Shown here: one piece after another, positions 1-64,000 of the stretch
Layout of the letters: each line of letters opens with the position of its first letter
Numbering within the stretch: position 1 is the stretch's first letter
Assembly: GCA_963793865.1 (NCBI GenBank)
Contig: CAWCBP010000001.1
Span: 480,001-544,000 of the forward strand
DNA length: 64,000 nucleotides
Direction: 5' to 3'
Source of the DNA: an uncultured delta proteobacterium
GTDB taxonomy: Bacteria; Desulfobacterota; WTBG01
Position numbers and translations under genes: made by a program
The notes under the pieces: model-generated
Database searches by the model: none
What the model saw: the letters and a program-made list of their open reading frames with translations, nothing else
Told to the model about the DNA's origin: nothing

Positions 1-37
1 TAGGCGCAAATCCGGAATTCGAAGCGAAATTCGAAAA

Positions 38-189
38 AATGACAAAGTTCAAATAACAAAATCCAAATGAAAAGTGACAAAGCTCAAATGACAAAAAGTT
101 CAAAACAAACCCGTTCGCTTGGCTGGTTTGATTATTGGTCATTTGTTTTTTTTCATTGTTTTGAACTTTGCATTTTGCACTTTGACATT
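38..189. repeat. AT-rich imperfect inverted-repeat element with ~7-nt periodicity
   Basis: Left arm AATGACAAAGTTCAAATAACAAAATCCAAA... pairs imperfectly with right arm ...TTTTGAACTTTGCATTTTGCACTTTGACATT. Confidence 0.6.
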
Positions 190-201
190 CACGAGCAGCC
201 A

Positions 202-1140
202 TCACTGCTGGCTGCCGTGCGGGTACCACCTGCGGATGACAAACTGCTTCTGTTCGGGTAACTCCTTGACATTGTAGCTGTTGACCGGTATCCGGTCCTT
301 CAAAATTTCAGTCAGCACCTCCCCGACAGTCCTGATTCTAACGCCGCCCTGGTTGCCGGCGCGGGTCTTGTCATAATCAAGCCGGCTTTCGATGACCCGG
401 TCCCGGTCGAGAACAATGATCACATGTCCCGGCCAGACAATGATATCCAACGGTTCGACCGCTTGAATGATCTGAGCGAGGGGTGCATCTGCGATGGGCA
501 CCGCCTCTCCGAAGTTTACAAGCTCGCACGTGTTCCGCGGTGTCCAGCCGCCGGTTGCCTGGTAGAGAAGGCCGGAGCAGTCCAATCCCTGAAGCATCCG
601 CCGGTTGCGTTCCTCCTGAGTGAGGGCGGCGGGTGGAGGGTAGAACGAAAGCATCTGCGGTATCCCCTCCCTCACGTTGCCGCCCCAGAGATAGGGGCTG
701 CCCTCCGAAGAGATCAGAAAAGCGATGATGGCATTTTTGTCCGGGAGGCGCTTCTCGCGCCCGGGAGGTTTTTCAACGCTGGCGCGTACGAACCTGCTGT
801 CTATGTAGTATCCGCCCGCCGAGGGATAGGGGTAATCGGCCGTCGTTACCCGGTATACGGTTTCCTCATCCCTGCGGATCACCGCCTCGATGGTAAACAC
901 GGTGCCCGGAAGGGCGATAAACTCCAGTTCGCGCAAAAGGCCTGTATCATGCCGGTCACCCGGTTGGGCGGTCTGCCTGCCGAGGATGGAGGATGCTTCC
1001 GCGGTGTTAAGCACCGGTGTAGGCAATATGGATAGTGCGTAGCCGGGGGACGGCCGTGTCATCTGCTGTCCCGGGATGTCAGCGGTTGCGCAACCGCCAA
1101 GAAGAAGGAGAAGGAAAACCGCTTTCAGCTGTGCCGGCAT
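202..1140 (-). CDS. NlpC/P60-family peptidoglycan endopeptidase, probable lipoprotein
   Basis: Contains PYLWGG, GLDCSG and GHV catalytic motifs. N-terminus MPAQLKAVFLLLLLGGC has a lipobox. Confidence 0.75.
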   Translation of the reverse strand: MPAQLKAVFLLLLLGGCATADIPGQQMTRPSPGYALSILPTPVLNTAEASSILGRQTAQPGDRHDTGLLRELEFIALPGTVFTIEAVIRRDEETVYRVTTADYPYPSAGGYYIDSRFVRASVEKPPGREKRLPDKNAIIAFLISSEGSPYLWGGNVREGIPQMLSFYPPPAALTQEERNRRMLQGLDCSGLLYQATGGWTPRNTCELVNFGEAVPIADAPLAQIIQAVEPLDIIVWPGHVIIVLDRDRVIESRLDYDKTRAGNQGGVRIRTVGEVLTEILKDRIPVNSYNVKELPEQKQFVIRRWYPHGSQQ

Positions 1141-1163
1141 CGTCGCGCCCCGGCACGAACAGG

Positions 1164-1496
1164 CTATATGCCGATATTTGAGAGCATCACGCATATGCGG
1201 TTAACCGTGCCTACCAGGGTTGGGTGGGACGTCTCAAATCCCTTTACCGACGAGGCCAGGCCTTCCAGGGATACCTTTACCAGCTGGGGGTTCTTGTCCT
1301 GCCGAAGGGTCTCATGGGTGGAGACGGTGGTGAATCCCAGAATGCTTTCCGCCTCTTCACGACATGTTTTGGCCAGCTCTTCGATCTCGGTTTTCAGGGT
1401 TCCAAGCAGCGTGAGCAGCTCTGCCCGGTTGTCCTGCTTCATCGAATCGAGCTGTTTGACCTTTTCTTCTATGGCGGAAATAGTTTTTTTAATCAT
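1164..1496 (-). CDS. Small helical hypothetical protein (DUF4404-like)
   Basis: C-terminus FETSHPTLVGTVNRICVMLSNIGI matches the recalled DUF4404 pattern. Confidence 0.6.
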   Translation of the reverse strand: MIKKTISAIEEKVKQLDSMKQDNRAELLTLLGTLKTEIEELAKTCREEAESILGFTTVSTHETLRQDKNPQLVKVSLEGLASSVKGFETSHPTLVGTVNRICVMLSNIGI

Positions 1497-1564
1497 TTTT
1501 CAACTCCCGTCGCGCTTGTCTTAAAAACGGATTTCCGGTATCAGCTGCATTCCCCTTTATGGTT

Positions 1565-1777
1565 TCAGCCGACACCCCTGAGCCGTGAGATTTTTCCCTC
1601 TATCATCAGAATGTGTTTATGTTCTTCATCGCGCAGCTGCTCCAGCAGTTCCTGGACCACCGTTACCGTCGAGCTGTTGATGAGCTGATTGTAAAAAGCG
1701 TAGGCTTCCCTTTCTTTTCTCAGGGCAGCGGTGAGGATGTCGATCGGTGTGCCCTGAGGGCGCTGTTTGGGTCGCAT
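1565..1777 (-). CDS. Short rubrerythrin/ferritin-like protein
   Basis: ALRKEREAYAFY...LRDEEHKH gives a single E...ExxH half of a diiron helix pair. Confidence 0.65.
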   Translation of the reverse strand: MRPKQRPQGTPIDILTAALRKEREAYAFYNQLINSSTVTVVQELLEQLRDEEHKHILMIEGKISRLRGVG

Positions 1778-1821
1778 AGTGACCGCTCCGAACTGGTAAA
1801 GGTTTATGACGCGGGAACAGT

Positions 1822-3472
1822 TTATCCCGCGCTGCGGGATGCGGCGGCGATAAGCGCCTGCGCCTCCTCCTGGATGAGCCGCAGATGGTCTTCACCCTTG
1901 AAGCTTTCCGCGTACATCTTGTACACATCTTCAGTGCCGGACGGCCGTGCCGCGAACCAGCCGTTTTCGGTGATTACCTTAAGCCCGCCGATGGAAGCGC
2001 CGTTGCCGGGGGCTTCGGTCAGGACGGCAGTGATCTTTTCCCCGGCCATTTCAGAAGCGGTGATGTGCCGGGGTGAAAGATGCTGCAGTGCCGCCTTAAG
2101 CTCGGGGGTTGCCGGCGCGTCGATCCGTTCATACACCGGGTTGCCGAAACGCCCGGTAAGCTCTGCATACAGTTCGCCGGGGTCGCGGCCGGTTACGGCG
2201 GTGATTTCCGCGGCCAGCAAATCCATGATGAAGCCGTCCTTATCGGTGGTCCAGACGGTGCCGTCCCTGCGGACAAAGGCCGCGCCGGAACTTTCTTCCC
2301 CGCCGAACGCGCATGATCCGTCAAGCAGGCCGCCGACAAACCACTTGAACCCCACGGGGACCTCACTCAATTTTCTCCGCAGCGCGCGGGCAACCCTGTC
2401 GATCATGGAGCTGCTCACCAGGGTTTTCCCGATTGCGGCATCCTCCCGCCATCCCGGCCGGTTCCGGAAGAGATACCAGATCGCCGCCGAGAGGTAATGG
2501 TTGGGGTTCAGAAGCCCCCCGCTCCGGGTGACGATGCCGTGCCGGTCATAATCGGGATCGTTGCCGAAGGCGATGTCATACTTGTCCCTGAGCCTGATGA
2601 GGCCGGCCATGGCAAAGGGGGACGAGCAATCCATCCTGATTTTTCCGTCCCTGTCCACGGTCATGAAGCTGAAGGCAGGATCGGCAAACCCGTTAAACAC
2701 ATCGATGTTTAATTGGTAACGCTCGGCGATGGGCTCCCAGAATGCGATGCCGGACCCTCCCAGGGCGTCCGCACCTATCTTCAGACCCGGCGGACTGCAC
2801 GGCATCGAGGTCGATACAATGCCTGAGATCATCCACATAAGGGGTAATGTAGTCATATGCGCGGGTTGTGTCCGCGCGCACCGCCTTCGCGCAGGGGATC
2901 CTGCGCACATGCTTATTGTTGCCGGCCAGCAGTTCATTGGCTTCTTTTTCAATCCAGCCGGTGGTGGCGGTATCGGCAGGGCCTCCGTGCGGAGGATTGT
3001 ATTTGAAACCTCCGTCATCCGGTCCATTGTGAGAAGGGGTGATGACAATGCCGTCAGCCGGGTGCGGTTTATTGCCCCGGTTGTAGCCGAGAATGGCGTG
3101 CGAAATAACCGGGGTAGGGGTGTAGCCCGAATCCATGTGCACCATCACCTCGATGCCGTGGGCGGCAAGCACTTCCAGGGCGGTGGAATGGGCCGGCTCG
3201 GAGAGCGCATGCGTGTCCTTGCCCAGGAAAAGAGGGCCGGTGATGCGGTGAGCGACGCGGTAACGGCAGATGGCCTCGGTGATGGCAAGGATGTGATCTT
3301 CGTTGAAGCTGCCTTTAAGCGAGGAGCCGCGGTGTCCGGAGGTGCCGAAGGCCACCAGCTGGCTTTTGACCTGCGGGTCCGGATGGCGGGTGTAGTATGC
3401 GCTCACCAATAGGGGGATATTGGTCAGCAGTGACCGGGGAACCTGTTTGCCTGCGAGGGGGTGAGGCTGCAT
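1822..3472 (-). CDS. pgm: Phosphoglucomutase (one frameshift near 2787)
   Basis: [25 protein letters not shown] and RPSGTE motifs, split over ORFs 2693..3472 and 1822..3048. Confidence 0.9.
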
Positions 3473-3513
3473 GGGCGTCGCCTATGATGTAATGCTGCTG
3501 TAGCCGAAAGCAA

Positions 3514-5193
3514 TTATTTCCGTTTCTGCACCTCTTTTTTGATGCGCTGGACATGCCCGCGCCCCAGCGCCTTTACTTCGCATCCCAGCTCGAAGTAGCG
3601 CCGGATGGCCTGGTCGGGCAGGATGCCGAAGCAGTCGATCACCGCCGGCGGGCGCCCCGCCCAGCGCACCACGTCATCGGGATTGAGCGTGAGATAGGCG
3701 GTGTGGGGAACGGCAAAGATCACCGCCTCCACGCCCTGGAGCGCTTCCGGGAGGTCCTTGAGGACCCGGATGTGCGCCAGGGCTTCCTGGCTTCTGAAAA
3801 AGCGCTTCCAGGAATGTGTCGCTGAGGGATAGCTGTCCTGGCTTTCAAGCTCATACCAGTGGTCCACGTAGGGATCGTGCACCCGCATGTCGGCGCCCAT
3901 TTCGGTCAGCTTGCGGACCACCAGCTCGCTTCCGCTGTAACGGGTGTCACCCACGTCCTGCCGGTAGCTGGCGCCGCAGATGAGCACTTCCGCCCCGGCG
4001 ATATACCGGTCCATGTTGCGCAGCGCGTCGCGGGTAAGCTCGGCCGCGTGCAGCGCCCGGGTGTCGTTGATGTCGATCACCGCCGGGGTGATCCTGAAGA
4101 CGCTCTCCCCGTCTTCGAATCCCAGAATGTGGCGGTAGGCCCAGTAGCCGAGGCCGCCGTCCTTGGGCAGGCAATAGCCGCCGATGCCGGGCCCGGGAAA
4201 GATGATATTGCTGTGCGTGGGGCGCATTTTTATGGCGCTGATGACCTTGATCAGGTCCACCCCGTTGCGCTCGGCAAAAAGGCTCCATTCGTTGAGAAAG
4301 GCAAGGATGGTGGCGCGGTAGGTGTTTTCCACGATCTTGGTGGTTTCCGATTCAATCGGCCGGTCCATGATGGTCAGCGGGTAGTCCCTGGTGTTGAGCA
4401 CCTCGCGGAGAAACTTCTCCACCCGCTCCCGCGCTTCGGGGGTGCATCCGGCGCAGACGCGCCAGAAATCGCGTATGCTCGACACGTACTCCCGGCCCGG
4501 CATCACCCGCTCGAAGCTGTGGGCGAGCAGCGGCTCCGACTCTATGCCCCGCTGGGCGAACGACTTCTTGAGAATGGGCCAGGCGACAAATTCGGTTGTC
4601 CCCGGCGCGACCGTTGTCTCAATCAGCACCAGGCAGGGCGGCGGAATGCTCCTGCCGATGGTGCGCATGGTTTCCTCGAGGGCCGCCATTTCAGCCTCGC
4701 CGGTTCGCATGTCACCCAGGTCATGCTTGGTGTAGTCGCACTGCACGTCCACCACCACGCAGTCGGCAAGGGAGAGACACTGGCTGTTGTAGGTGGCAAC
4801 CAGGGTTTTTTTATCCACCACGCAGCGCTTGATAATGGCCGGCACCTCCGGGTCCTCGGCGGTGACCGGGGCCTCGCCCCGGTTGAGCAGGGGGATTTTC
4901 CAGTAGCTGCGGGTGCTCGGCCTCTGGCACCCGATGACGAATTTGCTGCTGCGGCCCTTTTCATCCGTGGTGTCGGCAATAATGGCCGCCATCACCGCGC
5001 CGACAAAACCCACGCCCATTACCACCACGATTTCCCTTCCTTCAGCCCGCGCCCGCTCCGCCAGTTTTTGGATGCGTTCGAACTCGGCAGGGTAATCCTG
5101 CGGTCCGGGAATGGTAAACCGCTCACCTGCGGGACTCACTGAACAGGGCATGTCGGATTCCTGCTGTGCTGGGATGATCTTTCTGCTTGCCAT
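3514..5193 (-). CDS. Nucleotide-sugar (UDP-glucose/GDP-mannose family) dehydrogenase
   Basis: GVGFVG Rossmann motif, ETTVAPGTT, KIVENTYR and GIGGYCLPKD. AAAGGAG lies upstream of ATG 5193; alternative start 5151. Confidence 0.85.
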   Translation of the reverse strand: MASRKIIPAQQESDMPCSVSPAGERFTIPGPQDYPAEFERIQKLAERARAEGREIVVVMGVGFVGAVMAAIIADTTDEKGRSSKFVIGCQRPSTRSYWKIPLLNRGEAPVTAEDPEVPAIIKRCVVDKKTLVATYNSQCLSLADCVVVDVQCDYTKHDLGDMRTGEAEMAALEETMRTIGRSIPPPCLVLIETTVAPGTTEFVAWPILKKSFAQRGIESEPLLAHSFERVMPGREYVSSIRDFWRVCAGCTPEARERVEKFLREVLNTRDYPLTIMDRPIESETTKIVENTYRATILAFLNEWSLFAERNGVDLIKVISAIKMRPTHSNIIFPGPGIGGYCLPKDGGLGYWAYRHILGFEDGESVFRITPAVIDINDTRALHAAELTRDALRNMDRYIAGAEVLICGASYRQDVGDTRYSGSELVVRKLTEMGADMRVHDPYVDHWYELESQDSYPSATHSWKRFFRSQEALAHIRVLKDLPEALQGVEAVIFAVPHTAYLTLNPDDVVRWAGRPPAVIDCFGILPDQAIRRYFELGCEVKALGRGHVQRIKKEVQKRK

Positions 5194-5239
5194 GAGGCCG
5201 GTACTCCTTTCGCTGCGTGGCATGAATAAGATGCGGTGA

Positions 5240-5464
5240 CTAAAGCGTCCCTTTGCCCTTGTTCGTTCCCGCGCGGTAACTGTAGAATGCCGCAAGAATG
5301 AAGCCGAAGCCGATTCCCAGAAGCAGGGTTAACCCGATGAGAATGATCTGTGGCATGCGCAGTTCCCACAACAAAAGTTTCACCGCCACATCCTGGGTGT
5401 TCTGGATCAGGATGATCAGCAAGAGGGTGACCGCCGCCGTGGCAATGATCATTTTTGGTTTCAT
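5240..5464 (-). CDS. LapA/DUF1049-like small membrane protein
   Basis: Two hydrophobic helices joined by IQNTQDVAVKLLLW. Confidence 0.65.
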   Translation of the reverse strand: MKPKMIIATAAVTLLLIILIQNTQDVAVKLLLWELRMPQIILIGLTLLLGIGFGFILAAFYSYRAGTNKGKGTL

Positions 5465-5706
5465 AATAAGCACCCCCTGCCGTTCCGGTTTCCAATTTCT
5501 GGTTCAATGATATAAAATTATATACCACAACGGACATTAAATAAAAATCAAAAAAGAGCGGGCAGCCCCTCTTCCCTGTGCATGAACGCCTGCCCGCAGG
5601 GTTTGTGTTTTGCAAACGGCATTTTTATGTTAGGATAGGCTCCATGTGCGGAAGCGGGGAAAAATGAGCGGGTCGTGTGCGTATCTCTCACCCTGAAGCG
5701 AGTGCC

Positions 5707-7095
5707 ATGTTTGCACCGGGAAAGATAAAAAAAACCATACAAAAATACCGGATGCTTGAGCCGGGAGACAGGGTCGTGGTCGGTGTGTCGGGCGGGCCGG
5801 ACTCAATTATGCTCTGCCATGTGTTGCACCGGCTCCGCGGCGGCTATAAGCTGGACCTGACGGTTGCCCATCTCAATCACGGGGTGCGCGGAGCCGAGGC
5901 CGCGCGGGACGCCCGCTTCGTGGAGCGATTTGCCCGCGGGCTCGGACTTCCCTGCGTGGTGCAGGAAGCAGATGTCCCTGCCTACTGCAGGGAGAACGCG
6001 CGCTCCTTCCAGGAGGGGGCACGAGAAGTCCGGTACCGGTTCCTGGAAGAGGTGCGGAACAGGTGCCGGGCAAATAAAATTGCCCTGGGCCACAATGCTG
6101 ACGACCAGGCGGAAACGCTCATGCTCTGGCTGCTGCGAGGGTCGGGTCTCAAGGGACTGGGCGGCATGCCGCCGGTACGGGACGGCGTCATCATACGGCC
6201 CCTGATCGAAACCACCCGGGAGGAGATTGAAGCCTATCTCAGGAACCGGGAAATTGACTTTGTGACGGACAGCTCCAACCTGAAAGGTGAGTATGTAAGA
6301 AACCGTTTGCGCCGGGAGATTTTCCCCCTTTTAAAAAAGGATTTCAACCCGCAGCTGGTAAAAGCCCTGGTTACCACCGCATCGATAATAAGCATGGAAA
6401 ACGAATACCTGGATAAAATAGCTCATAAAAAACTTAAAACAGTTCTGGCATCGCAAAACGAAAACGGCGCGGTCGTAGACTGTGACCGCTTTGCCGCCTT
6501 GCCCCCGGTCATTCAGCTCCGCTGCTTGAGAGCAATCCTGGCGGGCCTCAAGGGAAACCTGATGCGCATAAGCGCCACGCACCTGTATGATCTCATGGGG
6601 ATAATGGCGGGCGTTGAATCGCACAAAAAACTGAAGCTGCCGGACGGGATTCGGGCTGAAAAGTCGTACCGCTTCCTGACGCTTACCACCGGGCTTGCTG
6701 CCGTTACCTCCCCCTTCAGCTATCAGTTTGAGGCAATGCCGGAACAGGTGGTGATCCCGGAGATAGGGAAGCGGATGACCTTTACTTTGCTGCGGAGACG
6801 GGGAATGGCACCGGAAAGGAACCCCGCAGTCGCCTGCCTTGACGCTGACGGGGTGCGCATGCCGCTTACCGTTCGCAGCGCGAAACCCGGGGATTTCTTT
6901 CAGCCGCTGGGCATGGGGGGGAAGAAGAAAATACAGGACCTCTTTACCGATGAAAAGGTGCCCGGGGCGGAGCGAAGGCGCATTCCCCTGGTCCTGTTCG
7001 GTGATGAAGTGGCCTGGGTGGGAGGCATGAGGATCAATCACCGCCTGAGGGTAACCGCTAAAACAAGGAGGGTGCTGAAAATTGAAATGGAATAG
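5707..7095 (+). CDS. tilS: tRNA(Ile)-lysidine synthetase
   Basis: SGGPDS PP-loop, HLNHG, HNADDQAET and IRPL motifs; immediately upstream of ftsH. Confidence 0.95.
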   Translation: MFAPGKIKKTIQKYRMLEPGDRVVVGVSGGPDSIMLCHVLHRLRGGYKLDLTVAHLNHGVRGAEAARDARFVERFARGLGLPCVVQEADVPAYCRENARSFQEGAREVRYRFLEEVRNRCRANKIALGHNADDQAETLMLWLLRGSGLKGLGGMPPVRDGVIIRPLIETTREEIEAYLRNREIDFVTDSSNLKGEYVRNRLRREIFPLLKKDFNPQLVKALVTTASIISMENEYLDKIAHKKLKTVLASQNENGAVVDCDRFAALPPVIQLRCLRAILAGLKGNLMRISATHLYDLMGIMAGVESHKKLKLPDGIRAEKSYRFLTLTTGLAAVTSPFSYQFEAMPEQVVIPEIGKRMTFTLLRRRGMAPERNPAVACLDADGVRMPLTVRSAKPGDFFQPLGMGGKKKIQDLFTDEKVPGAERRRIPLVLFGDEVAWVGGMRINHRLRVTAKTRRVLKIEME

Positions 7096-7259
7096 TTGCG
7101 GGTTTTCGGATAAAACATTTGATGATCGGGAATGTTTGTGTTAAAATTGCACGAAATATGGCTGAAATATTGAGGGGGGCAGGTATGGGTACATGCCCGT
7201 ATTCCGGTTGTCGGGCATGAACAGGCACAGCAGTTTCTTCCTATCCCGTGAGGTGCGCA

Positions 7260-9090
7260 TTGAACCGTTTCAATAAAAATATTGCCCTGTGGCTCGGCGT
7301 GGTGCTGGTTTTTGTTCTGCTGATCAATCTGTTCAGCCAGCCGAGAGTAAAGCGGGATGATATTAACTTTTCCGAATTTCTGGATCTGGTGGCGAAAGGC
7401 GAGGTGAGTGAGGTTCTCATCCAGGGCAGCGACGTTGAGGGCACGCTCCTGAACAGCCGGCGCTTTAAGACCTACAACCCCGGCTATGCCAGGCTGGTTG
7501 AGGACCTGCGGGAAAAGGGGGTCATGATCACCGGTGAAGCGGAAAAGCAGTCCCCCTGGACCACCATCCTCATCAGCTGGTTTCCCATGATCATTATCAT
7601 CGCCATCTGGATCTTTCTCATGCGGCAGATGCAGACGGGCGGCGGCAAGGCGATGTCTTTCGGCAAAAGCAGGGCCAAGCTGCTGACCGAACAGCAGCAG
7701 AAGGTGACCTTCGAGGATGTCGCCGGCATCGACGAGGCCAAGGAAGAGCTGGAGGAGATTATCGAGTTCCTCAAGGAACCCAAAAAGTTCACCCTGCTGG
7801 GGGGCCGGATTCCGAAGGGGGTGATTCTCATGGGCGCGCCGGGGACGGGCAAGACCCTCCTCGCGCGGGCCATTGCCGGGGAGGCGGGAGTGCCCTTCTT
7901 CAGCATCAGCGGATCCGACTTCGTGGAGATGTTTGTGGGCGTGGGTGCGTCGCGGGTGAGGGATCTTTTCATGCAGGGCAAAAAAAACGCCCCCTGCATC
8001 ATATTTATTGACGAGATCGACGCCGTGGGAAGGCACCGCGGCGCCGGCCTCGGCGGCGGGCATGATGAGCGCGAGCAGACGCTGAATCAGCTCCTGGTGG
8101 AGATGGACGGGTTTGAATCCAATGAAGGGGTCATCCTGATTGCCGCCACCAACCGGCCGGATGTGCTTGATCCCGCCCTGCTGCGCCCGGGCAGGTTTGA
8201 CCGCCGGGTGGTGGTTCCCATTCCCGACATCAAGGGCCGCAGAGGGAATTTTAAAGGTGCATTCCAAGAACAAGCCGCTGGCGGACGATGTGGATCTGGA
8301 GACCATCGCCAAAAGCACGCCGGGCTTCTGCGGCGCCGACTTGTCCAACCTGGTGAATGAAGCCGCCTTAATGGCGGCCCGCAAAGAGAAGAAGAAGATT
8401 GACCGCTCGGACTTTGAGGTTGCCAAGGACAAGGTGGTGATGGGTGTTGAGCGCAAGAGCATGATCATCAGCGCCCAGGACAAGGAAAATACGGCATACC
8501 ATGAAATAGGGCACGTGCTGGTGGCCAAGCTCATACCCGAAACCGATCCCATACACAAGGTGACCATCATTCCCCGCGGCTGGTCGCTTGGCCAGACGCA
8601 CTATCTGCCCGATGAGAAGTACACCAAGCAGAGAAAATTCCTGCTGGCGGAGATCGCGGTGCTGCTGGGGGGCAGGGCGGCGGAGGAGATTGTCAATAAG
8701 GACGTGAGCACCGGCGCGGGCAATGACCTGGAGCGCGCAACCGACCTGGCGCGCAAGATGGTCTGCGACTGGGGCATGAGCGACAAGCTGGGGCCGCTTA
8801 CCTTCGGCAAAAAGGAGGAGCAGATCTTTCTGGGCCGGGAGATTGCCCAGCACCGCGACTACAGCGAGGATACGGCGGAGCGGATCGATGAAGAGGTGAG
8901 AAGAATTATTATGGAGAATTATGAGCGGGCCAAGCAGCTGCTGGTTGAGAACACGGGCCTGCTCCACCGTCTGGCCAGGGAGCTGCTGGAGAAGGAAGTG
9001 CTGGATAACAGCGAGATCGAAAAAATAATGAAGGACTATAATCCCCTCGATAACCACACGTTTACAACGGTGCGGGAAATGGGCGGATAG
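7260..9090 (+). CDS. ftsH: ATP-dependent zinc metalloprotease FtsH (frameshift near 8241)
   Basis: Two TM helices, GAPGTGKT Walker [18 protein letters not shown] and HEIGH zinc motif. Split over 7248..8360 and 8140..9090; TTG start follows GAGGTG. Confidence 0.95.
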
Positions 9091-9154
9091 CATCTCTTCA
9101 CCGGCTCGCGCGGGCATGATCCGCGGCCCCGAGCGTCCTTCCAGACAGGTGCCT

Positions 9155-9204
9155 GTCATATTCCCCCGGAAACGGGGATGCAGTGGCGTATCCTCCCGGT
9201 GACG
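9155..9204. repeat. Degenerate REP-like palindromic element
   Basis: GTCATATTCCCCCGGAAACGGGGATG... hairpin, similar in style to the hairpin at 25219. Confidence 0.35.
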
Positions 9205-9247
9205 GTCCCAGTGATCGCCGGTTTCCACATTTCATGAGAAGCATGCA

Positions 9248-10139
9248 GTGGGTTCCTTAAACCCTTCCACTCATGGCAATTCCGCGGCGGAATGCCGGCT
9301 GCGGCTGGAGTGCGGGAGCTACCGCCTCGACTTCAGCAGGCGAACCCATATCATGGGCATCCTCAATGTGACGCCCGATTCGTTTTCCGACGGCGGCAGA
9401 TTTTTTGACCAGGGGCGTGCCGTGGATCACGCCCTGCGCATGGCGGACGAGGGTGCCGACGTCATCGACATCGGCGGGGAGTCCACCCGGCCGGGCGCCC
9501 GGCCTGTTTCCCTTGAGGAGGAGCGGCGAAGGGTGCTGCCGGTGATTGAGCGGCTTGCCGCCCGGATCCGGATACCCCTTTCGGTCGACACGGCCAAGGC
9601 GGCACTTGCGGCTGATGCCGTCAACGCAGGCGCCGTCATCATCAACGATGTCAGCGCGCTTCGCTCGGATCCGGAAATGGCGCCGCTGGCCGCCCAATGC
9701 GGTGCTGCGGTGGTGCTGATGCACATGCGGGGGACGCCGCAGGACCATGCAGCGGCAGGTCCTGTACCATGATGTGATCGCTGAGATCCATGCCTTCTTC
9801 CGGGAGCGCATCAGCGCCGCCCTGGCAGCAGGGATCGGTGAGCGGAGGATCATGATCGACCCCGGCATCGGTTTCGGCAAATCGGTGCCCGAGGGGAATC
9901 TCTCCCTGCTGAAGCACCTCGGCTGCTTTACAGCGCTCGAAAAGCCCCTTCTGGTCGGCCCCTCGCGGAAGGCCTTCATCGGTGAGGTGCTCGGCCTTGG
10001 CCCGGGCGAGAGGGAGGAGGGGACCGCCGCTGCGGTTGCCATCGCCATCGCCAACGGCGCCGCCATGGTGAGGGTGCATGATGTCAAGGTGATGAAGCGG
10101 GTGGCCGCCATGGCCGACGCCATCATGGCCGCCGGCTGA
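9248..10139 (+). CDS. folP: Dihydropteroate synthase (frameshift near 9743; start uncertain)
   Basis: MGILNVTPDSFSDGG, GGESTRPG, DPGIGFGK, SRK and RVHDV motifs. Confidence 0.93.
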
Positions 10140-10195
10140 ATCAATCCCCCTGCGCGGCGCATGCGGGCGCGCATCTGTTTCCCGGGAGACGGGCT

Positions 10196-10975
10196 GTGCT
10201 GGAAATAATTCAAAATCTTCGCCTCTGGGATATCATTGATATCCTCATTGTCACCTATGTCATTTATCGCATCATCCTGCTCATCAAGGGAACCCGCGCG
10301 GTCCAGATGCTCATCGGGCTGGTGGTGGTGATCGGGCTCTACGGCATATCCTATCGCATGGGGCTGTTTACCCTCCACTGGATCCTCAATAATTTTCTCG
10401 CTTCCATCATTCTGGTGGTGGTGGTCATCTTCCAGGAGGATATCAGACGGGCGCTGAGCCGCGTGGGCAGAAATCCCTTCATCGGCGGCAGCGGCGGCAG
10501 GCTGCAGGAAGTGGAGATGGTTGAGGAAGTGGTGCGGGCCAGCGCGGAGCTGGTGGAGCGGAAGGTGGGCGCGCTGATCGTGCTGGAGCGGAAAACCGGC
10601 CTCAATGATTACATTGAAAAGGGCGTGCGCATTGACGCCGTCGTGCAGCAGGAAACCCTGGTCAGCATATTTGTGCCCGAGTCGCCCCTCCATGACGGGG
10701 CGGTGATCATCCAGGAGGGACGGATCGCCGCGGCAGGATGCCTCCTGCCCCTGGATGCGTCCATAGAAATAAGCGGCACCTTCGGGACGCGGCACCGCTG
10801 CGGCTTGAGCCTCTGCAAGGAGACCGACGCGGTGGTGATTATCATTTCGGAGGAGCGGAACACCATTGCCCTGGCCTTTGACGGTACCATCAGGCTGAAC
10901 CTGAGCGAGCAGGTGCTCCGGGACACCCTGCTGAAACTGCTTCCCGCCGGGAAAGTGATGCTGAAACGGGCGTAG
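10196..10975 (+). CDS. cdaA: Diadenylate cyclase CdaA/DacA
   Basis: Three N-terminal TM helices; LHDGA and GTRHR catalytic motifs. Confidence 0.92.
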   Translation: MLEIIQNLRLWDIIDILIVTYVIYRIILLIKGTRAVQMLIGLVVVIGLYGISYRMGLFTLHWILNNFLASIILVVVVIFQEDIRRALSRVGRNPFIGGSGGRLQEVEMVEEVVRASAELVERKVGALIVLERKTGLNDYIEKGVRIDAVVQQETLVSIFVPESPLHDGAVIIQEGRIAAAGCLLPLDASIEISGTFGTRHRCGLSLCKETDAVVIIISEERNTIALAFDGTIRLNLSEQVLRDTLLKLLPAGKVMLKRA

Positions 10976-10984
10976 GTAAAAATC

Positions 10985-11926
10985 ATGCAGCTGAGCGTGC
11001 TTGTACGGGATTCACTGACCAGGAACCGGGCGATAAAGTTTTTTTCGCTCCTGCTGGCGCTCACCCTCTGGTTTTTCGTGATGGGGGAGAAGAAGGCGGA
11101 GTTCTCCTTCGCCGATGTTCCCGTGGAGTTTATCAATAAACCGCCCGACATGGTGGTGACCCGGCAGTCGCCCCGCAGCGTGAATTTGCGGGTCAGCGGC
11201 TCGCGGAGCCTGCTGGCAACCATGTCTTCCAGCAGCCTCAAAGCGGTGGTGGACCTTGAAGGGGCAAAGCCGGGCAAAATGGTTTTCAGTGATTTGAGCG
11301 AGGCCGTCACGCTGCCCAACGGCACCAGGATTACCAGCATCAGCCCCGCCGAAGTGGAGCTGACCGTGGAGGCGCTGACTTCGAAGCGGGTCCCGGTGAC
11401 CGTTGATCTTGCGGGAGAGCCCGCTTCGGGATATGTGGTGCAGGGGGTCTCTGTTGACCCGCCCGTGGTTGACGTTACCGTGGCTGAAAGCGAGGCTGAA
11501 TCGTTTCAGAAAGTGCTTACCCGGCCGGTGGACATCTCCGGAGAGACACGATCGGTCACGCGGGAGGTCCCCCTGGCCACGACCAATTTGGATCCCCCGC
11601 GGTCGGCCGGCAGGAAGAAGGTGCAGGTGGCGGTCACGATTAATTCGCGGATTCGCGAGAAGGTGCTGTCCGGCATACCGGTGATAGTGGTCGACAGCCG
11701 TTACAAGGCGAGCATCGTGCCCGATACCATCCAGGTGCGCATACAGTATCCCTACCAGCTGGAGGAGACAGTTGCCGCCGGCGGGATTATTGCCACCATC
11801 GATATGAAGGATGGCAGGCCGGGGACCTACAGCCGGAAGTCGGTGGTTAAGCTGCCCGAGGGGGTCTCTCTGCTGGAGTCCATACCGGACAGCTGTGAGG
11901 TGGTGCTGAGCAAGGAACCGGCTTGA
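10985..11926 (+). CDS. cdaR: CdaR/YbbR-repeat regulator of diadenylate cyclase
   Basis: N-terminal TM helix (KFFSLLLALTLWFFV) followed by beta-rich YbbR-type repeats; directly after cdaA. Confidence 0.85.
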   Translation: MQLSVLVRDSLTRNRAIKFFSLLLALTLWFFVMGEKKAEFSFADVPVEFINKPPDMVVTRQSPRSVNLRVSGSRSLLATMSSSSLKAVVDLEGAKPGKMVFSDLSEAVTLPNGTRITSISPAEVELTVEALTSKRVPVTVDLAGEPASGYVVQGVSVDPPVVDVTVAESEAESFQKVLTRPVDISGETRSVTREVPLATTNLDPPRSAGRKKVQVAVTINSRIREKVLSGIPVIVVDSRYKASIVPDTIQVRIQYPYQLEETVAAGGIIATIDMKDGRPGTYSRKSVVKLPEGVSLLESIPDSCEVVLSKEPA

Positions 11927-11981
11927 AATTTGTAATTGTGCAAGCACCCGATAGCCGGAGGATGCTTCACTGTTGTGAAAG

Positions 11982-12072
11982 GTCATTGCGAGCGACCACA
12001 GGGAGCGCGGCAATCTCCATATTTTTTATTAGTCATGGGATTGCTTCGGTCGTTCCTCTCCCTCGCAATGAC
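11982..12072. repeat. Palindromic intergenic element (REP/MITE-like)
   Basis: Termini GTCATTGCGAG...CTCGCAATGAC with internal GCAATC/GATTGC arms. Confidence 0.75.
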
Positions 12073-12110
12073 ACTGCAACATAGTCTTCATTGAATGGGA
12101 AAGGGGTTTC

Positions 12111-12860
12111 ATGGCAGGACTGATGGTGAATGTTGACCATATCGCAACCGTAAGGCAGGCCAGGAAAGGTGACGAGCCCGACCCGGTGGTGGCTGCAGCG
12201 CTGGCGGAGCTGGGGGGCTGTGACGGCATCATCGTGCACCTGCGCGAGGACAGAAGGCACATTCAGGACAGGGACCTGGAGCTGCTGCGCGAAACGGTCA
12301 GGACCAGGCTGAACCTGGAGATGGCGGCGGTGCCGGAGATGGTGAGCAAGGCCCGGCGGATCAAGCCGGAGATGGCCACCCTGGTGCCGGAAAAGCGTCA
12401 GGAGCTGACCACGGAGGGCGGCCTTGATATAATCACCCACCGAAAATCGGTGCGGCCGGCGGTAAAGGCATTGCAGCAGGCCGGTATCGCGGTGAGCCTG
12501 TTTGTCGATCCGGACCCGCGCCAGGTAAAGGCGGCGAAGGAGAAGGCGGGGGCTGATTACATCGAGATACATACCGGCAGCTTCGCTGAGGCAAAAACTC
12601 CCCTCCGGCAGAAGCAGGAGCTGGAGAGAATTCGGCGGGCCGCGGCACTCGCCTCCAGGCTGGGGCTGGGTGTCAATGCCGGCCACGGATTAAATTACAC
12701 CAATATTAAAAAGCTGCTGGGCGTCGCTGAGATCGAGGAATTCAGCATCGGGCACAGTATCGTTGCGCGGGCGCTCATGGTAGGGATGCGGCAGGCAGTG
12801 AAGGATATGGTTGAGGTTATACAAACGCCTCCGGGCAAGGCCGAGCGGCAGCGAGGCTGA
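12111..12860 (+). CDS. pdxJ: Pyridoxine 5'-phosphate synthase
   Basis: VNVDHIATVRQAR, HLREDRRHI, TTEGGL, NAGHGL and IGHSI motifs. Confidence 0.95.
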   Translation: MAGLMVNVDHIATVRQARKGDEPDPVVAAALAELGGCDGIIVHLREDRRHIQDRDLELLRETVRTRLNLEMAAVPEMVSKARRIKPEMATLVPEKRQELTTEGGLDIITHRKSVRPAVKALQQAGIAVSLFVDPDPRQVKAAKEKAGADYIEIHTGSFAEAKTPLRQKQELERIRRAAALASRLGLGVNAGHGLNYTNIKKLLGVAEIEEFSIGHSIVARALMVGMRQAVKDMVEVIQTPPGKAERQRG

Positions 12861-12899
12861 GGCTTTTTCTAACCCGGGTCACCTTTCTGCGGAGGAAGG

Positions 12900-14504
12900 A
12901 TGAAGGTTGTCACTGCGGAGATCATGCGACGGCTGGACCGCAAAACCATCGAAGAGGCCGGCATCCCCGGCATGGTGCTGATGGAAAATGCCGGCCGGGG
13001 CGTTGCGGGCGAGATATTCCGGGAATATCCCCGCATTCCCGGGGACAGGGTGGCAGTTGTGGCGGGAAGGGGGAACAACGGCGGCGACGGCTTTGTCATC
13101 GCCCGGTATCTCATCAACCGCGGGCTCGAGGTGCGGGTGTTTCTTCTCGCATCACCCGAAGCGCTGAAGGGTGACGCCGGGATGAACCTGGACATTCTCC
13201 GGCGGATGAAGGCGGACATCCGGGAAGTCACCGGTCAGGATGCCTGGAGGGCGGCGCGGCCGGAGCTTTCAGCCTGCGGGCTGATCGTCGACGCCATCCT
13301 GGGAACAGGGCTTTCCAGTGAGGTCGGCGGGCTGACCGCGGAAGTCATCAACCACATCAACCGGACGGGAATACCTGTCGTGTCGGTTGACCTGCCCTCG
13401 GGGCTGCACGCCGATACCGGCGAGGTGCTGGGCACCTGCGTGAAGGCCGCTTGTACCGTCACCTTCGGTCTGCCCAAGACAGGACTGTGCGTCCATCCCG
13501 GGGCGGACTATGCCGGACGGGTGAGGGTGATCGACATCGGCATTCCTGCCGCTCTGGTTGAAGCCGAAGGGATAAGGGACCGGGTGCTGACCTTTGACGA
13601 TGCCTGCCGGATGCTCAGGCCGCGCGAGGCTGCGGCCCACAAGGGCGATTGCGGGCACGTGCTGGTGGTGGCCGGCTCACCCGGTAAAACAGGGGCGGCC
13701 GCACTCTGCTGCGGGGGCGCTGCCGGCGCGGGCGCGGGTCTGGTAACCCTGGCCGTTCCGGAAAGCCTGAACGGCATCATGGAGGTGAAGCTGACCGAGG
13801 TGATGACGGAGCCAGTTCCCGGGGAAGTAGCCGGTTACTTCGGAGCCGGCAGTCTTGAAGCGGTGATGAAACTGATGGCGGGCAAGACGGTGCTGGCGCT
13901 GGGACCGGGCATTTCCACCCGGGCCGGGGCTGCACAGCTGGTCCATGGCCTTGTTGAGCGAAGCACCATCCCCCTGGTCATCGATGCCGACGGGCTGAAT
14001 GCGCTGAGCGGCAGCCTGGAGGTGCTCAGCCGGGCAAAGGCACCGGTGGTGCTGACCCCCCATCCCGGCGAGATGGCGCGTTTGGCGGGATCGGGCGCGC
14101 GTGAGGTGCAGCGTGACCGGGCCGGGGCGGCACGGGATTTCGCCAGGCGCTACGGGTGCTGCCTGGTGCTCAAGGGGGCGCGCACGCTGGTTGCGGAACC
14201 TGACGGGTCCGTTGCCGTCAATCTTACCGGCAATGCGGGCATGGCCTCCGGCGGTATGGGAGACGTGCTCACCGGAATGATCGCGGGGTTCATGGCGCAG
14301 GGGTATGATGCCGCCCTCAGCGCGCGCGCGGCGGTTTTCTGCCACGGCATGGCCGGGGATCTGCTGGCATGCGAAGAGGGCCCGCAGGGGTTCCCGGCCG
14401 GCGATCTGATCCGGGTGCTGCCCCGCGTGCTTAAGTCCTTGCTGGAGCGCAGGCTTCCCGCATCCCTCGGCGCCGGGTATGCTTCGATGGATGCACGTTT
14501 GTAG
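12900..14504 (+). CDS. nnr: Bifunctional NAD(P)HX epimerase/dehydratase
   Basis: LMENAG, GNNGGDG, DLPSG, DADGLN, LTPHPGE and GGMGDVLTG motifs. Confidence 0.93.
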   Translation: MKVVTAEIMRRLDRKTIEEAGIPGMVLMENAGRGVAGEIFREYPRIPGDRVAVVAGRGNNGGDGFVIARYLINRGLEVRVFLLASPEALKGDAGMNLDILRRMKADIREVTGQDAWRAARPELSACGLIVDAILGTGLSSEVGGLTAEVINHINRTGIPVVSVDLPSGLHADTGEVLGTCVKAACTVTFGLPKTGLCVHPGADYAGRVRVIDIGIPAALVEAEGIRDRVLTFDDACRMLRPREAAAHKGDCGHVLVVAGSPGKTGAAALCCGGAAGAGAGLVTLAVPESLNGIMEVKLTEVMTEPVPGEVAGYFGAGSLEAVMKLMAGKTVLALGPGISTRAGAAQLVHGLVERSTIPLVIDADGLNALSGSLEVLSRAKAPVVLTPHPGEMARLAGSGAREVQRDRAGAARDFARRYGCCLVLKGARTLVAEPDGSVAVNLTGNAGMASGGMGDVLTGMIAGFMAQGYDAALSARAAVFCHGMAGDLLACEEGPQGFPAGDLIRVLPRVLKSLLERRLPASLGAGYASMDARL

Positions 14505-14512
14505 GGCGTGAT

Positions 14513-15007
14513 ATGGGATGTCAGATCAGCATTGTATCGCACAGCCCCGATGAGACGGCCGCCTGGGGCAGGAAGCTGGGGACGCTGCTTGAGGCCGGCG
14601 ACGTCGTGGCATTGATCGGCGAGCTGGGCGCGGGCAAGACCACCCTGGCGCAGGGTATCGCGCGGGGTGCAGGCATACCCGAGGAGAGCTATATTGCCAG
14701 CCCCACCTTCACCCTGATCAACGAGTACCGGGGAAGGGTGCCGCTCTACCATCTTGACTTTTACCGCATTGAGGGCCCTTCCGATTGTGCGGGCCTCGGA
14801 TTGGAGGAGTACCTGGGAGGAGCGGGCGTTGCCCTGATCGAGTGGGCCGATAAACATGAGGCGCTGCTTCCCCGTGACCGCCTGACGGTCCGGCTGGCAT
14901 ACCTGGATGAAACCACGCGGAGGGCGGCGGTATCGGCAACGGGCGATCGTTCCGCCCGGCTGGTGCGGGCACTCCAAAAGATGCTGCCGGGCATGGAAGG
15001 TCATTGA
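14513..15007 (+). CDS. tsaE: tRNA t6A biosynthesis ATPase
   Basis: GELGAGKT, SPTFTL, HLDFYR and IEW motifs. Confidence 0.93.
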   Translation: MGCQISIVSHSPDETAAWGRKLGTLLEAGDVVALIGELGAGKTTLAQGIARGAGIPEESYIASPTFTLINEYRGRVPLYHLDFYRIEGPSDCAGLGLEEYLGGAGVALIEWADKHEALLPRDRLTVRLAYLDETTRRAAVSATGDRSARLVRALQKMLPGMEGH

Positions 15008-15099
15008 GACCGTGCCCGGCCTGCGGAAGACTGATGGGCGGAGGCTGGCGTACGGCCCCGGCCCCGATGAAGCGATAGAAAGATAAGGAGGATATCACA

Positions 15100-16335
15100 G
15101 TGGCGCTGATTGTTCAAAAGTTCGGGGGTACATCGGTTGGTTCCATCGAGCGGATACGGAACGTGGCCGGTAAGGTCGTGGGGACGAGAAAGGCGGGCCA
15201 TGACTTGGTGGTGGTGGTTTCCGCCATGGCGGGAGAAACGGACCGCCTGATCAGGCTGGCAAAGGAGATGGCGGATAAACCGGACGGGCGGGAATATGAC
15301 GTGATGGTTTCCACCGGCGAGCAGATTTCCGTTGCCCTGCTGGCCATGGCCATACAGTCCCTCGGCTATCACGCCGTCTCCCTGCTGGGCTTTCAGGTGA
15401 GGATTATCACCGACAGCGATTTTACCAAGGCGCGCATCGAGAGCATTGACACCGGGGCGATAGCCGGGGCGCTGAAAAAGGGAAGCATCGTGGTGGTCGC
15501 GGGGTTTCAGGGGATTGATGAGGGGGGCAACATTACCACCCTGGGCAGGGGGGGATCCGATACCACGGCGGTGGCGCTGGCCGGCGTGCTCAAGGCCGAT
15601 GTGTGCGAGATCTATACCGACGTGGAGGGGGTGTATACCACCGATCCTTCCATATGTCCGCACGCCCGAAAGCTGGAGCGCATATCCTATGATGAAATGC
15701 TGGAGATGGCCAGCCTGGGCGCGAAGGTGCTGCACACCCGCTCGGTGGAGTTTGCCAAGAAATATTCCATTCCCATACATGTCCGGTCCAGCTTTACTGA
15801 AAATGACGGAACCCTAGTCACCAAGGAGGATGCAATCATGGAAAAAGTTCTTGTGTCGGGTGTCACCTATGACAGGAATGAGGCCAAAATTACCATCGTG
15901 AAGGTGCCCGACACGCCCGGGACCGCCTCAAGGATTTTTACGCCCATCTCCCGGGCCTCCATCAACGTGGACATGATCATCCAGAACGTGAGCGAGGACG
16001 GGTGTACCGATCTCACCTTCACCGTTCCCGAAACCGAGGTGAACCGGGCCCTGGAGGTGGTCAGGAAGGTCGCCAGGGATATAGGCGCCGCCGACGTGCA
16101 GTGCAACAAGGATATTGCCAAGGTTTCCATCGTGGGCGTGGGCATGCGCAGCCACGCGGGCGTTGCCGCCAGGATGTTCGAGGTGCTGGCAGGGGAGGGG
16201 ATCAATATCATGATGATCAGCACCTCGGAGATTAAGATTTCCTGCGTGGTGGACGCAAAGTATACCGAGCTGGCGGTGCGGGTGCTCCATGATGCCTTCG
16301 GCCTGGGCGGGAAGCCGGAAACTGCGGCAGGGTAG
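15100..16335 (+). CDS. lysC: Aspartate kinase
   Basis: [15 protein letters not shown] and TDVEGV motifs, plus two ACT domains ending STSEIKIS. Confidence 0.95.
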
Positions 16336-16365
16336 TGCGTCACCTCATCCGATCGGAGAAATCAC

Positions 16366-17937
16366 ATGCGGGACGTAACACTGTACGACACAACCTTGCG
16401 GGACGGCTCTCAGGCCGAGGATATCGCCTTTACCGTCGAGGACAAGCTGCGCATTGCCAGGAAGATTGATGAGCTGGGCATCCATTACATCGAAGGAGGA
16501 TGGCCGGGGTCCAATCCCAAGGATGCAGAGTTCTTCAAGCAGGCGCGCGACCTTTCCCTCAAGCACGCCACCATCGTCGCCTTCGGCAGCACCGCAAAGG
16601 CCGGCACCCCGCCGGAGGAAGACCACAACCTGAAGGCGCTGGTCAAGGCCCGCACCGGAGCGGTGACCGTGTTCGGGAAAAGCTGGGACATTCATGTAAA
16701 GGACGCCCTGCACATCAGCCTCGCGGAAAACCTGCGCCTCATAACCGATACCGTCGCCTACCTCAAGCGGCAGTGCGCCACGGTATTTTTTGACGCGGAG
16801 CACTTCTTTGACGGCTTTGCCGCGAATCGCGCATACGCCCTCAAGACCGCCCAGGCGGCGGCCGCGGCCGGGGCGGATTGCGTTGTCCTCTGCGATACCA
16901 ACGGGGGCACGCTGCCGGACAGCCTGCGGGACATCATCGGCGGGGTGCAGGGCCATCTCAAGGGGACCCCGCTCGGCATCCATACCCACAATGACTCGGA
17001 AGTGGCGGTGGCCAACAGCATCATCGCCGTGCAGCTGGGCATCAGCCAGGTCCAGGGAACCATCAACGGCATGGGCGAGCGCTGCGGCAACGCCAATTTA
17101 TGCTCCATCATACCCAACCTGGTGCTGAAGCTCAAGCTGCCCTGCATCACCGCCAGGCAGCTCGCCGGGCTGCAGGAGGTGTCACGCTTTGTCTATGAAC
17201 TGGCCAACCTGCAGCCGCTCAGCCGCCAGCCCTATGTGGGAAGAAGCGCCTTTGCCCACAAGGGCGGCGTCCACGTCAGCGCCATCACCAGAAAGCCCCG
17301 GACCTATGAGCATATCGTTCCCGGCCTGGTGGGCAACGTGCAGCGGGTTTTAATCTCCGACCTCTCGGGCAAAAGCAGCATTTTGCAGAAGGCCAGGGAG
17401 TTCAAGATCAACATTTCAAGCAAGGACCCGGTGGTGCAGGAGATCATGGAGCGCCTGAAGCACCTCGAAAACCAGGGGTATCAGTTTGAAGGCGCCGAGG
17501 CATCCTTTGAGCTGCTGATGATGGAGGCGCTGGGCACCCGTCGGAAGTATTTCGAGCTGGTGGGCTTCCGGATCATCAACGAGCGCCGGCCCGGCGATGA
17601 GAGCCTCTGCGAGGCGACCATCATGGTCAGGGTCGGCGGCAGAACCGAGCACACCGCCGCGCTGGGAAACGGGCCGGTGAACGCGCTCGACAACGCCCTG
17701 CGCAAGGCGCTGGAAAAATTTTATCCCCAGCTCAAGCAGACATCGCTTATCGATTACAAGGTGCGGGTGCTCTCCTCGGGTCAGGGCACGGGCTCCCGCG
17801 TGCGGGTGCTGGTGGAATCGGGAGACGGCGCCCACACCTGGGGCACCGTCGGCGTGTCTGAAAACATCATTGAGGCAAGCTGGCAGGCGCTGGCCGACAG
17901 CGTCAACTACAAGCTCTATAAGGATGAACGCAGATAA
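16366..17937 (+). CDS. cimA: Citramalate synthase
   Basis: [32 protein letters not shown] and AHKGGVH motifs. Confidence 0.9.
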
Positions 17938-18505
17938 GATCCGTTTCAGCCGGGAGCAGTGCCGGATCATGTTCGGCATGGCGGTTGCGGTGCTGGTCCT
18001 GTTTTTGTGCCGCTTCGGTCTGCCGGTCGGCGGCGCCGCGTCAGTTACTCCCGCGACGAAGGCGGGGCACAAGCGCCCGCCCTTTGTCATCGAGCTGGCC
18101 GGAGGGGTGGCCCGGCCGGGAGTGTACAGCTTTTTCAATCAAACGGGCTTTGCCGCGGCGATACGCGAAGCGGGCGGACTGGAGAGCGGGGCCTTCGTGC
18201 CGGAAGATGTGCTGCGTGCGGCGCCGGTGAACGGCTCGCTGCTTTCCATCGGAACCGGTCCCGGGTCAACCGCGGTAACGCTGATGGATCCCCACAAGCG
18301 TTTCCTCTATTGTGTACCTTTTTCGATCAATCTGGCCGGTGCTGAGGAGCTGGCGCTGGTGCCGGGCATCGGAGAAAAAACCGCCCGCGCCATTGTGAGC
18401 TACCGGGAGCGGTACGGTGCCTTCCCGCGGCTCCAATCGCTGCTTGAGGTTCCGGGCATCGGGCGGCACACCTTCGAGCGGATGAAAGCGTTCCTTGAGG
18501 TCTGA
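17924..18505 (+). CDS. comEA: ComEA-family DNA-binding protein (SLBB + helix-hairpin-helix)
   Basis: N-terminal [23 protein letters not shown] and a second VPGIG HhH. Confidence 0.8.
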
Positions 18506-18508
18506 CCC

Positions 18509-19378
18509 TCACCCGGGCGGTGACAGGAAGGAGCGGGCATTCTCCCGCAAAATCCGCCGCTTCATTTCCTCTTCCACGGCAAGCTCGCTGAAATAGCGCG
18601 CGTAGGAGAGGATTTCTTCTACGGGGTTTGAGACCAGGACGGCATCCGATCCTGACAGGATGCGGGTATGAAAGGCTTGAATAAAGGAGCAGTAGCGGGG
18701 GTTGTTTTTCCTGAGCACCGCGATGAGGTACGAAGGGTCGGTATAGGCGTTCCGGAAGCGTTCAAGCAGCTCCGTAATCCTGCGCAGGCTGTATCCCAGG
18801 TGGGGAATGCAGATCCTGAGACGGGGGTAGGCGGTGAGCATCTCGCGCAGCCAGTCGAAATGCTCCGCAAGGTTGACGTGGTAGAGGAGGGGCAGGTTGC
18901 GCTCCTGGGCGCAGCTGAAAATGTCCCCCTGGACGCGTCGGTAGCGCTCCTGTGATATGCCCAGTGCCTGGGGGATGCCCTGGATGGCGAGCACCCTGTC
19001 CGCTTCGGGGATATACGCGCCCTTGATGCCCGCCCACCCCGAGACCCCGGGAGCGTCCAGCAGCGGCCCGGGGTGTTCGGTCACAAACCGCACATCCAGG
19101 AAAGGCGCGATTGTTTCCTCAAAGCCGTATTCCCGCGTCCAGGCATTGAGCAGCTCGGTTTCATCGCTGTTGGCGGCGCTGATGATGGGGCGGATGTGGT
19201 CGGGCGCCAGGCTGATCTTGAGCTCGTAGCTGAAGTTGTGGAGGGGGAGCGCGGTGATGACGATTTTCTCAAGACCGCGGGCGGTGAGGGCGGTGATGGT
19301 GCGCTTGAAGAGGGCGCCGTCTGCCGGCCTGAGAAAGCCGTGCACGTGCGCATCAATAAACGGTTCAGGCTGCGTCAT
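18509..19378 (-). CDS. Amidohydrolase_2-family protein
   Basis: IDAHVH, LLYH, IPHLG and SGSD metal-site motifs. Confidence 0.75.
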   Translation of the reverse strand: MTQPEPFIDAHVHGFLRPADGALFKRTITALTARGLEKIVITALPLHNFSYELKISLAPDHIRPIISAANSDETELLNAWTREYGFEETIAPFLDVRFVTEHPGPLLDAPGVSGWAGIKGAYIPEADRVLAIQGIPQALGISQERYRRVQGDIFSCAQERNLPLLYHVNLAEHFDWLREMLTAYPRLRICIPHLGYSLRRITELLERFRNAYTDPSYLIAVLRKNNPRYCSFIQAFHTRILSGSDAVLVSNPVEEILSYARYFSELAVEEEMKRRILRENARSFLSPPG

Positions 19379-19401
19379 CAGCGGTGCCTTCCAACAAAAG
19401 A

Positions 19402-19430
19402 TTGACAAAGGAAAACGCACTGTGTACAGT
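19402..19430 (+). promoter_or_regulatory. Probable sigma-70 promoter for the TPR gene
   Basis: TTGACA-N17-TACAGT with TG extended -10. Confidence 0.5.
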
Positions 19431-19579
19431 TAGCATCTGCCGGCAGGCTTGCTGCCCCGGGGGCGTTGCGGACCGGGAAGGAGGTCGGATGCCGGCTCCT
19501 GCCCGGCGGTGCGGAAGTGCGGTGAAGCGGGGCAGCATGATCCGAAAGATATGTAAACGCATGTGCGAGAGAGGAGTCC

Positions 19580-20284
19580 ATGCCCAGAAAAATAAAAGTG
19601 CAGCGCAAAGACGTCAATGAACCCGATGAATTCATCTCCACCTCAAGCCAGGTCGTGGCTTATGTTAAGACGCGCTACCGGTTGCTGGCGCCCGCCGCAG
19701 GTGCGGTGCTGCTGCTGGTGCTGATCGCCGTCGTCTGGTACTACTACCGGGCGGGAAGAGAGCAGGATGCCCGGGCATCGTTTAATCAGGCGGTTGCGCT
19801 CTATCAGGCACCGGGCCCGGCGGAAACCGACAGGCCTTCAGACCGGAAGTACCGCGATGCACTTACGCAGTTCAGCGCCATTGAGGAAAAGTATCCGGGC
19901 ACCGACTCGGGGGTGCATGCCCTGTTCTACCTGGGTGAGAGCTCCTACCACCTGAAGGAATACGACAAGGCAATTGACTTCTATACCCGCTTCATCAAAC
20001 GCTCCCGCCCGGGCAATTACCTGCGATCGTATGCGTACGAGGGATTGGGATACTGCCATGAAGAGAAGCAGGACTACGCCACGGCCGTCGAATTCTACGG
20101 GCGGTCACTGCAGGAGCAATCCAATGCGCTGCCGGACCTGCTGTACGTTGCCATGGCGCGATGTTATGAAGCCCTGAATGACAAGACGAAAGCACTTGAT
20201 TACTACAGGAAGGTGACCGGCGAAAAAGACGGATCGGTGCTGTTGACCATTGCCGCCGACAGGATTGCCTCCCTCGCGCCCTGA
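19580..20284 (+). CDS. Membrane-anchored TPR protein (YfgM-like)
   Basis: Single N-terminal TM helix followed by TPR helices (ALFYLGES..., AYEGLGYC...). Confidence 0.75.
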   Translation: MPRKIKVQRKDVNEPDEFISTSSQVVAYVKTRYRLLAPAAGAVLLLVLIAVVWYYYRAGREQDARASFNQAVALYQAPGPAETDRPSDRKYRDALTQFSAIEEKYPGTDSGVHALFYLGESSYHLKEYDKAIDFYTRFIKRSRPGNYLRSYAYEGLGYCHEEKQDYATAVEFYGRSLQEQSNALPDLLYVAMARCYEALNDKTKALDYYRKVTGEKDGSVLLTIAADRIASLAP

Positions 20285-20285
20285 C

Positions 20286-20405
20286 TCAGGCCGTTGCTTC
20301 CCGGGACGGTTTTGACGCCGCGGCGCGATCGCGAACCTTTCTTTGCTTCAGTTTCAGATCGCATTTATGCCTTTTTCTTTTGTGCTTGAACTTTGATCGG
20401 GCCAT
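20286..20405 (-). CDS. Unannotated 39-aa highly basic small protein
   Basis: Manual translation MARSKFKHKRKRHKCDLKLKQRKVRDRAAASKPSREATA*. GGGAGAAGGA RBS; stop abuts the stop of the convergent gene. Confidence 0.6.
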   Translation of the reverse strand: MARSKFKHKRKRHKCDLKLKQRKVRDRAAASKPSREATA

Positions 20406-20732
20406 TACTGAATCCTTCTCCCTTCCGTTAAATCGTGGTAAATGATGTAAGCCCCTGTAGATTCCTTCCCCATCCTGCCGTGCCTTCTATATTGCACGCA
20501 TGCAGACCGTACAATTAAGCATGAAAGGCGCCCCATTGTCAATACCTAATCGCCCTTGCCGCCCTCGCGGACAAGGACCCTGGAATTATTTGCGGCCGGG
20601 AGACAAGTGTGTTATTATTCTTTTAATAGAAATTTAATTATTTTTCATGCTTCATGCTGATCTGCACAGGCAGGTTGCATTAACAAAGAAATGCGGTCTC
20701 TGAACGTAAGAGGCTCCCTGGAAAGGATGCGT

Positions 20733-22481
20733 ATGGCGGTTGGAACACTTCCCGACCCGAAAGAACTGGAAAAAGAGCTGAACGAGTACCTCACCAAGAA
20801 GTACGGCGACCGGATCAAATTGGCCACGCCGGTGGCCATGCCGCTGAAGGAAGAAGGGGTGCTTGATGGAGAGGGGGAAGCGCCCTCGCGGTCAAGGAAA
20901 ATAGCCTTTGATTTAAAGCCGGAAGAGCTGGAAGCCTATCTTGACCAGTTCGTGGTCAGACAGGGCGATGCCAAGGAGGTGCTGGCCACCAAAATTTGCA
21001 CCCACTTTAAACGAATACAGTACCGGGAGGCATGCCGGGGCCGGGACAATTCCGACCGGGTGGGAATGATCAAGAACAACATCATCATGATCGGTCCCAC
21101 GGGTGTGGGGAAAACCTACCTCATCAGGCTCATCGCCAAAAAGATCGGCGTACCCTTCGTGAAGGGGGATGCCACCAAGTTCAGCGAAACCGGGTACGTG
21201 GGCGGCGACGTGGAGGACCTGGTGAGAGACCTGGTGCGCGAAGCGGACGGCGACATTGAGCTCGCCCAGTGCGGGATCATTTACATCGATGAAATAGATA
21301 AAATAGCCTCGGGCGGCACGGTCATCGGCATCGACGTATCACGCACCGGGGTGCAGAGGTGCCTGCTGAAGCCCATGGAGGAAACCGAGGTTGACCTTAA
21401 GGTTCCCCACGACCTGGTGTCGCAGATGGAGGCCATGGAGCAGTTTCGCAAAACGGGCAAGAAGGAGAAGCGGGTCATCAACACCAGGGACATCCTGTTT
21501 ATCGTGAGCGGGGCCTTCAACGGCCTGAGCGAGACCATCAGAAAGCGTGTGGCCAGACAGGGGATCGGATTCGGCGCGGAGCTTAGGAAGAGCGATAATG
21601 ACGCGGACTATCTGAAAATGGTGACCCCGGAGGACCTGATCAATTACGGGTTTGAATCGGAATTCGTGGGCAGGCTGCCGGTGGCCACCGTGTTTGACAG
21701 GCTGGAAGTGGATGACCTGTTTCACATACTCAGGCACCGCAACAGCACGGTGATTAACGCCAAAAAACGGGATTTCCGGTCCTACGGCATCGATCTGCGC
21801 TTCGAGGAGGATGCCCTCTACACCCTTGCGGAGCGCGCCTGCGGACACAATACCGGTGCCCGGGGCCTGGTCAGCGCGGTGGAAGGCGTGCTGATGAAGT
21901 TTGAGAAGAAACTTCCCTCGACCTCCATCAAACGACTGCTGGTGACCAGGGCGCTGGTGGACGATCCCGCCGGATCACTGCAGGCGCTGTTGGAGCAGGG
22001 GGAGAGCAGCGTCGACAGGAAGCGGTACCGGAGGGCGGTTCTCAAGGAAAAGAAGGAATTGCGGGAGCACATTGTCAGGCAGAAGAACAGCTTTCCCCGG
22101 GAGCAGCGGGATCTGCTGAAGGGTGCACGGCTTTCGCTCCTGATCGACCGGGTGGTGATGAAGGGCTCCGAGGTGACCGCCGTGCTCGAAAAGATCCATT
22201 CGCTGATTGAGGAGGTCAGGCAGTACGAGGAGCTCTTTTTTGAGGAATGCGGAATTAAGATCGTGTTTGAAGACCGGGCGGTAGACAGCCTGATAAAGCG
22301 CTCTTTGGAGGAGGGAACCGCCGTGGAGGAGCTTTTAAGCGCGCTGCTGAAGAATTATCAGCGCGGGCTCACGCTGATCCAGGAGAAGAACGGCATTCAC
22401 CAGTTTGCCCTCAGCCGCGAGGCATTGCGGGATCCGGAGGGGTACCTGGACCGCCTCATTAAACAATCTTACTCACACTGA
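20733..22481 (+). CDS. ClpX-like AAA+ ATPase without N-terminal zinc finger, with C-terminal extension
   Basis: [35 protein letters not shown] loop and TGARGL. Confidence 0.8.
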
Positions 22482-22491
22482 ACGGAAGGCC

Positions 22492-23466
22492 ATGGCTGCA
22501 AAAAGAGATTACTACGACATTCTGGGGGTAAAAAAAACCGCCTCGGAGGAAGAGATCAAGAAGGCCTATCGCAAGCAGGCCCTCAAGTATCATCCGGACA
22601 GGAATCAGGGCAACAAGGAGTCGGAGGAGCGGTTCAAGGAGGTGAGCGAGGCCTACGCGGTGCTCAGCGATAAGAAAAAGAAGCAGGAATATGATGCCGT
22701 GGGATACTCGGGATTTCACCGCCGCTACAGCCAGGAGGACATTTTCAGAGGCTTTGATATCGGCGACCTGTTCAAGGATTCCGGCTTGGGGACGGAGGAC
22801 ATTTTCAGCACCCTCTTCGGCGGAGGCAGGAGAACGTCGAAAACGGTCAACTTCCAGGATTTCTTCAATGCATACGGCCGTGACGCGGGCGGGGGCCCCT
22901 TTTCGGGAGCTGCGGGAGGCCGCTACTACAGTCCGCCCCAGAAGGGTGCGGACGCCATCTACGACCTGTCCATAACCCTGGAGGAGGCCGCCGCCGGCAC
23001 CTCCAAGCAGATCGCCTTCCGGGACGAAGACGAAACCCTGAACAGGGTGAACATCAAGATTCCCCCCGGCATCAGCACCGGGAAAAAGCTGAGAATCGCG
23101 GGTAAGGGACAGCGCGGATCGGAGGGGGGCCAGCACGGCGATTTGTATATCAGGATAACCGTGCTCGATCATCCCCTCTTCAAGCGGGAGGGGAGCGATC
23201 TCTATTGTGACAAGGAGATTCAGTTCACCCAGGCGGCACTGGGGTCCACCATAGAGGTGCCCACCCTGGAAGGCGCGACGCGGAAGGTGAAAGTCCCGGC
23301 AGGCACGCAAAGCCACAGCAGGATCAGGTTGCGGGGATACGGTCTTCCCCACTTTCAGGGAAAGGGAAAGGGCGATCTCTACGTGCGGATGGTGGTGAAG
23401 GTCCCCGCCAGGTTCGACAGGCATCAGCGCGGCCTGCTTGAGGAGCTGGCGAAGGAAGGCATCTGA
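22492..23466 (+). CDS. DnaJ-class co-chaperone lacking zinc finger (CbpA/DnaJ2 type)
   Basis: [12 protein letters not shown] motif, G/F-rich linker and C-terminal DnaJ domain; no CxxCxGxG repeats. Confidence 0.88.
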
Positions 23467-23528
23467 GAAGACTTCGCGGTGATGGAAGATGATGGGATAT
23501 GCAGACGGGGGCAGCCGCGGGCCGCCCC

Positions 23529-23870
23529 TTATTTTTTCATGAAGCCGAATTTGACCTTCTGCTCCTCGCCGTTCTGGCCTCCATTGCCGGGCATTCCCCC
23601 GTCCATCTGCTTCTTGAGCCGGTGAACGGTGAGGGTCAATTCCTGCATCGATTTTTCCCTTTCCTTAATGGTGGCCTCGTATGTGCCCGCCTGCTCAAGC
23701 AGCTGCTTGAGCGCCTGGTCCCGGGCCTGCAGCTCCTCTTTCAGACCGCTGATGATGTTTTCCAGCTCCGCCACTTTGGACTGGTGGCTTTTCATGGCCT
23801 CATCGTAATATCGTTTCTGGTCAAGGTATTTCTGAATGATTGAGAAGTCAGCGTAGGATTCCTGTGCCAT
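23529..23870 (-). CDS. Coiled-coil hypothetical protein
   Basis: Heptad-rich E/K/Q sequence; GGAG RBS; directly downstream of the PilT-family gene. Confidence 0.6.
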   Translation of the reverse strand: MAQESYADFSIIQKYLDQKRYYDEAMKSHQSKVAELENIISGLKEELQARDQALKQLLEQAGTYEATIKEREKSMQELTLTVHRLKKQMDGGMPGNGGQNGEEQKVKFGFMKK

Positions 23871-23906
23871 GGTTTTTCTCCGTACCGCGGTGATCTCGCA
23901 ATACCG

Positions 23907-25004
23907 TTAATTGGCGGAGCGGATGCCGCCCAGTTCGTCGATGCCCAGCTGCTCGCGCATGAGGTCGAACTCGCTCTGCCGCAGGGTGGAGCTGAGCGCC
24001 TCGTCAAGATTGATCATCTTGTTGGCAAGCAGCGCCAGCAGGGACTGCTCAAGCGACTGCATGCCGTAGTGGACCACCGATTTTTCAATCTGCTCCAGTA
24101 TTTCCTTGTACTGGTTGTGGGCGATCATTTTTTTTATGGCGGCGGTGGCGATGAGTATCTCCACCGCGGGGATTCTTCCCGCCGCGTCCACCCGGTTAAT
24201 CAGCCTCTGGGAGATGGCGCCGATGAGCACGCTGGCCAGCTGAAGCTTGACCTGGTTTTGCTGATCGTTGGGGAATATGTCGATGATGCGGGAAACCGCC
24301 TCATAGGTGTTGTTGGCGTGCATGGTGCTGAAGATGAGATGCCCGGTTTCCGCGGCATTCATGGCGATGGAGGTGGTTTCAATGTCCCGCATCTCCCCGA
24401 TGAGGATGACATCGGGGTCCTGCCTGAGCGCGTCCTTGAGGGCGTGGGCAAAGCTCGGGGTGTCGATTCCCACTTCCCGCTGGCTGATGATGGAGTTCTC
24501 GTTTTTAAAGAGGTACTCGATGGGATCTTCGATGGTGACGATGTGCAGGCTGTTGGTTTGATTGATAAGCTGGACCATGGCGGCCAGGGTTGATGATTTT
24601 CCGCAGCCGGTCGGCCCGGTGACGATCACCAGCCCCTGGGGCTTGGTGCAGAAGTTTTTTATTACCTGGGGAAGATTGAGGGACTCGATGGTCGGGATAT
24701 CAAAGGGTATATTCCTGAAGACCAGCGAGGTGGTGCCGCGCTGGCGGAAGATGTTCACCCTGAACCTGCCCACGCCCGGAACGGAATACGCCGTGTCGAT
24801 GGAAAATTTTTGCTGAAATTTCTTTTTCAGGTTGTCATTCAAAATGGTTTCCGCCATGGCATCAATTTCTTCGCTGGACAACGGGGAATGGTCGCCCCGG
24901 CAGAGGTTGCCGTCGATGCGCATGATGGGAGGCAGCATGGAACGGATGTGCAGGTCCGATGCGTTTTTTTGCTTTATCTCGGTCAGAAGCGTGGTTAAGA
25001 GCAT
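23907..25004 (-). CDS. PilT/PilU-family type IV pilus ATPase
   Basis: ASDLH, RFRVNIF, GPTGCGKS, TIEDPIE, ALRQDPD, GEMRD and AETGH motifs. Confidence 0.88.
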   Translation of the reverse strand: MLLTTLLTEIKQKNASDLHIRSMLPPIMRIDGNLCRGDHSPLSSEEIDAMAETILNDNLKKKFQQKFSIDTAYSVPGVGRFRVNIFRQRGTTSLVFRNIPFDIPTIESLNLPQVIKNFCTKPQGLVIVTGPTGCGKSSTLAAMVQLINQTNSLHIVTIEDPIEYLFKNENSIISQREVGIDTPSFAHALKDALRQDPDVILIGEMRDIETTSIAMNAAETGHLIFSTMHANNTYEAVSRIIDIFPNDQQNQVKLQLASVLIGAISQRLINRVDAAGRIPAVEILIATAAIKKMIAHNQYKEILEQIEKSVVHYGMQSLEQSLLALLANKMINLDEALSSTLRQSEFDLMREQLGIDELGGIRSAN

Positions 25005-25175
25005 AGGCAGTTTCTTACAGATGGTCTGTGCAAATGGCCTCTTGTATGGTTCGCGGCCGGACGCCGGTACACTTTCATGGGCCGGTTCCGGCATGCATGC
25101 TACCTAATTGTATCGGAGACTCCATAAATAACTTTAGCAAAACCGGCTGTTTTAATACGAAAATAAGGTCTGCGT

Positions 25176-25205
25176 TGTAGGGGCGACCGGCCGGTCGCCC
25201 CTACA
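25176..25205. repeat. REP-like perfect palindrome, copy 1
   Basis: TGTAGGGGCGACCGGCCGGTCGCCCCTACA is a perfect 30-bp palindrome with GTAG ends. Confidence 0.85.
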
Positions 25206-25218
25206 TTCGAATCCCATA

Positions 25219-25247
25219 CCGGATCCCCGCTTTCGCGGGGATGCCGG
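25219..25247. repeat. Second REP-like hairpin
   Basis: ATCCCCGC-TTTC-GCGGGGAT stem-loop. Confidence 0.55.
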
Positions 25248-25473
25248 TCGGTGAAAGGGAATTCAGTCCTTCCCACACCCCCCATCCGGTTCTAATAAAG
25301 TGCACACCCCGAAAGCATTAAAGTATTAACCCCATGCTGTCGATAACAGTGAGTGCACAATATAATACCATTTCCTGACCATGCATACGCCGCCTTACCC
25401 GGTTACTTCTTTAATCAAACGGCTGCAGTTGACGTCCTGACCTCAGGCTTTGGAAGCTTGCCAAGGGGAGCAC

Positions 25474-26976
25474 ATGAAAGGGAAGAACAAGTTTAACGAT
25501 CCCAGGCTGCAATTTATTTCCAATATTTCATCCCTGGTGACCTCGGTTTTTGACCTGGACCACCTGCTGGGAATGATCATTGAATCCGCCACCGAGGTGA
25601 TGAAAGCCCGGGCCAGTTCGCTGCTGCTGCTTGATAAAAAAACCGATACGCTCTACTTCCAGGTCGCCACCGGGGAAAAGAGCGATGACGTGAAGAAATT
25701 TGAAGTCGGCCTGGGTGAAGGCATCGCGGGATACGTGGCAAAAACGGGCAAGCCGCTGCTGGTGGAGGATGTCAGCACGGATGCCCTGTGGGATAAGAAG
25801 ATAAGCGAGTCCATCGGCTTTGATACCACATCCATTGCCTGCGTCCCCATGAAGATCGGTGAGGAAGTGATCGGCGTGGTTGAAATTATTGACCGGGAGG
25901 ACGGCAATCCCATCCGGCGGGAGGACATGGAAATGCTGGAGGCCTTTGCCAACCTGGCGGCGCTGGCCATCGTCAAGGCAAAGGAGTATCGCAAGGTCAT
26001 TGATGAAAATGCAGGCCTCAAAAATCAGCTGGAGATGAAATACCGGATTGTGGGAGAGAGCAAGGAGATACAGAAGGTGATTACCGACGCCCTCAAGGTG
26101 GCCAATTCCAAGACCACCGTCTTGATTGAAGGGGAGAGCGGGACGGGCAAGGAGCTGCTGGCGCGCCTGATCCACCGGTCCGGGCAGCGCCGGGACCAGC
26201 CCTTCGTGATTGTCAACTGCGGCGCCCTTCCCGAAACCCTTTTGGAGGCCGAGCTCTTCGGCCATGAAAAGGGTTCCTTCACCGGCGCGCTCTACAAGAA
26301 GATCGGGCTGTTTGAGACCGCCGACGGCGGCACCATATTCCTCGACGAAATCGGCGAGATGAGCCAGACCATGCAGGTGAAGCTGCTGCGGGTCCTCCAG
26401 GAAGGCAGCTTCAACCGCATCGGCAGCTCCGTGCCCATAACCGTTGATGTCAGGGTTGTCTCCGCGACCAACAAGCAGTTAAATAAGATGACCAGGGAAG
26501 GCAAGTTCCGCGAGGACCTGTTTTACCGGCTCAACGTGATCCAGTTGAAGATTCCTCCGCTCCGGGAGCGCCGGGAGGACATTGGCGTGCTGGCGCACTA
26601 CTTCCTGCGCAAGTATACCAGCGAGCGGGGCCTGCGCAAGCTGGAGTTCTCATCGGAAGCCATGAAGGCAATTTTGAGCTACGACTGGCCGGGGAATGTG
26701 CGCGAGCTTGAAAATGCCATCGAGCGGGCGGTGGTGATGGGCGACGGGGAAAAGATCGGCGTTGCGGACCTGCCCATCGGCAAAACCGATTCAGGACTGC
26801 AGAGCGGGGTGGAGGTGGGGATGACCCTGAAAGAGGCTCAGGATATTTTCAAAAAGGAGTTTTTGACCAAGACCCTGGCCTACACCCACGGCAACCGGAA
26901 AAAGGCTGCCGATATCATGGGGATTCAGCGCACCTATCTCTCCCGGTTGATCAGTGAATTCAATTTGCGGCTGTGA
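25474..26976 (+). CDS. GAF-domain sigma-54-dependent transcriptional activator
   Basis: N-terminal [17 protein letters not shown] (GAFTGA variant), [14 protein letters not shown] and Fis HTH. Confidence 0.92.
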
Positions 26977-27003
26977 CGACAGGCAGCGGCGGGCACCCGT
27001 CAA

Positions 27004-27282
27004 TCATTCGTCAATGGAAAACGCGCAGATGGATAAAGCGATGACGATCAGGGCATTGATCGCCCCGGTGATGAAAAAAAACAATGCCGCGTAGTTGAAC
27101 TGGAATGACTGGTGGACGAACTTATCATAGTTGTACACGTATCCCCAGTACATGGCAAAAAGTATGGCGGCTAACAGCCCGGCGGCATATTTTTTAAAGC
27201 CCAGGCAGGATATCATAATAATGATCAGTACCACCATCTGCCACAGCGGGATTTCGAGTACGATATCGGTAGTGAGTTCCAT
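27004..27282 (-). CDS. Small three-TM hypothetical protein
   Basis: Hydrophobic 92-aa ORF with GGGAGGGG RBS. Confidence 0.6.
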   Translation of the reverse strand: MELTTDIVLEIPLWQMVVLIIIMISCLGFKKYAAGLLAAILFAMYWGYVYNYDKFVHQSFQFNYAALFFFITGAINALIVIALSICAFSIDE

Positions 27283-27404
27283 GACAATGCCCCTCCCTGA
27301 CCTATACACAGCCTAAGCCTCAGCATGGTGCCCGCCGGCCGTGCGCAGTCTCTTTCACCGCTTACGATCCAGACATATCCCGAACAATGATGCATAAATA
27401 TATT

Positions 27405-27420
27405 TGCAAGCTCTGTGCCA
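27405..27420 (-). promoter_or_regulatory. Sigma-54 (-24/-12) promoter
   Basis: Minus strand reads TGGCACAGAGCTTGCA, an exact TGGCAC-N5-TTGC match ~120 bp upstream of the small membrane gene. Confidence 0.75.
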
Positions 27421-27596
27421 GGCGGCACGCGGCTGCCGGAAGCATAATCCTCGTGCGCATCAATGATACGCCCCGATAGTATGGCTACCTGGTATATAAA
27501 AGTGCAATGAATGAAAAAAATGAGTATACAACCGTGAGCCGGTCCGGTGAGACGATAAGGATTGAGTGCCCCGGGGAGAAAAGATTGGCGGGAGGT

Positions 27597-28516
27597 TTAT
27601 TGCCGACTCTTGAAAAAATCAACCGTGTGCCTGAGCCCTTCGGTGAGTGGCATGGTCGGCGCCCAGCCCAGAACGGCACGGGCCTTTTGTAGGAGAGGAC
27701 GCTGCGCAGCTGCTCGCCGGGCATGGCCGGTCCGTGCACCTCGGGGGTGCCGGGAGCCACTAATGATCTGATCTCATTGAAAATGGTATTGATGGATGTC
27801 TCTACGCCGGTGCCGATATTTATTTCACCGGTCACCTCATGCTGTAATGCCAGCAGATTGGCCCGGGCAACATCACCCACGTAGACAAAATCCCTGGTCT
27901 GATTGCCGTCTCCATTAATGACCGGCTGATCGCCCTTCAGCATGCGCTGACAGAATATGGCCACAACCCCGGCCTCGCCGAAGGGATCCTGCCGCGGGCC
28001 ATAGACATTGGCATAGCGGAGTACCGTGTAGGGAAGACGGTGGGTGGAAAAATAAAAGAAAAGGTATTTCTCCACGCTCAGCTTGGCGATGGCGTAAGGG
28101 CTGAGCGGACGGGTGGGGTGATTTTCATCCGCGGGGAAATAGTCCTGTTCCCCGTACAGCGCCCCGCCGGTGGATGAAAAAATAATCTTTTTAACCTGAT
28201 AGTCCTTACAGTGCTCAAGCAGCATGAGGGAACCTTTAATATTTATTTCCATATCGCGCAGGGGATCTTTGACTGAATCTCTCACCGAGATCTGGGCCGC
28301 GTGGTGGATCACCACTTCGGGTTTTTCTTCCCTGATGATGCCGACAAGCGCTTGGTCGAGGATGCTTACATGGTAGAAGGCGGCACGGGGATTTATATTT
28401 TCCCTCTTGCCGTTAGAAAGGTCGTCGACGATGACTACGGCATGACCGTTTTCTATCAGCAGATCTGCAACGTGGGAGGCGATAAAGCCCGCCCCGCCGG
28501 TAATGACAATTTTCAT
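27597..28516 (-). CDS. NAD-dependent epimerase/dehydratase (GalE-like; frameshift near 27686)
   Basis: TGGAGFIA, STGGALYG, YAIAK, RYANVYGPRQ and TRDFVYV. The true C-terminus (…AVLGWAPTMPLTEGLRHTVDFFKSRQ*) is in a shifted frame. Confidence 0.85.
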
Positions 28517-28798
28517 GCTTAACTCCTTGAAGTATTGCGGGCCTGGCGACAGCACATCCCCAAACGCCATGGTATTACATGGACTTCTTCTATCATAGAT
28601 GCGGCGGGAATAAAAGCAGTTTTTATTTTAACAGCAGCCCCGTCTTGTTTTCCGTGAAAATCATTCTCATTCCCCCGCGACGAGTCTTAAGGCGATCATA
28701 CACCCTGCGCCCGGCCATAAGCAGGTTAAAGTTTTCATGTTATTCTTCCGAAGAACAGGTGCAGGTGGAGTCCTTTTGACCGGGATGCACCGGTGATG

Positions 28799-28849
28799 AG
28801 ACGCTTCGCGGATCCTGCCCTGCGGGCAAACGAAGGGCTCCGAATGACA
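28799..28849. repeat. Remnant half of a palindromic repeat
   Basis: AGACGCTTCGC...GCTCCGAATGACA ends in AATGAC like the right end of the 11982 element. Confidence 0.3.
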
Positions 28850-28936
28850 TGCGAAGGGCATGGAAGGACAATCGCAGGAGTGGGGCACCTTTCATGTCAC
28901 GCAACGCAATTAACACTATAGGTGAGGTGAGGAACA

Positions 28937-29755
28937 GTGGGTAAAAGCCATGGTGGCGTAGTTGTGAGCGCTCTGTTCATTGTACTGCTTTTTATGAATT
29001 CCGTTCACGCGCAGTCTCCCAATCCAAGTTATCCTACGCCTGAGGATGGAGCTTCGGATCAGTCCCTCTTTGCCACACTTGCGTGGTGGGAAAGTGAATC
29101 CCGGGAGCGCGTGGAGGGGATCATTCGTCAGAGCGTCTATTTTTCCCAGGATCCTGCGCAGGTTGAGGAGGAAAGCTTCAGCGCGCTCGTCTGCGACAAT
29201 CTGCGTGTTCCCTACTGTGACCCGAACCGGGGAAGCGGCCAGCTCAGCCCCGACACGACCTATTACTGGAAGGTGCGTGTGGTCGATGAATACAGCCAAA
29301 GCACGCCAGTCCACAGTGACATCTGGAGCTTTACCACCGCAACGGCCGAGCCGCCATTTCCCTGTTTTACTTCCCTTGCGCTGCCGTTGACGGGGGCGGA
29401 TATGGGTGCCTTGCGAAGGGTTCGGGACGAGGTGCTCGCCGCGACTCCTGAGGGGAGACAGTTGATCGATATTTATTATTCTCCCCATGCCGTTGAAGCG
29501 CTGGTGATCTCCTTCTTCAACCCGCGGGCGAGGGTAGCAGCGTACAGCCTGGTTAAAGAAGCACTGCCCGCAATACAGTCCCGGCTCAGGGGAGAACGGG
29601 CCGTCATCGAAAGCGGTACGCGTGCCCATGCTGATGCGATGCTGGCATTGTTTGAACGGGAAGCCTCGCCTGAGTTTAAGAAGATCATTGCAGGCCTGCG
29701 GGAAAGTTTCATGCAGGGATCGCTGATTGAGAAATTAGGATTTTCGCAGAAGTAG
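28937..29755 (+). CDS. Exported protein with FN3-like domain and CFI-box-CTERM-like C-terminal domain
   Basis: Signal peptide; TTYYWKV...WSFTT; then PCF...LRRVRDEVL...GRQLIDIYY. Confidence 0.55.
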   Translation: MGKSHGGVVVSALFIVLLFMNSVHAQSPNPSYPTPEDGASDQSLFATLAWWESESRERVEGIIRQSVYFSQDPAQVEEESFSALVCDNLRVPYCDPNRGSGQLSPDTTYYWKVRVVDEYSQSTPVHSDIWSFTTATAEPPFPCFTSLALPLTGADMGALRRVRDEVLAATPEGRQLIDIYYSPHAVEALVISFFNPRARVAAYSLVKEALPAIQSRLRGERAVIESGTRAHADAMLALFEREASPEFKKIIAGLRESFMQGSLIEKLGFSQK

Positions 29756-29833
29756 TAATTTCGGTTAGAAAATAGCTTATTGGGGGACGCGCTCACCGTA
29801 ACCCCTCCCCCGGTCGGGAGCGGGCAATTGACA

Positions 29834-29884
29834 ATTTTCATGCATGGTGGTGCCCCCCAAGGCCATGGGGGTTTACATGAAAAT
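29834..29884. repeat. Palindromic element ATTTTCATG...CATGAAAAT
   Basis: 9-bp terminal inverted repeat enclosing a CCCC...GGGG hairpin; abuts REP copy 2. Confidence 0.45.
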
Positions 29885-29895
29885 AAAGATTGTTT

Positions 29896-29918
29896 GTAGG
29901 GGCGACCGGCCGGTCGCC
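29896..29918. repeat. REP-like palindrome, copy 2 (truncated)
   Basis: GTAGGGGCGACCGGCCGGTCGCC identical to copy 1. Confidence 0.8.
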
Positions 29919-29919
29919 T

Positions 29920-31071
29920 TTAATATTTGAAAAAATATTCATGTCCCTGCGTGAGCATCTCAGCCCCTTGCCGGGTCAATTCCCGTAAGGCCTTCATCAT
30001 GTCCTCCCGGTCCGGGGGACATCCGCCGACCCGGGGTTCAGTCTCCGCGCTGTTTGACGCGCACTCTCCGATGGTGATCATCGCTCCGCCTGCGGTGACC
30101 GGGGTTGTACCCAGCGCAACGGTAAGGGGATGTTTGAACACCCGGTTTTCCTGAGCCAGCTGGCGGAGGGCTGAAAACAGGGGAATGATGCATCCGCTGC
30201 AGGCTGTATCCTCCCCCCGGATTGTAAGATCGGGGAATGTCTTCCCGAGCCACTCTGAGGGAAGCTCATAATGCATCTTCAGTCCCTTGATATCATCCCC
30301 TCTGATATCGATCTCCGCAAGACGCATCTCTCCCAATCCCGCGTGGAATGCCAGCCGGACCGTTTTTATCTCCCCGGGGCTTAAACCCATGAGCGCGGTG
30401 CTGACGCTGTCCGCGGCCACGATATCTCTTCCTGCCAGGACAAAGGATGCCTTCTGCCCGGGCTGGGTGGTAAAGTCCACCACGTTCATGAACGGCCTGA
30501 TGATGGTGTTGAGGGCGACGACCGCGCCGTCGAGGCCAACGCGATGAAACAGCGGCTTGTCCTCCCGCTTCACAAATCCTTTGAGGTTCTTCATGGCGAT
30601 GGATACGGTGGTCAGGTAGTGCGTTTTTGGGACGGGAAGGTTAATGATCCGGTCATGCAGGAAGGCATGCTCTGAAATTTTGAATTCGGCAGGCAGGTCG
30701 GGGGAAGCGTCCTTGAAGGTACGGTAGGGGTGTTCATCAAAAAGCACCCAGGAGGCGCTGCTGCGTTCGCAGACCTCCGAGATGCCTGTTGTGGTAAAGC
30801 ATTCCCTGAGCGCATGGTCAGCGGTAAAGTAGCTTGGCCCTTCTCCCACCGTTACCGCACGCGCCCCCCGCCGATGGCAGCAGTGTATCACCGCCTCTAC
30901 CAGGAGAGGGCTGGTAGTCTGCCCGGTGGTGTAGGCAAGGGGCTCAAACAGGTTGGGCTTGAGCAGAATTGACTCACCGCTCAGGCTGTCAGGAAGGCCT
31001 GCACGACTCAGCAGCAGCTCCACGGCGGCAGACAGGGACTGATTTATTTTTTCTATGCAGACAAGGGACAT
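29920..31071 (-). CDS. DUF362-domain Fe-S protein
   Basis: ILLKPN, PVPKTH, AMKNLKG and DIVAAD motifs; C-terminal CSGC...GEC...GCPP. Confidence 0.75.
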   Translation of the reverse strand: MSLVCIEKINQSLSAAVELLLSRAGLPDSLSGESILLKPNLFEPLAYTTGQTTSPLLVEAVIHCCHRRGARAVTVGEGPSYFTADHALRECFTTTGISEVCERSSASWVLFDEHPYRTFKDASPDLPAEFKISEHAFLHDRIINLPVPKTHYLTTVSIAMKNLKGFVKREDKPLFHRVGLDGAVVALNTIIRPFMNVVDFTTQPGQKASFVLAGRDIVAADSVSTALMGLSPGEIKTVRLAFHAGLGEMRLAEIDIRGDDIKGLKMHYELPSEWLGKTFPDLTIRGEDTACSGCIIPLFSALRQLAQENRVFKHPLTVALGTTPVTAGGAMITIGECASNSAETEPRVGGCPPDREDMMKALRELTRQGAEMLTQGHEYFFKY

Positions 31072-31229
31072 GCTGGTTGGACCGCCGGCGTTGGGCGTGC
31101 GCATCCGCGCGCGGGCTGTTTTTTATTGACAATTGCAAGGCGATATAATAATAAAAAATTATTGGCGCAATGTAAACAATTAAACAAAGCACCCGTAGCG
31201 TGCTCCTGAGCGTAAGGAGCGTTTTATTT

Positions 31230-32102
31230 ATGAAAGCATCTTCTTGTGCCCTTCTCTTGTGCTTAAGCGCTGCCCTCTGCGGAAGGGCGATGCCCCTGCA
31301 TGCCGGGCAGAAGCCGCAGCAAAAGATAGCCATTCTTCCCCTGACCACCGGCGGGCAGGAGAATATAGGTTATATTGCCGAAGGCCTGAGGGACATGATA
31401 GCCTCGCGTGTCGCTTCCGGCTCCGGCCTGGCGGTTATTGAGCAGGCCGCGGTACAAGCAAAATATGCCGGTGCCGGCCGGGAAACCCCGTCGCTGGAAA
31501 AGGTGCGGGGGGTGGGAAAGTCGCTCGGGGCTGATTACGTGCTTTTCGGCAGCGCAGCGACGATGGGGAACGACCTGATCATCGCTGTCAACATGCTTGC
31601 CGTCTCGGGTACGGGGCCCCCCGTGCCGGTATTTTCGCAAACCCTGGGGCAGGACGAGGTGATACCCCGTCTGCAGCTCATCGCCCAGGAGGTGAGGGAT
31701 GCGGCGGCTGACGGTCTGATGGACCGGGAAGAAGACAGCCCCCCGCTGTCGCCCGCGGAAGAGCCGAAGGTGTCAGAGGGGGAGGGGAAGGCAGGCCCTG
31801 CGCCAGAGTCGGCGGCAGGCCCCGAACCCCCGATGGAAAGCTCCGATGCGGTCAAACCTGATGAACCGGGGGAAGCAGCCGCCGGCAGTGACCATGAGGG
31901 GGAGGCCGGGCAGGAAGCGGGCAGCGGCGAAGCTGTTGGTGAGAAGGGAGAACGGGAGGGAAGAATAAGGGACCTTCTGTTTAAGAAGAAGGGCGACATT
32001 AAAGCCCCCCCTGAAAACCCGGCTTATGATAAGTCAGTTGATGATCTTCAGGACGCCGCCGAACCGCAACCGAAGACGAATGAACCGTCTGCCGGGGATT
32101 GA
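31230..32102 (+). CDS. Exported protein with TolB-N/CsgG-like domain and acidic low-complexity tail
   Basis: Signal peptide; KIAILPL...GLRDMIASR...LGADYVLFGS; P/E/A-rich C-terminal half. Confidence 0.55.
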   Translation: MKASSCALLLCLSAALCGRAMPLHAGQKPQQKIAILPLTTGGQENIGYIAEGLRDMIASRVASGSGLAVIEQAAVQAKYAGAGRETPSLEKVRGVGKSLGADYVLFGSAATMGNDLIIAVNMLAVSGTGPPVPVFSQTLGQDEVIPRLQLIAQEVRDAAADGLMDREEDSPPLSPAEEPKVSEGEGKAGPAPESAAGPEPPMESSDAVKPDEPGEAAAGSDHEGEAGQEAGSGEAVGEKGEREGRIRDLLFKKKGDIKAPPENPAYDKSVDDLQDAAEPQPKTNEPSAGD

Positions 32103-32156
32103 GCACGTCTGCGGGAGCGGAGAGGCGTGAGGTATCATGGCAATTCGTTGAAATAC

Positions 32157-32233
32157 GGCGGTGTAGCTCAGGTGGTTAGAGCATGCGGCTCATATCCGCA
32201 GTGTCCGGGGTTCAAGTCCCTGCACCGCCACCA
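32157..32233 (+). tRNA. tRNA-Met (CAT), elongator type
   Basis: GGCGGTG/CACCGCC acceptor stem, TAGCTCAG..GG D-arm, TGCGG-CTCATAT-CCGCA anticodon arm, GGTTCAAGTCC T-loop and encoded CCA. Confidence 0.93.
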
Positions 32234-32489
32234 CTTTTTTCTGCTGAGCCACATGAGGGTAGGGGGGGCTGTTTTGCTTATGCGAAACGGCCTTTTTCGT
32301 CTCACCCGGGTGCGTGATCCGCGGCGGTATGCAGCTGCAGCAAAAAAGTGAAAAAAGCTTGACAGCCGCGGAACAAAAATATTATAGATACCATCTTAGT
32401 TTTTTTTTGCGCCCGGGAGCGGGCGCATAACCGGATTGCAGTGCCGAAACCTGATGAAAAGCAGGCACGGCGCTTAAAGGAGACACAGG

Positions 32490-32660
32490 GTGATTCGCAT
32501 TGACAGGGAAAAGTGTGTTGGGTGCGGCGGGTGCGTGGATCTCTGCCCCCGGACGGCCATCTGTTTTGTCAAGGACCGCGCATTCGTGGATGTGCAGCTC
32601 TGCCTGGAGTGCCGGACATGCGTGAAAGTCTGCCCGGTGAAGGCGCCGTCAGAGGTGTAG
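32490..32660 (+). CDS. 56-aa 2x[4Fe-4S] ferredoxin (missing from ORF track)
   Basis: Manual translation MIRIDREKCVGCGGCVDLCPRTAICFVKDRAFVDVQLCLECRTCVKVCPVKAPSEV*. AAGGAGA RBS, GTG start. Confidence 0.9.
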   Translation: MIRIDREKCVGCGGCVDLCPRTAICFVKDRAFVDVQLCLECRTCVKVCPVKAPSEV

Positions 32661-32733
32661 GTTTGCGGTCACGGCGATTATGAACATGGTTCATGGTTAG
32701 TGCAGGTAAACTTTTTGCAAAGGAGATGTGATT

Positions 32734-33015
32734 TTGGAATCGACTGCGGGATTTCAGAAAAAGATGATCAGCTGCTCGTTGCTTGATCAGGGCCGGGGCA
32801 TGCCATTTCGGCCGGGAGACGCGCGGGAGTGGACGCCGGAGTGGGACAAGGACAAGTGCATCCGCTGCGGGCTCTGTTTTGTGTACTGTCCCGACGGCGC
32901 GGTGTTCCGCAATCAGGAGGGTTATTTTGAAGCTGATACCGACAAGTGCAAGGGCTGCGGCATATGCCACCGGGAATGCTGGTTCGGGGCCATCAGCATG
33001 TTCAAGGAGGAATGA
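32734..33015 (+). CDS. 2-oxoacid:ferredoxin oxidoreductase delta-like ferredoxin (PorD-like)
   Basis: DKCIRCGLCFVYCPDGA and KCKGCGICHREC..AISMFKEE, typical of PorD. Confidence 0.8.
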   Translation: MESTAGFQKKMISCSLLDQGRGMPFRPGDAREWTPEWDKDKCIRCGLCFVYCPDGAVFRNQEGYFEADTDKCKGCGICHRECWFGAISMFKEE

Positions 33016-33017
33016 CA

Positions 33018-33743
33018 ATGGATAAGTACAGTCTCTATGTTTCTAATTTCCTGCCTTGCAAGGAATACTTCAGCCCTGAGCTGAACCAGGCATGCCCGGG
33101 CTGCGGGCTGGCGCTGGCCATCCGCCAGACATACAAGGCCCTGGGCATGAGCATTGAAAAGGGGGCCTGGGCGTCAGCAGAGCATGGAAAGGCCGGCGCT
33201 GCCGGTTCCGGGCTCTTTGGAACGGGCGCAACCGATGTCACCTTTTTGACCATTCCCAAGGCCCGGGGGAAGCTGGTGATCTGCTGCGATAACGAAGCGG
33301 GCGGATCTCTCGCCGACCTGCTTGAGAAACCCATGCCCCAGCTCGCCGCGTCACAGGGTTTCAGCTATGTGGCCACGGCCTGTCCCAGCTATCCCTTTGA
33401 CCTGTACGACAAGATGAAGCGGGCCTTCAAAAGCACTGCCGACGCCTATGTGCACGTGCTCTGTCCCTGCCCGCCGGGCTGGAAGTTTGACGCGGATTTC
33501 ACGGTGAAACTGGGGCGGCTGGCGGTGGAAAGCCGGGCATTCCCCCTGTATGAAGCGGGCGCGGGCGCGTACGGCCTCACGGTGAAGACGGGGAAGCCCA
33601 GGCCGCTTGCCGACTATCTCAAGGCGCAGGGGCGGTTTGAAAAGCTGAGCGAGGGGGAAATGGCCGAGGCGCAGGCATCGGTTGACCGTGCGTATAAACA
33701 TCTGGAAGGCATGATACAGCAGTATCTCGACGCGGTTGCGTAA
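33018..33743 (+). CDS. Degenerate PorB-like protein lacking the TPP-binding GDG motif
   Basis: ACPGCG, DNEA, YVATA, LCPCPPGW, AVES..FPLYE and YLKAQGRF are present. The GDG segment is absent. Confidence 0.72.
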   Translation: MDKYSLYVSNFLPCKEYFSPELNQACPGCGLALAIRQTYKALGMSIEKGAWASAEHGKAGAAGSGLFGTGATDVTFLTIPKARGKLVICCDNEAGGSLADLLEKPMPQLAASQGFSYVATACPSYPFDLYDKMKRAFKSTADAYVHVLCPCPPGWKFDADFTVKLGRLAVESRAFPLYEAGAGAYGLTVKTGKPRPLADYLKAQGRFEKLSEGEMAEAQASVDRAYKHLEGMIQQYLDAVA

Positions 33744-33786
33744 GATGAGTGTCCCGGCTTCGGGATATCGTTGAAAGGAGCAGGTA

Positions 33787-34536
33787 ATGTCTAAGAGTAC
33801 GAGGATGAAACCAGGCGCAAAGAAGAGCTCACAAAAAAAGGCTTCGTCTCCTGCGACTGCTCAAGCGCCCCAGGCTGCGGCCCCGGGCTCATGGGCGGGC
33901 AGCAGCAAGGCCATGTTTGAGCTCATGATCAAGGAGGTGCCGGAATCGCTGCAGGATGTGTTCCGGGTGAAACTGATGGATATACTCGGGCAGAAGGCGA
34001 AGGGCGGTGCCTACCAGGAAGCCCAGGTTGTGGAGATCGTCAATGAAATCGTGCCCGAGCCGTTCAAGTCCAACATCCTCAAGGGTTTCGCCACCATGGG
34101 GGGTGTTGACATAAGCCTGGTTGAAGGCATCGTGGCTTCATATCCCGGCGGCCAGGAATCCGTCCCCGCCATACTTCACGCCCTGAAGGCCAAGTTCGGC
34201 CATGTGCCGGAAGAGGCGCTGCGGGTGGTGAGCCAGAAGAAAAATGTGTTCATGAGCACCCTCTACCGGCTGGTGACCTCATTCACGGCGTTCCCAACCG
34301 ATTTGCCCAGGAAATACACGGTGAGCGTCTGTGACGGCACGGGGTGCCACCTCAAGGGCAGCGCTTCAATGCTGAAAAAGCTTGAGGAGAAAGCGGCCTC
34401 GCCGGACGCGGACATTAACTTGGAAAAGGTGAGATGCCTGGGCTGCTGCGACCTTTCGCCCGCGGTGCTGGTGAACGGTGAAATGTACAGCGGTGATGAT
34501 GCCCATGCCAAGATTTCAGAAATGTTAGGTGAATGA
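33787..34536 (+). CDS. NuoE/HydC-like [2Fe-2S] subunit with extra N-terminal helical domain
   Basis: VCDGTGCHLKG...CLGCCDLSP thioredoxin-like 2Fe-2S motif. Confidence 0.82.
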   Translation: MSKSTRMKPGAKKSSQKKASSPATAQAPQAAAPGSWAGSSKAMFELMIKEVPESLQDVFRVKLMDILGQKAKGGAYQEAQVVEIVNEIVPEPFKSNILKGFATMGGVDISLVEGIVASYPGGQESVPAILHALKAKFGHVPEEALRVVSQKKNVFMSTLYRLVTSFTAFPTDLPRKYTVSVCDGTGCHLKGSASMLKKLEEKAASPDADINLEKVRCLGCCDLSPAVLVNGEMYSGDDAHAKISEMLGE

Positions 34537-34549
34537 TAAAGGGGAGTCT

Positions 34550-36260
34550 ATGAAACAGGATAAACCGCTTGACCTGAACGCGATACAAAAGAAGGGGCTC
34601 AGCATGCTGGCGCCGGCGCGTGCCCGGATTACCGTCGGCATGGCAACCTGCGGATTGGCCAAGGGCGCGGGGAAGATTTTTGAAGCCCTGAAGTATGAGA
34701 TCAAGAAGCAGAAAGCCAAGGCTGACCTGGTGGTGGTGGGGTGCAACGGCCTTTGCTATGCCGAACCCATTGTTGAAGTGATCTGCCCGGGAAAGCCGCG
34801 CATCACCTATGGCCGGGTGAGCGTGGAACGGGTTCCTGACCTGGTGGCCTCGGTGGCAAAGGGAGGCGTGGTCAAGGATCTGGCCCTGATGAGGATGGAC
34901 CGGTTAACCGCGGAAGGCGGTGCATCGATCAAATATGCCGGGGCGAAGGTCCCCAAGGACGCGGCCGCGCTCAAAGAATGCGGGAAGCTTGATTTTTTCA
35001 AAAAGCAGATGAAGCTCATCAGCAAAAACGCCGGAACGGTCAGCCCGGAGCAGGTTGAGGAATACTGCGCGCTGGGCGGCTACCAGGCGCTGCTGAAAGC
35101 CGTTACCTCCATGAGCCCGGATGAGGTCATCAGGGAAGTAACCGTGTCCAAGCTCCGCGGCCGGGGCGGCGCCGGATTCCCGGCGGGCATTAAGCTGCAG
35201 GCATGCCGTCAGGCGGCCGGGGATGCCAAGTACATTGTCGCCAACGGCAGCGAAGGCGATCCCGAAATCGGCATGCACCGGAGCTTTCTGGAATCGGATC
35301 CCCACGCGGTCATAGAGGGGATGGCCATCGCCGGCTACGCGGTGGGTGCATCGGAAGGCTACATTTATTTGAATGACCGGTACCAGGTGGCCCACGAGCG
35401 GCTCACCCGGGCCATCGAGGGGGCGGAAGCCCTGGGACTTATCGGGAGCAATATAGCGGGTTCGGGATTTTCTTTCTCCCTGCGGGTGAAGCGGGGAGGA
35501 GGCGCGTACGTGTGCGGCGAGGAAACGGCGCTGCTCAACGCGCTGGAAGGCTCGTTCGGCGAGCCGAGACCGCGGCCCCCGTATCCCGCGGAGAGCGGGC
35601 TTTTCAACAAGCCCACCGTGGTCAACAATCTCGAGACCCTGGCAACCATTCCCGCCATTATCGCCGGGGGCGGGGAAGCGGTACGCGGGCATCGGCACGC
35701 CGGGCAGCACCGGCACGAAAATCGTGGCCCTGTCCGGGCATGTGGCCAGGAGCTGCTGGGTGGAGGTCCCGCTGGGCATGGAGATCGGGGAGATCATTGA
35801 AACCTTCGGCGGCGGCGCCGCCAACGGAAAGAAGATAAAAGGTTTCCAGGCGGGAGGCCCGTCAGGCGGCATTCTGCCGGCCAAACTGCTGAAGATCAAG
35901 CTTGACTACGATCGCCTGGCCAAGGAAGGAAGCCTGCTGGGTTCGGGCGGGCTGGTGGTCATGGATGAGGATACTGACCTGCTGGAGATGGCAAAATTTT
36001 TCACCGACTTTTTTGCCGACGAGTCCTGTGGAAAGTGCAGCATCTGCAGGGAAGGCACCAAGCGGCTCCAGCAGATCATCACTGATGTGATGGAAGGGCA
36101 GGGAACAAGCGAGCACATCGCCCTGGTCAAGCGCCTGGCATCAGCACTGTCGGATACCGGCGCCTGCGCCCTGGGCAAAACCGCAGCGGTGCCCTTTATA
36201 TCGGTGCTCAACCATTTCCCGCAGGTGATCGAAGGCAAACTGCTCAGGAAGAAAGCGTAA
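34550..36260 (+). CDS. NuoF/HydB-like FMN/NADH-binding subunit (frameshift near 35680)
   Basis: N-terminal TCG...GCNGLCYAEP, LRGRGGAGFP, AYVCGEETAL, GGPSGG and ESCGKCSICREG...CALG. Confidence 0.88.
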
Positions 36261-36300
36261 GGTCATAAACGGCGTAGCGATACGAGAGAGGATGATATTT

Positions 36301-37239
36301 ATGGTGAGCTTAAAGATAAATGGAAGGAAGATAAAGGCAGCGGAGGGCATGACCATCCTTCAGGCGGCGCGGGTCAATGACATTGAGATACCCACGCTGT
36401 GTTCGAATGACGCGCTCAAGCCCTATGGCGCCTGCCGCCTCTGCGTGGTGGAGATCGGGAAAAACGGGAGGGTGACGGTGGACACATCCTGCACCTACCC
36501 GGTGAGCGACGGGCTGGAGGTGCAAACCAACACCCCCCGCATCAGGGAAGCGCGCAAGATGATTCTCGAGCTCCATCTGGCGCGCTGCCCCAACGTGCAG
36601 ATTGTCCAGGAGCTGGCCGCGGAGTACGGGGTGACCGAAAGCGCCCAGCAGATGGGAAAGGATAATGAGTACTGCATACTCTGCGGGCTGTGCGTCCGCG
36701 CCTGCAACGACGTGGTCAAGGCGGGCGCCATCCAGTTTGCGGGACGCGGCCCGGGCAAGATGGTGGACTCGCCCTTCAGCAAGACCGCGGATGACTGCAT
36801 TGCCTGCGGCTCATGCGCCTTTATCTGTCCCACCGGCATCATCAAGAAAAATGACCTGTTTTCCACCGCGCTCTGCACGCCGGACGGATGCGATCAAACC
36901 GGCCCGCAGCGCGAGATCCTGAACTGGAAGGTGGAGCACAAACTGAAGTGCTGCAAAAAGTGCGGCAATCCCTACGCGCCGGAGCCGCATCTGGAAAAGG
37001 TGAAGCGGGAAAAGAATCTGCCCAATGAATTTTTTGACATCTGCCCCTCGTGCCGGCAGTATCCGGTGGTTGACCCGGACAAGTGCCTGGGCTGCGGCGG
37101 CTGCATGGAGAACTGCCCCTGCGGCGCGCTGGAGCTCGAGGACAAGGGCGGTTATGATAAAAAGGCGCAGCTCTATCCGCAGAACTGCACCGCCTGCCAC
37201 AGCTGCGAGCTCATCTGTCCCATGCAGGCCATCAGCTAG
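36301..37239 (+). CDS. NuoG/HydA-N-terminus-like polyferredoxin without catalytic domain
   Basis: IPTLC...GACRLC...C (2Fe-2S), CILCGLCVRAC, CIACGSCAFICP, CKKC...CPSC and two further CxxCxxCxxxCP motifs. Confidence 0.82.
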   Translation: MVSLKINGRKIKAAEGMTILQAARVNDIEIPTLCSNDALKPYGACRLCVVEIGKNGRVTVDTSCTYPVSDGLEVQTNTPRIREARKMILELHLARCPNVQIVQELAAEYGVTESAQQMGKDNEYCILCGLCVRACNDVVKAGAIQFAGRGPGKMVDSPFSKTADDCIACGSCAFICPTGIIKKNDLFSTALCTPDGCDQTGPQREILNWKVEHKLKCCKKCGNPYAPEPHLEKVKREKNLPNEFFDICPSCRQYPVVDPDKCLGCGGCMENCPCGALELEDKGGYDKKAQLYPQNCTACHSCELICPMQAIS

Positions 37240-37288
37240 AGAGTTGCCCCAATTCTGAATGACTATGTAAGCATCCAAGGAGGAAGTA

Positions 37289-38587
37289 ATGACGGTTTAC
37301 GATCTTGCCATTGTGGGCGCCGGTCCCGGAGGTGTGCATGCTGCCAAGTGGGCGGCCAAGAAGGGGCTCAAGACGATTCTCATTGAGAAGCGCAAAGACA
37401 TCTCCAAAATCACCCGTTACTGCAGCGAGCATTTGATACTCGATGAAGGCTATAACGGGGATACGGTTTTGGTGGATCCTAAAAAAGGCACCATCACCTC
37501 GACGGCGAACGGGTGGGTGGTTGACTATAAAGGCGGTTTGTTCCCCTGCATTGATAAATGGTACTACTCTCCCAAGGGCAGGGCCATCCACTTCGCCTGG
37601 CCTGACCGGCGGCCGTATGCCTACAAGTACGACAAGGGCTTTCTGCTGGGGAGCCTGCTCGAGGAATGCCTGGCGCTGGGGGTCACCTTCCAAAATGAAA
37701 CCAGCGGCTATGACGCGGTCGACAGCGCCCAGGGGGTCGAGATCAAGTGCGTGAGCAGGGGAAAGAAGGAGAAGGTGAAGGCGAAAAAGCTCATCATCGC
37801 CGACGGGTGCAACACCCGCCTGGGGCAGGCAATGGGTTTCAACGCCAGCCGCGGTTACATGGGCTTTGCCCTGTGCATGGCCAGCTACATGTCCGGCGTG
37901 AAGAAATACAACCCTGAAGAATGGGTGCTCTGGTACGGCAGGTGCTACGGCTCAAATCTCGCCCCCATCATCGGCACCGGGCCGGCCGGCCATTTTGAGG
38001 ACTGGGCGGATGTGATCAACCTCGGCAGCCCCCGGGACCTGCCGGTGGAGGCATTTGGCCGGTTCACCAAAAACAGTCCCATAGCCGACCGGTTTGCAAA
38101 CGCCAAGGTTGAAGAGCGGTACTGCTGTTCGGTCAAGGCCTTTACCCCCATTGCCCGTCCCTATAAAAGTAATACTATAATTATAGGAGATTCTGCCGCG
38201 TTTGTTGAAGTGCAGGGTCAGGGGGCTCTGAGCTGCGGTTATAAGGCCGCGGAGGCGGTTGCCAGGGAACTCAAGGGTGAAAAGGGGTTCGAGGAATACG
38301 CCGACTGGTGGCTTAAATCGTTTGAGTTCAATGACAAGGGGATGATGCAGGTGCAGCAGGGATATGCCTTTGTGCCCACCTATACCGATGACGAGCTTGA
38401 CTACCTTTTCGGCCTGTGTGAGGACGTGCTCCTGGACGGGAGCTTCAGCCAGTACAAGTCATCCCGGATGATATGGGACGCAATCCTGCGCGACCCGAAG
38501 AAAATTGAGCGGGAACACCCCGCCACCTATGCAAAAATCAAGAGCGTCCGCAGCAGCACCCTTGAAAGCAGCCTCAAGGACGGCTAA
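37289..38587 (+). CDS. Geranylgeranyl-reductase/FixC-family FAD oxidoreductase
   Basis: GAGPGG, conserved Cys after the IEK motif (TRYCSE), IIADG and IIGDSA. Confidence 0.75.
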   Translation: MTVYDLAIVGAGPGGVHAAKWAAKKGLKTILIEKRKDISKITRYCSEHLILDEGYNGDTVLVDPKKGTITSTANGWVVDYKGGLFPCIDKWYYSPKGRAIHFAWPDRRPYAYKYDKGFLLGSLLEECLALGVTFQNETSGYDAVDSAQGVEIKCVSRGKKEKVKAKKLIIADGCNTRLGQAMGFNASRGYMGFALCMASYMSGVKKYNPEEWVLWYGRCYGSNLAPIIGTGPAGHFEDWADVINLGSPRDLPVEAFGRFTKNSPIADRFANAKVEERYCCSVKAFTPIARPYKSNTIIIGDSAAFVEVQGQGALSCGYKAAEAVARELKGEKGFEEYADWWLKSFEFNDKGMMQVQQGYAFVPTYTDDELDYLFGLCEDVLLDGSFSQYKSSRMIWDAILRDPKKIEREHPATYAKIKSVRSSTLESSLKDG

Positions 38588-38612
38588 GACGCGGGCGTTT
38601 GCTGAATCAAAC

Positions 38613-38642
38613 AAAAGCCGGGGATTTGCTTCCCCGGCTTTT
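38613..38642. terminator. Bidirectional rho-independent terminator
   Basis: AAAAGCCGGGGA-TTTGCT-TCCCCGGCTTTT between convergent genes. Confidence 0.8.
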
Positions 38643-38662
38643 GTTCTTTCTTATGCCGTCCT

Positions 38663-39844
38663 CTAGAAGCGGTACATCACGGTGGGGGCGATGGCGAAAA
38701 GACCGGAAAAATTTGATCCCATGTCCAGCACCAGCTGAAATGACGGCGACAGTTCGATGTTGGTTCCAATGTGCGTGCTCCACGGTTTCGAGGTCTTCTC
38801 CCGCACCCTGAACTTGACCGTACCCAAAACCGGAACGCGGGGGTCCCCCTTTATGGTGTTGGTGGTATCCCAGTAGGTTTCCCCCAGCCAGAGGTTGAGC
38901 TTACAGTCAGCCGCCTGCGTTCTCCAGCCGAGGCGGACGGAGTTCAGCATCGCCTTCACATCAGGGCTCAGGCTGTTGCCCAGGGGAATATTTCCCTGCA
39001 GCGCGCTGATGGTGTAATTCCAATCGTATGAGGCAAAGAATTTTTTATATCCCCCGACGAGGGTGTAACCCACGCCGTAGGTGACGCCGGTCAGGTCAAT
39101 GTGTATGTCAAGATCCCGGGGGTGTTTGCCAAACCGCTTGCGCAGGCGATCGTAGGGGGCAAGGCCTACTGAAGCATCGGCATCCTCGCGGGTGTACCCG
39201 AACAGCCCATAGACGTTCAAAAAGGGGAACAGCCAGGCGTCAAGGCGCAGCGCCCAGTTCAGCTCCCTGCTCTTCACCTTGATGTCGGTCAGCCCGTCCA
39301 CGGCAATGGCCCGGCCCTTGATGGAAACCTGCGCGTCGCTCACGCTGATGTGCCGCCTGCCGTGATAGAAACTCGGCATTACTCCGAAGGCAAGGGGAAG
39401 GGTATGCCCCTTTGCTTCAGCCTCCTCTCCTAAAATCGGTAAAATCGTTTGCCATTTATGTGACGGGTTTGACCCCCCGGTGCCGGCGTCGTCAGCGGCA
39501 GCATCAGGTGCAGCGGCCTGCCGGTGCGCATCACCGTTCTCCGCGTTCTGTGCAATCATGCTGCTCAGCCGCAGCTGCAACGGGTCTGAAGTTTCTGTTT
39601 CGTCAAAGAGAGGAAGCCGTGAGTGCGGTTTAATAACGCCATTCTCCTGTAATGGCGTATCCTCGATTATTGCTGCATGATTGGACAGCACCGGTTCATT
39701 TTCTGCCGACACGATAAGAGGCCGGATGATAATCATGGATAAAATAAAAATGGCGCACCTGCACAGACTGCACAACGTCTCAAAGCGCGCGCCTGAATGA
39801 GTCCCGGATGTTTTTATCGGAGGGTATGGAAAGCACATTATCAT
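38663..39844 (-). CDS. Probable outer-membrane beta-barrel protein (start uncertain)
   Basis: Signal-like N-terminus, amphipathic strands (LRLDAWLFPFLNVYGLFG) and C-terminal YRF. Confidence 0.6.
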   Translation of the reverse strand: MIMCFPYPPIKTSGTHSGARFETLCSLCRCAIFILSMIIIRPLIVSAENEPVLSNHAAIIEDTPLQENGVIKPHSRLPLFDETETSDPLQLRLSSMIAQNAENGDAHRQAAAPDAAADDAGTGGSNPSHKWQTILPILGEEAEAKGHTLPLAFGVMPSFYHGRRHISVSDAQVSIKGRAIAVDGLTDIKVKSRELNWALRLDAWLFPFLNVYGLFGYTREDADASVGLAPYDRLRKRFGKHPRDLDIHIDLTGVTYGVGYTLVGGYKKFFASYDWNYTISALQGNIPLGNSLSPDVKAMLNSVRLGWRTQAADCKLNLWLGETYWDTTNTIKGDPRVPVLGTVKFRVREKTSKPWSTHIGTNIELSPSFQLVLDMGSNFSGLFAIAPTVMYRF

Positions 39845-40150
39845 ATCTATGGTCTGTTGCTATAATCAAACAGAAAGAAGAATTCGATTTACGGAAAGTT
39901 GTATTTATCGGTTGACAGAGGCTCAGGCGGATGATAGTTAATTTCGAACCATAGCGCAGCCCTTATGAATAAAGAAAGCGGATGTAAGATATGGTAGCAG
40001 AATCCGAATGGGCAGTCAAATTTTTATGGAACTATTGTAGTGAATGCCGTTGCATTTGAGGGGCCGGCCCCGGTCCGTTGCGTAACGGCAGCGTGAGGAA
40101 ATGAAGGCGAGGCCGGACAGGAATACCCACCGTGCGAGAGGAGTTTGGTT

Positions 40151-40918
40151 ATGGCAAAGGTAGCATGGAATGAGATGACTGCGTTCGCAAAAGTTATTGT
40201 GGAGGATTACAAGCTGTTTGAAGGACTGGAGCTGGTGCCGCTTGAGACCTACCAGGGCATGGACACCAGGCCGGCCTGGGAGTTTAAAACCCCCATGGCC
40301 ACCGGCTTCTACAAGCCGTACCTCATCAAGGGAAGCGACCGGATCGAGAAGATCACCATCGGGGAGCTGCATTACATGGGACGGGCCAAGTACTGCGCCC
40401 TGAACATGACCGCGAGCAACGATTACGACCTGCCCATCTATGCCTGCGAGTTTGACGAGACGGCGCCGCGGGTGGGCGTGACCATGGATTTAATGCCCAC
40501 GGTGGACATCGCCCGGCACGAGGAGTACCTGCAAAAATACTACCGGGAGATAGCGCCGCTGTGGCGGAAGTACCGAACCATACCCGGATTTACCCTTGAA
40601 GGCCGCTGTCTGGTGCAGAGAAGGTACGCGCCCTGGCCCTGGGCGCGCGAGTCGCTCTCTCCCTTCAGCCTTGACGGGCGGGTGGAGGAGAAGGAGGACC
40701 GGGTGAAGCTGATGGAGGCGGTGGTGGCCTATGCCCGGGTGTGGCTTAACCTGCTGAAGAAGGCGGAGCCCATCCGGGATGAGGGGTACCGGCAGGAGAT
40801 GCTGCGCAGAAAAAGCAAAACCCAGAAATATTACCGCGATCTTGACCCGGGCGGAGAGGTGATGAAAAAGATTTTCGGCGCGGAAAAAAGCCACCTCTTC
40901 GTGAGCCTTGTCTTTTAA
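40151..40918 (+). CDS. Ferredoxin-dependent bilin reductase / RCCR-like protein, copy A
   Basis: YDLPIYACEF, DLMPTVDIARHEEYLQKYY, RESLSP, YARVWL and YYRDLDPGGEVMKKIFG...VF follow the recalled FDBR/RCCR motif order. Confidence 0.68.
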   Translation: MAKVAWNEMTAFAKVIVEDYKLFEGLELVPLETYQGMDTRPAWEFKTPMATGFYKPYLIKGSDRIEKITIGELHYMGRAKYCALNMTASNDYDLPIYACEFDETAPRVGVTMDLMPTVDIARHEEYLQKYYREIAPLWRKYRTIPGFTLEGRCLVQRRYAPWPWARESLSPFSLDGRVEEKEDRVKLMEAVVAYARVWLNLLKKAEPIRDEGYRQEMLRRKSKTQKYYRDLDPGGEVMKKIFGAEKSHLFVSLVF

Positions 40919-40931
40919 AGGAGGTAGAGAA

Positions 40932-41660
40932 ATGGATGCAGGCGTAAAATGGACACCCTATCTGGAAAAAATGAAGGGATTGATTGATTCGCTGCAGCCC
41001 ACCGCGCTTCAGGAGTGGAAGGGGCAGAATCTTGCGCCCGCCCTGGAGTTTGCCAGGGGCCAAGCGCGGGGAGGGTTCAGCGCATACCGCGCTGACAAGC
41101 TGGAAAAAATAGGCATCGGCTCATTTGTCCATGCCGGCAACAGGCACTTTGCCTTCTGCAGCATCATGCCCGGGGAAGCCTATGACCTGCCCCTGTTTCT
41201 CTCGCGTCTCGATGAGGGGCCGGAGGAGGTCATTTTCCTGGTTGATATCATCCCCGCGGTGGACAGCCTGGTGGATGAGGAATACCGCAAGAAGTATATC
41301 GAGTCGGTGCAGCCCCTCTGGGACCGGTTTGCCGCCCTGCCCGGCATCTGTCCCGAGGAAAGCGATGTCATCCGCTCACTCGCCTCCATCATTTACACCG
41401 CGGCCCGGGTTCCCATCGAGAAGGAGGGGATGCGCCTGGCGGCCCTTGCCCCGCACACTGAATATCTCAAGAGCTACCTCGCGTTTCTTCCCGAGGCGGT
41501 GCCGGTTACCGATGAGGCGAAGAAAAAGGAGCTGGCGGCAAAACGCGCGGCGCTGCGCGCAACCCTGCGTGCCCATTTTTTCAAGGAAATGCTGCCGGGT
41601 CCGGCACGGGAAGAACTGGGTGATGGCATGATCGAACTGCTTAATGCTGTCTATTTTTAG
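40932..41660 (+). CDS. FDBR/RCCR-like protein, copy B (degenerate)
   Basis: Paralogous to copy A (EKIGIG, YDLPLF, DIIPAVD..DEEYRKKY) but lacks both acidic catalytic positions. Confidence 0.62.
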   Translation: MDAGVKWTPYLEKMKGLIDSLQPTALQEWKGQNLAPALEFARGQARGGFSAYRADKLEKIGIGSFVHAGNRHFAFCSIMPGEAYDLPLFLSRLDEGPEEVIFLVDIIPAVDSLVDEEYRKKYIESVQPLWDRFAALPGICPEESDVIRSLASIIYTAARVPIEKEGMRLAALAPHTEYLKSYLAFLPEAVPVTDEAKKKELAAKRAALRATLRAHFFKEMLPGPAREELGDGMIELLNAVYF

Positions 41661-41673
41661 GGAGGGATGAGAC

Positions 41674-42084
41674 ATGTCGGTTATGGAAATGCTTGCGGCA
41701 GGAGCCGATTTTACCAACGCGGATGAAACGGCGCAGGGGATGATGGCTGATTTCAGCGACCACAAGGTGGGCATGAAGCTTGACGCGGACGAGTTCACCC
41801 AGGTGGTAAAAGACGGCAAGCTCTATCTGGAGCAGGGGATCCGCGAGGACTGCCACGTGGTGCTGAAGCTGAAAACGGCCGATCTCTGCAGCGCCATCGA
41901 CAACACCTTCGATCTCATGGAAATCAAGGACAAGGGGGAGCTGTTGAAGGGCGATATGACCGATCCCAACGTTCCCGTCCACCTCATGGCCACCTTTCCC
42001 TTTTTCGATGCCATGGTCCGGCTGTATGAATCCGATCCCCGCTTTAAAAAAATGGTTGATGAGGTTAAGTCTACTTTGGGATGA
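41674..42084 (+). CDS. SCP2-like lipid/sterol-binding protein
   Basis: 136 aa, acidic. The VKDGKL..EQG...CHVVLKLK.ADL...ID pattern resembles the SCP2 fold. Confidence 0.45.
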   Translation: MSVMEMLAAGADFTNADETAQGMMADFSDHKVGMKLDADEFTQVVKDGKLYLEQGIREDCHVVLKLKTADLCSAIDNTFDLMEIKDKGELLKGDMTDPNVPVHLMATFPFFDAMVRLYESDPRFKKMVDEVKSTLG

Positions 42085-42096
42085 GGTGCCCTGCAT

Positions 42097-42303
42097 ATGG
42101 TGAAACATCTGGTCGATCTGGAAAAGTGCCGCGGCTGCGGGCAGTGCCTTGAGCAGTGCGGACTGGAACTGTGGGTTCTGGTGGAAACACCGGACGGAAA
42201 GAAAAAAGCCAAGGCAATCGAAGAGGCGGGCATGATCTGCCACTGCTGTCTTTCCTGCCAGGACGCCTGCCCGGAAAAAGCGATCACCATTCTTGACGAG
42301 TAA
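42097..42303 (+). CDS. Ferredoxin
   Basis: CRGCGQCLEQC and CHCCLSCQDACP. Confidence 0.85.
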   Translation: MVKHLVDLEKCRGCGQCLEQCGLELWVLVETPDGKKKAKAIEEAGMICHCCLSCQDACPEKAITILDE

Positions 42304-42380
42304 CGGGCCGGTGGCCGCTCATGAGCGTGTGAGCATCGGCGCAACCTGATTGTAATGATGAATGATGAGAAGGAGTAAAG

Positions 42381-43729
42381 ATGCCCAGGGAATATGATCT
42401 GGTGGTGGTCGGCGCGGGGCCTGCCGGTTTGATGGCCGCCAAAACAGCAGCCGAACACGGGCTGAGCGTGGCCCTGATCGAGCGGAAAGAGCACATTACT
42501 GATATCAACCGTGCCTGCAGCATGATGGTGGTGACCCTGACCGGGAAATATCTGGAGGAGCGGGTACGCTTAAACAGCCGGGACAGGAAGCTTTGCTTCC
42601 CGGGATACGGTTTTACCGTCAACTATGACGGCCCCCACCGTGACTTTTACACCTGGGCCATATACTCCCACCGGGGCAACAAAATTCAGCTCGGCAACTA
42701 TGAAGAGAACGAGCGCAAGGGCGAGAGCGGCAGGGTGAGCGCGACGTACGATAAGGGGGCGCTGCTGCGCTGCCTCCTGGAGGAGGCCCGCGCCCTGAAG
42801 GTTGATGTCTACAACCCGTATAATGTAATCCGGACCGATCTGCAGGGAGGCAGGGTGACGGTTTTCACCCGCGAGGGAAGATCCTTCAGGGGCACCTTCG
42901 TCATCGCCGCCGACGGTCGCGCCTCCAGAATAGCCCACACCCTGGGCTGCAACCGGGATCGGAAGTATTTCGGCACTGCGGTGACCCTGGGGTATGAAAT
43001 GGTGGGGGTAAAGCCGCCGGAAAAATTTGCCCTCTTCCAGATATTTCTCGACGAGACACCTTCCAAGCGGGTGTGGATGACGCCGCGGACGACGAAGGAC
43101 ACCTACTTCGTCATGACCACCTCGCTCACCCCCGGCGCAGACCTCGCGGGCGCCTTTGAGCGGTTTTCGAAAAAGGGTTTTTTCGCGCTCCTGGTTCGAA
43201 AAGGCAGAGATAAAGCGCACCCTGACTTCCGCGGGCAACGCGCTCTCACACATAGTCGATCCCTACAAGGACCAGGTGCTGCTTGTCTCCGACGCGGTGT
43301 GGTGCCAGGAGGCGGAGATGACCGGGGCGGTCATCAGCGGCTGGAAGGCGGCCAGCTGCCGTCAGCTTCGCCCTGGCCGATGGAAAGATATCGCGGGAAG
43401 GGGTTTCATCCTACCTCCGCTGGTGGAAAGAAGAGGTGCTGGATAAATACGATTACCGGAGCATGATGCGCAATGCCGTGCTTCCCCTCCGGCTCACCCC
43501 TGACGAGATTGACTTCGTGCTGAGCCTGGTTAAAAAATCACTGCCCAGCATCCTTGATCCTTATGAGACCCCCAAGCTGGTCGGCGGCGCCCTGGCGGAG
43601 ATAATGCCGGCCGTTGCCAAACAGCGGCCCGCCATTCATCAGAAGCTTGCAGGGATGCGCAATGTGCCGCTGGCCGCCGTTTTTGACGGATGCATCAGGG
43701 CGGGCTTCCCCATGCAGGCCCGCGGCTAG
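42381..43729 (+). CDS. Second geranylgeranyl-reductase-family FAD oxidoreductase (frameshifts near 43188 and 43357)
   Basis: GAGPAG, NRACS, IAADG and LLVSDA, spread over three frames; paralog of 37289. Confidence 0.72.
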
Positions 43730-43825
43730 CCGCCCCACTGCGGCGATAATCCGGGACGAGCAGTCAGCGGGGTGCAGCACAATGCCTGCCACACCCCGCC
43801 TTTCATTTTCCCCGCCCTTTCCACA

Positions 43826-45557
43826 ATGATGCGCAATGAGCATGACTCCTCCGCTGAAAAGAAAAAAATAATTCCGGCACGGCTGCCGGAGGGAATGTAC
43901 CAGGCATTGGAAGCATGTCGTTGGCAAGGAGTGGATTTCCCGCGACCGGGCGGTTCTGGAAACCTACAGCAAGCTCTCGCTCGACGCGGAAGGGTTTTTA
44001 AAGAAGCACGCCCGGAACGGCTCAAGCATTCCCGCCTGCGTGGTGCTGCCGGGCGGCACCGATGAAGTGCGGTCCGTGGTGAGGATCGCCCGGCGATACC
44101 GGGTTCCCGTCATACCCTTCACCAACGGCCAGATGATGAGCGCCCCCACCTTTCCCGTTCCCATGCTCTGCATTCACCTGAGCCGGATGAACCGGGTGCT
44201 GGCCATCGATGAGCAGCTCATGACGGCCACGCTTGAACCCTATGCGGACTACGGGCAGCTTCTGGCCGAGGCTGCAAAAGTGGGGCTCTGGAATGGAGGG
44301 ACGCCGCTGGCAACCACCCTGTGCAAGCTTTCGTCCCAGGTGGCCTTTGCGGGCATCTGGCAGACCAGCAAGAAATACGGCCTGCTGGACAGAAACATCG
44401 TGGACATAAAGCTGGTGCTGCCCACGGGTGAAATCATGAGCACCGGTTCCCCCGCGGTTGCGGGCGTTGACCGCGTATGGGAGAGCGGACCGGGCCCTGA
44501 CCTCACCGGGGTGGTGCGCGCCAGCGCCGGGACCACCGGCATCATTACCGAGGTGACCGTCAAGCTGCACACCTGGGTCGGCGGGGAGCTGATGCCGGAA
44601 CCGCGGGCGGGAAGGCCCTGCATTCCCTGCTATGCCGATGAGCGCTACGACCATGCCCCCGCGCCGCCCCGGCACCGCATCCACTGGATAGAGTTTCCCG
44701 ACTGCGAATCCGAAATCAGGGCATACCGGGCCATCGCCCACGCGGGCATCGGCATCGGGCTCAATGCCTCGGGGGTGTATTCCTCCTATTACTGCTCCCC
44801 AACCCAGAAAATGACCGAGGAGCGGGCGACGGGCAATTTTTTCCCCGCCTTCAACCTCTATGTCATCTGCGCGGGCATCGTATCAGAGGGCCAGCTGGCC
44901 TATGAGGAAAAGGTGCTCAGGGAGATAGCGGAAGAGCAGGGCGGCAGGTTTCTCTCCCGCGACCATAAGCCGGAGGTGCTGCAGGCGCTCGCCCCGTGGA
45001 ACCTGGACTGCATCAGGAATGTCTGCGGCTATCGCATGAACCGGCGCATGTACGCGGGCGGGAGCCTTCCCGCGGGTCCGCCCGAGGTGGCCCTCTATCA
45101 CAGCCGGCTCTGGCGTGAAGTGCTCGAGCGCTTCGGTGAGACGCACGTCACCGACCGCGGAGGGGCGGAAACGACCCCCTTTGTGTACGGCATAGAGCCG
45201 GCGGGGCGCTACACCCTCTCGGAGACGGATATCTACCCGGATCCGATGGACCCTCATTCGCTGGAACAATGCGTCGCCATTACCATGTACAGCGCGGTTA
45301 AAAATGGCGCCGAGCGGCACTGCGCGCCCTTCGGCTTCGGCGGTCCGGCTGAACCATTGGTCACCTTTTTCCCCGAGCAGGGTCCCAATGTCCATCTCCT
45401 GCTGAGAAAATTAAGAAAGGTCTTTGACCCACAGGGCATCTGCAGCCCCGGCAGGCAGGTGCTTACCGAGGAAGAGCTCAAGGAATATCCGGCGGAGGCG
45501 GTTGCCAGACTGAATGAACTGCGGAAGTTTTTTAACATGGGCACGATTGAAAGGTAA
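43826..45557 (+). CDS. VAO/PCMH-family FAD-linked oxidoreductase 1 (frameshift near 43916; start uncertain)
   Basis: PACVVLPGGTDEV, LSRMNRV, GPDL...GTTGIITE and FDPQGI..PG; close paralog of 47348. Confidence 0.8.
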
Positions 45558-45696
45558 ATCCGAAGCACGAAATCCCTGAGATATGGGATATGCGATTTGT
45601 GATATGGGCTGAAAAATATTTTTTAATCCCAAATCACAGATCTCACATCACACATCAGTATGTAGTTTCGGATTTCGATATTCGGATTTCGGATTT
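45556..45696. repeat. Nested heptamer-periodic inverted-repeat element
   Basis: Outer arms AAATCCG-AAGCACG-AAATCC / TTTCGGA-TTTCGAT-ATTCGGA-TTTCGGA. Inner arms GAGATAT-GGGATAT-GCGATTT-GTGATAT / ATCCCAA-ATCACAG-ATCTCAC-ATCACAC. Confidence 0.75.
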
Positions 45697-45774
45697 GAGT
45701 ATCGGGGGTTGCCCAGCCTGCTGTTGAATTACGTGTTACGGGACTCACATGACCAAGCCTGAAAACTGCCTCCT

Positions 45775-45811
45775 ATTAGTGCTTGACTAATGAGGGCTGA
45801 TTCACTATAGA
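45775..45811 (+). promoter_or_regulatory. Possible internal sigma-70 promoter with overlapping operator palindrome
   Basis: TTGACT-N17-TATAGA; ATTAGT-N5-ACTAAT overlaps the -35. Confidence 0.45.
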
Positions 45812-45844
45812 TACCCAATCGGAATACATCAAGGAGAACCGTAT

Positions 45845-47317
45845 ATGGCGCTGACACGGAAACAGCTGGTGGATATTTTTGGCGATAAGCGGGTTATGGA
45901 CGATGCCGCAACGCTTGAGGCATATTCCCATGATCAGTCCTTTGCGCCGAAACGCATGCCTGATTTTGTGGTGTTCCCCGGGACGGTCGAGGAAGTGCAG
46001 CGGGTGGTGAGGCTGGCCAATGAGACCCGGACCCCGCTCATTCCCTACAGCTCGGGATTGAATTTTCATGGCGCGGCCCTCCCCGACCACGGCGGGATAA
46101 TCGTCAACCTTTCGCGCATGAACAGGATCATTCAGATCGATGAAGAGAACTGGTCCGCGGTAATTGAACCGGGGGTTACCTATGCGCAGCTCCAGGCCGC
46201 CCTGATGGAAAAGGGATTCCGGGTGATGATTCCATTCGGCGTGCCCCCCGGGCGTTCCGTGCTTACCAGCTTCCTGGAACGGGATCCGGTCATGGCGGCG
46301 CCCAGCTTTGAATCGGGCAATTTTCTCATCATGGACACCGAGATGGTGCTTCCCGACGGCGAGCTGTTTAAAACCGGCACATGGTGCGCGGGGGGCGCTC
46401 CGGGAGGACCGCTGGGCCCGGTGAGAAACGTCATCTTCCGCCTCTGGACCGGCGCTCAGGGCACACTCGGCATCATGACCAAGATGAATGTCAAGATTGA
46501 GCCTTTTATCAAGGAACGGAAGATGTATTTCTTAAGCTTCAACGCGCTGGCTGATGCACGTGAGCCTTTGAAAAGGATACAGCGGAGGGAAATCGGCCTG
46601 GAGTGCTTTCTCCTGAACCGGTTTAACCTGGCTTCCCTCGTGAGCCATGAGTGGGCGGTGCCGGATACATTCCCCGCCGCACCCAAACCTTCCGAGAGCT
46701 TTGAACGATACCGGGGCATTCTCCCGGCCTGGGTGCTGGCACTCTGTATTATCGGTGCGCCCAGACATCCCGAGGAAAAGATTGCCTATGAGACAGAGGC
46801 ATTACAAGAGGTGTGTCACGGTCTTAATGTCGAAGTTAAAGAAACCATTCCCCAGGTGAGCGGGTTGAGCCGGCTGATGCTCAACGAGATTCTTTATCCC
46901 TGGGGTATTCTCAAGAAATTCAATTACCGGGGATCGGTGCACAGCCTGAGCTTTAAATGCTCGCTGGGGTCGCTGGCGGAGATGGAAGAGATTGTGCGGA
47001 ACGAGTGCGAAGCGGCCGGTTACAGCGTATCTGCTTTCGGCGGTTACCTGCTCCCGCTGGAACGGGGCAGGGCGGTGCACTGTGAGTTTGACCTCCACTG
47101 TGACCTGAAGAATGATCCGGAAGCCCGGAACGTTAAGAACCTCTGGACCGGGACCGCGCAGACACTGATCAACCACGGGGCATATTTTGACCGTCCTTAC
47201 GGGCCGTGGGCGGAAATGATCTATGGGCGGGCGGGTGAGTATACCACCAAGCTTCGGCAGATCAAGCAGGAGCTTGATCCCAACGGCATTCTCAACCCCG
47301 GAAAATTGTGCTTCTAA
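45845..47317 (+). CDS. VAO/PCMH-family FAD-linked oxidoreductase 2
   Basis: PDFVVFPGTVEEV, LSRMNRI, IEPGVT, GAQGTLGI and LDPNGILNPGKL. Confidence 0.82.
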   Translation: MALTRKQLVDIFGDKRVMDDAATLEAYSHDQSFAPKRMPDFVVFPGTVEEVQRVVRLANETRTPLIPYSSGLNFHGAALPDHGGIIVNLSRMNRIIQIDEENWSAVIEPGVTYAQLQAALMEKGFRVMIPFGVPPGRSVLTSFLERDPVMAAPSFESGNFLIMDTEMVLPDGELFKTGTWCAGGAPGGPLGPVRNVIFRLWTGAQGTLGIMTKMNVKIEPFIKERKMYFLSFNALADAREPLKRIQRREIGLECFLLNRFNLASLVSHEWAVPDTFPAAPKPSESFERYRGILPAWVLALCIIGAPRHPEEKIAYETEALQEVCHGLNVEVKETIPQVSGLSRLMLNEILYPWGILKKFNYRGSVHSLSFKCSLGSLAEMEEIVRNECEAAGYSVSAFGGYLLPLERGRAVHCEFDLHCDLKNDPEARNVKNLWTGTAQTLINHGAYFDRPYGPWAEMIYGRAGEYTTKLRQIKQELDPNGILNPGKLCF

Positions 47318-47347
47318 ATTCTGAAGGCTTGTAAGAAAGGATGATCT

Positions 47348-49060
47348 ATGTCAGAGCCCAAAGCAAAGGTAATCCCCAACAGGGTTTCACGGGAAGTCTT
47401 CCAGGCGCTGCAGGATGTGGTGGGCCCCGAGTGGATTTCGGAAGACCGTGCGGTTATTGAAACCTACAGCCGCTTTTCGGTGGACACCGGCGGCGTTTTG
47501 AGAAAGCACCAGCGGGACGCCACGATGATCCCCGCATGCATTGTCCTGCCGGGATCGACCGAAGAGGTGCAGGCGATCATGCGCATCGCCAACCGCTTCG
47601 GGGTTCAGGTCATTCCCTTTACCAACGGGATGATCGCTTTCAACGGGCCGACCACACCGCTTCCCACTATTTGTGTTCACGTGAGCAGGCTGAACCGCGT
47701 GCATATAGACGAGGAAAATCTCACCGCCACCCTGGAGGCTTATGGTGACTACGGACAGCTGCAGGCGGAAGCGATGAAGCGGGGTCTCTGGAACGGAGGA
47801 ACACCCCTCGCCACCACCCTCTGCAAATTATCCTCCCAGTCGGCATTCGCCGGCATCTGGCAGACCGATCTTAAGTACGGAACGCTCACCAGGAACATCG
47901 TGAGCATCAAGGTGGTGCTTCCTACCGGCGATATCCTGATAACCGGGTCGGACACCGTTTCAGGCACCAACTGTCTCTGGGAATACGGGCCCGGCCCGGA
48001 CCTGCTGAGCCTGGTGAGAGGCGGAGCGGGCACGACCGGCATTATCACCGAAATAAAAGTCAAGCTTCATTCCTGGACGGGGGGTGTCGAGCTGCCTGAA
48101 CCGCCTGCCGGCCGCCCCTCCATTCCCGACTACCATGATCCCCGATACGACACCGCCCCCCCTCCTGACCGGGTAAAGCTCCTCTGGGTTGAATTTCCCG
48201 ACTACGATTCGGAGGTCAAGGCGCTCCACGCGGTTGCCCAGTCGGGCATCGGCATGGGGCTTAATGCCACCGGGGTCTACAACTCATACTACTGCTCCCA
48301 GACCCAGGCCATGACCATGGAGAGGATTGCCGACAAGTTTTTCCCCCCATTCAACCTCTATGTGATCCTCTACGGCGTTACCTCGAAGGCGCAGATGGAG
48401 TACGAGGAGAAGGTGTTTCGCGAGATCATGGCGGAGCACAACGCCACTTTCCTCACCCCGGAGCACAAGGGGGATGTGCTGTACGCGCTCGCGCCCTGGA
48501 ACCTGGACTGCATCAGGCATGTGACCGGCTTCCGGATGAACCGCTTTTTTTACGGGGGTTCCGTCGTCCCCGGGGGATTGCTCAAGGACACCGCCTATAA
48601 AACAAGGGAAATCTGGGGGCGTACCGTTAACACCATGGGGGAAACCTTCATTACCGACCGGGGCGGCATCGATGACACGCCCTTTCTTTACGCAATCGAA
48701 CGGGGAAGCAGACACTGGCTGTCGGAGGCGGATGTGTATCCTGATCCGCTTGACCCGGAGAAGCTCAACCGGGCGCGGGGTCTCACCGTTGCCGCGGTGG
48801 CTGATTTTGTCTCGCAGAAATACCCTGCCATCGGAATCGGCGTGGCCATTGAACCGCTGACCACTTTTTTCCCCGAACACGGGCCCAATGTGCACCTGCT
48901 CTTCAGAAAACTGAGAAGGATTTTTGATCCCGGCAGCATTTGCGCGCCCGGCAGGCAGGTGTTCAGCGAGGAAGAGATGAAGGCTTTGCCGCAGGAGATG
49001 ATTGACGGCATTAACGGACTGCGCGCCCATTACAAAATGCCTCCGGTGGAGAGGAAGTAG
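47348..49060 (+). CDS. VAO/PCMH-family FAD-linked oxidoreductase 3
   Basis: PACIVLPGSTEEV, GPGPDL, GTTGIITE and FDPGSI..PG. Confidence 0.82.
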   Translation: MSEPKAKVIPNRVSREVFQALQDVVGPEWISEDRAVIETYSRFSVDTGGVLRKHQRDATMIPACIVLPGSTEEVQAIMRIANRFGVQVIPFTNGMIAFNGPTTPLPTICVHVSRLNRVHIDEENLTATLEAYGDYGQLQAEAMKRGLWNGGTPLATTLCKLSSQSAFAGIWQTDLKYGTLTRNIVSIKVVLPTGDILITGSDTVSGTNCLWEYGPGPDLLSLVRGGAGTTGIITEIKVKLHSWTGGVELPEPPAGRPSIPDYHDPRYDTAPPPDRVKLLWVEFPDYDSEVKALHAVAQSGIGMGLNATGVYNSYYCSQTQAMTMERIADKFFPPFNLYVILYGVTSKAQMEYEEKVFREIMAEHNATFLTPEHKGDVLYALAPWNLDCIRHVTGFRMNRFFYGGSVVPGGLLKDTAYKTREIWGRTVNTMGETFITDRGGIDDTPFLYAIERGSRHWLSEADVYPDPLDPEKLNRARGLTVAAVADFVSQKYPAIGIGVAIEPLTTFFPEHGPNVHLLFRKLRRIFDPGSICAPGRQVFSEEEMKALPQEMIDGINGLRAHYKMPPVERK

Positions 49061-49199
49061 CAGAGTACGGATTGCAGATTTCGGAATGCGGATTTTTGTC
49101 CTGTTGTAATTTGATGTTGCGTGATTCGTTTTTCGAGCATTTGAAATGCGGATGCTGAAGTCGTTTCAACCCGATGTTATCGAGCTGTTGCATGATTTC

Positions 49200-49249
49200 T
49201 TGTAAAGAATAAATTACAAAACAAGTTTTTTGTAAATTATTATTGACAG
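49200..49249. promoter_or_regulatory. Tandem operator-like inverted repeats upstream of the XRE regulator
   Basis: TTGTAA-N8-TTACAA and TTGTAA-N8-TGACAG, 30 bp apart. The second overlaps a TTGACA. Confidence 0.5.
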
Positions 49250-49334
49250 GAATAAAAGGCGGTGATAAGAACCCTCCTGATATGCTAATAAAAAGATAAC
49301 AAGCTAAGTTATTTTAAGATATTTTATAGCGCCC

Positions 49335-49910
49335 GTGGAAATAGATATAGGGTCTAAATTATTACGGTTGAGGAAGGAGCAGGGACAATCCCTACGGGCA
49401 TTGTCGACGCTGAGCGGCATCTCTGCTAATGCCATCAGCCTTATAGAGAGAAATAAAATCTCACCTACCATTTCCACCCTGACAAAATTGATTGTCACCC
49501 TCAATTCCAATCTTACCTTTTTATTCGAAAATCACAATACCAAGAATGCCATTTATTTGAAGCATAACAGCAATCCGCAGATAGTATCAAGGAACTCCAA
49601 GGTAAAGCTTGCAAGTCTCGGTAACGGTTTGCCCAATCAGAAAATAGAACCGGTAATCGCTACCTTTGATAAGGGAGCTAAAAGTGGAAGCAAAACCATT
49701 ACCCATCAGGGGAATGAGCTGGTTTATTGCCTTGAGGGCAGGATTAGATTTGAAGTTGATGGGCAGCACTATCTCCTGGAACCCGGTGACAGCCTTTTCT
49801 TTAACGGTACAAAACCCCACTGCTGGGAGAATGCAAGCAAAGGCAAATCAAGGGTATTGGCGGTCATGGCAACCAAACATTGGCTGCAAAAGGAGACTGC
49901 TGCCGGATAA
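49335..49910 (+). CDS. XRE-family HTH + cupin transcriptional regulator
   Basis: IGSKL..LR...SLRALS..SGIS...ISLIERNK.SP; cupin HQGNE...PH.WEN. Confidence 0.88.
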   Translation: MEIDIGSKLLRLRKEQGQSLRALSTLSGISANAISLIERNKISPTISTLTKLIVTLNSNLTFLFENHNTKNAIYLKHNSNPQIVSRNSKVKLASLGNGLPNQKIEPVIATFDKGAKSGSKTITHQGNELVYCLEGRIRFEVDGQHYLLEPGDSLFFNGTKPHCWENASKGKSRVLAVMATKHWLQKETAAG

Positions 49911-50113
49911 ACGCGACTGCACCGGTCATGCGCTCTTGCCTGAAAGGGCCTTAAACGCATGGGCTGTGTACATCGCGGGCCGGCAATTCCATTCTGCGTG
50001 ACCAATAAAACCTTGCAAGGGAACTTCTTGATACGCAACGATGCAATATTACTTTTAATCATTGCAGATAACCAAAGCCAGTAATCCAGTTTATACTATC
50101 CGGAGGATCCAGT

Positions 50114-51239
50114 ATGATTAACAATTATAAATTTTTTGTTATACTAGTCGTCTGCGCTTTGTTACCTTCAACACTCGGCTGCAAGCAGAAGAAGTCAACC
50201 TTTAAGGTTCCTCACATACCTTCCATTATCGGGGAAAATCTTACCAAGGTGGTCGCGTTTGATGAAGACAACATCCTCATAGCCGGTGACTACAGCTATC
50301 TGGCCACTACCGGCCAGGGCAGCCAGATCAGGTATGAAAACAGCAAAAAGGACTTCTGGACGGTTCAGAACACCGGCCTGTCGGGAGAGCTTATCTGCGA
50401 TATCAGTTTCCCCGACCGGCAGAACGGCTGGGCGGTGGGCATTCTGGGCAACGTCATACACACCTCGGACGGGGGTAAGACCTGGGAGCGGCAGGCAAGC
50501 GGCACCAAAAGGCATCTGTTTACCGTCCACTTTCCCGACAGCAACAACGGCTGGGCGGCGGGCGATGTGATGACCGTCATCCATACCGCTGACGGCGGAA
50601 AGACCTGGGAGCCCCAAACCGTGCAGCAGAGCACCGATGAGAATGTCTTTGCGGCGGAGGTAATTTACAACGGGGTATTCTTTCATGATGCCAATGAAGG
50701 GTGGCTGGTCGGGGAGTTCGGTTCCATCTATCACACCATGGATGGCGGCAAGAACTGGGAAAACCGTCCCTGTGAGGCTTTGGCGCCAAAGATGGCTGAG
50801 GATGAATGGGAGCTGCCGAAGCTGACCCTCTTTGACATCCGTTTTGCCGACAGGCAGCGGGGCTTCATTTTAGGTGTTGACGGGACCCTGCTTAAAACAG
50901 ACGATGGCGGCAAGGAGTGGAAAAAAATTGACAGCGCCTCCACCAACTCCCTCTTTTCCATCGCCATGGTAGGAGACAAGTGCTGGGCGGTGGGTGACCG
51001 GGGGGCCTACATCATGTCCGGCGACGGCGGAAACACCTGGACCAAGCAATGATGACGCCATTCACACCAAGGGCTGGCTTACGTCGGTTGCGTTTGTGAA
51101 TGAAACCGTGGGCTGGGTGGTTGGGAAGTCAGGAGCGGTCTTTAAAACCATTGACGGGGGCAAGACATTTGAATGGCTCTCGGGTGTCTCCTATGACTGG
51201 CCGGAATTTAAACCGCCCAAGGAGCTGGTTGGCGAGTAG
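50114..51239 (+). CDS. YCF48/BNR-repeat lipoprotein (frameshift near 51048)
   Basis: Lipobox LGC; repeated GWAVG...HTxDGGKTW motifs. Confidence 0.85.
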
Positions 51240-51300
51240 TTACTGTACCGTTACCGGTTAGGGTATTGTTGCCTGATTATTATTTAATAAGGGGAAGCTC

Positions 51301-53674
51301 ATGAAAAAGTTTGCTGATTTTGTAATTGAGAGAAGGGGACTGGTGCTCATCATTATGGGGCTGATAACGCTTTTCTTTGCATTCAATATGGTCAATTTGA
51401 AGGTGTATACCAAATTTGCCGACCTGTTGCCGCAGGGGCACGAGTATATAAAAACCTACAACGGGATCCGGGCCAAGTTCGGCGGCGCCAACACCGTGAC
51501 CATGATCTTCCAGGTGCGCAAGGGGGACATCTTCAATCCCGCCACCCTGAAAAAGATCCGGGAGATAACCGATGAGCTGTATTACCTCCCTGCGGTGGAC
51601 CGGTTTAAAATTACTTCGCTGGCGGTGAATACGGTGGTGGATATGAAACTCATCTCCGGCGGGTACGATTTTGTTCCCCTGATGTTTCCCAACGTGCCCA
51701 AAACCCAGGTGGAAGCGGACGAGTTGAAGGAGAAGGTATATGCCAGCGTTTTTTACGGCGGCCTGGTCTGGTTTGACAACAAAAAGACCCTGATCACCGC
51801 CGATTTCTTCGATGACGAGATTGACTACTCGGTGGTCTTCAAGGAGCTGATCAGGATTCAGAAGAAATACGAGGATGATAATCATATCCTGAGCATGGCC
51901 GGGGAGCCGCTGCACCTGGGATACATTAACAGCTACGTGGGCACCATCATGACCATCATGGGCATGACCCTGGTGGTGATGCTGGCGCTGTTTCTCTTCT
52001 ACTTCCGCTCGTTCCGGGGCATGGTGCTGCCGGTGTTGATGGCCATAATCAGCGGCATCTGGGGCATCGGGTTTCTGGTGCTGCTGGGCTACAGCCTGGA
52101 CCCGCTGGTGATGGTCTTTCCTTTCCTGGTTGCGGCCATGGCCGCCTGCCACTCGGTGCAGGTGATCAAGCGCTATATTGAAGAGTGCGGCATCACCAAG
52201 GATGTGAAGGCCTCGTGCAAGAAGGTGATCGAGGAGCTTTTCGTCCCGGGCTTTGTGAGCATCATCACCGACGCGACCGGGATCATGCTCATCGCGCTCA
52301 CCCCCATCAAGATCATGCAGATGATCACCATTGTCTGCACCTTCTGGTCCATCGTGACGGTTCTGATCGTCATGTGCCTTTTGCCGGCGATGCTTTCCTA
52401 TTTATCATTTCCCCATAAGTCAATTGCCCGGGCTGAAAAGAAGAGCAACCTTGACTTCGGGCTGATGCGCCTGGGGGCGTGGATTGCCCGGTGGGGCTGC
52501 TGGCCGATTCTGGCGGTCTTTTTGCTGCCTGTTTATCTTCGGCGCCTATTATGCCCGGACCATCCAGGTGGGAGACGCGGTACCCGGCTCCTCGCTGCTC
52601 TGGCCCTGGCACCGCTTCAACCGTGACGGATTCCGCATCTCCTTCGCCATGCCCATCTTAAGCCCGCTGCTGGTGGTGATGGAGGGTGAAAAATATCGCG
52701 ACCTGGTGAGCTGTCCGGGTAAACCCTACATGATGTGCGGGGACAACTTCAAGGAGATGGAACGCTTCGAGCGCTACATGAAGGAGACGCCGGGGAGGCT
52801 GGTGATGTTCACCCGCTCGGTGATCAGCACCTTTTCCGGGGCGGGCTGGCTGGCCCACGAGGGCGATCCCAACTGGTACTTCTTCCCGACCAATGACCGG
52901 GAGACCATCTACAGCTTCCGCAGGGTTACCGAGATGGGCACGCCCGGCACCGCCGACCGGTTCTGCGATCCCGGCGAGGACACGGCGGCCAACATCATCA
53001 TTTACTGCCGGGACAAGATGACCCCCACCATCAAGACGGTGATGGGCAGGATTAAGGAGTACATGGAGACGCGTTCCCAGCTGGCGCCTCCCATGCACTA
53101 CAAGCTCTGCGGAGGCGAGTTCGGGGTGCAGGCGGCCATCAATGAGATTATCGAGGAATACCAGTACACCACCGGAACCTGGGCGCTCATCCTCATTTTC
53201 GCCTTCTGCTGCATCTTTTACAAGAGCTTCATGGCCGGTATTATCCTCATTCTGCCGCTCATCGTGTCCAATTCCATTGCCTTCGCCATGATGGCCACCG
53301 GCTTTTTCTGGGCGATACCCACCCCGATCACCATTACCACCAGCACCCTGCCGGTCACCGCGGTGGGGATCGGGCTGGGGGTTGACTTCGGGGTGTACCT
53401 GTTGAGCCGGATCAAGGATGAGTACGGGCTGGTCCATGACCTGAGCAAGGCCATCGAGAACGCCATGCTCACCACCGGCAAGGCGGTGGTGTATTTGTCG
53501 ACCACCCTTACCGTGGGCATTTTCTTCTGGGTGATTTCGCCTTTGATGTTCCAGGCCATGATGGGGCTGTTTCTGGCCATCGTGCTGTTCCTGAACATGG
53601 TCGGGGCGCTGCTGCTGGTACCCAGCTTCGTGGTGTTGTTGAAGCCGAAGTTCATCACCGGGCAGGCAAAGTAA
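51301..53674 (+). CDS. MMPL/RND-family transporter (frameshift near 52528)
   Basis: Two repeats of periplasmic domain plus TM bundle; FGGAN, GIGLGVDFGVY and TTGKAV. Confidence 0.85.
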
Positions 53675-53926
53675 TTGTTCAGCAAATGTACCGAAGTTAA
53701 TCGTGATCTTGATATCCATTGCTGAGGTCGCCGATGCTTATTAGTAAAGGGGCGGGAATAAGATTGATCCATTGATTCCTTGCATCACTATGTTCTCAAA
53801 CGGTGATTGCAGCTTGAGCGCTTTAATTTTTTAATCATTTATTGACAAGAATTGGTAATGCTGGTAAAAAAGTCACAATGCTTAAAATAATTATATAAAC
53901 CTTTCTCAATGGACAAGGGGGGTATC

Positions 53927-55612
53927 ATGCATAAACGATTGTGGGGTATTCTCTTCATATCCTTCCTGGCAGTGCTCTTTGTTAACCCTTCGGCATCGCT
54001 TGCCCGCTTTTACCTCCTTGACAAAAAAATAGAGATTAACGGCGTCATCGAGGAAAAGTGGAATTTCAAGTATGGCATGAAGGAGTGGGAGAAGGGAAGG
54101 GCATCAGATGTTTACGGCAATAAGAAATGGGCGTCAGACGGCGGTAAGGTGGAAAACCCGGCCATGATGAAAACCCATCTGCATCTTGAGGCCCTTTACC
54201 ACGCCTATCAGCAGGGGAATACGGTGCTTGATTTTTATACCCTGTTTGAATGGTTCTATGACGTAGCCCCTGATATCAATGGTTCCTGGGGCCGCGGTAT
54301 GTCTTCCTATGACCGCAACAAGTATCAGACCCCGCACGGATGGGAAATGATCCGGGAACTGTACCTGAATTACGTCAGCGGTCCCTGGACGCTCCGCCTT
54401 GGTAAGCAAATGGTGGTCTGGGGCGAGACGGGCCTGCAGCGGACGGCGGATGTGGTTAACCCGCTGGATACCAAGTCTCACATGATGGGGGTGGATGACT
54501 GGGAGGATTTCAAGAAGGGGCTCTGGATGTTCCGGGGCTTTTACCAGACGAGTTTCAAAAACGACCTTACCCTGGAGACGATCTTTGTTCCCTATGATGT
54601 GCAGGCCATGGACCTTCCCCCGGAAGGCACGATGTATAACACCACCTATACCGGTGGGTTTACGTCGAGAATGTGGCGGCGGTGGAAGCATGATGAAGTC
54701 AATGAGCGCGGCCTGCACGATGCACAGGGGGGCTTCCGGATCAGGGGATTTAACAAGGACTGGGACTGGACCGTTCTCTGGTACAACGGCTATGAAGCAA
54801 CCCCGGTATGCGTTGACTGGGGACAGCGGGCTGATTCCTACCTGCCGAAAACTGCTTTCGGCTGGCAGAATGTTGCGCTGGGAATCGGGGGGTTCAATCT
54901 CTTTGCGGCGGAATACAACTACACTAAGGCTACAACCGGCGTCAGCCTTGCCTATCCCAAAAACAGGATGTTCAGGTACTATCGGGGCAATAATATAGGC
55001 GCCACTGCTACAAGATACATCTACACCTTGCCCGTTTTCGGCCTGTTTGAAATACCCCTGAAATCAAACGTCCGGTTTGAAGCAGCTTATAAGCCTGGCA
55101 CCCATTTCAACCGGATGGAAGTAGTAGGAGCAAGTACCTGGCTGGTGAAAAATGTCACCCGCAGGGATCTCATCGGCTATGCCATGGAAATCGGTCATGA
55201 TTTCATGCCCCGGTTTATATGCAAGTATAACGGTGAACGGAGCGTTGATGTGACCTTTGGAATGTTTCAGGACTGGATATTGAACCATGACCGCAATCTC
55301 AACGTGTCAGGGTATAACCGGGGAGCTGGTGATGTCAGCACCACCTCCTTCAGCCTTGATGCCACCACGGACTGGATGAATCAGGAACTCATGACCAAGT
55401 TTAACTATTCATATAACACCAGCGGATACGGGTCTTTCTGGGCATTTTTTCAGTACGCGCCCGGCCAGCACTGGAGATTTACCCTGCTGCCCCGGATAAC
55501 CTGGTCCAATTCCGGACCCTTTAACAACAAGGCAGATCTTAGACACCAAGCCCAAACGAACAGTAATGATACACTCAATTATATCCACTTTAAAATCGGC
55601 TATCTGTTCTAA
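53927..55612 (+). CDS. DUF1302-like outer-membrane protein
   Basis: Signal peptide; IRELY...LRLGKQMVVWGE...DVVNPLD; C-terminal KIGYLF. Confidence 0.78.
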   Translation: MHKRLWGILFISFLAVLFVNPSASLARFYLLDKKIEINGVIEEKWNFKYGMKEWEKGRASDVYGNKKWASDGGKVENPAMMKTHLHLEALYHAYQQGNTVLDFYTLFEWFYDVAPDINGSWGRGMSSYDRNKYQTPHGWEMIRELYLNYVSGPWTLRLGKQMVVWGETGLQRTADVVNPLDTKSHMMGVDDWEDFKKGLWMFRGFYQTSFKNDLTLETIFVPYDVQAMDLPPEGTMYNTTYTGGFTSRMWRRWKHDEVNERGLHDAQGGFRIRGFNKDWDWTVLWYNGYEATPVCVDWGQRADSYLPKTAFGWQNVALGIGGFNLFAAEYNYTKATTGVSLAYPKNRMFRYYRGNNIGATATRYIYTLPVFGLFEIPLKSNVRFEAAYKPGTHFNRMEVVGASTWLVKNVTRRDLIGYAMEIGHDFMPRFICKYNGERSVDVTFGMFQDWILNHDRNLNVSGYNRGAGDVSTTSFSLDATTDWMNQELMTKFNYSYNTSGYGSFWAFFQYAPGQHWRFTLLPRITWSNSGPFNNKADLRHQAQTNSNDTLNYIHFKIGYLF

Positions 55613-55647
55613 TAACCGGCAGCATTGAGGGAAGGGAGGAAAGGAAT

Positions 55648-56989
55648 ATGAAGGAAAGCAGGAAATGGTGTAGTGTTGTAATGGTAATAATTATGGCGCT
55701 CGTTTTCACCGGCGCGATTGCGAGCCGGGGTGCTGCTGTGACCACCGAGGAACAGCTGAAAAATTGGCCGGCGGCCTGTTATCAGGGCGCGGACCTGGAA
55801 AAGGTGCGCGAGTGGGAAAAGACCTGGGTGGGGAAGAGGATCAACAAGGATAACATCGACCAGGTGAAGGAATTTTTATCAGACCAGTTTTACGAAATGT
55901 TTAAGAACCCTGCCGATTGGGGTGCCGATGATATATGGTTTGAAATTGTCCCCTACAAGCAGATTCTTCCCACCCCGGGACAGGAAGCCATGACCAGAAA
56001 GTATGCGCCGACGGCCACGCTGGACCCCAATCCCCGCAAGGCGTTCTGGGATGGTGGGGTTGGCCCAAATGAGTTTCTGGTGGGCTGGGAAACGGGTGCG
56101 TCAGCCGGCTTTCCCTTCCCCTTCCCCCAGTCGGGAGTGGAAATGGCATGGAACCTTGAATCAATCACCAATGGTGATTCCAAGTCGTACAGCAGGGATG
56201 GCGTGGTGGTGAATCCCCGCACCAGGACGGAGCGGCGCGCCGTTCAGCCGTACATCCATGATTTTTATACCGGCCGGTGTGATTATGAACCGCTTCTCAA
56301 AAAACCCGACAACCCCAAGGGGATACGCCGGGCCATGTATCTGTACATAGACGAGCCTCTGGATGTGAGAGGGACCAGGTACATGGAATTGCGCTACCTC
56401 GACCTTACCAAACCCGATGATGTGTGGGTGTGGTTCCCGCTCTTCCGCAGGATACGGCGCATGGGCTTTGCCTACAAATCAGATACCATTGACGGCACTG
56501 ATCTTGGTCCCGATGACGAGGGCGGTTGGAACGGTCATATTAACAGAAAGAACTGGAACATTGTCGGGCGGAAAGAGATGATGCTGGGCCGGCATACCAG
56601 ACACGAAAAAATACACCAAGGTAACCGGACAGGCCCTCTGGAGCGGCATGCAGCTGGAGCGAACAAACGCTTACGTCCTGGAGTCGAAATTCAAGGAGAA
56701 AGACGCGGTATACAGCAAGGAAATTATGTATATGGATCCCGAGTCCTGGCATTGTCTGCAGAAGGTCACCTGGGACCGGCAGGGGAGAGTATGGAGGCAT
56801 TTCCTGTTCCACACCATGATTTATAACGATCCCAAGAAAAACATTGACCATGTGCATACCTTTGAATTGTATTCCAGCGACCTGCAGCGCAGGCACGGAT
56901 GCCCTTCCCTGGATCTGGTCAAGGAGATCGGCATTGACATAAAGAATGACTTCTGGACCATTCAGAACCTGCAGAAGATGGGGTACTAA
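55648..56989 (+). CDS. DUF1329-like periplasmic protein (frameshift near 56600)
   Basis: GFPFPFPQSGVEMAWN, P.DVRG, W.WFP..RRIRR and Y.D.ESW motifs. Confidence 0.8.
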
Positions 56990-57018
56990 CCTCGGAGCAG
57001 TTTGCGCAGCATGATCAT

Positions 57019-57050
57019 AAGAAAGCCCTCATCGTTTTGAGGGCTTTCTT
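57019..57050. terminator. Rho-independent terminator closing the uptake operon
   Basis: AAGAAAGCCCTCA-TCGTTT-TGAGGGCTTTCTT. Confidence 0.75.
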
Positions 57051-57118
57051 TATTGGGTTCGGCCGGAGGTCGTTTCAAGTCATCCTGCGACATCGATCGC
57101 AGTGTCCGGAAATGGCTG

Positions 57119-58063
57119 TTATGCGTGCACGGCGATGCAGGGTTCATCAGGGCTGCGATGTATTTCAACCGTCAGGTGGGCAAGGTCTTTAAATCCGGAT
57201 AGAAGCTTTTTGTAATGCACCGGATCTTGGGGGAAGTGGGTGACGATGGAGATGATGGCGGACATCTGGTGGGAGCCGACAATCCAGACATGAATATCCG
57301 CCACCCGGTTGTCGGCATCAGCTTCAATGGCGGATTTAATGGCGGCAACCGTCTCCTTGTCGGCCACGCGGTCAAGCAGAATCGCGCTGGTGTCGCGCAG
57401 CAGCCCGTATGACCACCTGGCAATGACCAGCGACCCCACAATGCCCATAAGGGGATCCATCCATACCCATCCAAAAAACTTTCCCGTGGTCAGTGCAATA
57501 ATTGCCAGCACCGATGTCAGGGCATCCGCGAGCACATGTAAATAAGCCGCCCGCACATTGTGATCTCGGTGACCGCTCATGGAAAAATCATTTTCGTGGC
57601 TATGAGGGTCTTCGTCCCTGAGCATGAAGGCGCTCGCGAGATTGACCATCAGGCCCACAACGGCAACGCCTATGGCGGCATTAAATTGTATGGGAACGGG
57701 GGAGAAAATTCGCTGAATTGATTCGAAACCCATGAACAGTGCTATCACCAGCAGCACCACGGCGCTGGTGAAGCCCCCCAAAACTCCCACCTTGCCGGTG
57801 CCGAAGCTGTAATCGGGGTTCTCAGCGTTGCGGCGGGCAAACCTGCAGGCAAACGCCGCGATGCCGAGCGCCCCGGCATGGGTGCCCATGTGCCAGCCGT
57901 CGGCCAGGAGGGCCATGGAGCCGAACAGCAGGCCGGTAAAAATTTCTATGACCATCATGGAGACGGTGAGCAGAACGACGCGCAGAATATTGCGCTCGCT
58001 ACGGGCGTCCGGCTGGTCAAAGCAATGCTTGTGCTGCCATTTGTAGAGATTATAGATATGCAT
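57119..58063 (-). CDS. CDF-family Co/Ni efflux transporter (DmeF-like)
   Basis: SMALLADGWHMGTH, His-rich loop and AAYLHVLADALTS. Confidence 0.85.
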   Translation of the reverse strand: MHIYNLYKWQHKHCFDQPDARSERNILRVVLLTVSMMVIEIFTGLLFGSMALLADGWHMGTHAGALGIAAFACRFARRNAENPDYSFGTGKVGVLGGFTSAVVLLVIALFMGFESIQRIFSPVPIQFNAAIGVAVVGLMVNLASAFMLRDEDPHSHENDFSMSGHRDHNVRAAYLHVLADALTSVLAIIALTTGKFFGWVWMDPLMGIVGSLVIARWSYGLLRDTSAILLDRVADKETVAAIKSAIEADADNRVADIHVWIVGSHQMSAIISIVTHFPQDPVHYKKLLSGFKDLAHLTVEIHRSPDEPCIAVHA

Positions 58064-58252
58064 GGTTTAGGCTCCCCGGTAGCCGTGCTGCCTGCTCCCG
58101 TTTAGGTTTCCAGAATACCACAGCGGCAGAACAGGCGCAATTTTTATTGCTGACCGTTCACGCGGCATGCGCACGGGGAGCAGCGGCCTGAGGCGCGAAC
58201 ACTTTCTTTATATGCATTCTCCATACAACCTGTCTGATATTTGTGAAATAGA

Positions 58253-58275
58253 GTAGGGGCGACCGGCCGGTCGCC
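58253..58275. repeat. REP-like palindrome, copy 3 (truncated)
   Basis: GTAGGGGCGACCGGCCGGTCGCC identical to copies 1 and 2. Confidence 0.8.
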
Positions 58276-58436
58276 TCCGCACCTGATTGAGATAATTCGG
58301 CTCGCAGGGATGCAGCTCTGAGAAAACTTTCTTGACATAGCTTTAGCAGGTGATTTATGTAACAGCACCAGTGCTTGTCACTTCGGATAAGCTCCGCGCG
58401 GCCCTTTCATTTTCAGTTATCGGGAGGAATTTATTT

Positions 58437-58967
58437 ATGCAAAATTTCCTGCTGCTGTTTTATGCGTTTATCAAGGTGGGTATTCTGGGGTATGGGGGCG
58501 GCCACTCCATCATCCCCTTTATCCAGGTTGAGGCGGTTGAGAATTATAAATGGATCAGCATGGAGGAATTTACCGATACCCTGGCCATGGCAAATACACT
58601 ACCCGGACCCATTGCGGTGAAGATGTCATTCATGGTGGGATATAAAACAGCGGGCCTGAGCGGCGCAATGGTCTGCCTGCTGGGACTGCTCCTGCCCTCG
58701 CTGCTGATGATGCTGGCCCTCACCTCATTGTATTTGCGCTACAAGGATTTACCGGCGGTAGAGGGGCTGCTCAAGGGGGTGAGGCCGGTGGTATTTGCGC
58801 TCCTCGTGCTGGTAACCTGCCAAATCTGGCCGTCAAGTATCGTTTCCTGGCCGACCGCGCTGATCGCTGCGGTCTCACTCTGCCTTATGGGCTTTTTCAA
58901 CGTCCATCCTGCCATGCTTATGGTGGCGGGGGCGGCGATAGGATTTGCCTTCTGGGGACGCGGTTAG
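58437..58967 (+). CDS. Short-chain chromate transporter (CHR family)
   Basis: F.KVG.LGYGGG, W...EEF...LA.ANTLPGP and GVRPVV. Confidence 0.85.
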   Translation: MQNFLLLFYAFIKVGILGYGGGHSIIPFIQVEAVENYKWISMEEFTDTLAMANTLPGPIAVKMSFMVGYKTAGLSGAMVCLLGLLLPSLLMMLALTSLYLRYKDLPAVEGLLKGVRPVVFALLVLVTCQIWPSSIVSWPTALIAAVSLCLMGFFNVHPAMLMVAGAAIGFAFWGRG

Positions 58968-59001
58968 GGGATCGCTGTCACGCCGGTCAGGAATAAACGA
59001 A

Positions 59002-59032
59002 AAAAATCCCCCGACTCATTCGGGGGATTTTT
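59002..59032. terminator. Bidirectional rho-independent terminator
   Basis: AAAAATCCCCCGA...TCGGGGGATTTTT between convergent genes. Confidence 0.8.
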
Positions 59033-59069
59033 GCAACTCACGGTACCGGCTGGCAGTCCATCCTGAGGT

Positions 59070-60179
59070 TCAAGCAGCCTTGCCAAGCGCTTTCACCCGT
59101 GCCTTTTCCTCCGGCGCCCTCCTGAAGCTTATTACCCCTTTAAAAGGACATGCTTCCATGCAGCTGAAGCAGAGGCAGCAACTTGCGGGCATTTCATTGT
59201 CCTGGTTGCGGATATCGATGAAAAAGGGGCATGCCTCCTCGGCTTTACAAATCTTACATTCTTTGCACAAAGATTTGTTATACCGCAGGCGCCAGAGGCT
59301 TCCCTGTCCGCACATGGCCCGGTAGGATGAGAGCCAGCAAAAATAGGTGCAGACTTTCCGCCAGGGCATGAAAAGAGAAAGACCGATGAGCCCGTACATA
59401 AATGCAACCGGATACCACATGACCCCGGTGAGATCAAAAACCGTTTCAGAAAAGAACATGGGAAACCAGCAGAGGAGCAGGGTAAAAGGCAGATACGGCG
59501 CACTCTTGTCTATCTGGCCGCTGATATACATTGCAGATGTATGGCTCTGCTCTTCAATGGCCTTCGGGAGATTACTGATGGGCCTCTTGAAGGTCAGGTT
59601 TTTATAAAAGGCATCCTGCATAGTGGCATTGGGGCACAGCCATCCGCACAGGACCCGGCCCATGATAAAGGGAAGGATGGCCACGGTGAACACATGGAAC
59701 ATTCCCCAGAAGAGGAGATCACCCCGGGAGCCTTTGATAAAGGCAAACGCAGTAACGGTTGCCCATAGCATAAATATGAATGTCTGGACAACAGTTCGCG
59801 CGCTTACTATCTTGAGACGTTGTTTTTTAGCGGGCTCTTCATCCGCTGTTCCGGTGATGAGGAATAGAAATGGGAGCAGGCTGATGAGCATGACCAGTAA
59901 AAACTGGATTGCGTTTTGCCCGCTCGGTTCCTTCTCAATCAGAATGGGGTAGGTTAACATTCCGATGATTGCCGGCAGGAGCCAGAGGTGGGCTGCCAGC
60001 TTCACCCGGCTCAGGAAATAAGGCTGGTGCAGCAGAAGAAAGAAGCCTGCGCCGAAAGTAAAGATAATGCCGGGCTGGAGAGCCTTAATCGAGGTAAAAA
60101 CCCCGGCGAGGTAGACAATTATTGCAGCGATCAGTGCGTATTTATTGATGTTGATAAAACGCTGTTTGGTTATAACCAT
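59070..60179 (-). CDS. NapH/MauN-like membrane-bound 4Fe-4S protein
   Basis: Many TM helices; GRVLCGWLCP, CTYFC, CKECKIC...CP and CCLCFSCMEACP; AAGGAGAG RBS. Confidence 0.78.
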   Translation of the reverse strand: MVITKQRFININKYALIAAIIVYLAGVFTSIKALQPGIIFTFGAGFFLLLHQPYFLSRVKLAAHLWLLPAIIGMLTYPILIEKEPSGQNAIQFLLVMLISLLPFLFLITGTADEEPAKKQRLKIVSARTVVQTFIFMLWATVTAFAFIKGSRGDLLFWGMFHVFTVAILPFIMGRVLCGWLCPNATMQDAFYKNLTFKRPISNLPKAIEEQSHTSAMYISGQIDKSAPYLPFTLLLCWFPMFFSETVFDLTGVMWYPVAFMYGLIGLSLFMPWRKVCTYFCWLSSYRAMCGQGSLWRLRYNKSLCKECKICKAEEACPFFIDIRNQDNEMPASCCLCFSCMEACPFKGVISFRRAPEEKARVKALGKAA

Positions 60180-60190
60180 GGTACCTCTCC

Positions 60191-60838
60191 TTAGTGAGCA
60201 AGAGCTGCTTGCAGTTTCGGCAGGAGTATTTGCCATTCCCCAGCCGTGATCATGAGCCCGGAGGCCAGATATATTGCCATGAAAACAATGCCGACGCAGA
60301 TGACCCCCCATCTCCTGGTGCGTACCACCCCGGTTCTTCTGCCCAGCATCCACAGGCATATCATGTAGAAGCAGAAGTTTAAAACGATGTAGTTCCGGGG
60401 ACCTTGAATGGCGCTTTTGGTGAGGGCTTCTACCGTTTGCGTGCCCATGTTTTCCACCAGCGTTTTAACCGCGTGGGAGAGGGTTCCGTTCAAAACGGCA
60501 ATGGGCAGGAGTGTTACCGCGGTAAAACGAAGCGTGTCCACATATTTGCGATCCCGCAAAACAATGTGCATGAAAATTGCAAGAATGGCTATGAGACTGA
60601 ACCCGATCACCGCTCCTGCCGTATTGGTAAAGAAGCGCTGCAGGTTCTCATTATCGGTTTGGAAGATTGTTTTCAAATATTCCGCGAGGTTTATGAGAAA
60701 TGCCGGAAACTGGGCCCGAAAAAGGTCCACCGTTTTCTCATCAGCAATCCCATATGCCTTGCCGAACATGTAGCCGGGAATGAAGATTTCTAAAGCCCTG
60801 GCCCACTTGGCAAGCGGTGTCGTATAGTTGTTTTCCAT
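60191..60838 (-). CDS. Membrane hypothetical protein
   Basis: About four hydrophobic segments; GGAGG RBS; tight spacing with neighbours. Confidence 0.6.
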   Translation of the reverse strand: MENNYTTPLAKWARALEIFIPGYMFGKAYGIADEKTVDLFRAQFPAFLINLAEYLKTIFQTDNENLQRFFTNTAGAVIGFSLIAILAIFMHIVLRDRKYVDTLRFTAVTLLPIAVLNGTLSHAVKTLVENMGTQTVEALTKSAIQGPRNYIVLNFCFYMICLWMLGRRTGVVRTRRWGVICVGIVFMAIYLASGLMITAGEWQILLPKLQAALAH

Positions 60839-60881
60839 CAGTTTTCCTCCGCATCACTTACGTGGATATTAGATGTATGGT

Positions 60882-61694
60882 CTATTCGGCCGGCTTCTCC
60901 GGTTCCGGTGTTTCCATTTTCACCTCAGCGTCTTGTGCCTCTTCCTTGTAAAGGCCCTTCGCGATCATGTCCTCCTTGAGTTTGTCGAAGTATTCGATTT
61001 CCTCCTGTAATGCCTTAAGCTCCTGCTTCATGTGGGGCCCTTCGTATTTCAGGTAAAAGGACTGGGGTGTCTTCCACTGGCCGGAGCCCATAATGACAAG
61101 AGAAACGGCTATGTAGAGGATGCAGCCCATGACGGTTTTCTTTTCGAGCGATGCCGCTTTGCGTGCCAGGTAAAGGAGTACAAGGCAGGCAATGGCTGCT
61201 ATACCAGTGACATAATTGGCGATAACCGGCATCATCTCAAGGGGAATGCGGGATGAGTAATTCTCCATGTAGAGCTCGAAGGACCAGATGCTGAGAAATG
61301 TCATCAGAAATACGGCAACCGGGTTCTTTATGGCCTTCGTGCGCCATAGAATCTTCAGCAGGATCCACCCGGCAACAACATAGTAATAACCGCCCAGGGA
61401 CTTTATATCCAGGCTGCTGAACTGGGTGATGACACCTTCCGGTACCGGAAGAGATGCCATCTCCCCGAGAAAGGGCCATCCGAAAAGTGCCGCGAAATAG
61501 CCATAGAGATATGCCTTGCTTTCCTTGGCTTCCGTGCAGGTGCGATAGAAAAGAAAACCGAAGATCGTTGCCAGTATTGGCACGTAAAAAAGATTATAAT
61601 TGGCAACCGGCTTCATCCTCAGGGGAATCATGGTGAGAACCGAAATGAGAAAGCAGCCTTGTCCGGCAAGGGCAATGAGTATGGCTCGTAACAT
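60882..61694 (-). CDS. Multi-TM hypothetical protein with charged C-terminal coiled tail
   Basis: About seven hydrophobic segments; AAAGGAG RBS. Confidence 0.62.
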   Translation of the reverse strand: MLRAILIALAGQGCFLISVLTMIPLRMKPVANYNLFYVPILATIFGFLFYRTCTEAKESKAYLYGYFAALFGWPFLGEMASLPVPEGVITQFSSLDIKSLGGYYYVVAGWILLKILWRTKAIKNPVAVFLMTFLSIWSFELYMENYSSRIPLEMMPVIANYVTGIAAIACLVLLYLARKAASLEKKTVMGCILYIAVSLVIMGSGQWKTPQSFYLKYEGPHMKQELKALQEEIEYFDKLKEDMIAKGLYKEEAQDAEVKMETPEPEKPAE

Positions 61695-61824
61695 CGCTTA
61701 GCTCCTTTGGATAATTTTGTCAGGGGAAACAGGTGGTCTTTAATAAGCGGGATTGCTTGTAAGCTATAGCTAATGCCTGTAGCTATGTCAAGCAAATATT
61801 CCCCCTTATGATATGTATCTGCTG

Positions 61825-62571
61825 CTATGTTATACTGTTTTTGCCGACAGGCGGTTTCGCCAACCGGACAAGGTAGTAGCGGTTCTTTTCAAGCACCTTG
61901 ACCATGACGCTGCCGATGCAGGGCCGCACCAGCAGTCCATCCTCATTGGTGCCGAGAAGGTTGAAGAGCTCAACGCAGCAGGTGCCGATATGGGTGCTGT
62001 CGGCAACCGAGTAGGGGGCGTTCATGAATTCCTGCCCCGCCCTGAATCTGGGGTCTGCAAAGTTGGAGTGCACCGCATCCCAGCCTGCCAGGAGATCTCC
62101 AAAAGAAGAGAGCTTTTTCTCCGACAGGTTGTTGAGACCCTTTACAATGGCCTCACCCATTTCCCTGGGGAATGCGCCCCATTCTGCAGGAATGCGGGAG
62201 CGGAACTTTGGATTATTGGCCAATTCAAACAGCTCTCCCTCGGGAGGAAAATCAATCGGTTCGAAGTCTGATTTCTCAATGGTCGTTTCCAGGAAAGGCT
62301 CATACTGTTTTTCGAGCGGGAAAGAAGTGACCACCAGCATTTCCCCCGCATGACGCGAAGCACGGTACCATGGCGCCGCATCGTGTTTGCAGATAACCTC
62401 CCATGTTGCCGGCTCAGCGTATCCGGCCTCGCCCCTGAGGGCCTCGCAGGGATTTTTCTCCGCGCGTGTCATGGCAATGTTGTGATGTGCCAATTCCCGC
62501 TGCAGCTCAGCCAGCGCTGATCCGTCCATCCAGTAGCAATGCTTCCATGCTCCGTTTTTCTTTTCCGGCAT
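61825..62571 (-). CDS. Cys-containing hypothetical protein
   Basis: 248-aa ORF with AAGGAGAG RBS; scattered Cys (PCE, ICK, TCC, PCIG). Family not recognised. Confidence 0.55.
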   Translation of the reverse strand: MPEKKNGAWKHCYWMDGSALAELQRELAHHNIAMTRAEKNPCEALRGEAGYAEPATWEVICKHDAAPWYRASRHAGEMLVVTSFPLEKQYEPFLETTIEKSDFEPIDFPPEGELFELANNPKFRSRIPAEWGAFPREMGEAIVKGLNNLSEKKLSSFGDLLAGWDAVHSNFADPRFRAGQEFMNAPYSVADSTHIGTCCVELFNLLGTNEDGLLVRPCIGSVMVKVLEKNRYYLVRLAKPPVGKNSIT

Positions 62572-62688
62572 TTTTCTCTCCTTCGCTCCTCATGTCACTC
62601 GCACTGGTTATCGTCCGGCTGCATTTTTGTAGCGCATGCCCCCTTTACTTGTCAACCGAAATAATGGGGACCCCGGTCTGTTTATCCC

Positions 62689-62718
62689 TTGACAGGGCGG
62701 ACGCCATCTACATATAAT
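62689..62718 (+). promoter_or_regulatory. Sigma-70 promoter
   Basis: TTGACA-N18-TATAAT, both hexamers perfect. Confidence 0.6.
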
Positions 62719-62813
62719 ATTCTCATGTAATAGGCGTCCGGTAAAAGCTACTTTTTCAACACCCTGATAGATTCAGGTAAATGAGGGGGATAATTTTTCA
62801 CAGGAGGTGTGCC

Positions 62814-63314
62814 ATGAGGTTTCGGAACTGTATGCAATTGCTGGTGACGGGAGGTTTGTGTGTTGCTGTGCTTTTGAGTGTTTCAATTCCTGCGGGTGCT
62901 GCACCGGGCAGGTATGCAGCGCAGCCGGCGATGACCGGGCTGCTTCTGTCCTCGGCGGGCGTGGAGACGGAAGCGGTTGAATTGTACCGTGATGATGATA
63001 TCCGCAGGGCACTTTATATTCCCGATGTAAGGGGGAATGAGGTCCTCATCGGATTTCCGGATGCGGGGATAGGGCTGGAGGTGCCATTTCTCCTGGTTGT
63101 CAATGGGGAAGAGCTCACGGTGAAGGTAACCGCGGCGGGAGCGTTGACCGTGCTTGAAGGCGACCCGTCGGTCCTGCCGGCGGATGTCGGCGATTTTGTA
63201 GATTGCCTGGTGAACAATATCGTTGACCTTGTGAGATCCATCATAGAGATAAACATCGGCGGGATTATAGGCAACGTTTTGGAGTTGGTGGTCTGTGTAT
63301 TTGCGATTCTCTAG
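62814..63314 (+). CDS. Exported hypothetical protein
   Basis: AGGAGGT RBS, signal peptide, hydrophobic C-terminus with two Cys. Confidence 0.6.
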   Translation: MRFRNCMQLLVTGGLCVAVLLSVSIPAGAAPGRYAAQPAMTGLLLSSAGVETEAVELYRDDDIRRALYIPDVRGNEVLIGFPDAGIGLEVPFLLVVNGEELTVKVTAAGALTVLEGDPSVLPADVGDFVDCLVNNIVDLVRSIIEINIGGIIGNVLELVVCVFAIL

Positions 63315-63411
63315 CAGGCTGTTAAAAACACCCATCTGATTTGCGGCTGAAAAGACCCTCCCCCGTTGAGCCTTTGATCAGCCTGAAGAAAACACTTTTT
63401 CAAAAGCCTGC
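63314..63411. repeat. MITE-like element
   Basis: Imperfect terminal inverted repeats GCAGGCTGTTAAAAA / TTTTTCAAAAGCCTGC enclosing ~100 bp with no coding capacity. Confidence 0.5.
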
Positions 63412-63481
63412 CGGACGCATGTCTGTGTAAATCGTGCGAAGCAGAGGTGGGGGCGGTTCCAATGCCCCGCATCTCTGCTTT

Positions 63482-64000
63482 TCATTTTTTTTTGCCGTTT
63501 TCCCCGTGCGATTGTTCCAGCCACTCCTCAATGATTGACCAGTATCTGCCGGGATCATGAAAGGGCAGCCCGTTGTGGTCAGCCCCTTCGAAAAGATGCC
63601 GTTCCTTTGGCGCGTTGGCTGCTTCATATAATGCCGCGCTGTCCTTTGCATCAACAATTTCGTCCGCGGTACCGTGCAGGAAAAGCAGGGGGGCATGCAC
63701 TTTTGCGATCTTGGCATCATTGTCAAACCTGTCCCTGAGGATGAGGTTCGCGGGAAAGCAGTTCAACGGGAAATGATAGCCGGCAACGGAAGCAAGAGAC
63801 CTGAACGGGGTGACCAGGATCAGTCCTCTGCATCGGTGGCGCTCGGCGAGTTCAATGGCCACGCCGCACCCCAGCGATTCTCCATAGAACACCACCCGGT
63901 CAGGCCCCAGATTCTTCTCCTGTGCGAGCCATGCCAGGGAAGCCTCGGCATCGAGATAGAGGTTTTTTTCCGTCGGCACACCTTCACTCTTTCCATACCC
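63482..64000 (-). CDS. Alpha/beta hydrolase (5' end outside window)
   Basis: GESLG nucleophile elbow, HGTADEIV and GADHN. Confidence 0.85.
   Translation of the reverse strand, partial: GYGKSEGVPTEKNLYLDAEASLAWLAQEKNLGPDRVVFYGESLGCGVAIELAERHRCRGLILVTPFRSLASVAGYHFPLNCFPANLILRDRFDNDAKIAKVHAPLLFLHGTADEIVDAKDSAALYEAANAPKERHLFEGADHNGLPFHDPGRYWSIIEEWLEQSHGENGKKK

Follow-up and report, generated by a model that had tools for sequence, protein, structure and literature searches.

A tandem gene pair of a sediment Desulfobacterota bacterium predicted to encode a heterodimeric bilin-reductase-like enzyme

Two adjacent genes of an uncultured, non-photosynthetic sediment bacterium, whose genome is 98.6% complete, were found to encode paralogous proteins of the FDBR/RCCR fold. 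One of them, copy A, keeps acidic residues at both catalytic positions of PebB; the other, copy B, has Arg at the first of these positions and a lid loop without the DP motif. We tentatively propose that A and B form a heterodimeric reductase acting in the anaerobic processing of scavenged tetrapyrroles. The pair lies in a window of 64,000 nucleotides, the whole stretch of DNA analysed, to which all coordinates refer.

Gene organization

The pair and its neighbours are arranged as follows:

33787..38587, + strand: NuoE/F/G-like flavin/Fe-S electron-transfer module and a second geranylgeranyl-reductase-like (GGR-like) flavoprotein; upstream, accessory
39838..39866, + strand: best sigma-70-like site upstream of A, 10/12, a consensus match only
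40151..40918, + strand: copy A, ATG to TAA, 255 aa; FDBR fold, likely catalytic subunit (E100, D232)
40932..41660, + strand: copy B, ATG to TAG, 242 aa; FDBR fold, neither catalytic position acidic, likely non-catalytic partner
41674..42084, + strand: protein X, conserved, 136 aa; weak likeness to SCP2, a hydrophobic-ligand carrier
42097..42303, + strand: ferredoxin, 68 aa, acidic (pI 5.1), 2x[4Fe-4S]-type; candidate electron donor
42381..43729, + strand: GGR-like FAD protein, in two ORFs here
44040..49060, + strand: three FAD-linked oxidases of the VAO/PCMH/GlcD superfamily; accessory
50114..56826, + strand: YCF48-like, MMPL/RND (broken here), DUF1302-like and DUF1329 genes; accessory, predicted hydrophobic-compound import system

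The scan for sigma-70-like sites returned five, with 2.1 expected in shuffles. The upstream NuoE/F/G-like module and its GGR-like flavoprotein are a possible source of reduced ferredoxin.

A and B are separated by 13 bp and, as the first-pass annotation of this DNA had stated, are tandem paralogs (27% identical over 195 aa, E 8e-24; profile-profile probability 99.9). The arrangement is conserved: A was followed by B in 25 of 31 loci, the remainder being three contig ends and three copies of A', a subfamily without D232, and all 25 matches to B lay beside an A except one contig-split fragment. X followed B in 24 of the 25 A-B loci and a ferredoxin followed X in 20 of them, so that the ferredoxin noticed earlier two genes after B recurs among relatives. 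Among 19 homologs of X, 7 gave an SCP2 match at E<=1 (best 5.5e-4); a profile search with X found no PDB match, and in the Atlas X fell into unnamed clusters with one SCP2 lead, covering 12% of members. The GGR-like protein is a single ORF of 448 aa in a same-genus genome, and its gene is a frequent neighbour of the module, often divergently oriented. Contigs of metatranscriptome X16 covered parts of A (ca. 85% alike, from relatives), of B and of X-ferredoxin, such contigs showing neither strand nor transcription.

Copy A retains the catalytic positions of PebB

Structural models of both copies matched PebB best, which places them inside the FDBR/RCCR fold to which they had been assigned at first reading. 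Against GtPebB (6QX6), the model of A (pLDDT 90.8) gave Z 25.1 and rmsd 2.2 over 226 residues, and that of B (pLDDT 94.8) gave Z 24.4 and rmsd 2.3 over 226 residues. All solved relatives with Z >5 were FDBRs, RCCRs, HemF proteins or a chloroplast motor subunit of the same fold, and the first unrelated structures appeared at Z 4.9 and 4.3. Identity to solved FDBRs was 12-19%.

Profile searches, which the first-pass annotation had proposed as a check, gave a divided answer. A matched Pfam Fe_bilin_red (PF05996) at 7.7e-14 with 52.3 bits, above the gathering cut-off of 31, and RCC_reductase (PF06405) at 2.3e-4 with 20.9 bits, below the cut-off of 24.9; B matched Fe_bilin_red below the cut-off (4.4e-5, 23.7 bits) and gave no match to RCC_reductase at E<=0.1. 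HemF (PF01218) matched neither copy, and Z scores to HemF were 14-18 versus 24-25 to PebB. Scores with the NCBIfam models of PebB and HY2 were 27-34 bits, far below the cut-offs of 263-327, and a quick tree, built without PcyA or pre-PcyA rows, did not group the proteins with the PebA/PebB/HY2-like sequences.

A contains the motifs YDLPIYACEF (with E100), RDLDPG..KIFG (with D232) and DLMPTVDIARHEEYLQKYY, all of which had been pointed out before. E100 and D232 align with two aspartates of GtPebB that lie 120 residues apart and correspond to the essential Asp-99 and Asp-219 (PMC6755814); the earlier alignment of the acids of A with the catalytic positions of PebB was thus upheld. The accompanying attribution of an Asp pair to HY2 was not, since HY2 of vascular plants carries Asn in place of the first Asp (PMC6755814). 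E100 was present in all 90 A-type sequences and D232 in all 78 A orthologs proper; the remaining 12 of the 90 form subfamily A', with Ser at the D232 position and no B adjoining. At the position of Tyr228, 83 of the 90 sequences have Tyr and 7 Phe, where PebB/HY2-like rows have Arg. The Glu76-His88-Asp105 triad of PcyA has no counterpart in A, which by sequence register has G71, A83 and E100 at these positions. A is probably a ferredoxin-dependent reductase.

Copy B has lost the catalytic acid under purifying selection

The Arg of B (R92, in the motif LFLSRL) and its lid loop without DP were found as previously described. An acid occupies the first catalytic position in just 1 of 120 B homologs, and with the conservation of both acids in A this bears out the contrast between a catalytic and a degenerate copy that had been drawn from the two sequences. 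What is conserved in B is the absence of the acid and not the Arg, which is present in 82 of the 120 (Q, L, K or Y elsewhere); a conserved functional role for the Arg was rejected on this count. Pocket-strand positions, assigned as pocket-facing in both copies from sequence register and not from coordinates, are bulkier in B: in A numbering, A83 is replaced by F or L in 111 of 120 sequences, A98 by L, I, F, V or M, T111 by L, M or F, and E100 by R or Q. The lid is the least conserved part of B (0.58 and 0.44, versus 0.78 for the matching window in A) and is shortened in several orthologs.

The core of B is well conserved (0.82-0.93 over residues 101-180). E or D is retained at position 94 in 111 of 120 sequences, and E95, kept in all 120, is invariant together with R119, R148 and Y178. 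Values of dN/dS of ca. 0.13-0.26, from six comparisons of which two gave identical values, indicate purifying selection. A pseudogene was rejected, the ORF being intact and dN/dS far below 1.

B probably has no canonical activity. By analogy, loss of the acid is no proof of inactivity, since in pre-PcyA enzymes losing the corresponding acid did not always abolish activity and Pre-2 D91N was active (PMC13446030).

A and B are predicted to form a complex

The predicted A+B complex gave an ipSAE of 0.89, versus 0.00 for the best of three controls; the mark used for this score was reached by 116 of 157 solved pairs and by 2 of 215 mismatched pairs. Runs agreed with one another in at least 84% of contacts, and the partner pLDDT was at least 91. 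Residues of B at the predicted interface were more conserved than the remaining residues of B (0.78 versus 0.67, p=0.011); those of A showed no enrichment (0.75 versus 0.75). Both partners use 18 of 24 alignable positions in common, which makes the interface pseudo-symmetric, and subfamily A' retains 19 of 29 interface majority residues though it has no adjoining B. Because of this pseudo-symmetry, because close cousins also pass and because RCCR is taken to be a homodimer, the result for A+B may reflect likeness between the copies. With this in mind, an A-B heterodimer is a likely arrangement. For the heterodimer with one inactive subunit claimed at first reading, the predicted A+B complex agrees with the pairing, and the inactivity is tempered by the pre-PcyA precedent.

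Genomic setting

The genome holds ca. 17 FDBR-like and 6 HemF-like genes, ca. 23 FDBR/HemF-fold genes in all, and the FDBR-like expansion is present in 31 of 41 genomes of the same class. Haem oxygenase (PF01126) was found in none of 61 genomes, which, with so many genes of the fold, makes ordinary biliverdin reduction for a chromophore unlikely. Within the class, no genome had a HutW ring-opening enzyme above cut-off; a search for staygreen dechelatase gave no match, nor did any control. The host had been taken for a non-phototroph, and its genome agrees, with no reaction centre, no PHY domain (the only bilin acceptor type searched) and no CobN/BchH-type Mg-chelatase (PF02514). Phototrophy was rejected on the joint absence of PF00124, PF00223 and PF02514, ordinary chromophore synthesis through haem oxygenase, an FDBR and phytochrome on that of haem oxygenase and the PHY domain, sulfate reduction on the lack of a dsrA match, and ring opening of the ChuW/HutW type because the two genomes, of 61, with a score above cut-off do not belong to the class.

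The genome encodes two BchB/BchZ-like (DPOR-like) reductase sets, and a BchF-like gene lies 4.3 kb away from one of the FDBR paralogs; neither the BchF-like nor the BchB-like proteins reach their TIGR cut-offs. Among 32 genomes of four FDBR-rich families, BchB-like genes occur in 21 and BchF-like genes in 10, and in 28 other genomes neither was found. In genome G018 (locus L073), one run of genes brings a BchE-like enzyme and a BchN/B-like pair together with two paralogs of the FDBR type, ferredoxins and a homolog of X. Many AOR, GGR-like and FAD-oxidase genes were also observed, counted in the source genome alone with frameshift fragments included.

Proposed mechanism and alternatives

In the proposed mechanism, A and B would pair into a single pseudo-symmetric heterodimer. 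The ferredoxin encoded alongside would supply electrons, and A would use them to reduce a substrate of tetrapyrrole type. If A works as PebB does, E100 would protonate the bound pigment, the ferredoxin would give single electrons in turn via radical intermediates, and D232 would position a proton-donating water. B, its pocket filled, may stabilise A, shape the substrate entry of A or hold the substrate, and the SCP2-like X could carry the hydrophobic substrate. The pair would then be one probable step by which scavenged pigments derived from chlorophyll or haem are processed without oxygen. A substrate of tetrapyrrole type is probable, and a scavenging or catabolic direction is moderately favoured; the substrate, and whether pigment is degraded or built, are the least certain elements.

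Biosynthesis is an improbable alternative direction. The lineage would tailor its own metallo-tetrapyrrole pigment or cofactor with BchH-, BchE-, DPOR/COR-, BchF- and FDBR-like enzymes, in line with the biosynthetic role of all characterised FDBRs other than RCCR, and the available text of a preprint on 'Ca. Anaeropigmentia' reads a similar gene set as a near-complete bacteriochlorophyll pathway (bioRxiv 10.1101/2021.03.22.436540). Of 32 relatives in the FDBR-rich families, 20 do carry BchH-like chelatases accompanied by I/D-type ATPases, and 6 of 8 tested scored above the TIGR02025 cut-off; however, these chelatases adjoin NikR, CbiM or FeoB-like genes, 5 of 19 genomes from other classes have them in the absence of any FDBR gene, and the source genome, nearly complete, has no such chelatase yet keeps the whole FDBR family. 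With 23 paralogs accompanied by import systems and by many AOR, GGR-like and FAD-oxidase genes, the genome looks better suited to a range of substrates than to a single product.

We likewise consider it unlikely that A and B act one after the other as independent enzymes or binders, in the style of PebA and PebB, with A as a monomer or homodimer and the changed site of B serving, for example, a cyclic tetrapyrrole or using E94/E95. The conserved core and invariant residues of B would suit such an arrangement, as would the life of A' without B and the symmetry of the interface, and protoporphyrin IX and haem co-purified with Pre-3 variants that lack an active-site acid (PMC13446030). Yet the conserved residues of B overlap the predicted interface, its pocket is bulky under a variable, sometimes shortened lid, and B was never found apart from A; moreover B is acidic (pI 5.4, versus 8.5 for A) and ill suited to dock a ferredoxin that is itself acidic. 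Repurposing of the fold for the anaerobic degradation of a sterol, an isoprenoid or an aromatic lipid is quite improbable. SCP2-like, GGR-like, VAO/PCMH and MMPL/DUF1329 families are known from steroid and aromatic degraders, and the nearest neighbours of the pair also fit lipids or aromatics, as does the low identity to solved FDBRs in a lineage without haem oxygenase. Against it stand the solved relatives at Z >5, all of the FDBR/RCCR/HemF fold, the acid pair of PebB kept in A, and the co-occurrence of the family with BchB-like and BchF-like genes, including the run with BchE-like and BchN/B-like genes.

Implications

To our knowledge, the microbes and enzymes responsible for transforming chlorophyll and haem in anoxic sediments are not settled. 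An A-B reductase of scavenged tetrapyrroles would supply named, expressible enzymes for this transformation, and the module of four genes (A, B, X and ferredoxin) is small enough for reconstitution. Known enzymes of the fold are described as all ultimately O2-dependent, and the family as dating from after oxygenic photosynthesis, in the available text of Rockwell et al. 2023 (PMC10151467), and PMC13446030 describes FDBRs as monomeric. A conserved heterodimer in genomes with ca. 20 members of the fold and no haem oxygenase would, if true, challenge both statements and break the rule that the fold works only downstream of O2-dependent enzymes. An oxygen-free pathway in sediment and wetland Desulfobacterota would also account for the orphan bacteriochlorophyll genes in 'Anaeropigmentia', and the A-B reading offers a possible answer to why that class keeps such genes without a reaction centre. 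It is conceivable, although we regard it with some doubt, that the pair is the first heterodimeric bilin reductase made of enzyme and pseudo-enzyme, and a core step of an undescribed oxygen-free pathway in a whole class living on dead chlorophyll and haem. A search of open-access PMC and bioRxiv, supplements aside, returned no prior description of the A-B pair or of the FDBR expansion.

Comparison with known systems

The best structural matches are PebB and HY2 (GtPEBB 6QX6/6QWQ and tomato HY2 6KME; Z 25.1 and 24.1 for A, 24.4 and 23.6 for B), which share with A the YDLP, D-x-x-P and DP motifs at 18-19% identity. They differ in having Asp where A has Glu at the first site and an essential Arg-215 (PMC6755814) where A has Tyr228, in being described as monomers where a heterodimer is predicted here, and in setting, the source genome being without haem oxygenase, phytochrome or reaction centre.

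RCCR (PF06405; 2ZXL, 3AGA) has the same fold and is the top Foldseek match for B, and its substrate is a ring-opened chlorophyll catabolite. We take Glu154 and Asp291 to be its catalytic pair; for this numbering and for the dimer, no source was found in the open-access PMC/bioRxiv literature. RCCR is no closer to A than PebB/HY2 in the structural comparison (Z <=21.3 versus 25.1; <=21.8 for B), and sequence searches with A and B returned no RCCR chains. The Arg common to RCCR and PebB (PMC6755814) is absent from A, and plant RCCR needs the O2-dependent PAO upstream, according to the available text of PMC10151467.

Active FDBRs of non-phototrophs are known as pre-PcyA (Pre-1, -2 and -3; PMC13446030 and the available text of PMC10151467). 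Pre-1 has Glu and Ser at the two catalytic positions, as subfamily A' does; Pre-1 and Pre-3 sit beside haem oxygenase and bilin-binding globins, whereas the A-B lineage has no haem oxygenase. The uncharacterised FDBR-like proteins of Ca. Schekmanbacteria appear in the available text of Rockwell et al. 2023 (PMC10151467) as an outgroup on the RCCR side, with no function, pair or expansion given there. A protein whose 90% cluster holds OGL44139.1 was among the best distant matches of the A profile (E 1.2e-38) and shared a clade with A and B at a support of 90.

A parallel in gene content is 'Ca. Anaeropigmentia' (Murphy et al., bioRxiv 10.1101/2021.03.22.436540), a Desulfobacterota class without a reaction centre, to which the source genome would belong by its gene content. 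The genes listed in the available text of that preprint (bchE, bciB, chlLNB, bchXYZ, bchF, chlP, crtB and CoM) have look-alikes in the source genome. The word 'bilin' does not occur in its main text, which proposes a lost photosynthetic ancestry, not scavenging.

Tandem genes of the bilin reductase fold

The first-pass annotation had described two adjacent genes, here A and B, as a catalytic and non-catalytic pair resembling red chlorophyll catabolite reductase (RCCR) and ferredoxin-dependent bilin reductases (FDBRs). Their coordinates and 13-bp spacing were recovered unchanged, as was a ferredoxin two genes past B, beyond a conserved protein named X.

Genes of the A-B module
40151-40918, copy A, 255 aa
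40932-41660, copy B, 242 aa, 13 bp after A
Directly downstream of B, protein X, 136 aa
After X, ferredoxin, 68 aa, 2x[4Fe-4S]-type

A and B are indeed paralogs, sharing 27% identity over 195 residues, and their profiles aligned over 234 columns (profile-profile probability 99.9). The family searches proposed as a check were borne out in part: A cleared the cut-off of Pfam Fe_bilin_red (52.3 bits, E 7.7e-14), but B matched this model, and A matched RCC_reductase, only below cut-off. Both proteins were far below the NCBIfam PebA and PebB cut-offs. AlphaFold2 models were confident (pLDDT 90.8 for A, 94.8 for B), and their best structural matches lay inside the suggested FDBR/RCCR fold. By model superposition, the structure closest to A was GtPebB (Z 25.1, rmsd 2.2, 226 residues), followed by HY2 (Z 24.1), PcyA (22.7), PebA (21.7), RCCR (21.3) and coproporphyrinogen oxidase (HemF, at most 17.4); unrelated structures began only at Z 4.9. 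B ranked the same structures alike (GtPebB 24.4, HY2 23.6, PcyA 22.6, PebA 21.8, RCCR 21.8), although Foldseek placed RCCR first. Identity of A and B to solved members was below 20% throughout.

Active-site residues

E100 and D232 of A align with the catalytic Asp-99 and Asp-219 of PebB. Consistent with the assignment of both family acids to A, E100 was invariant among 90 A-type homologs and D232 was present in 78. The remaining 12 carry Ser instead of D232, with further common changes, and nest within A in the tree as a derived subfamily (A'). For B, the annotated absence of an in-register DP motif from the lid loop held (DP occurs further along in 3 of 120 homologs) and an acid occupied the first catalytic position in a single homolog of 120, but the Arg reported there is not universal (R 82, Q 16, L 5, K 4, Y 4, others). 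Judged by sequence register, pocket-lining positions would be bulkier in B (A83 to F/L, A98 to L/I/F, T111 to L), the orientation of pocket residues in both proteins being presumed on the same basis. The lid is the least conserved region of B and is shortened in several orthologs. B is under purifying selection (dN/dS ~0.13-0.26) and retains E/D94 and E95. Among pre-PcyA enzymes, Pre-2 is described as still active after loss of the equivalent acid, and Pre-3, without it, as binding protoporphyrin and haem (PMC13446030).

A predicted heterodimer

Complex prediction with ESMFold2, supplied with both alignments, yielded an ipSAE of 0.89 for A-B versus 0.00 for the best control; in three runs at least 84% of contacts were common, with partner pLDDT of at least 91. 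Of 157 solved complexes, 116 attained this ipSAE mark, as against 2 of 215 mismatched pairs, and the A-B result has to be weighed in the light of close cousins also passing this test. The predicted interface comprises segments 119-135, 150-172 and 219-227 of A and 107-134, 139-153 and 203-211 of B, and has pseudo-two-fold symmetry: of the 24 A positions that can be aligned, 18 are interface in B too. Interface residues were more conserved than the remainder in B (0.78 vs 0.67, p=0.011); no such enrichment was found in A. A' holds 19 of the 29 interface residues without a neighbouring B. RCCR is a dimer. Combined, the residues, the interface and the A' pattern fit an origin in which a homodimer was duplicated and the pocket was lost from the second copy. 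On the strength of the model, A and B most likely form one heterodimer, in which B, lacking the catalytic acids, would be the non-catalytic subunit.

Conservation of the module

The window's own genome and 60 relatives (61 genomes) were surveyed, and the A profile matched 32 places in 25 of them. B directly followed A at 25 of 31 examined loci; three of the others lie no more than 57 bases from where the contig stops, and three held A', followed by an MFS transporter. All but one of the 25 B matches adjoined A, the exception being a contig-split fragment. X followed B in 24 of the 25 A-B loci and the ferredoxin was present in 20, the gaps falling at contig or locus ends. A, B, X and ferredoxin were kept together even with a geranylgeranyl reductase (GGR)-like gene on the opposite side, so the ferredoxin is part of the module. 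Coupling of FDBRs to this ferredoxin type is directly supported by a paralog with an N-terminal 2x[4Fe-4S] domain fused (L010:6142-7143; G000:C1:67141-68142, G000 being the own genome). X is weakly SCP2-like (seen in 7 of 19 homologs, with a best E of 5.5e-4).

A HemF-like gene pair precedes A' in two genomes (L076, L079). Besides A-B, the own genome has another tandem pair, composed of HemF-like genes (L022:6418-7960; G000:C8:197417-198959); this pair lies upstream of A' and the MFS transporter in G008 and G003.

Other features of the window
38663-39844 (-), gene for a predicted outer-membrane beta-barrel, divergent from A and retained only by genomes of the same genus
~32150-32230, tRNA-like sequence between ORF 31200-32102 and the ferredoxin at 32490 (from the ORF list)
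34529-36260, 42381-43729, 50114-51239 and 51301-53700, split genes

For two of the split genes, a genome of the same genus (L024) has one uninterrupted ORF each, and an unbroken 791-aa paralog of the MMPL gene exists; the splits are probably long-read indel errors.

Lineage-wide expansion of the fold

The own genome (3.85 Mb, 98.6% complete) contained 14 Pfam matches, and an iterated profile found 24 ORFs representing 23 genes, ~17 FDBR-like and six HemF-like, one of the latter backed by Pfam. Six to 22 matches occurred in 31 of 41 same-class genomes (31/32 in four families, 0/9 in two others) and none in 19 genomes of other classes; these genomes are kin, not independent, and the expansion is lineage-wide. 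DNA runs with 0.39-0.64 of the window's words came from 10 studies, covering freshwater, sediment, wetland and soil.

At L011 (G000:C1:437215-445678), two FDBR-like genes and one HemF-like gene (PF01218, E 6.5e-29) are interspersed with genes for two aldehyde:ferredoxin oxidoreductases (AORs), a ferredoxin and a GGR-like flavoprotein; the host is an apparent anaerobe. A paralog with an N-terminal hydrophobic anchor (L016:6024-6833; G000:C11:151023-151832) adjoins an exported flavodoxin and a YCF48/MMPL/DUF1302/DUF1329 set, with a corrinoid/MtaA/RACo cassette nearby (L015). Directly downstream of another lies an old-yellow-enzyme flavoprotein (L018:7198-9156; G000:C14:218197-220155) whose best NCBIfam match, at 382 bits against a cut-off of 750, is the long form of bilirubin reductase, BaiCD being nearly equal; an ortholog is upstream of A in G016.

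Tetrapyrrole genes and the direction of the pathway

Haem oxygenase was found in none of the 61 genomes. Searches of the own genome for a PHY domain, reaction centre, CobN/BchH and dsrA found none, the missing reaction centre agreeing with the non-phototrophic host assumed in the annotation. The own genome does encode two nitrogenase-like sets with B subunits nearest BchB/BchZ, a BchE-like B12 radical SAM enzyme adjoining two FDBR paralogs, two FrhB/BciB-family proteins and one BchF-like protein, all below curated TIGR cut-offs. BchB-like genes occurred in 21 of 32 genomes of the FDBR-rich families vs 0 of 28 others, and BchF-like genes in 10 of 32 vs 0 of 28; PMC4783071 describes the BchF family as confined to organisms that make bacteriochlorophyll a.

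A BchE-like enzyme and a BchN/BchB-like pair are grouped at L019 (G000:C14:240000-252000) and L073 (G018:C8) with three ferredoxins, an X homolog and two FDBR paralogs, contiguously in G018. The BchF-like hydratase gene of this non-phototroph (L020:10695-11132; G000:C2:18721-19128) has an FDBR paralog on one side and, on the other, an AOR accompanied by a ferrochelatase-like, exported protein (PF00762, E 5e-6).

We propose that A would take up a tetrapyrrole-type substrate and protonate it with E100, D232 acting in the role of PebB Asp-219 and the module's ferredoxin supplying electrons; B, its pocket filled, would act as partner, X would ferry the hydrophobic substrate, and the step would belong to an oxygen-free handling of scavenged pigments. 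Taken whole, this reading is tentative, its chances falling a little short of even: it joins observed fold, residues, gene order and gene content to a predicted binding and to an inferred chemistry, substrate and direction. No ring-opening enzyme was identified, so the substrate may be imported with its ring opened beforehand, as in bilins and phyllobilins, or may be cyclic. Biosynthesis of a pigment or cofactor, instead of catabolism, is possible: within the FDBR-rich families, 20 of the 32 genomes carry chelatases of the BchH/CobN family, 6 of 8 tested scored above the BchH cut-off, and I/D-type ATPases lie beside most of them. However, BchH-scoring chelatases of non-phototrophic relatives adjoin NikR, CbiM or FeoB-like genes (L108-L115), and chelatases also turn up in 5 of 19 genomes that have no FDBR gene, while the own genome has none; they need not, therefore, feed an A-B pathway. 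One member of the superfamily is, moreover, described as a haem dechelatase (PMC12583661).

Relationship to known systems

The Bch-like set of the own genome, with its comA and crtB-family gene, matches the description of 'Ca. Anaeropigmentia', to which the genome may belong; the passage reporting bacteriochlorophyll genes without a reaction centre in that group leaves them unexplained (bioRxiv 10.1101/2021.03.22.436540). In a quick tree of 94 rows (LG+G4, SH-aLRT only; RCCR and PcyA not represented; a broken paralog, present as two fragments, excluded), A and B were sisters with weak support (81), within a clade (90) including five further paralogs of the own genome and a Ca. Schekmanbacteria protein; PebA/PebB/HY2-like rows formed a separate group (92). 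In Rockwell et al. (PMC10151467), Schekmanbacteria sequences belong to the outgroup on the RCCR side, in a passage giving no function. Searches of open-access articles and preprints found no description of the A-B pair or the FDBR expansion. A has Tyr228 at the position of the essential Arg-215 of PebB and HY2, and G71/A83 replace Glu76/His88 of PcyA (residues from a table in PMC13446030), which sets A outside all three families. The A-B pair would resemble FDBR or RCCR in its working, yet falls in no named family.
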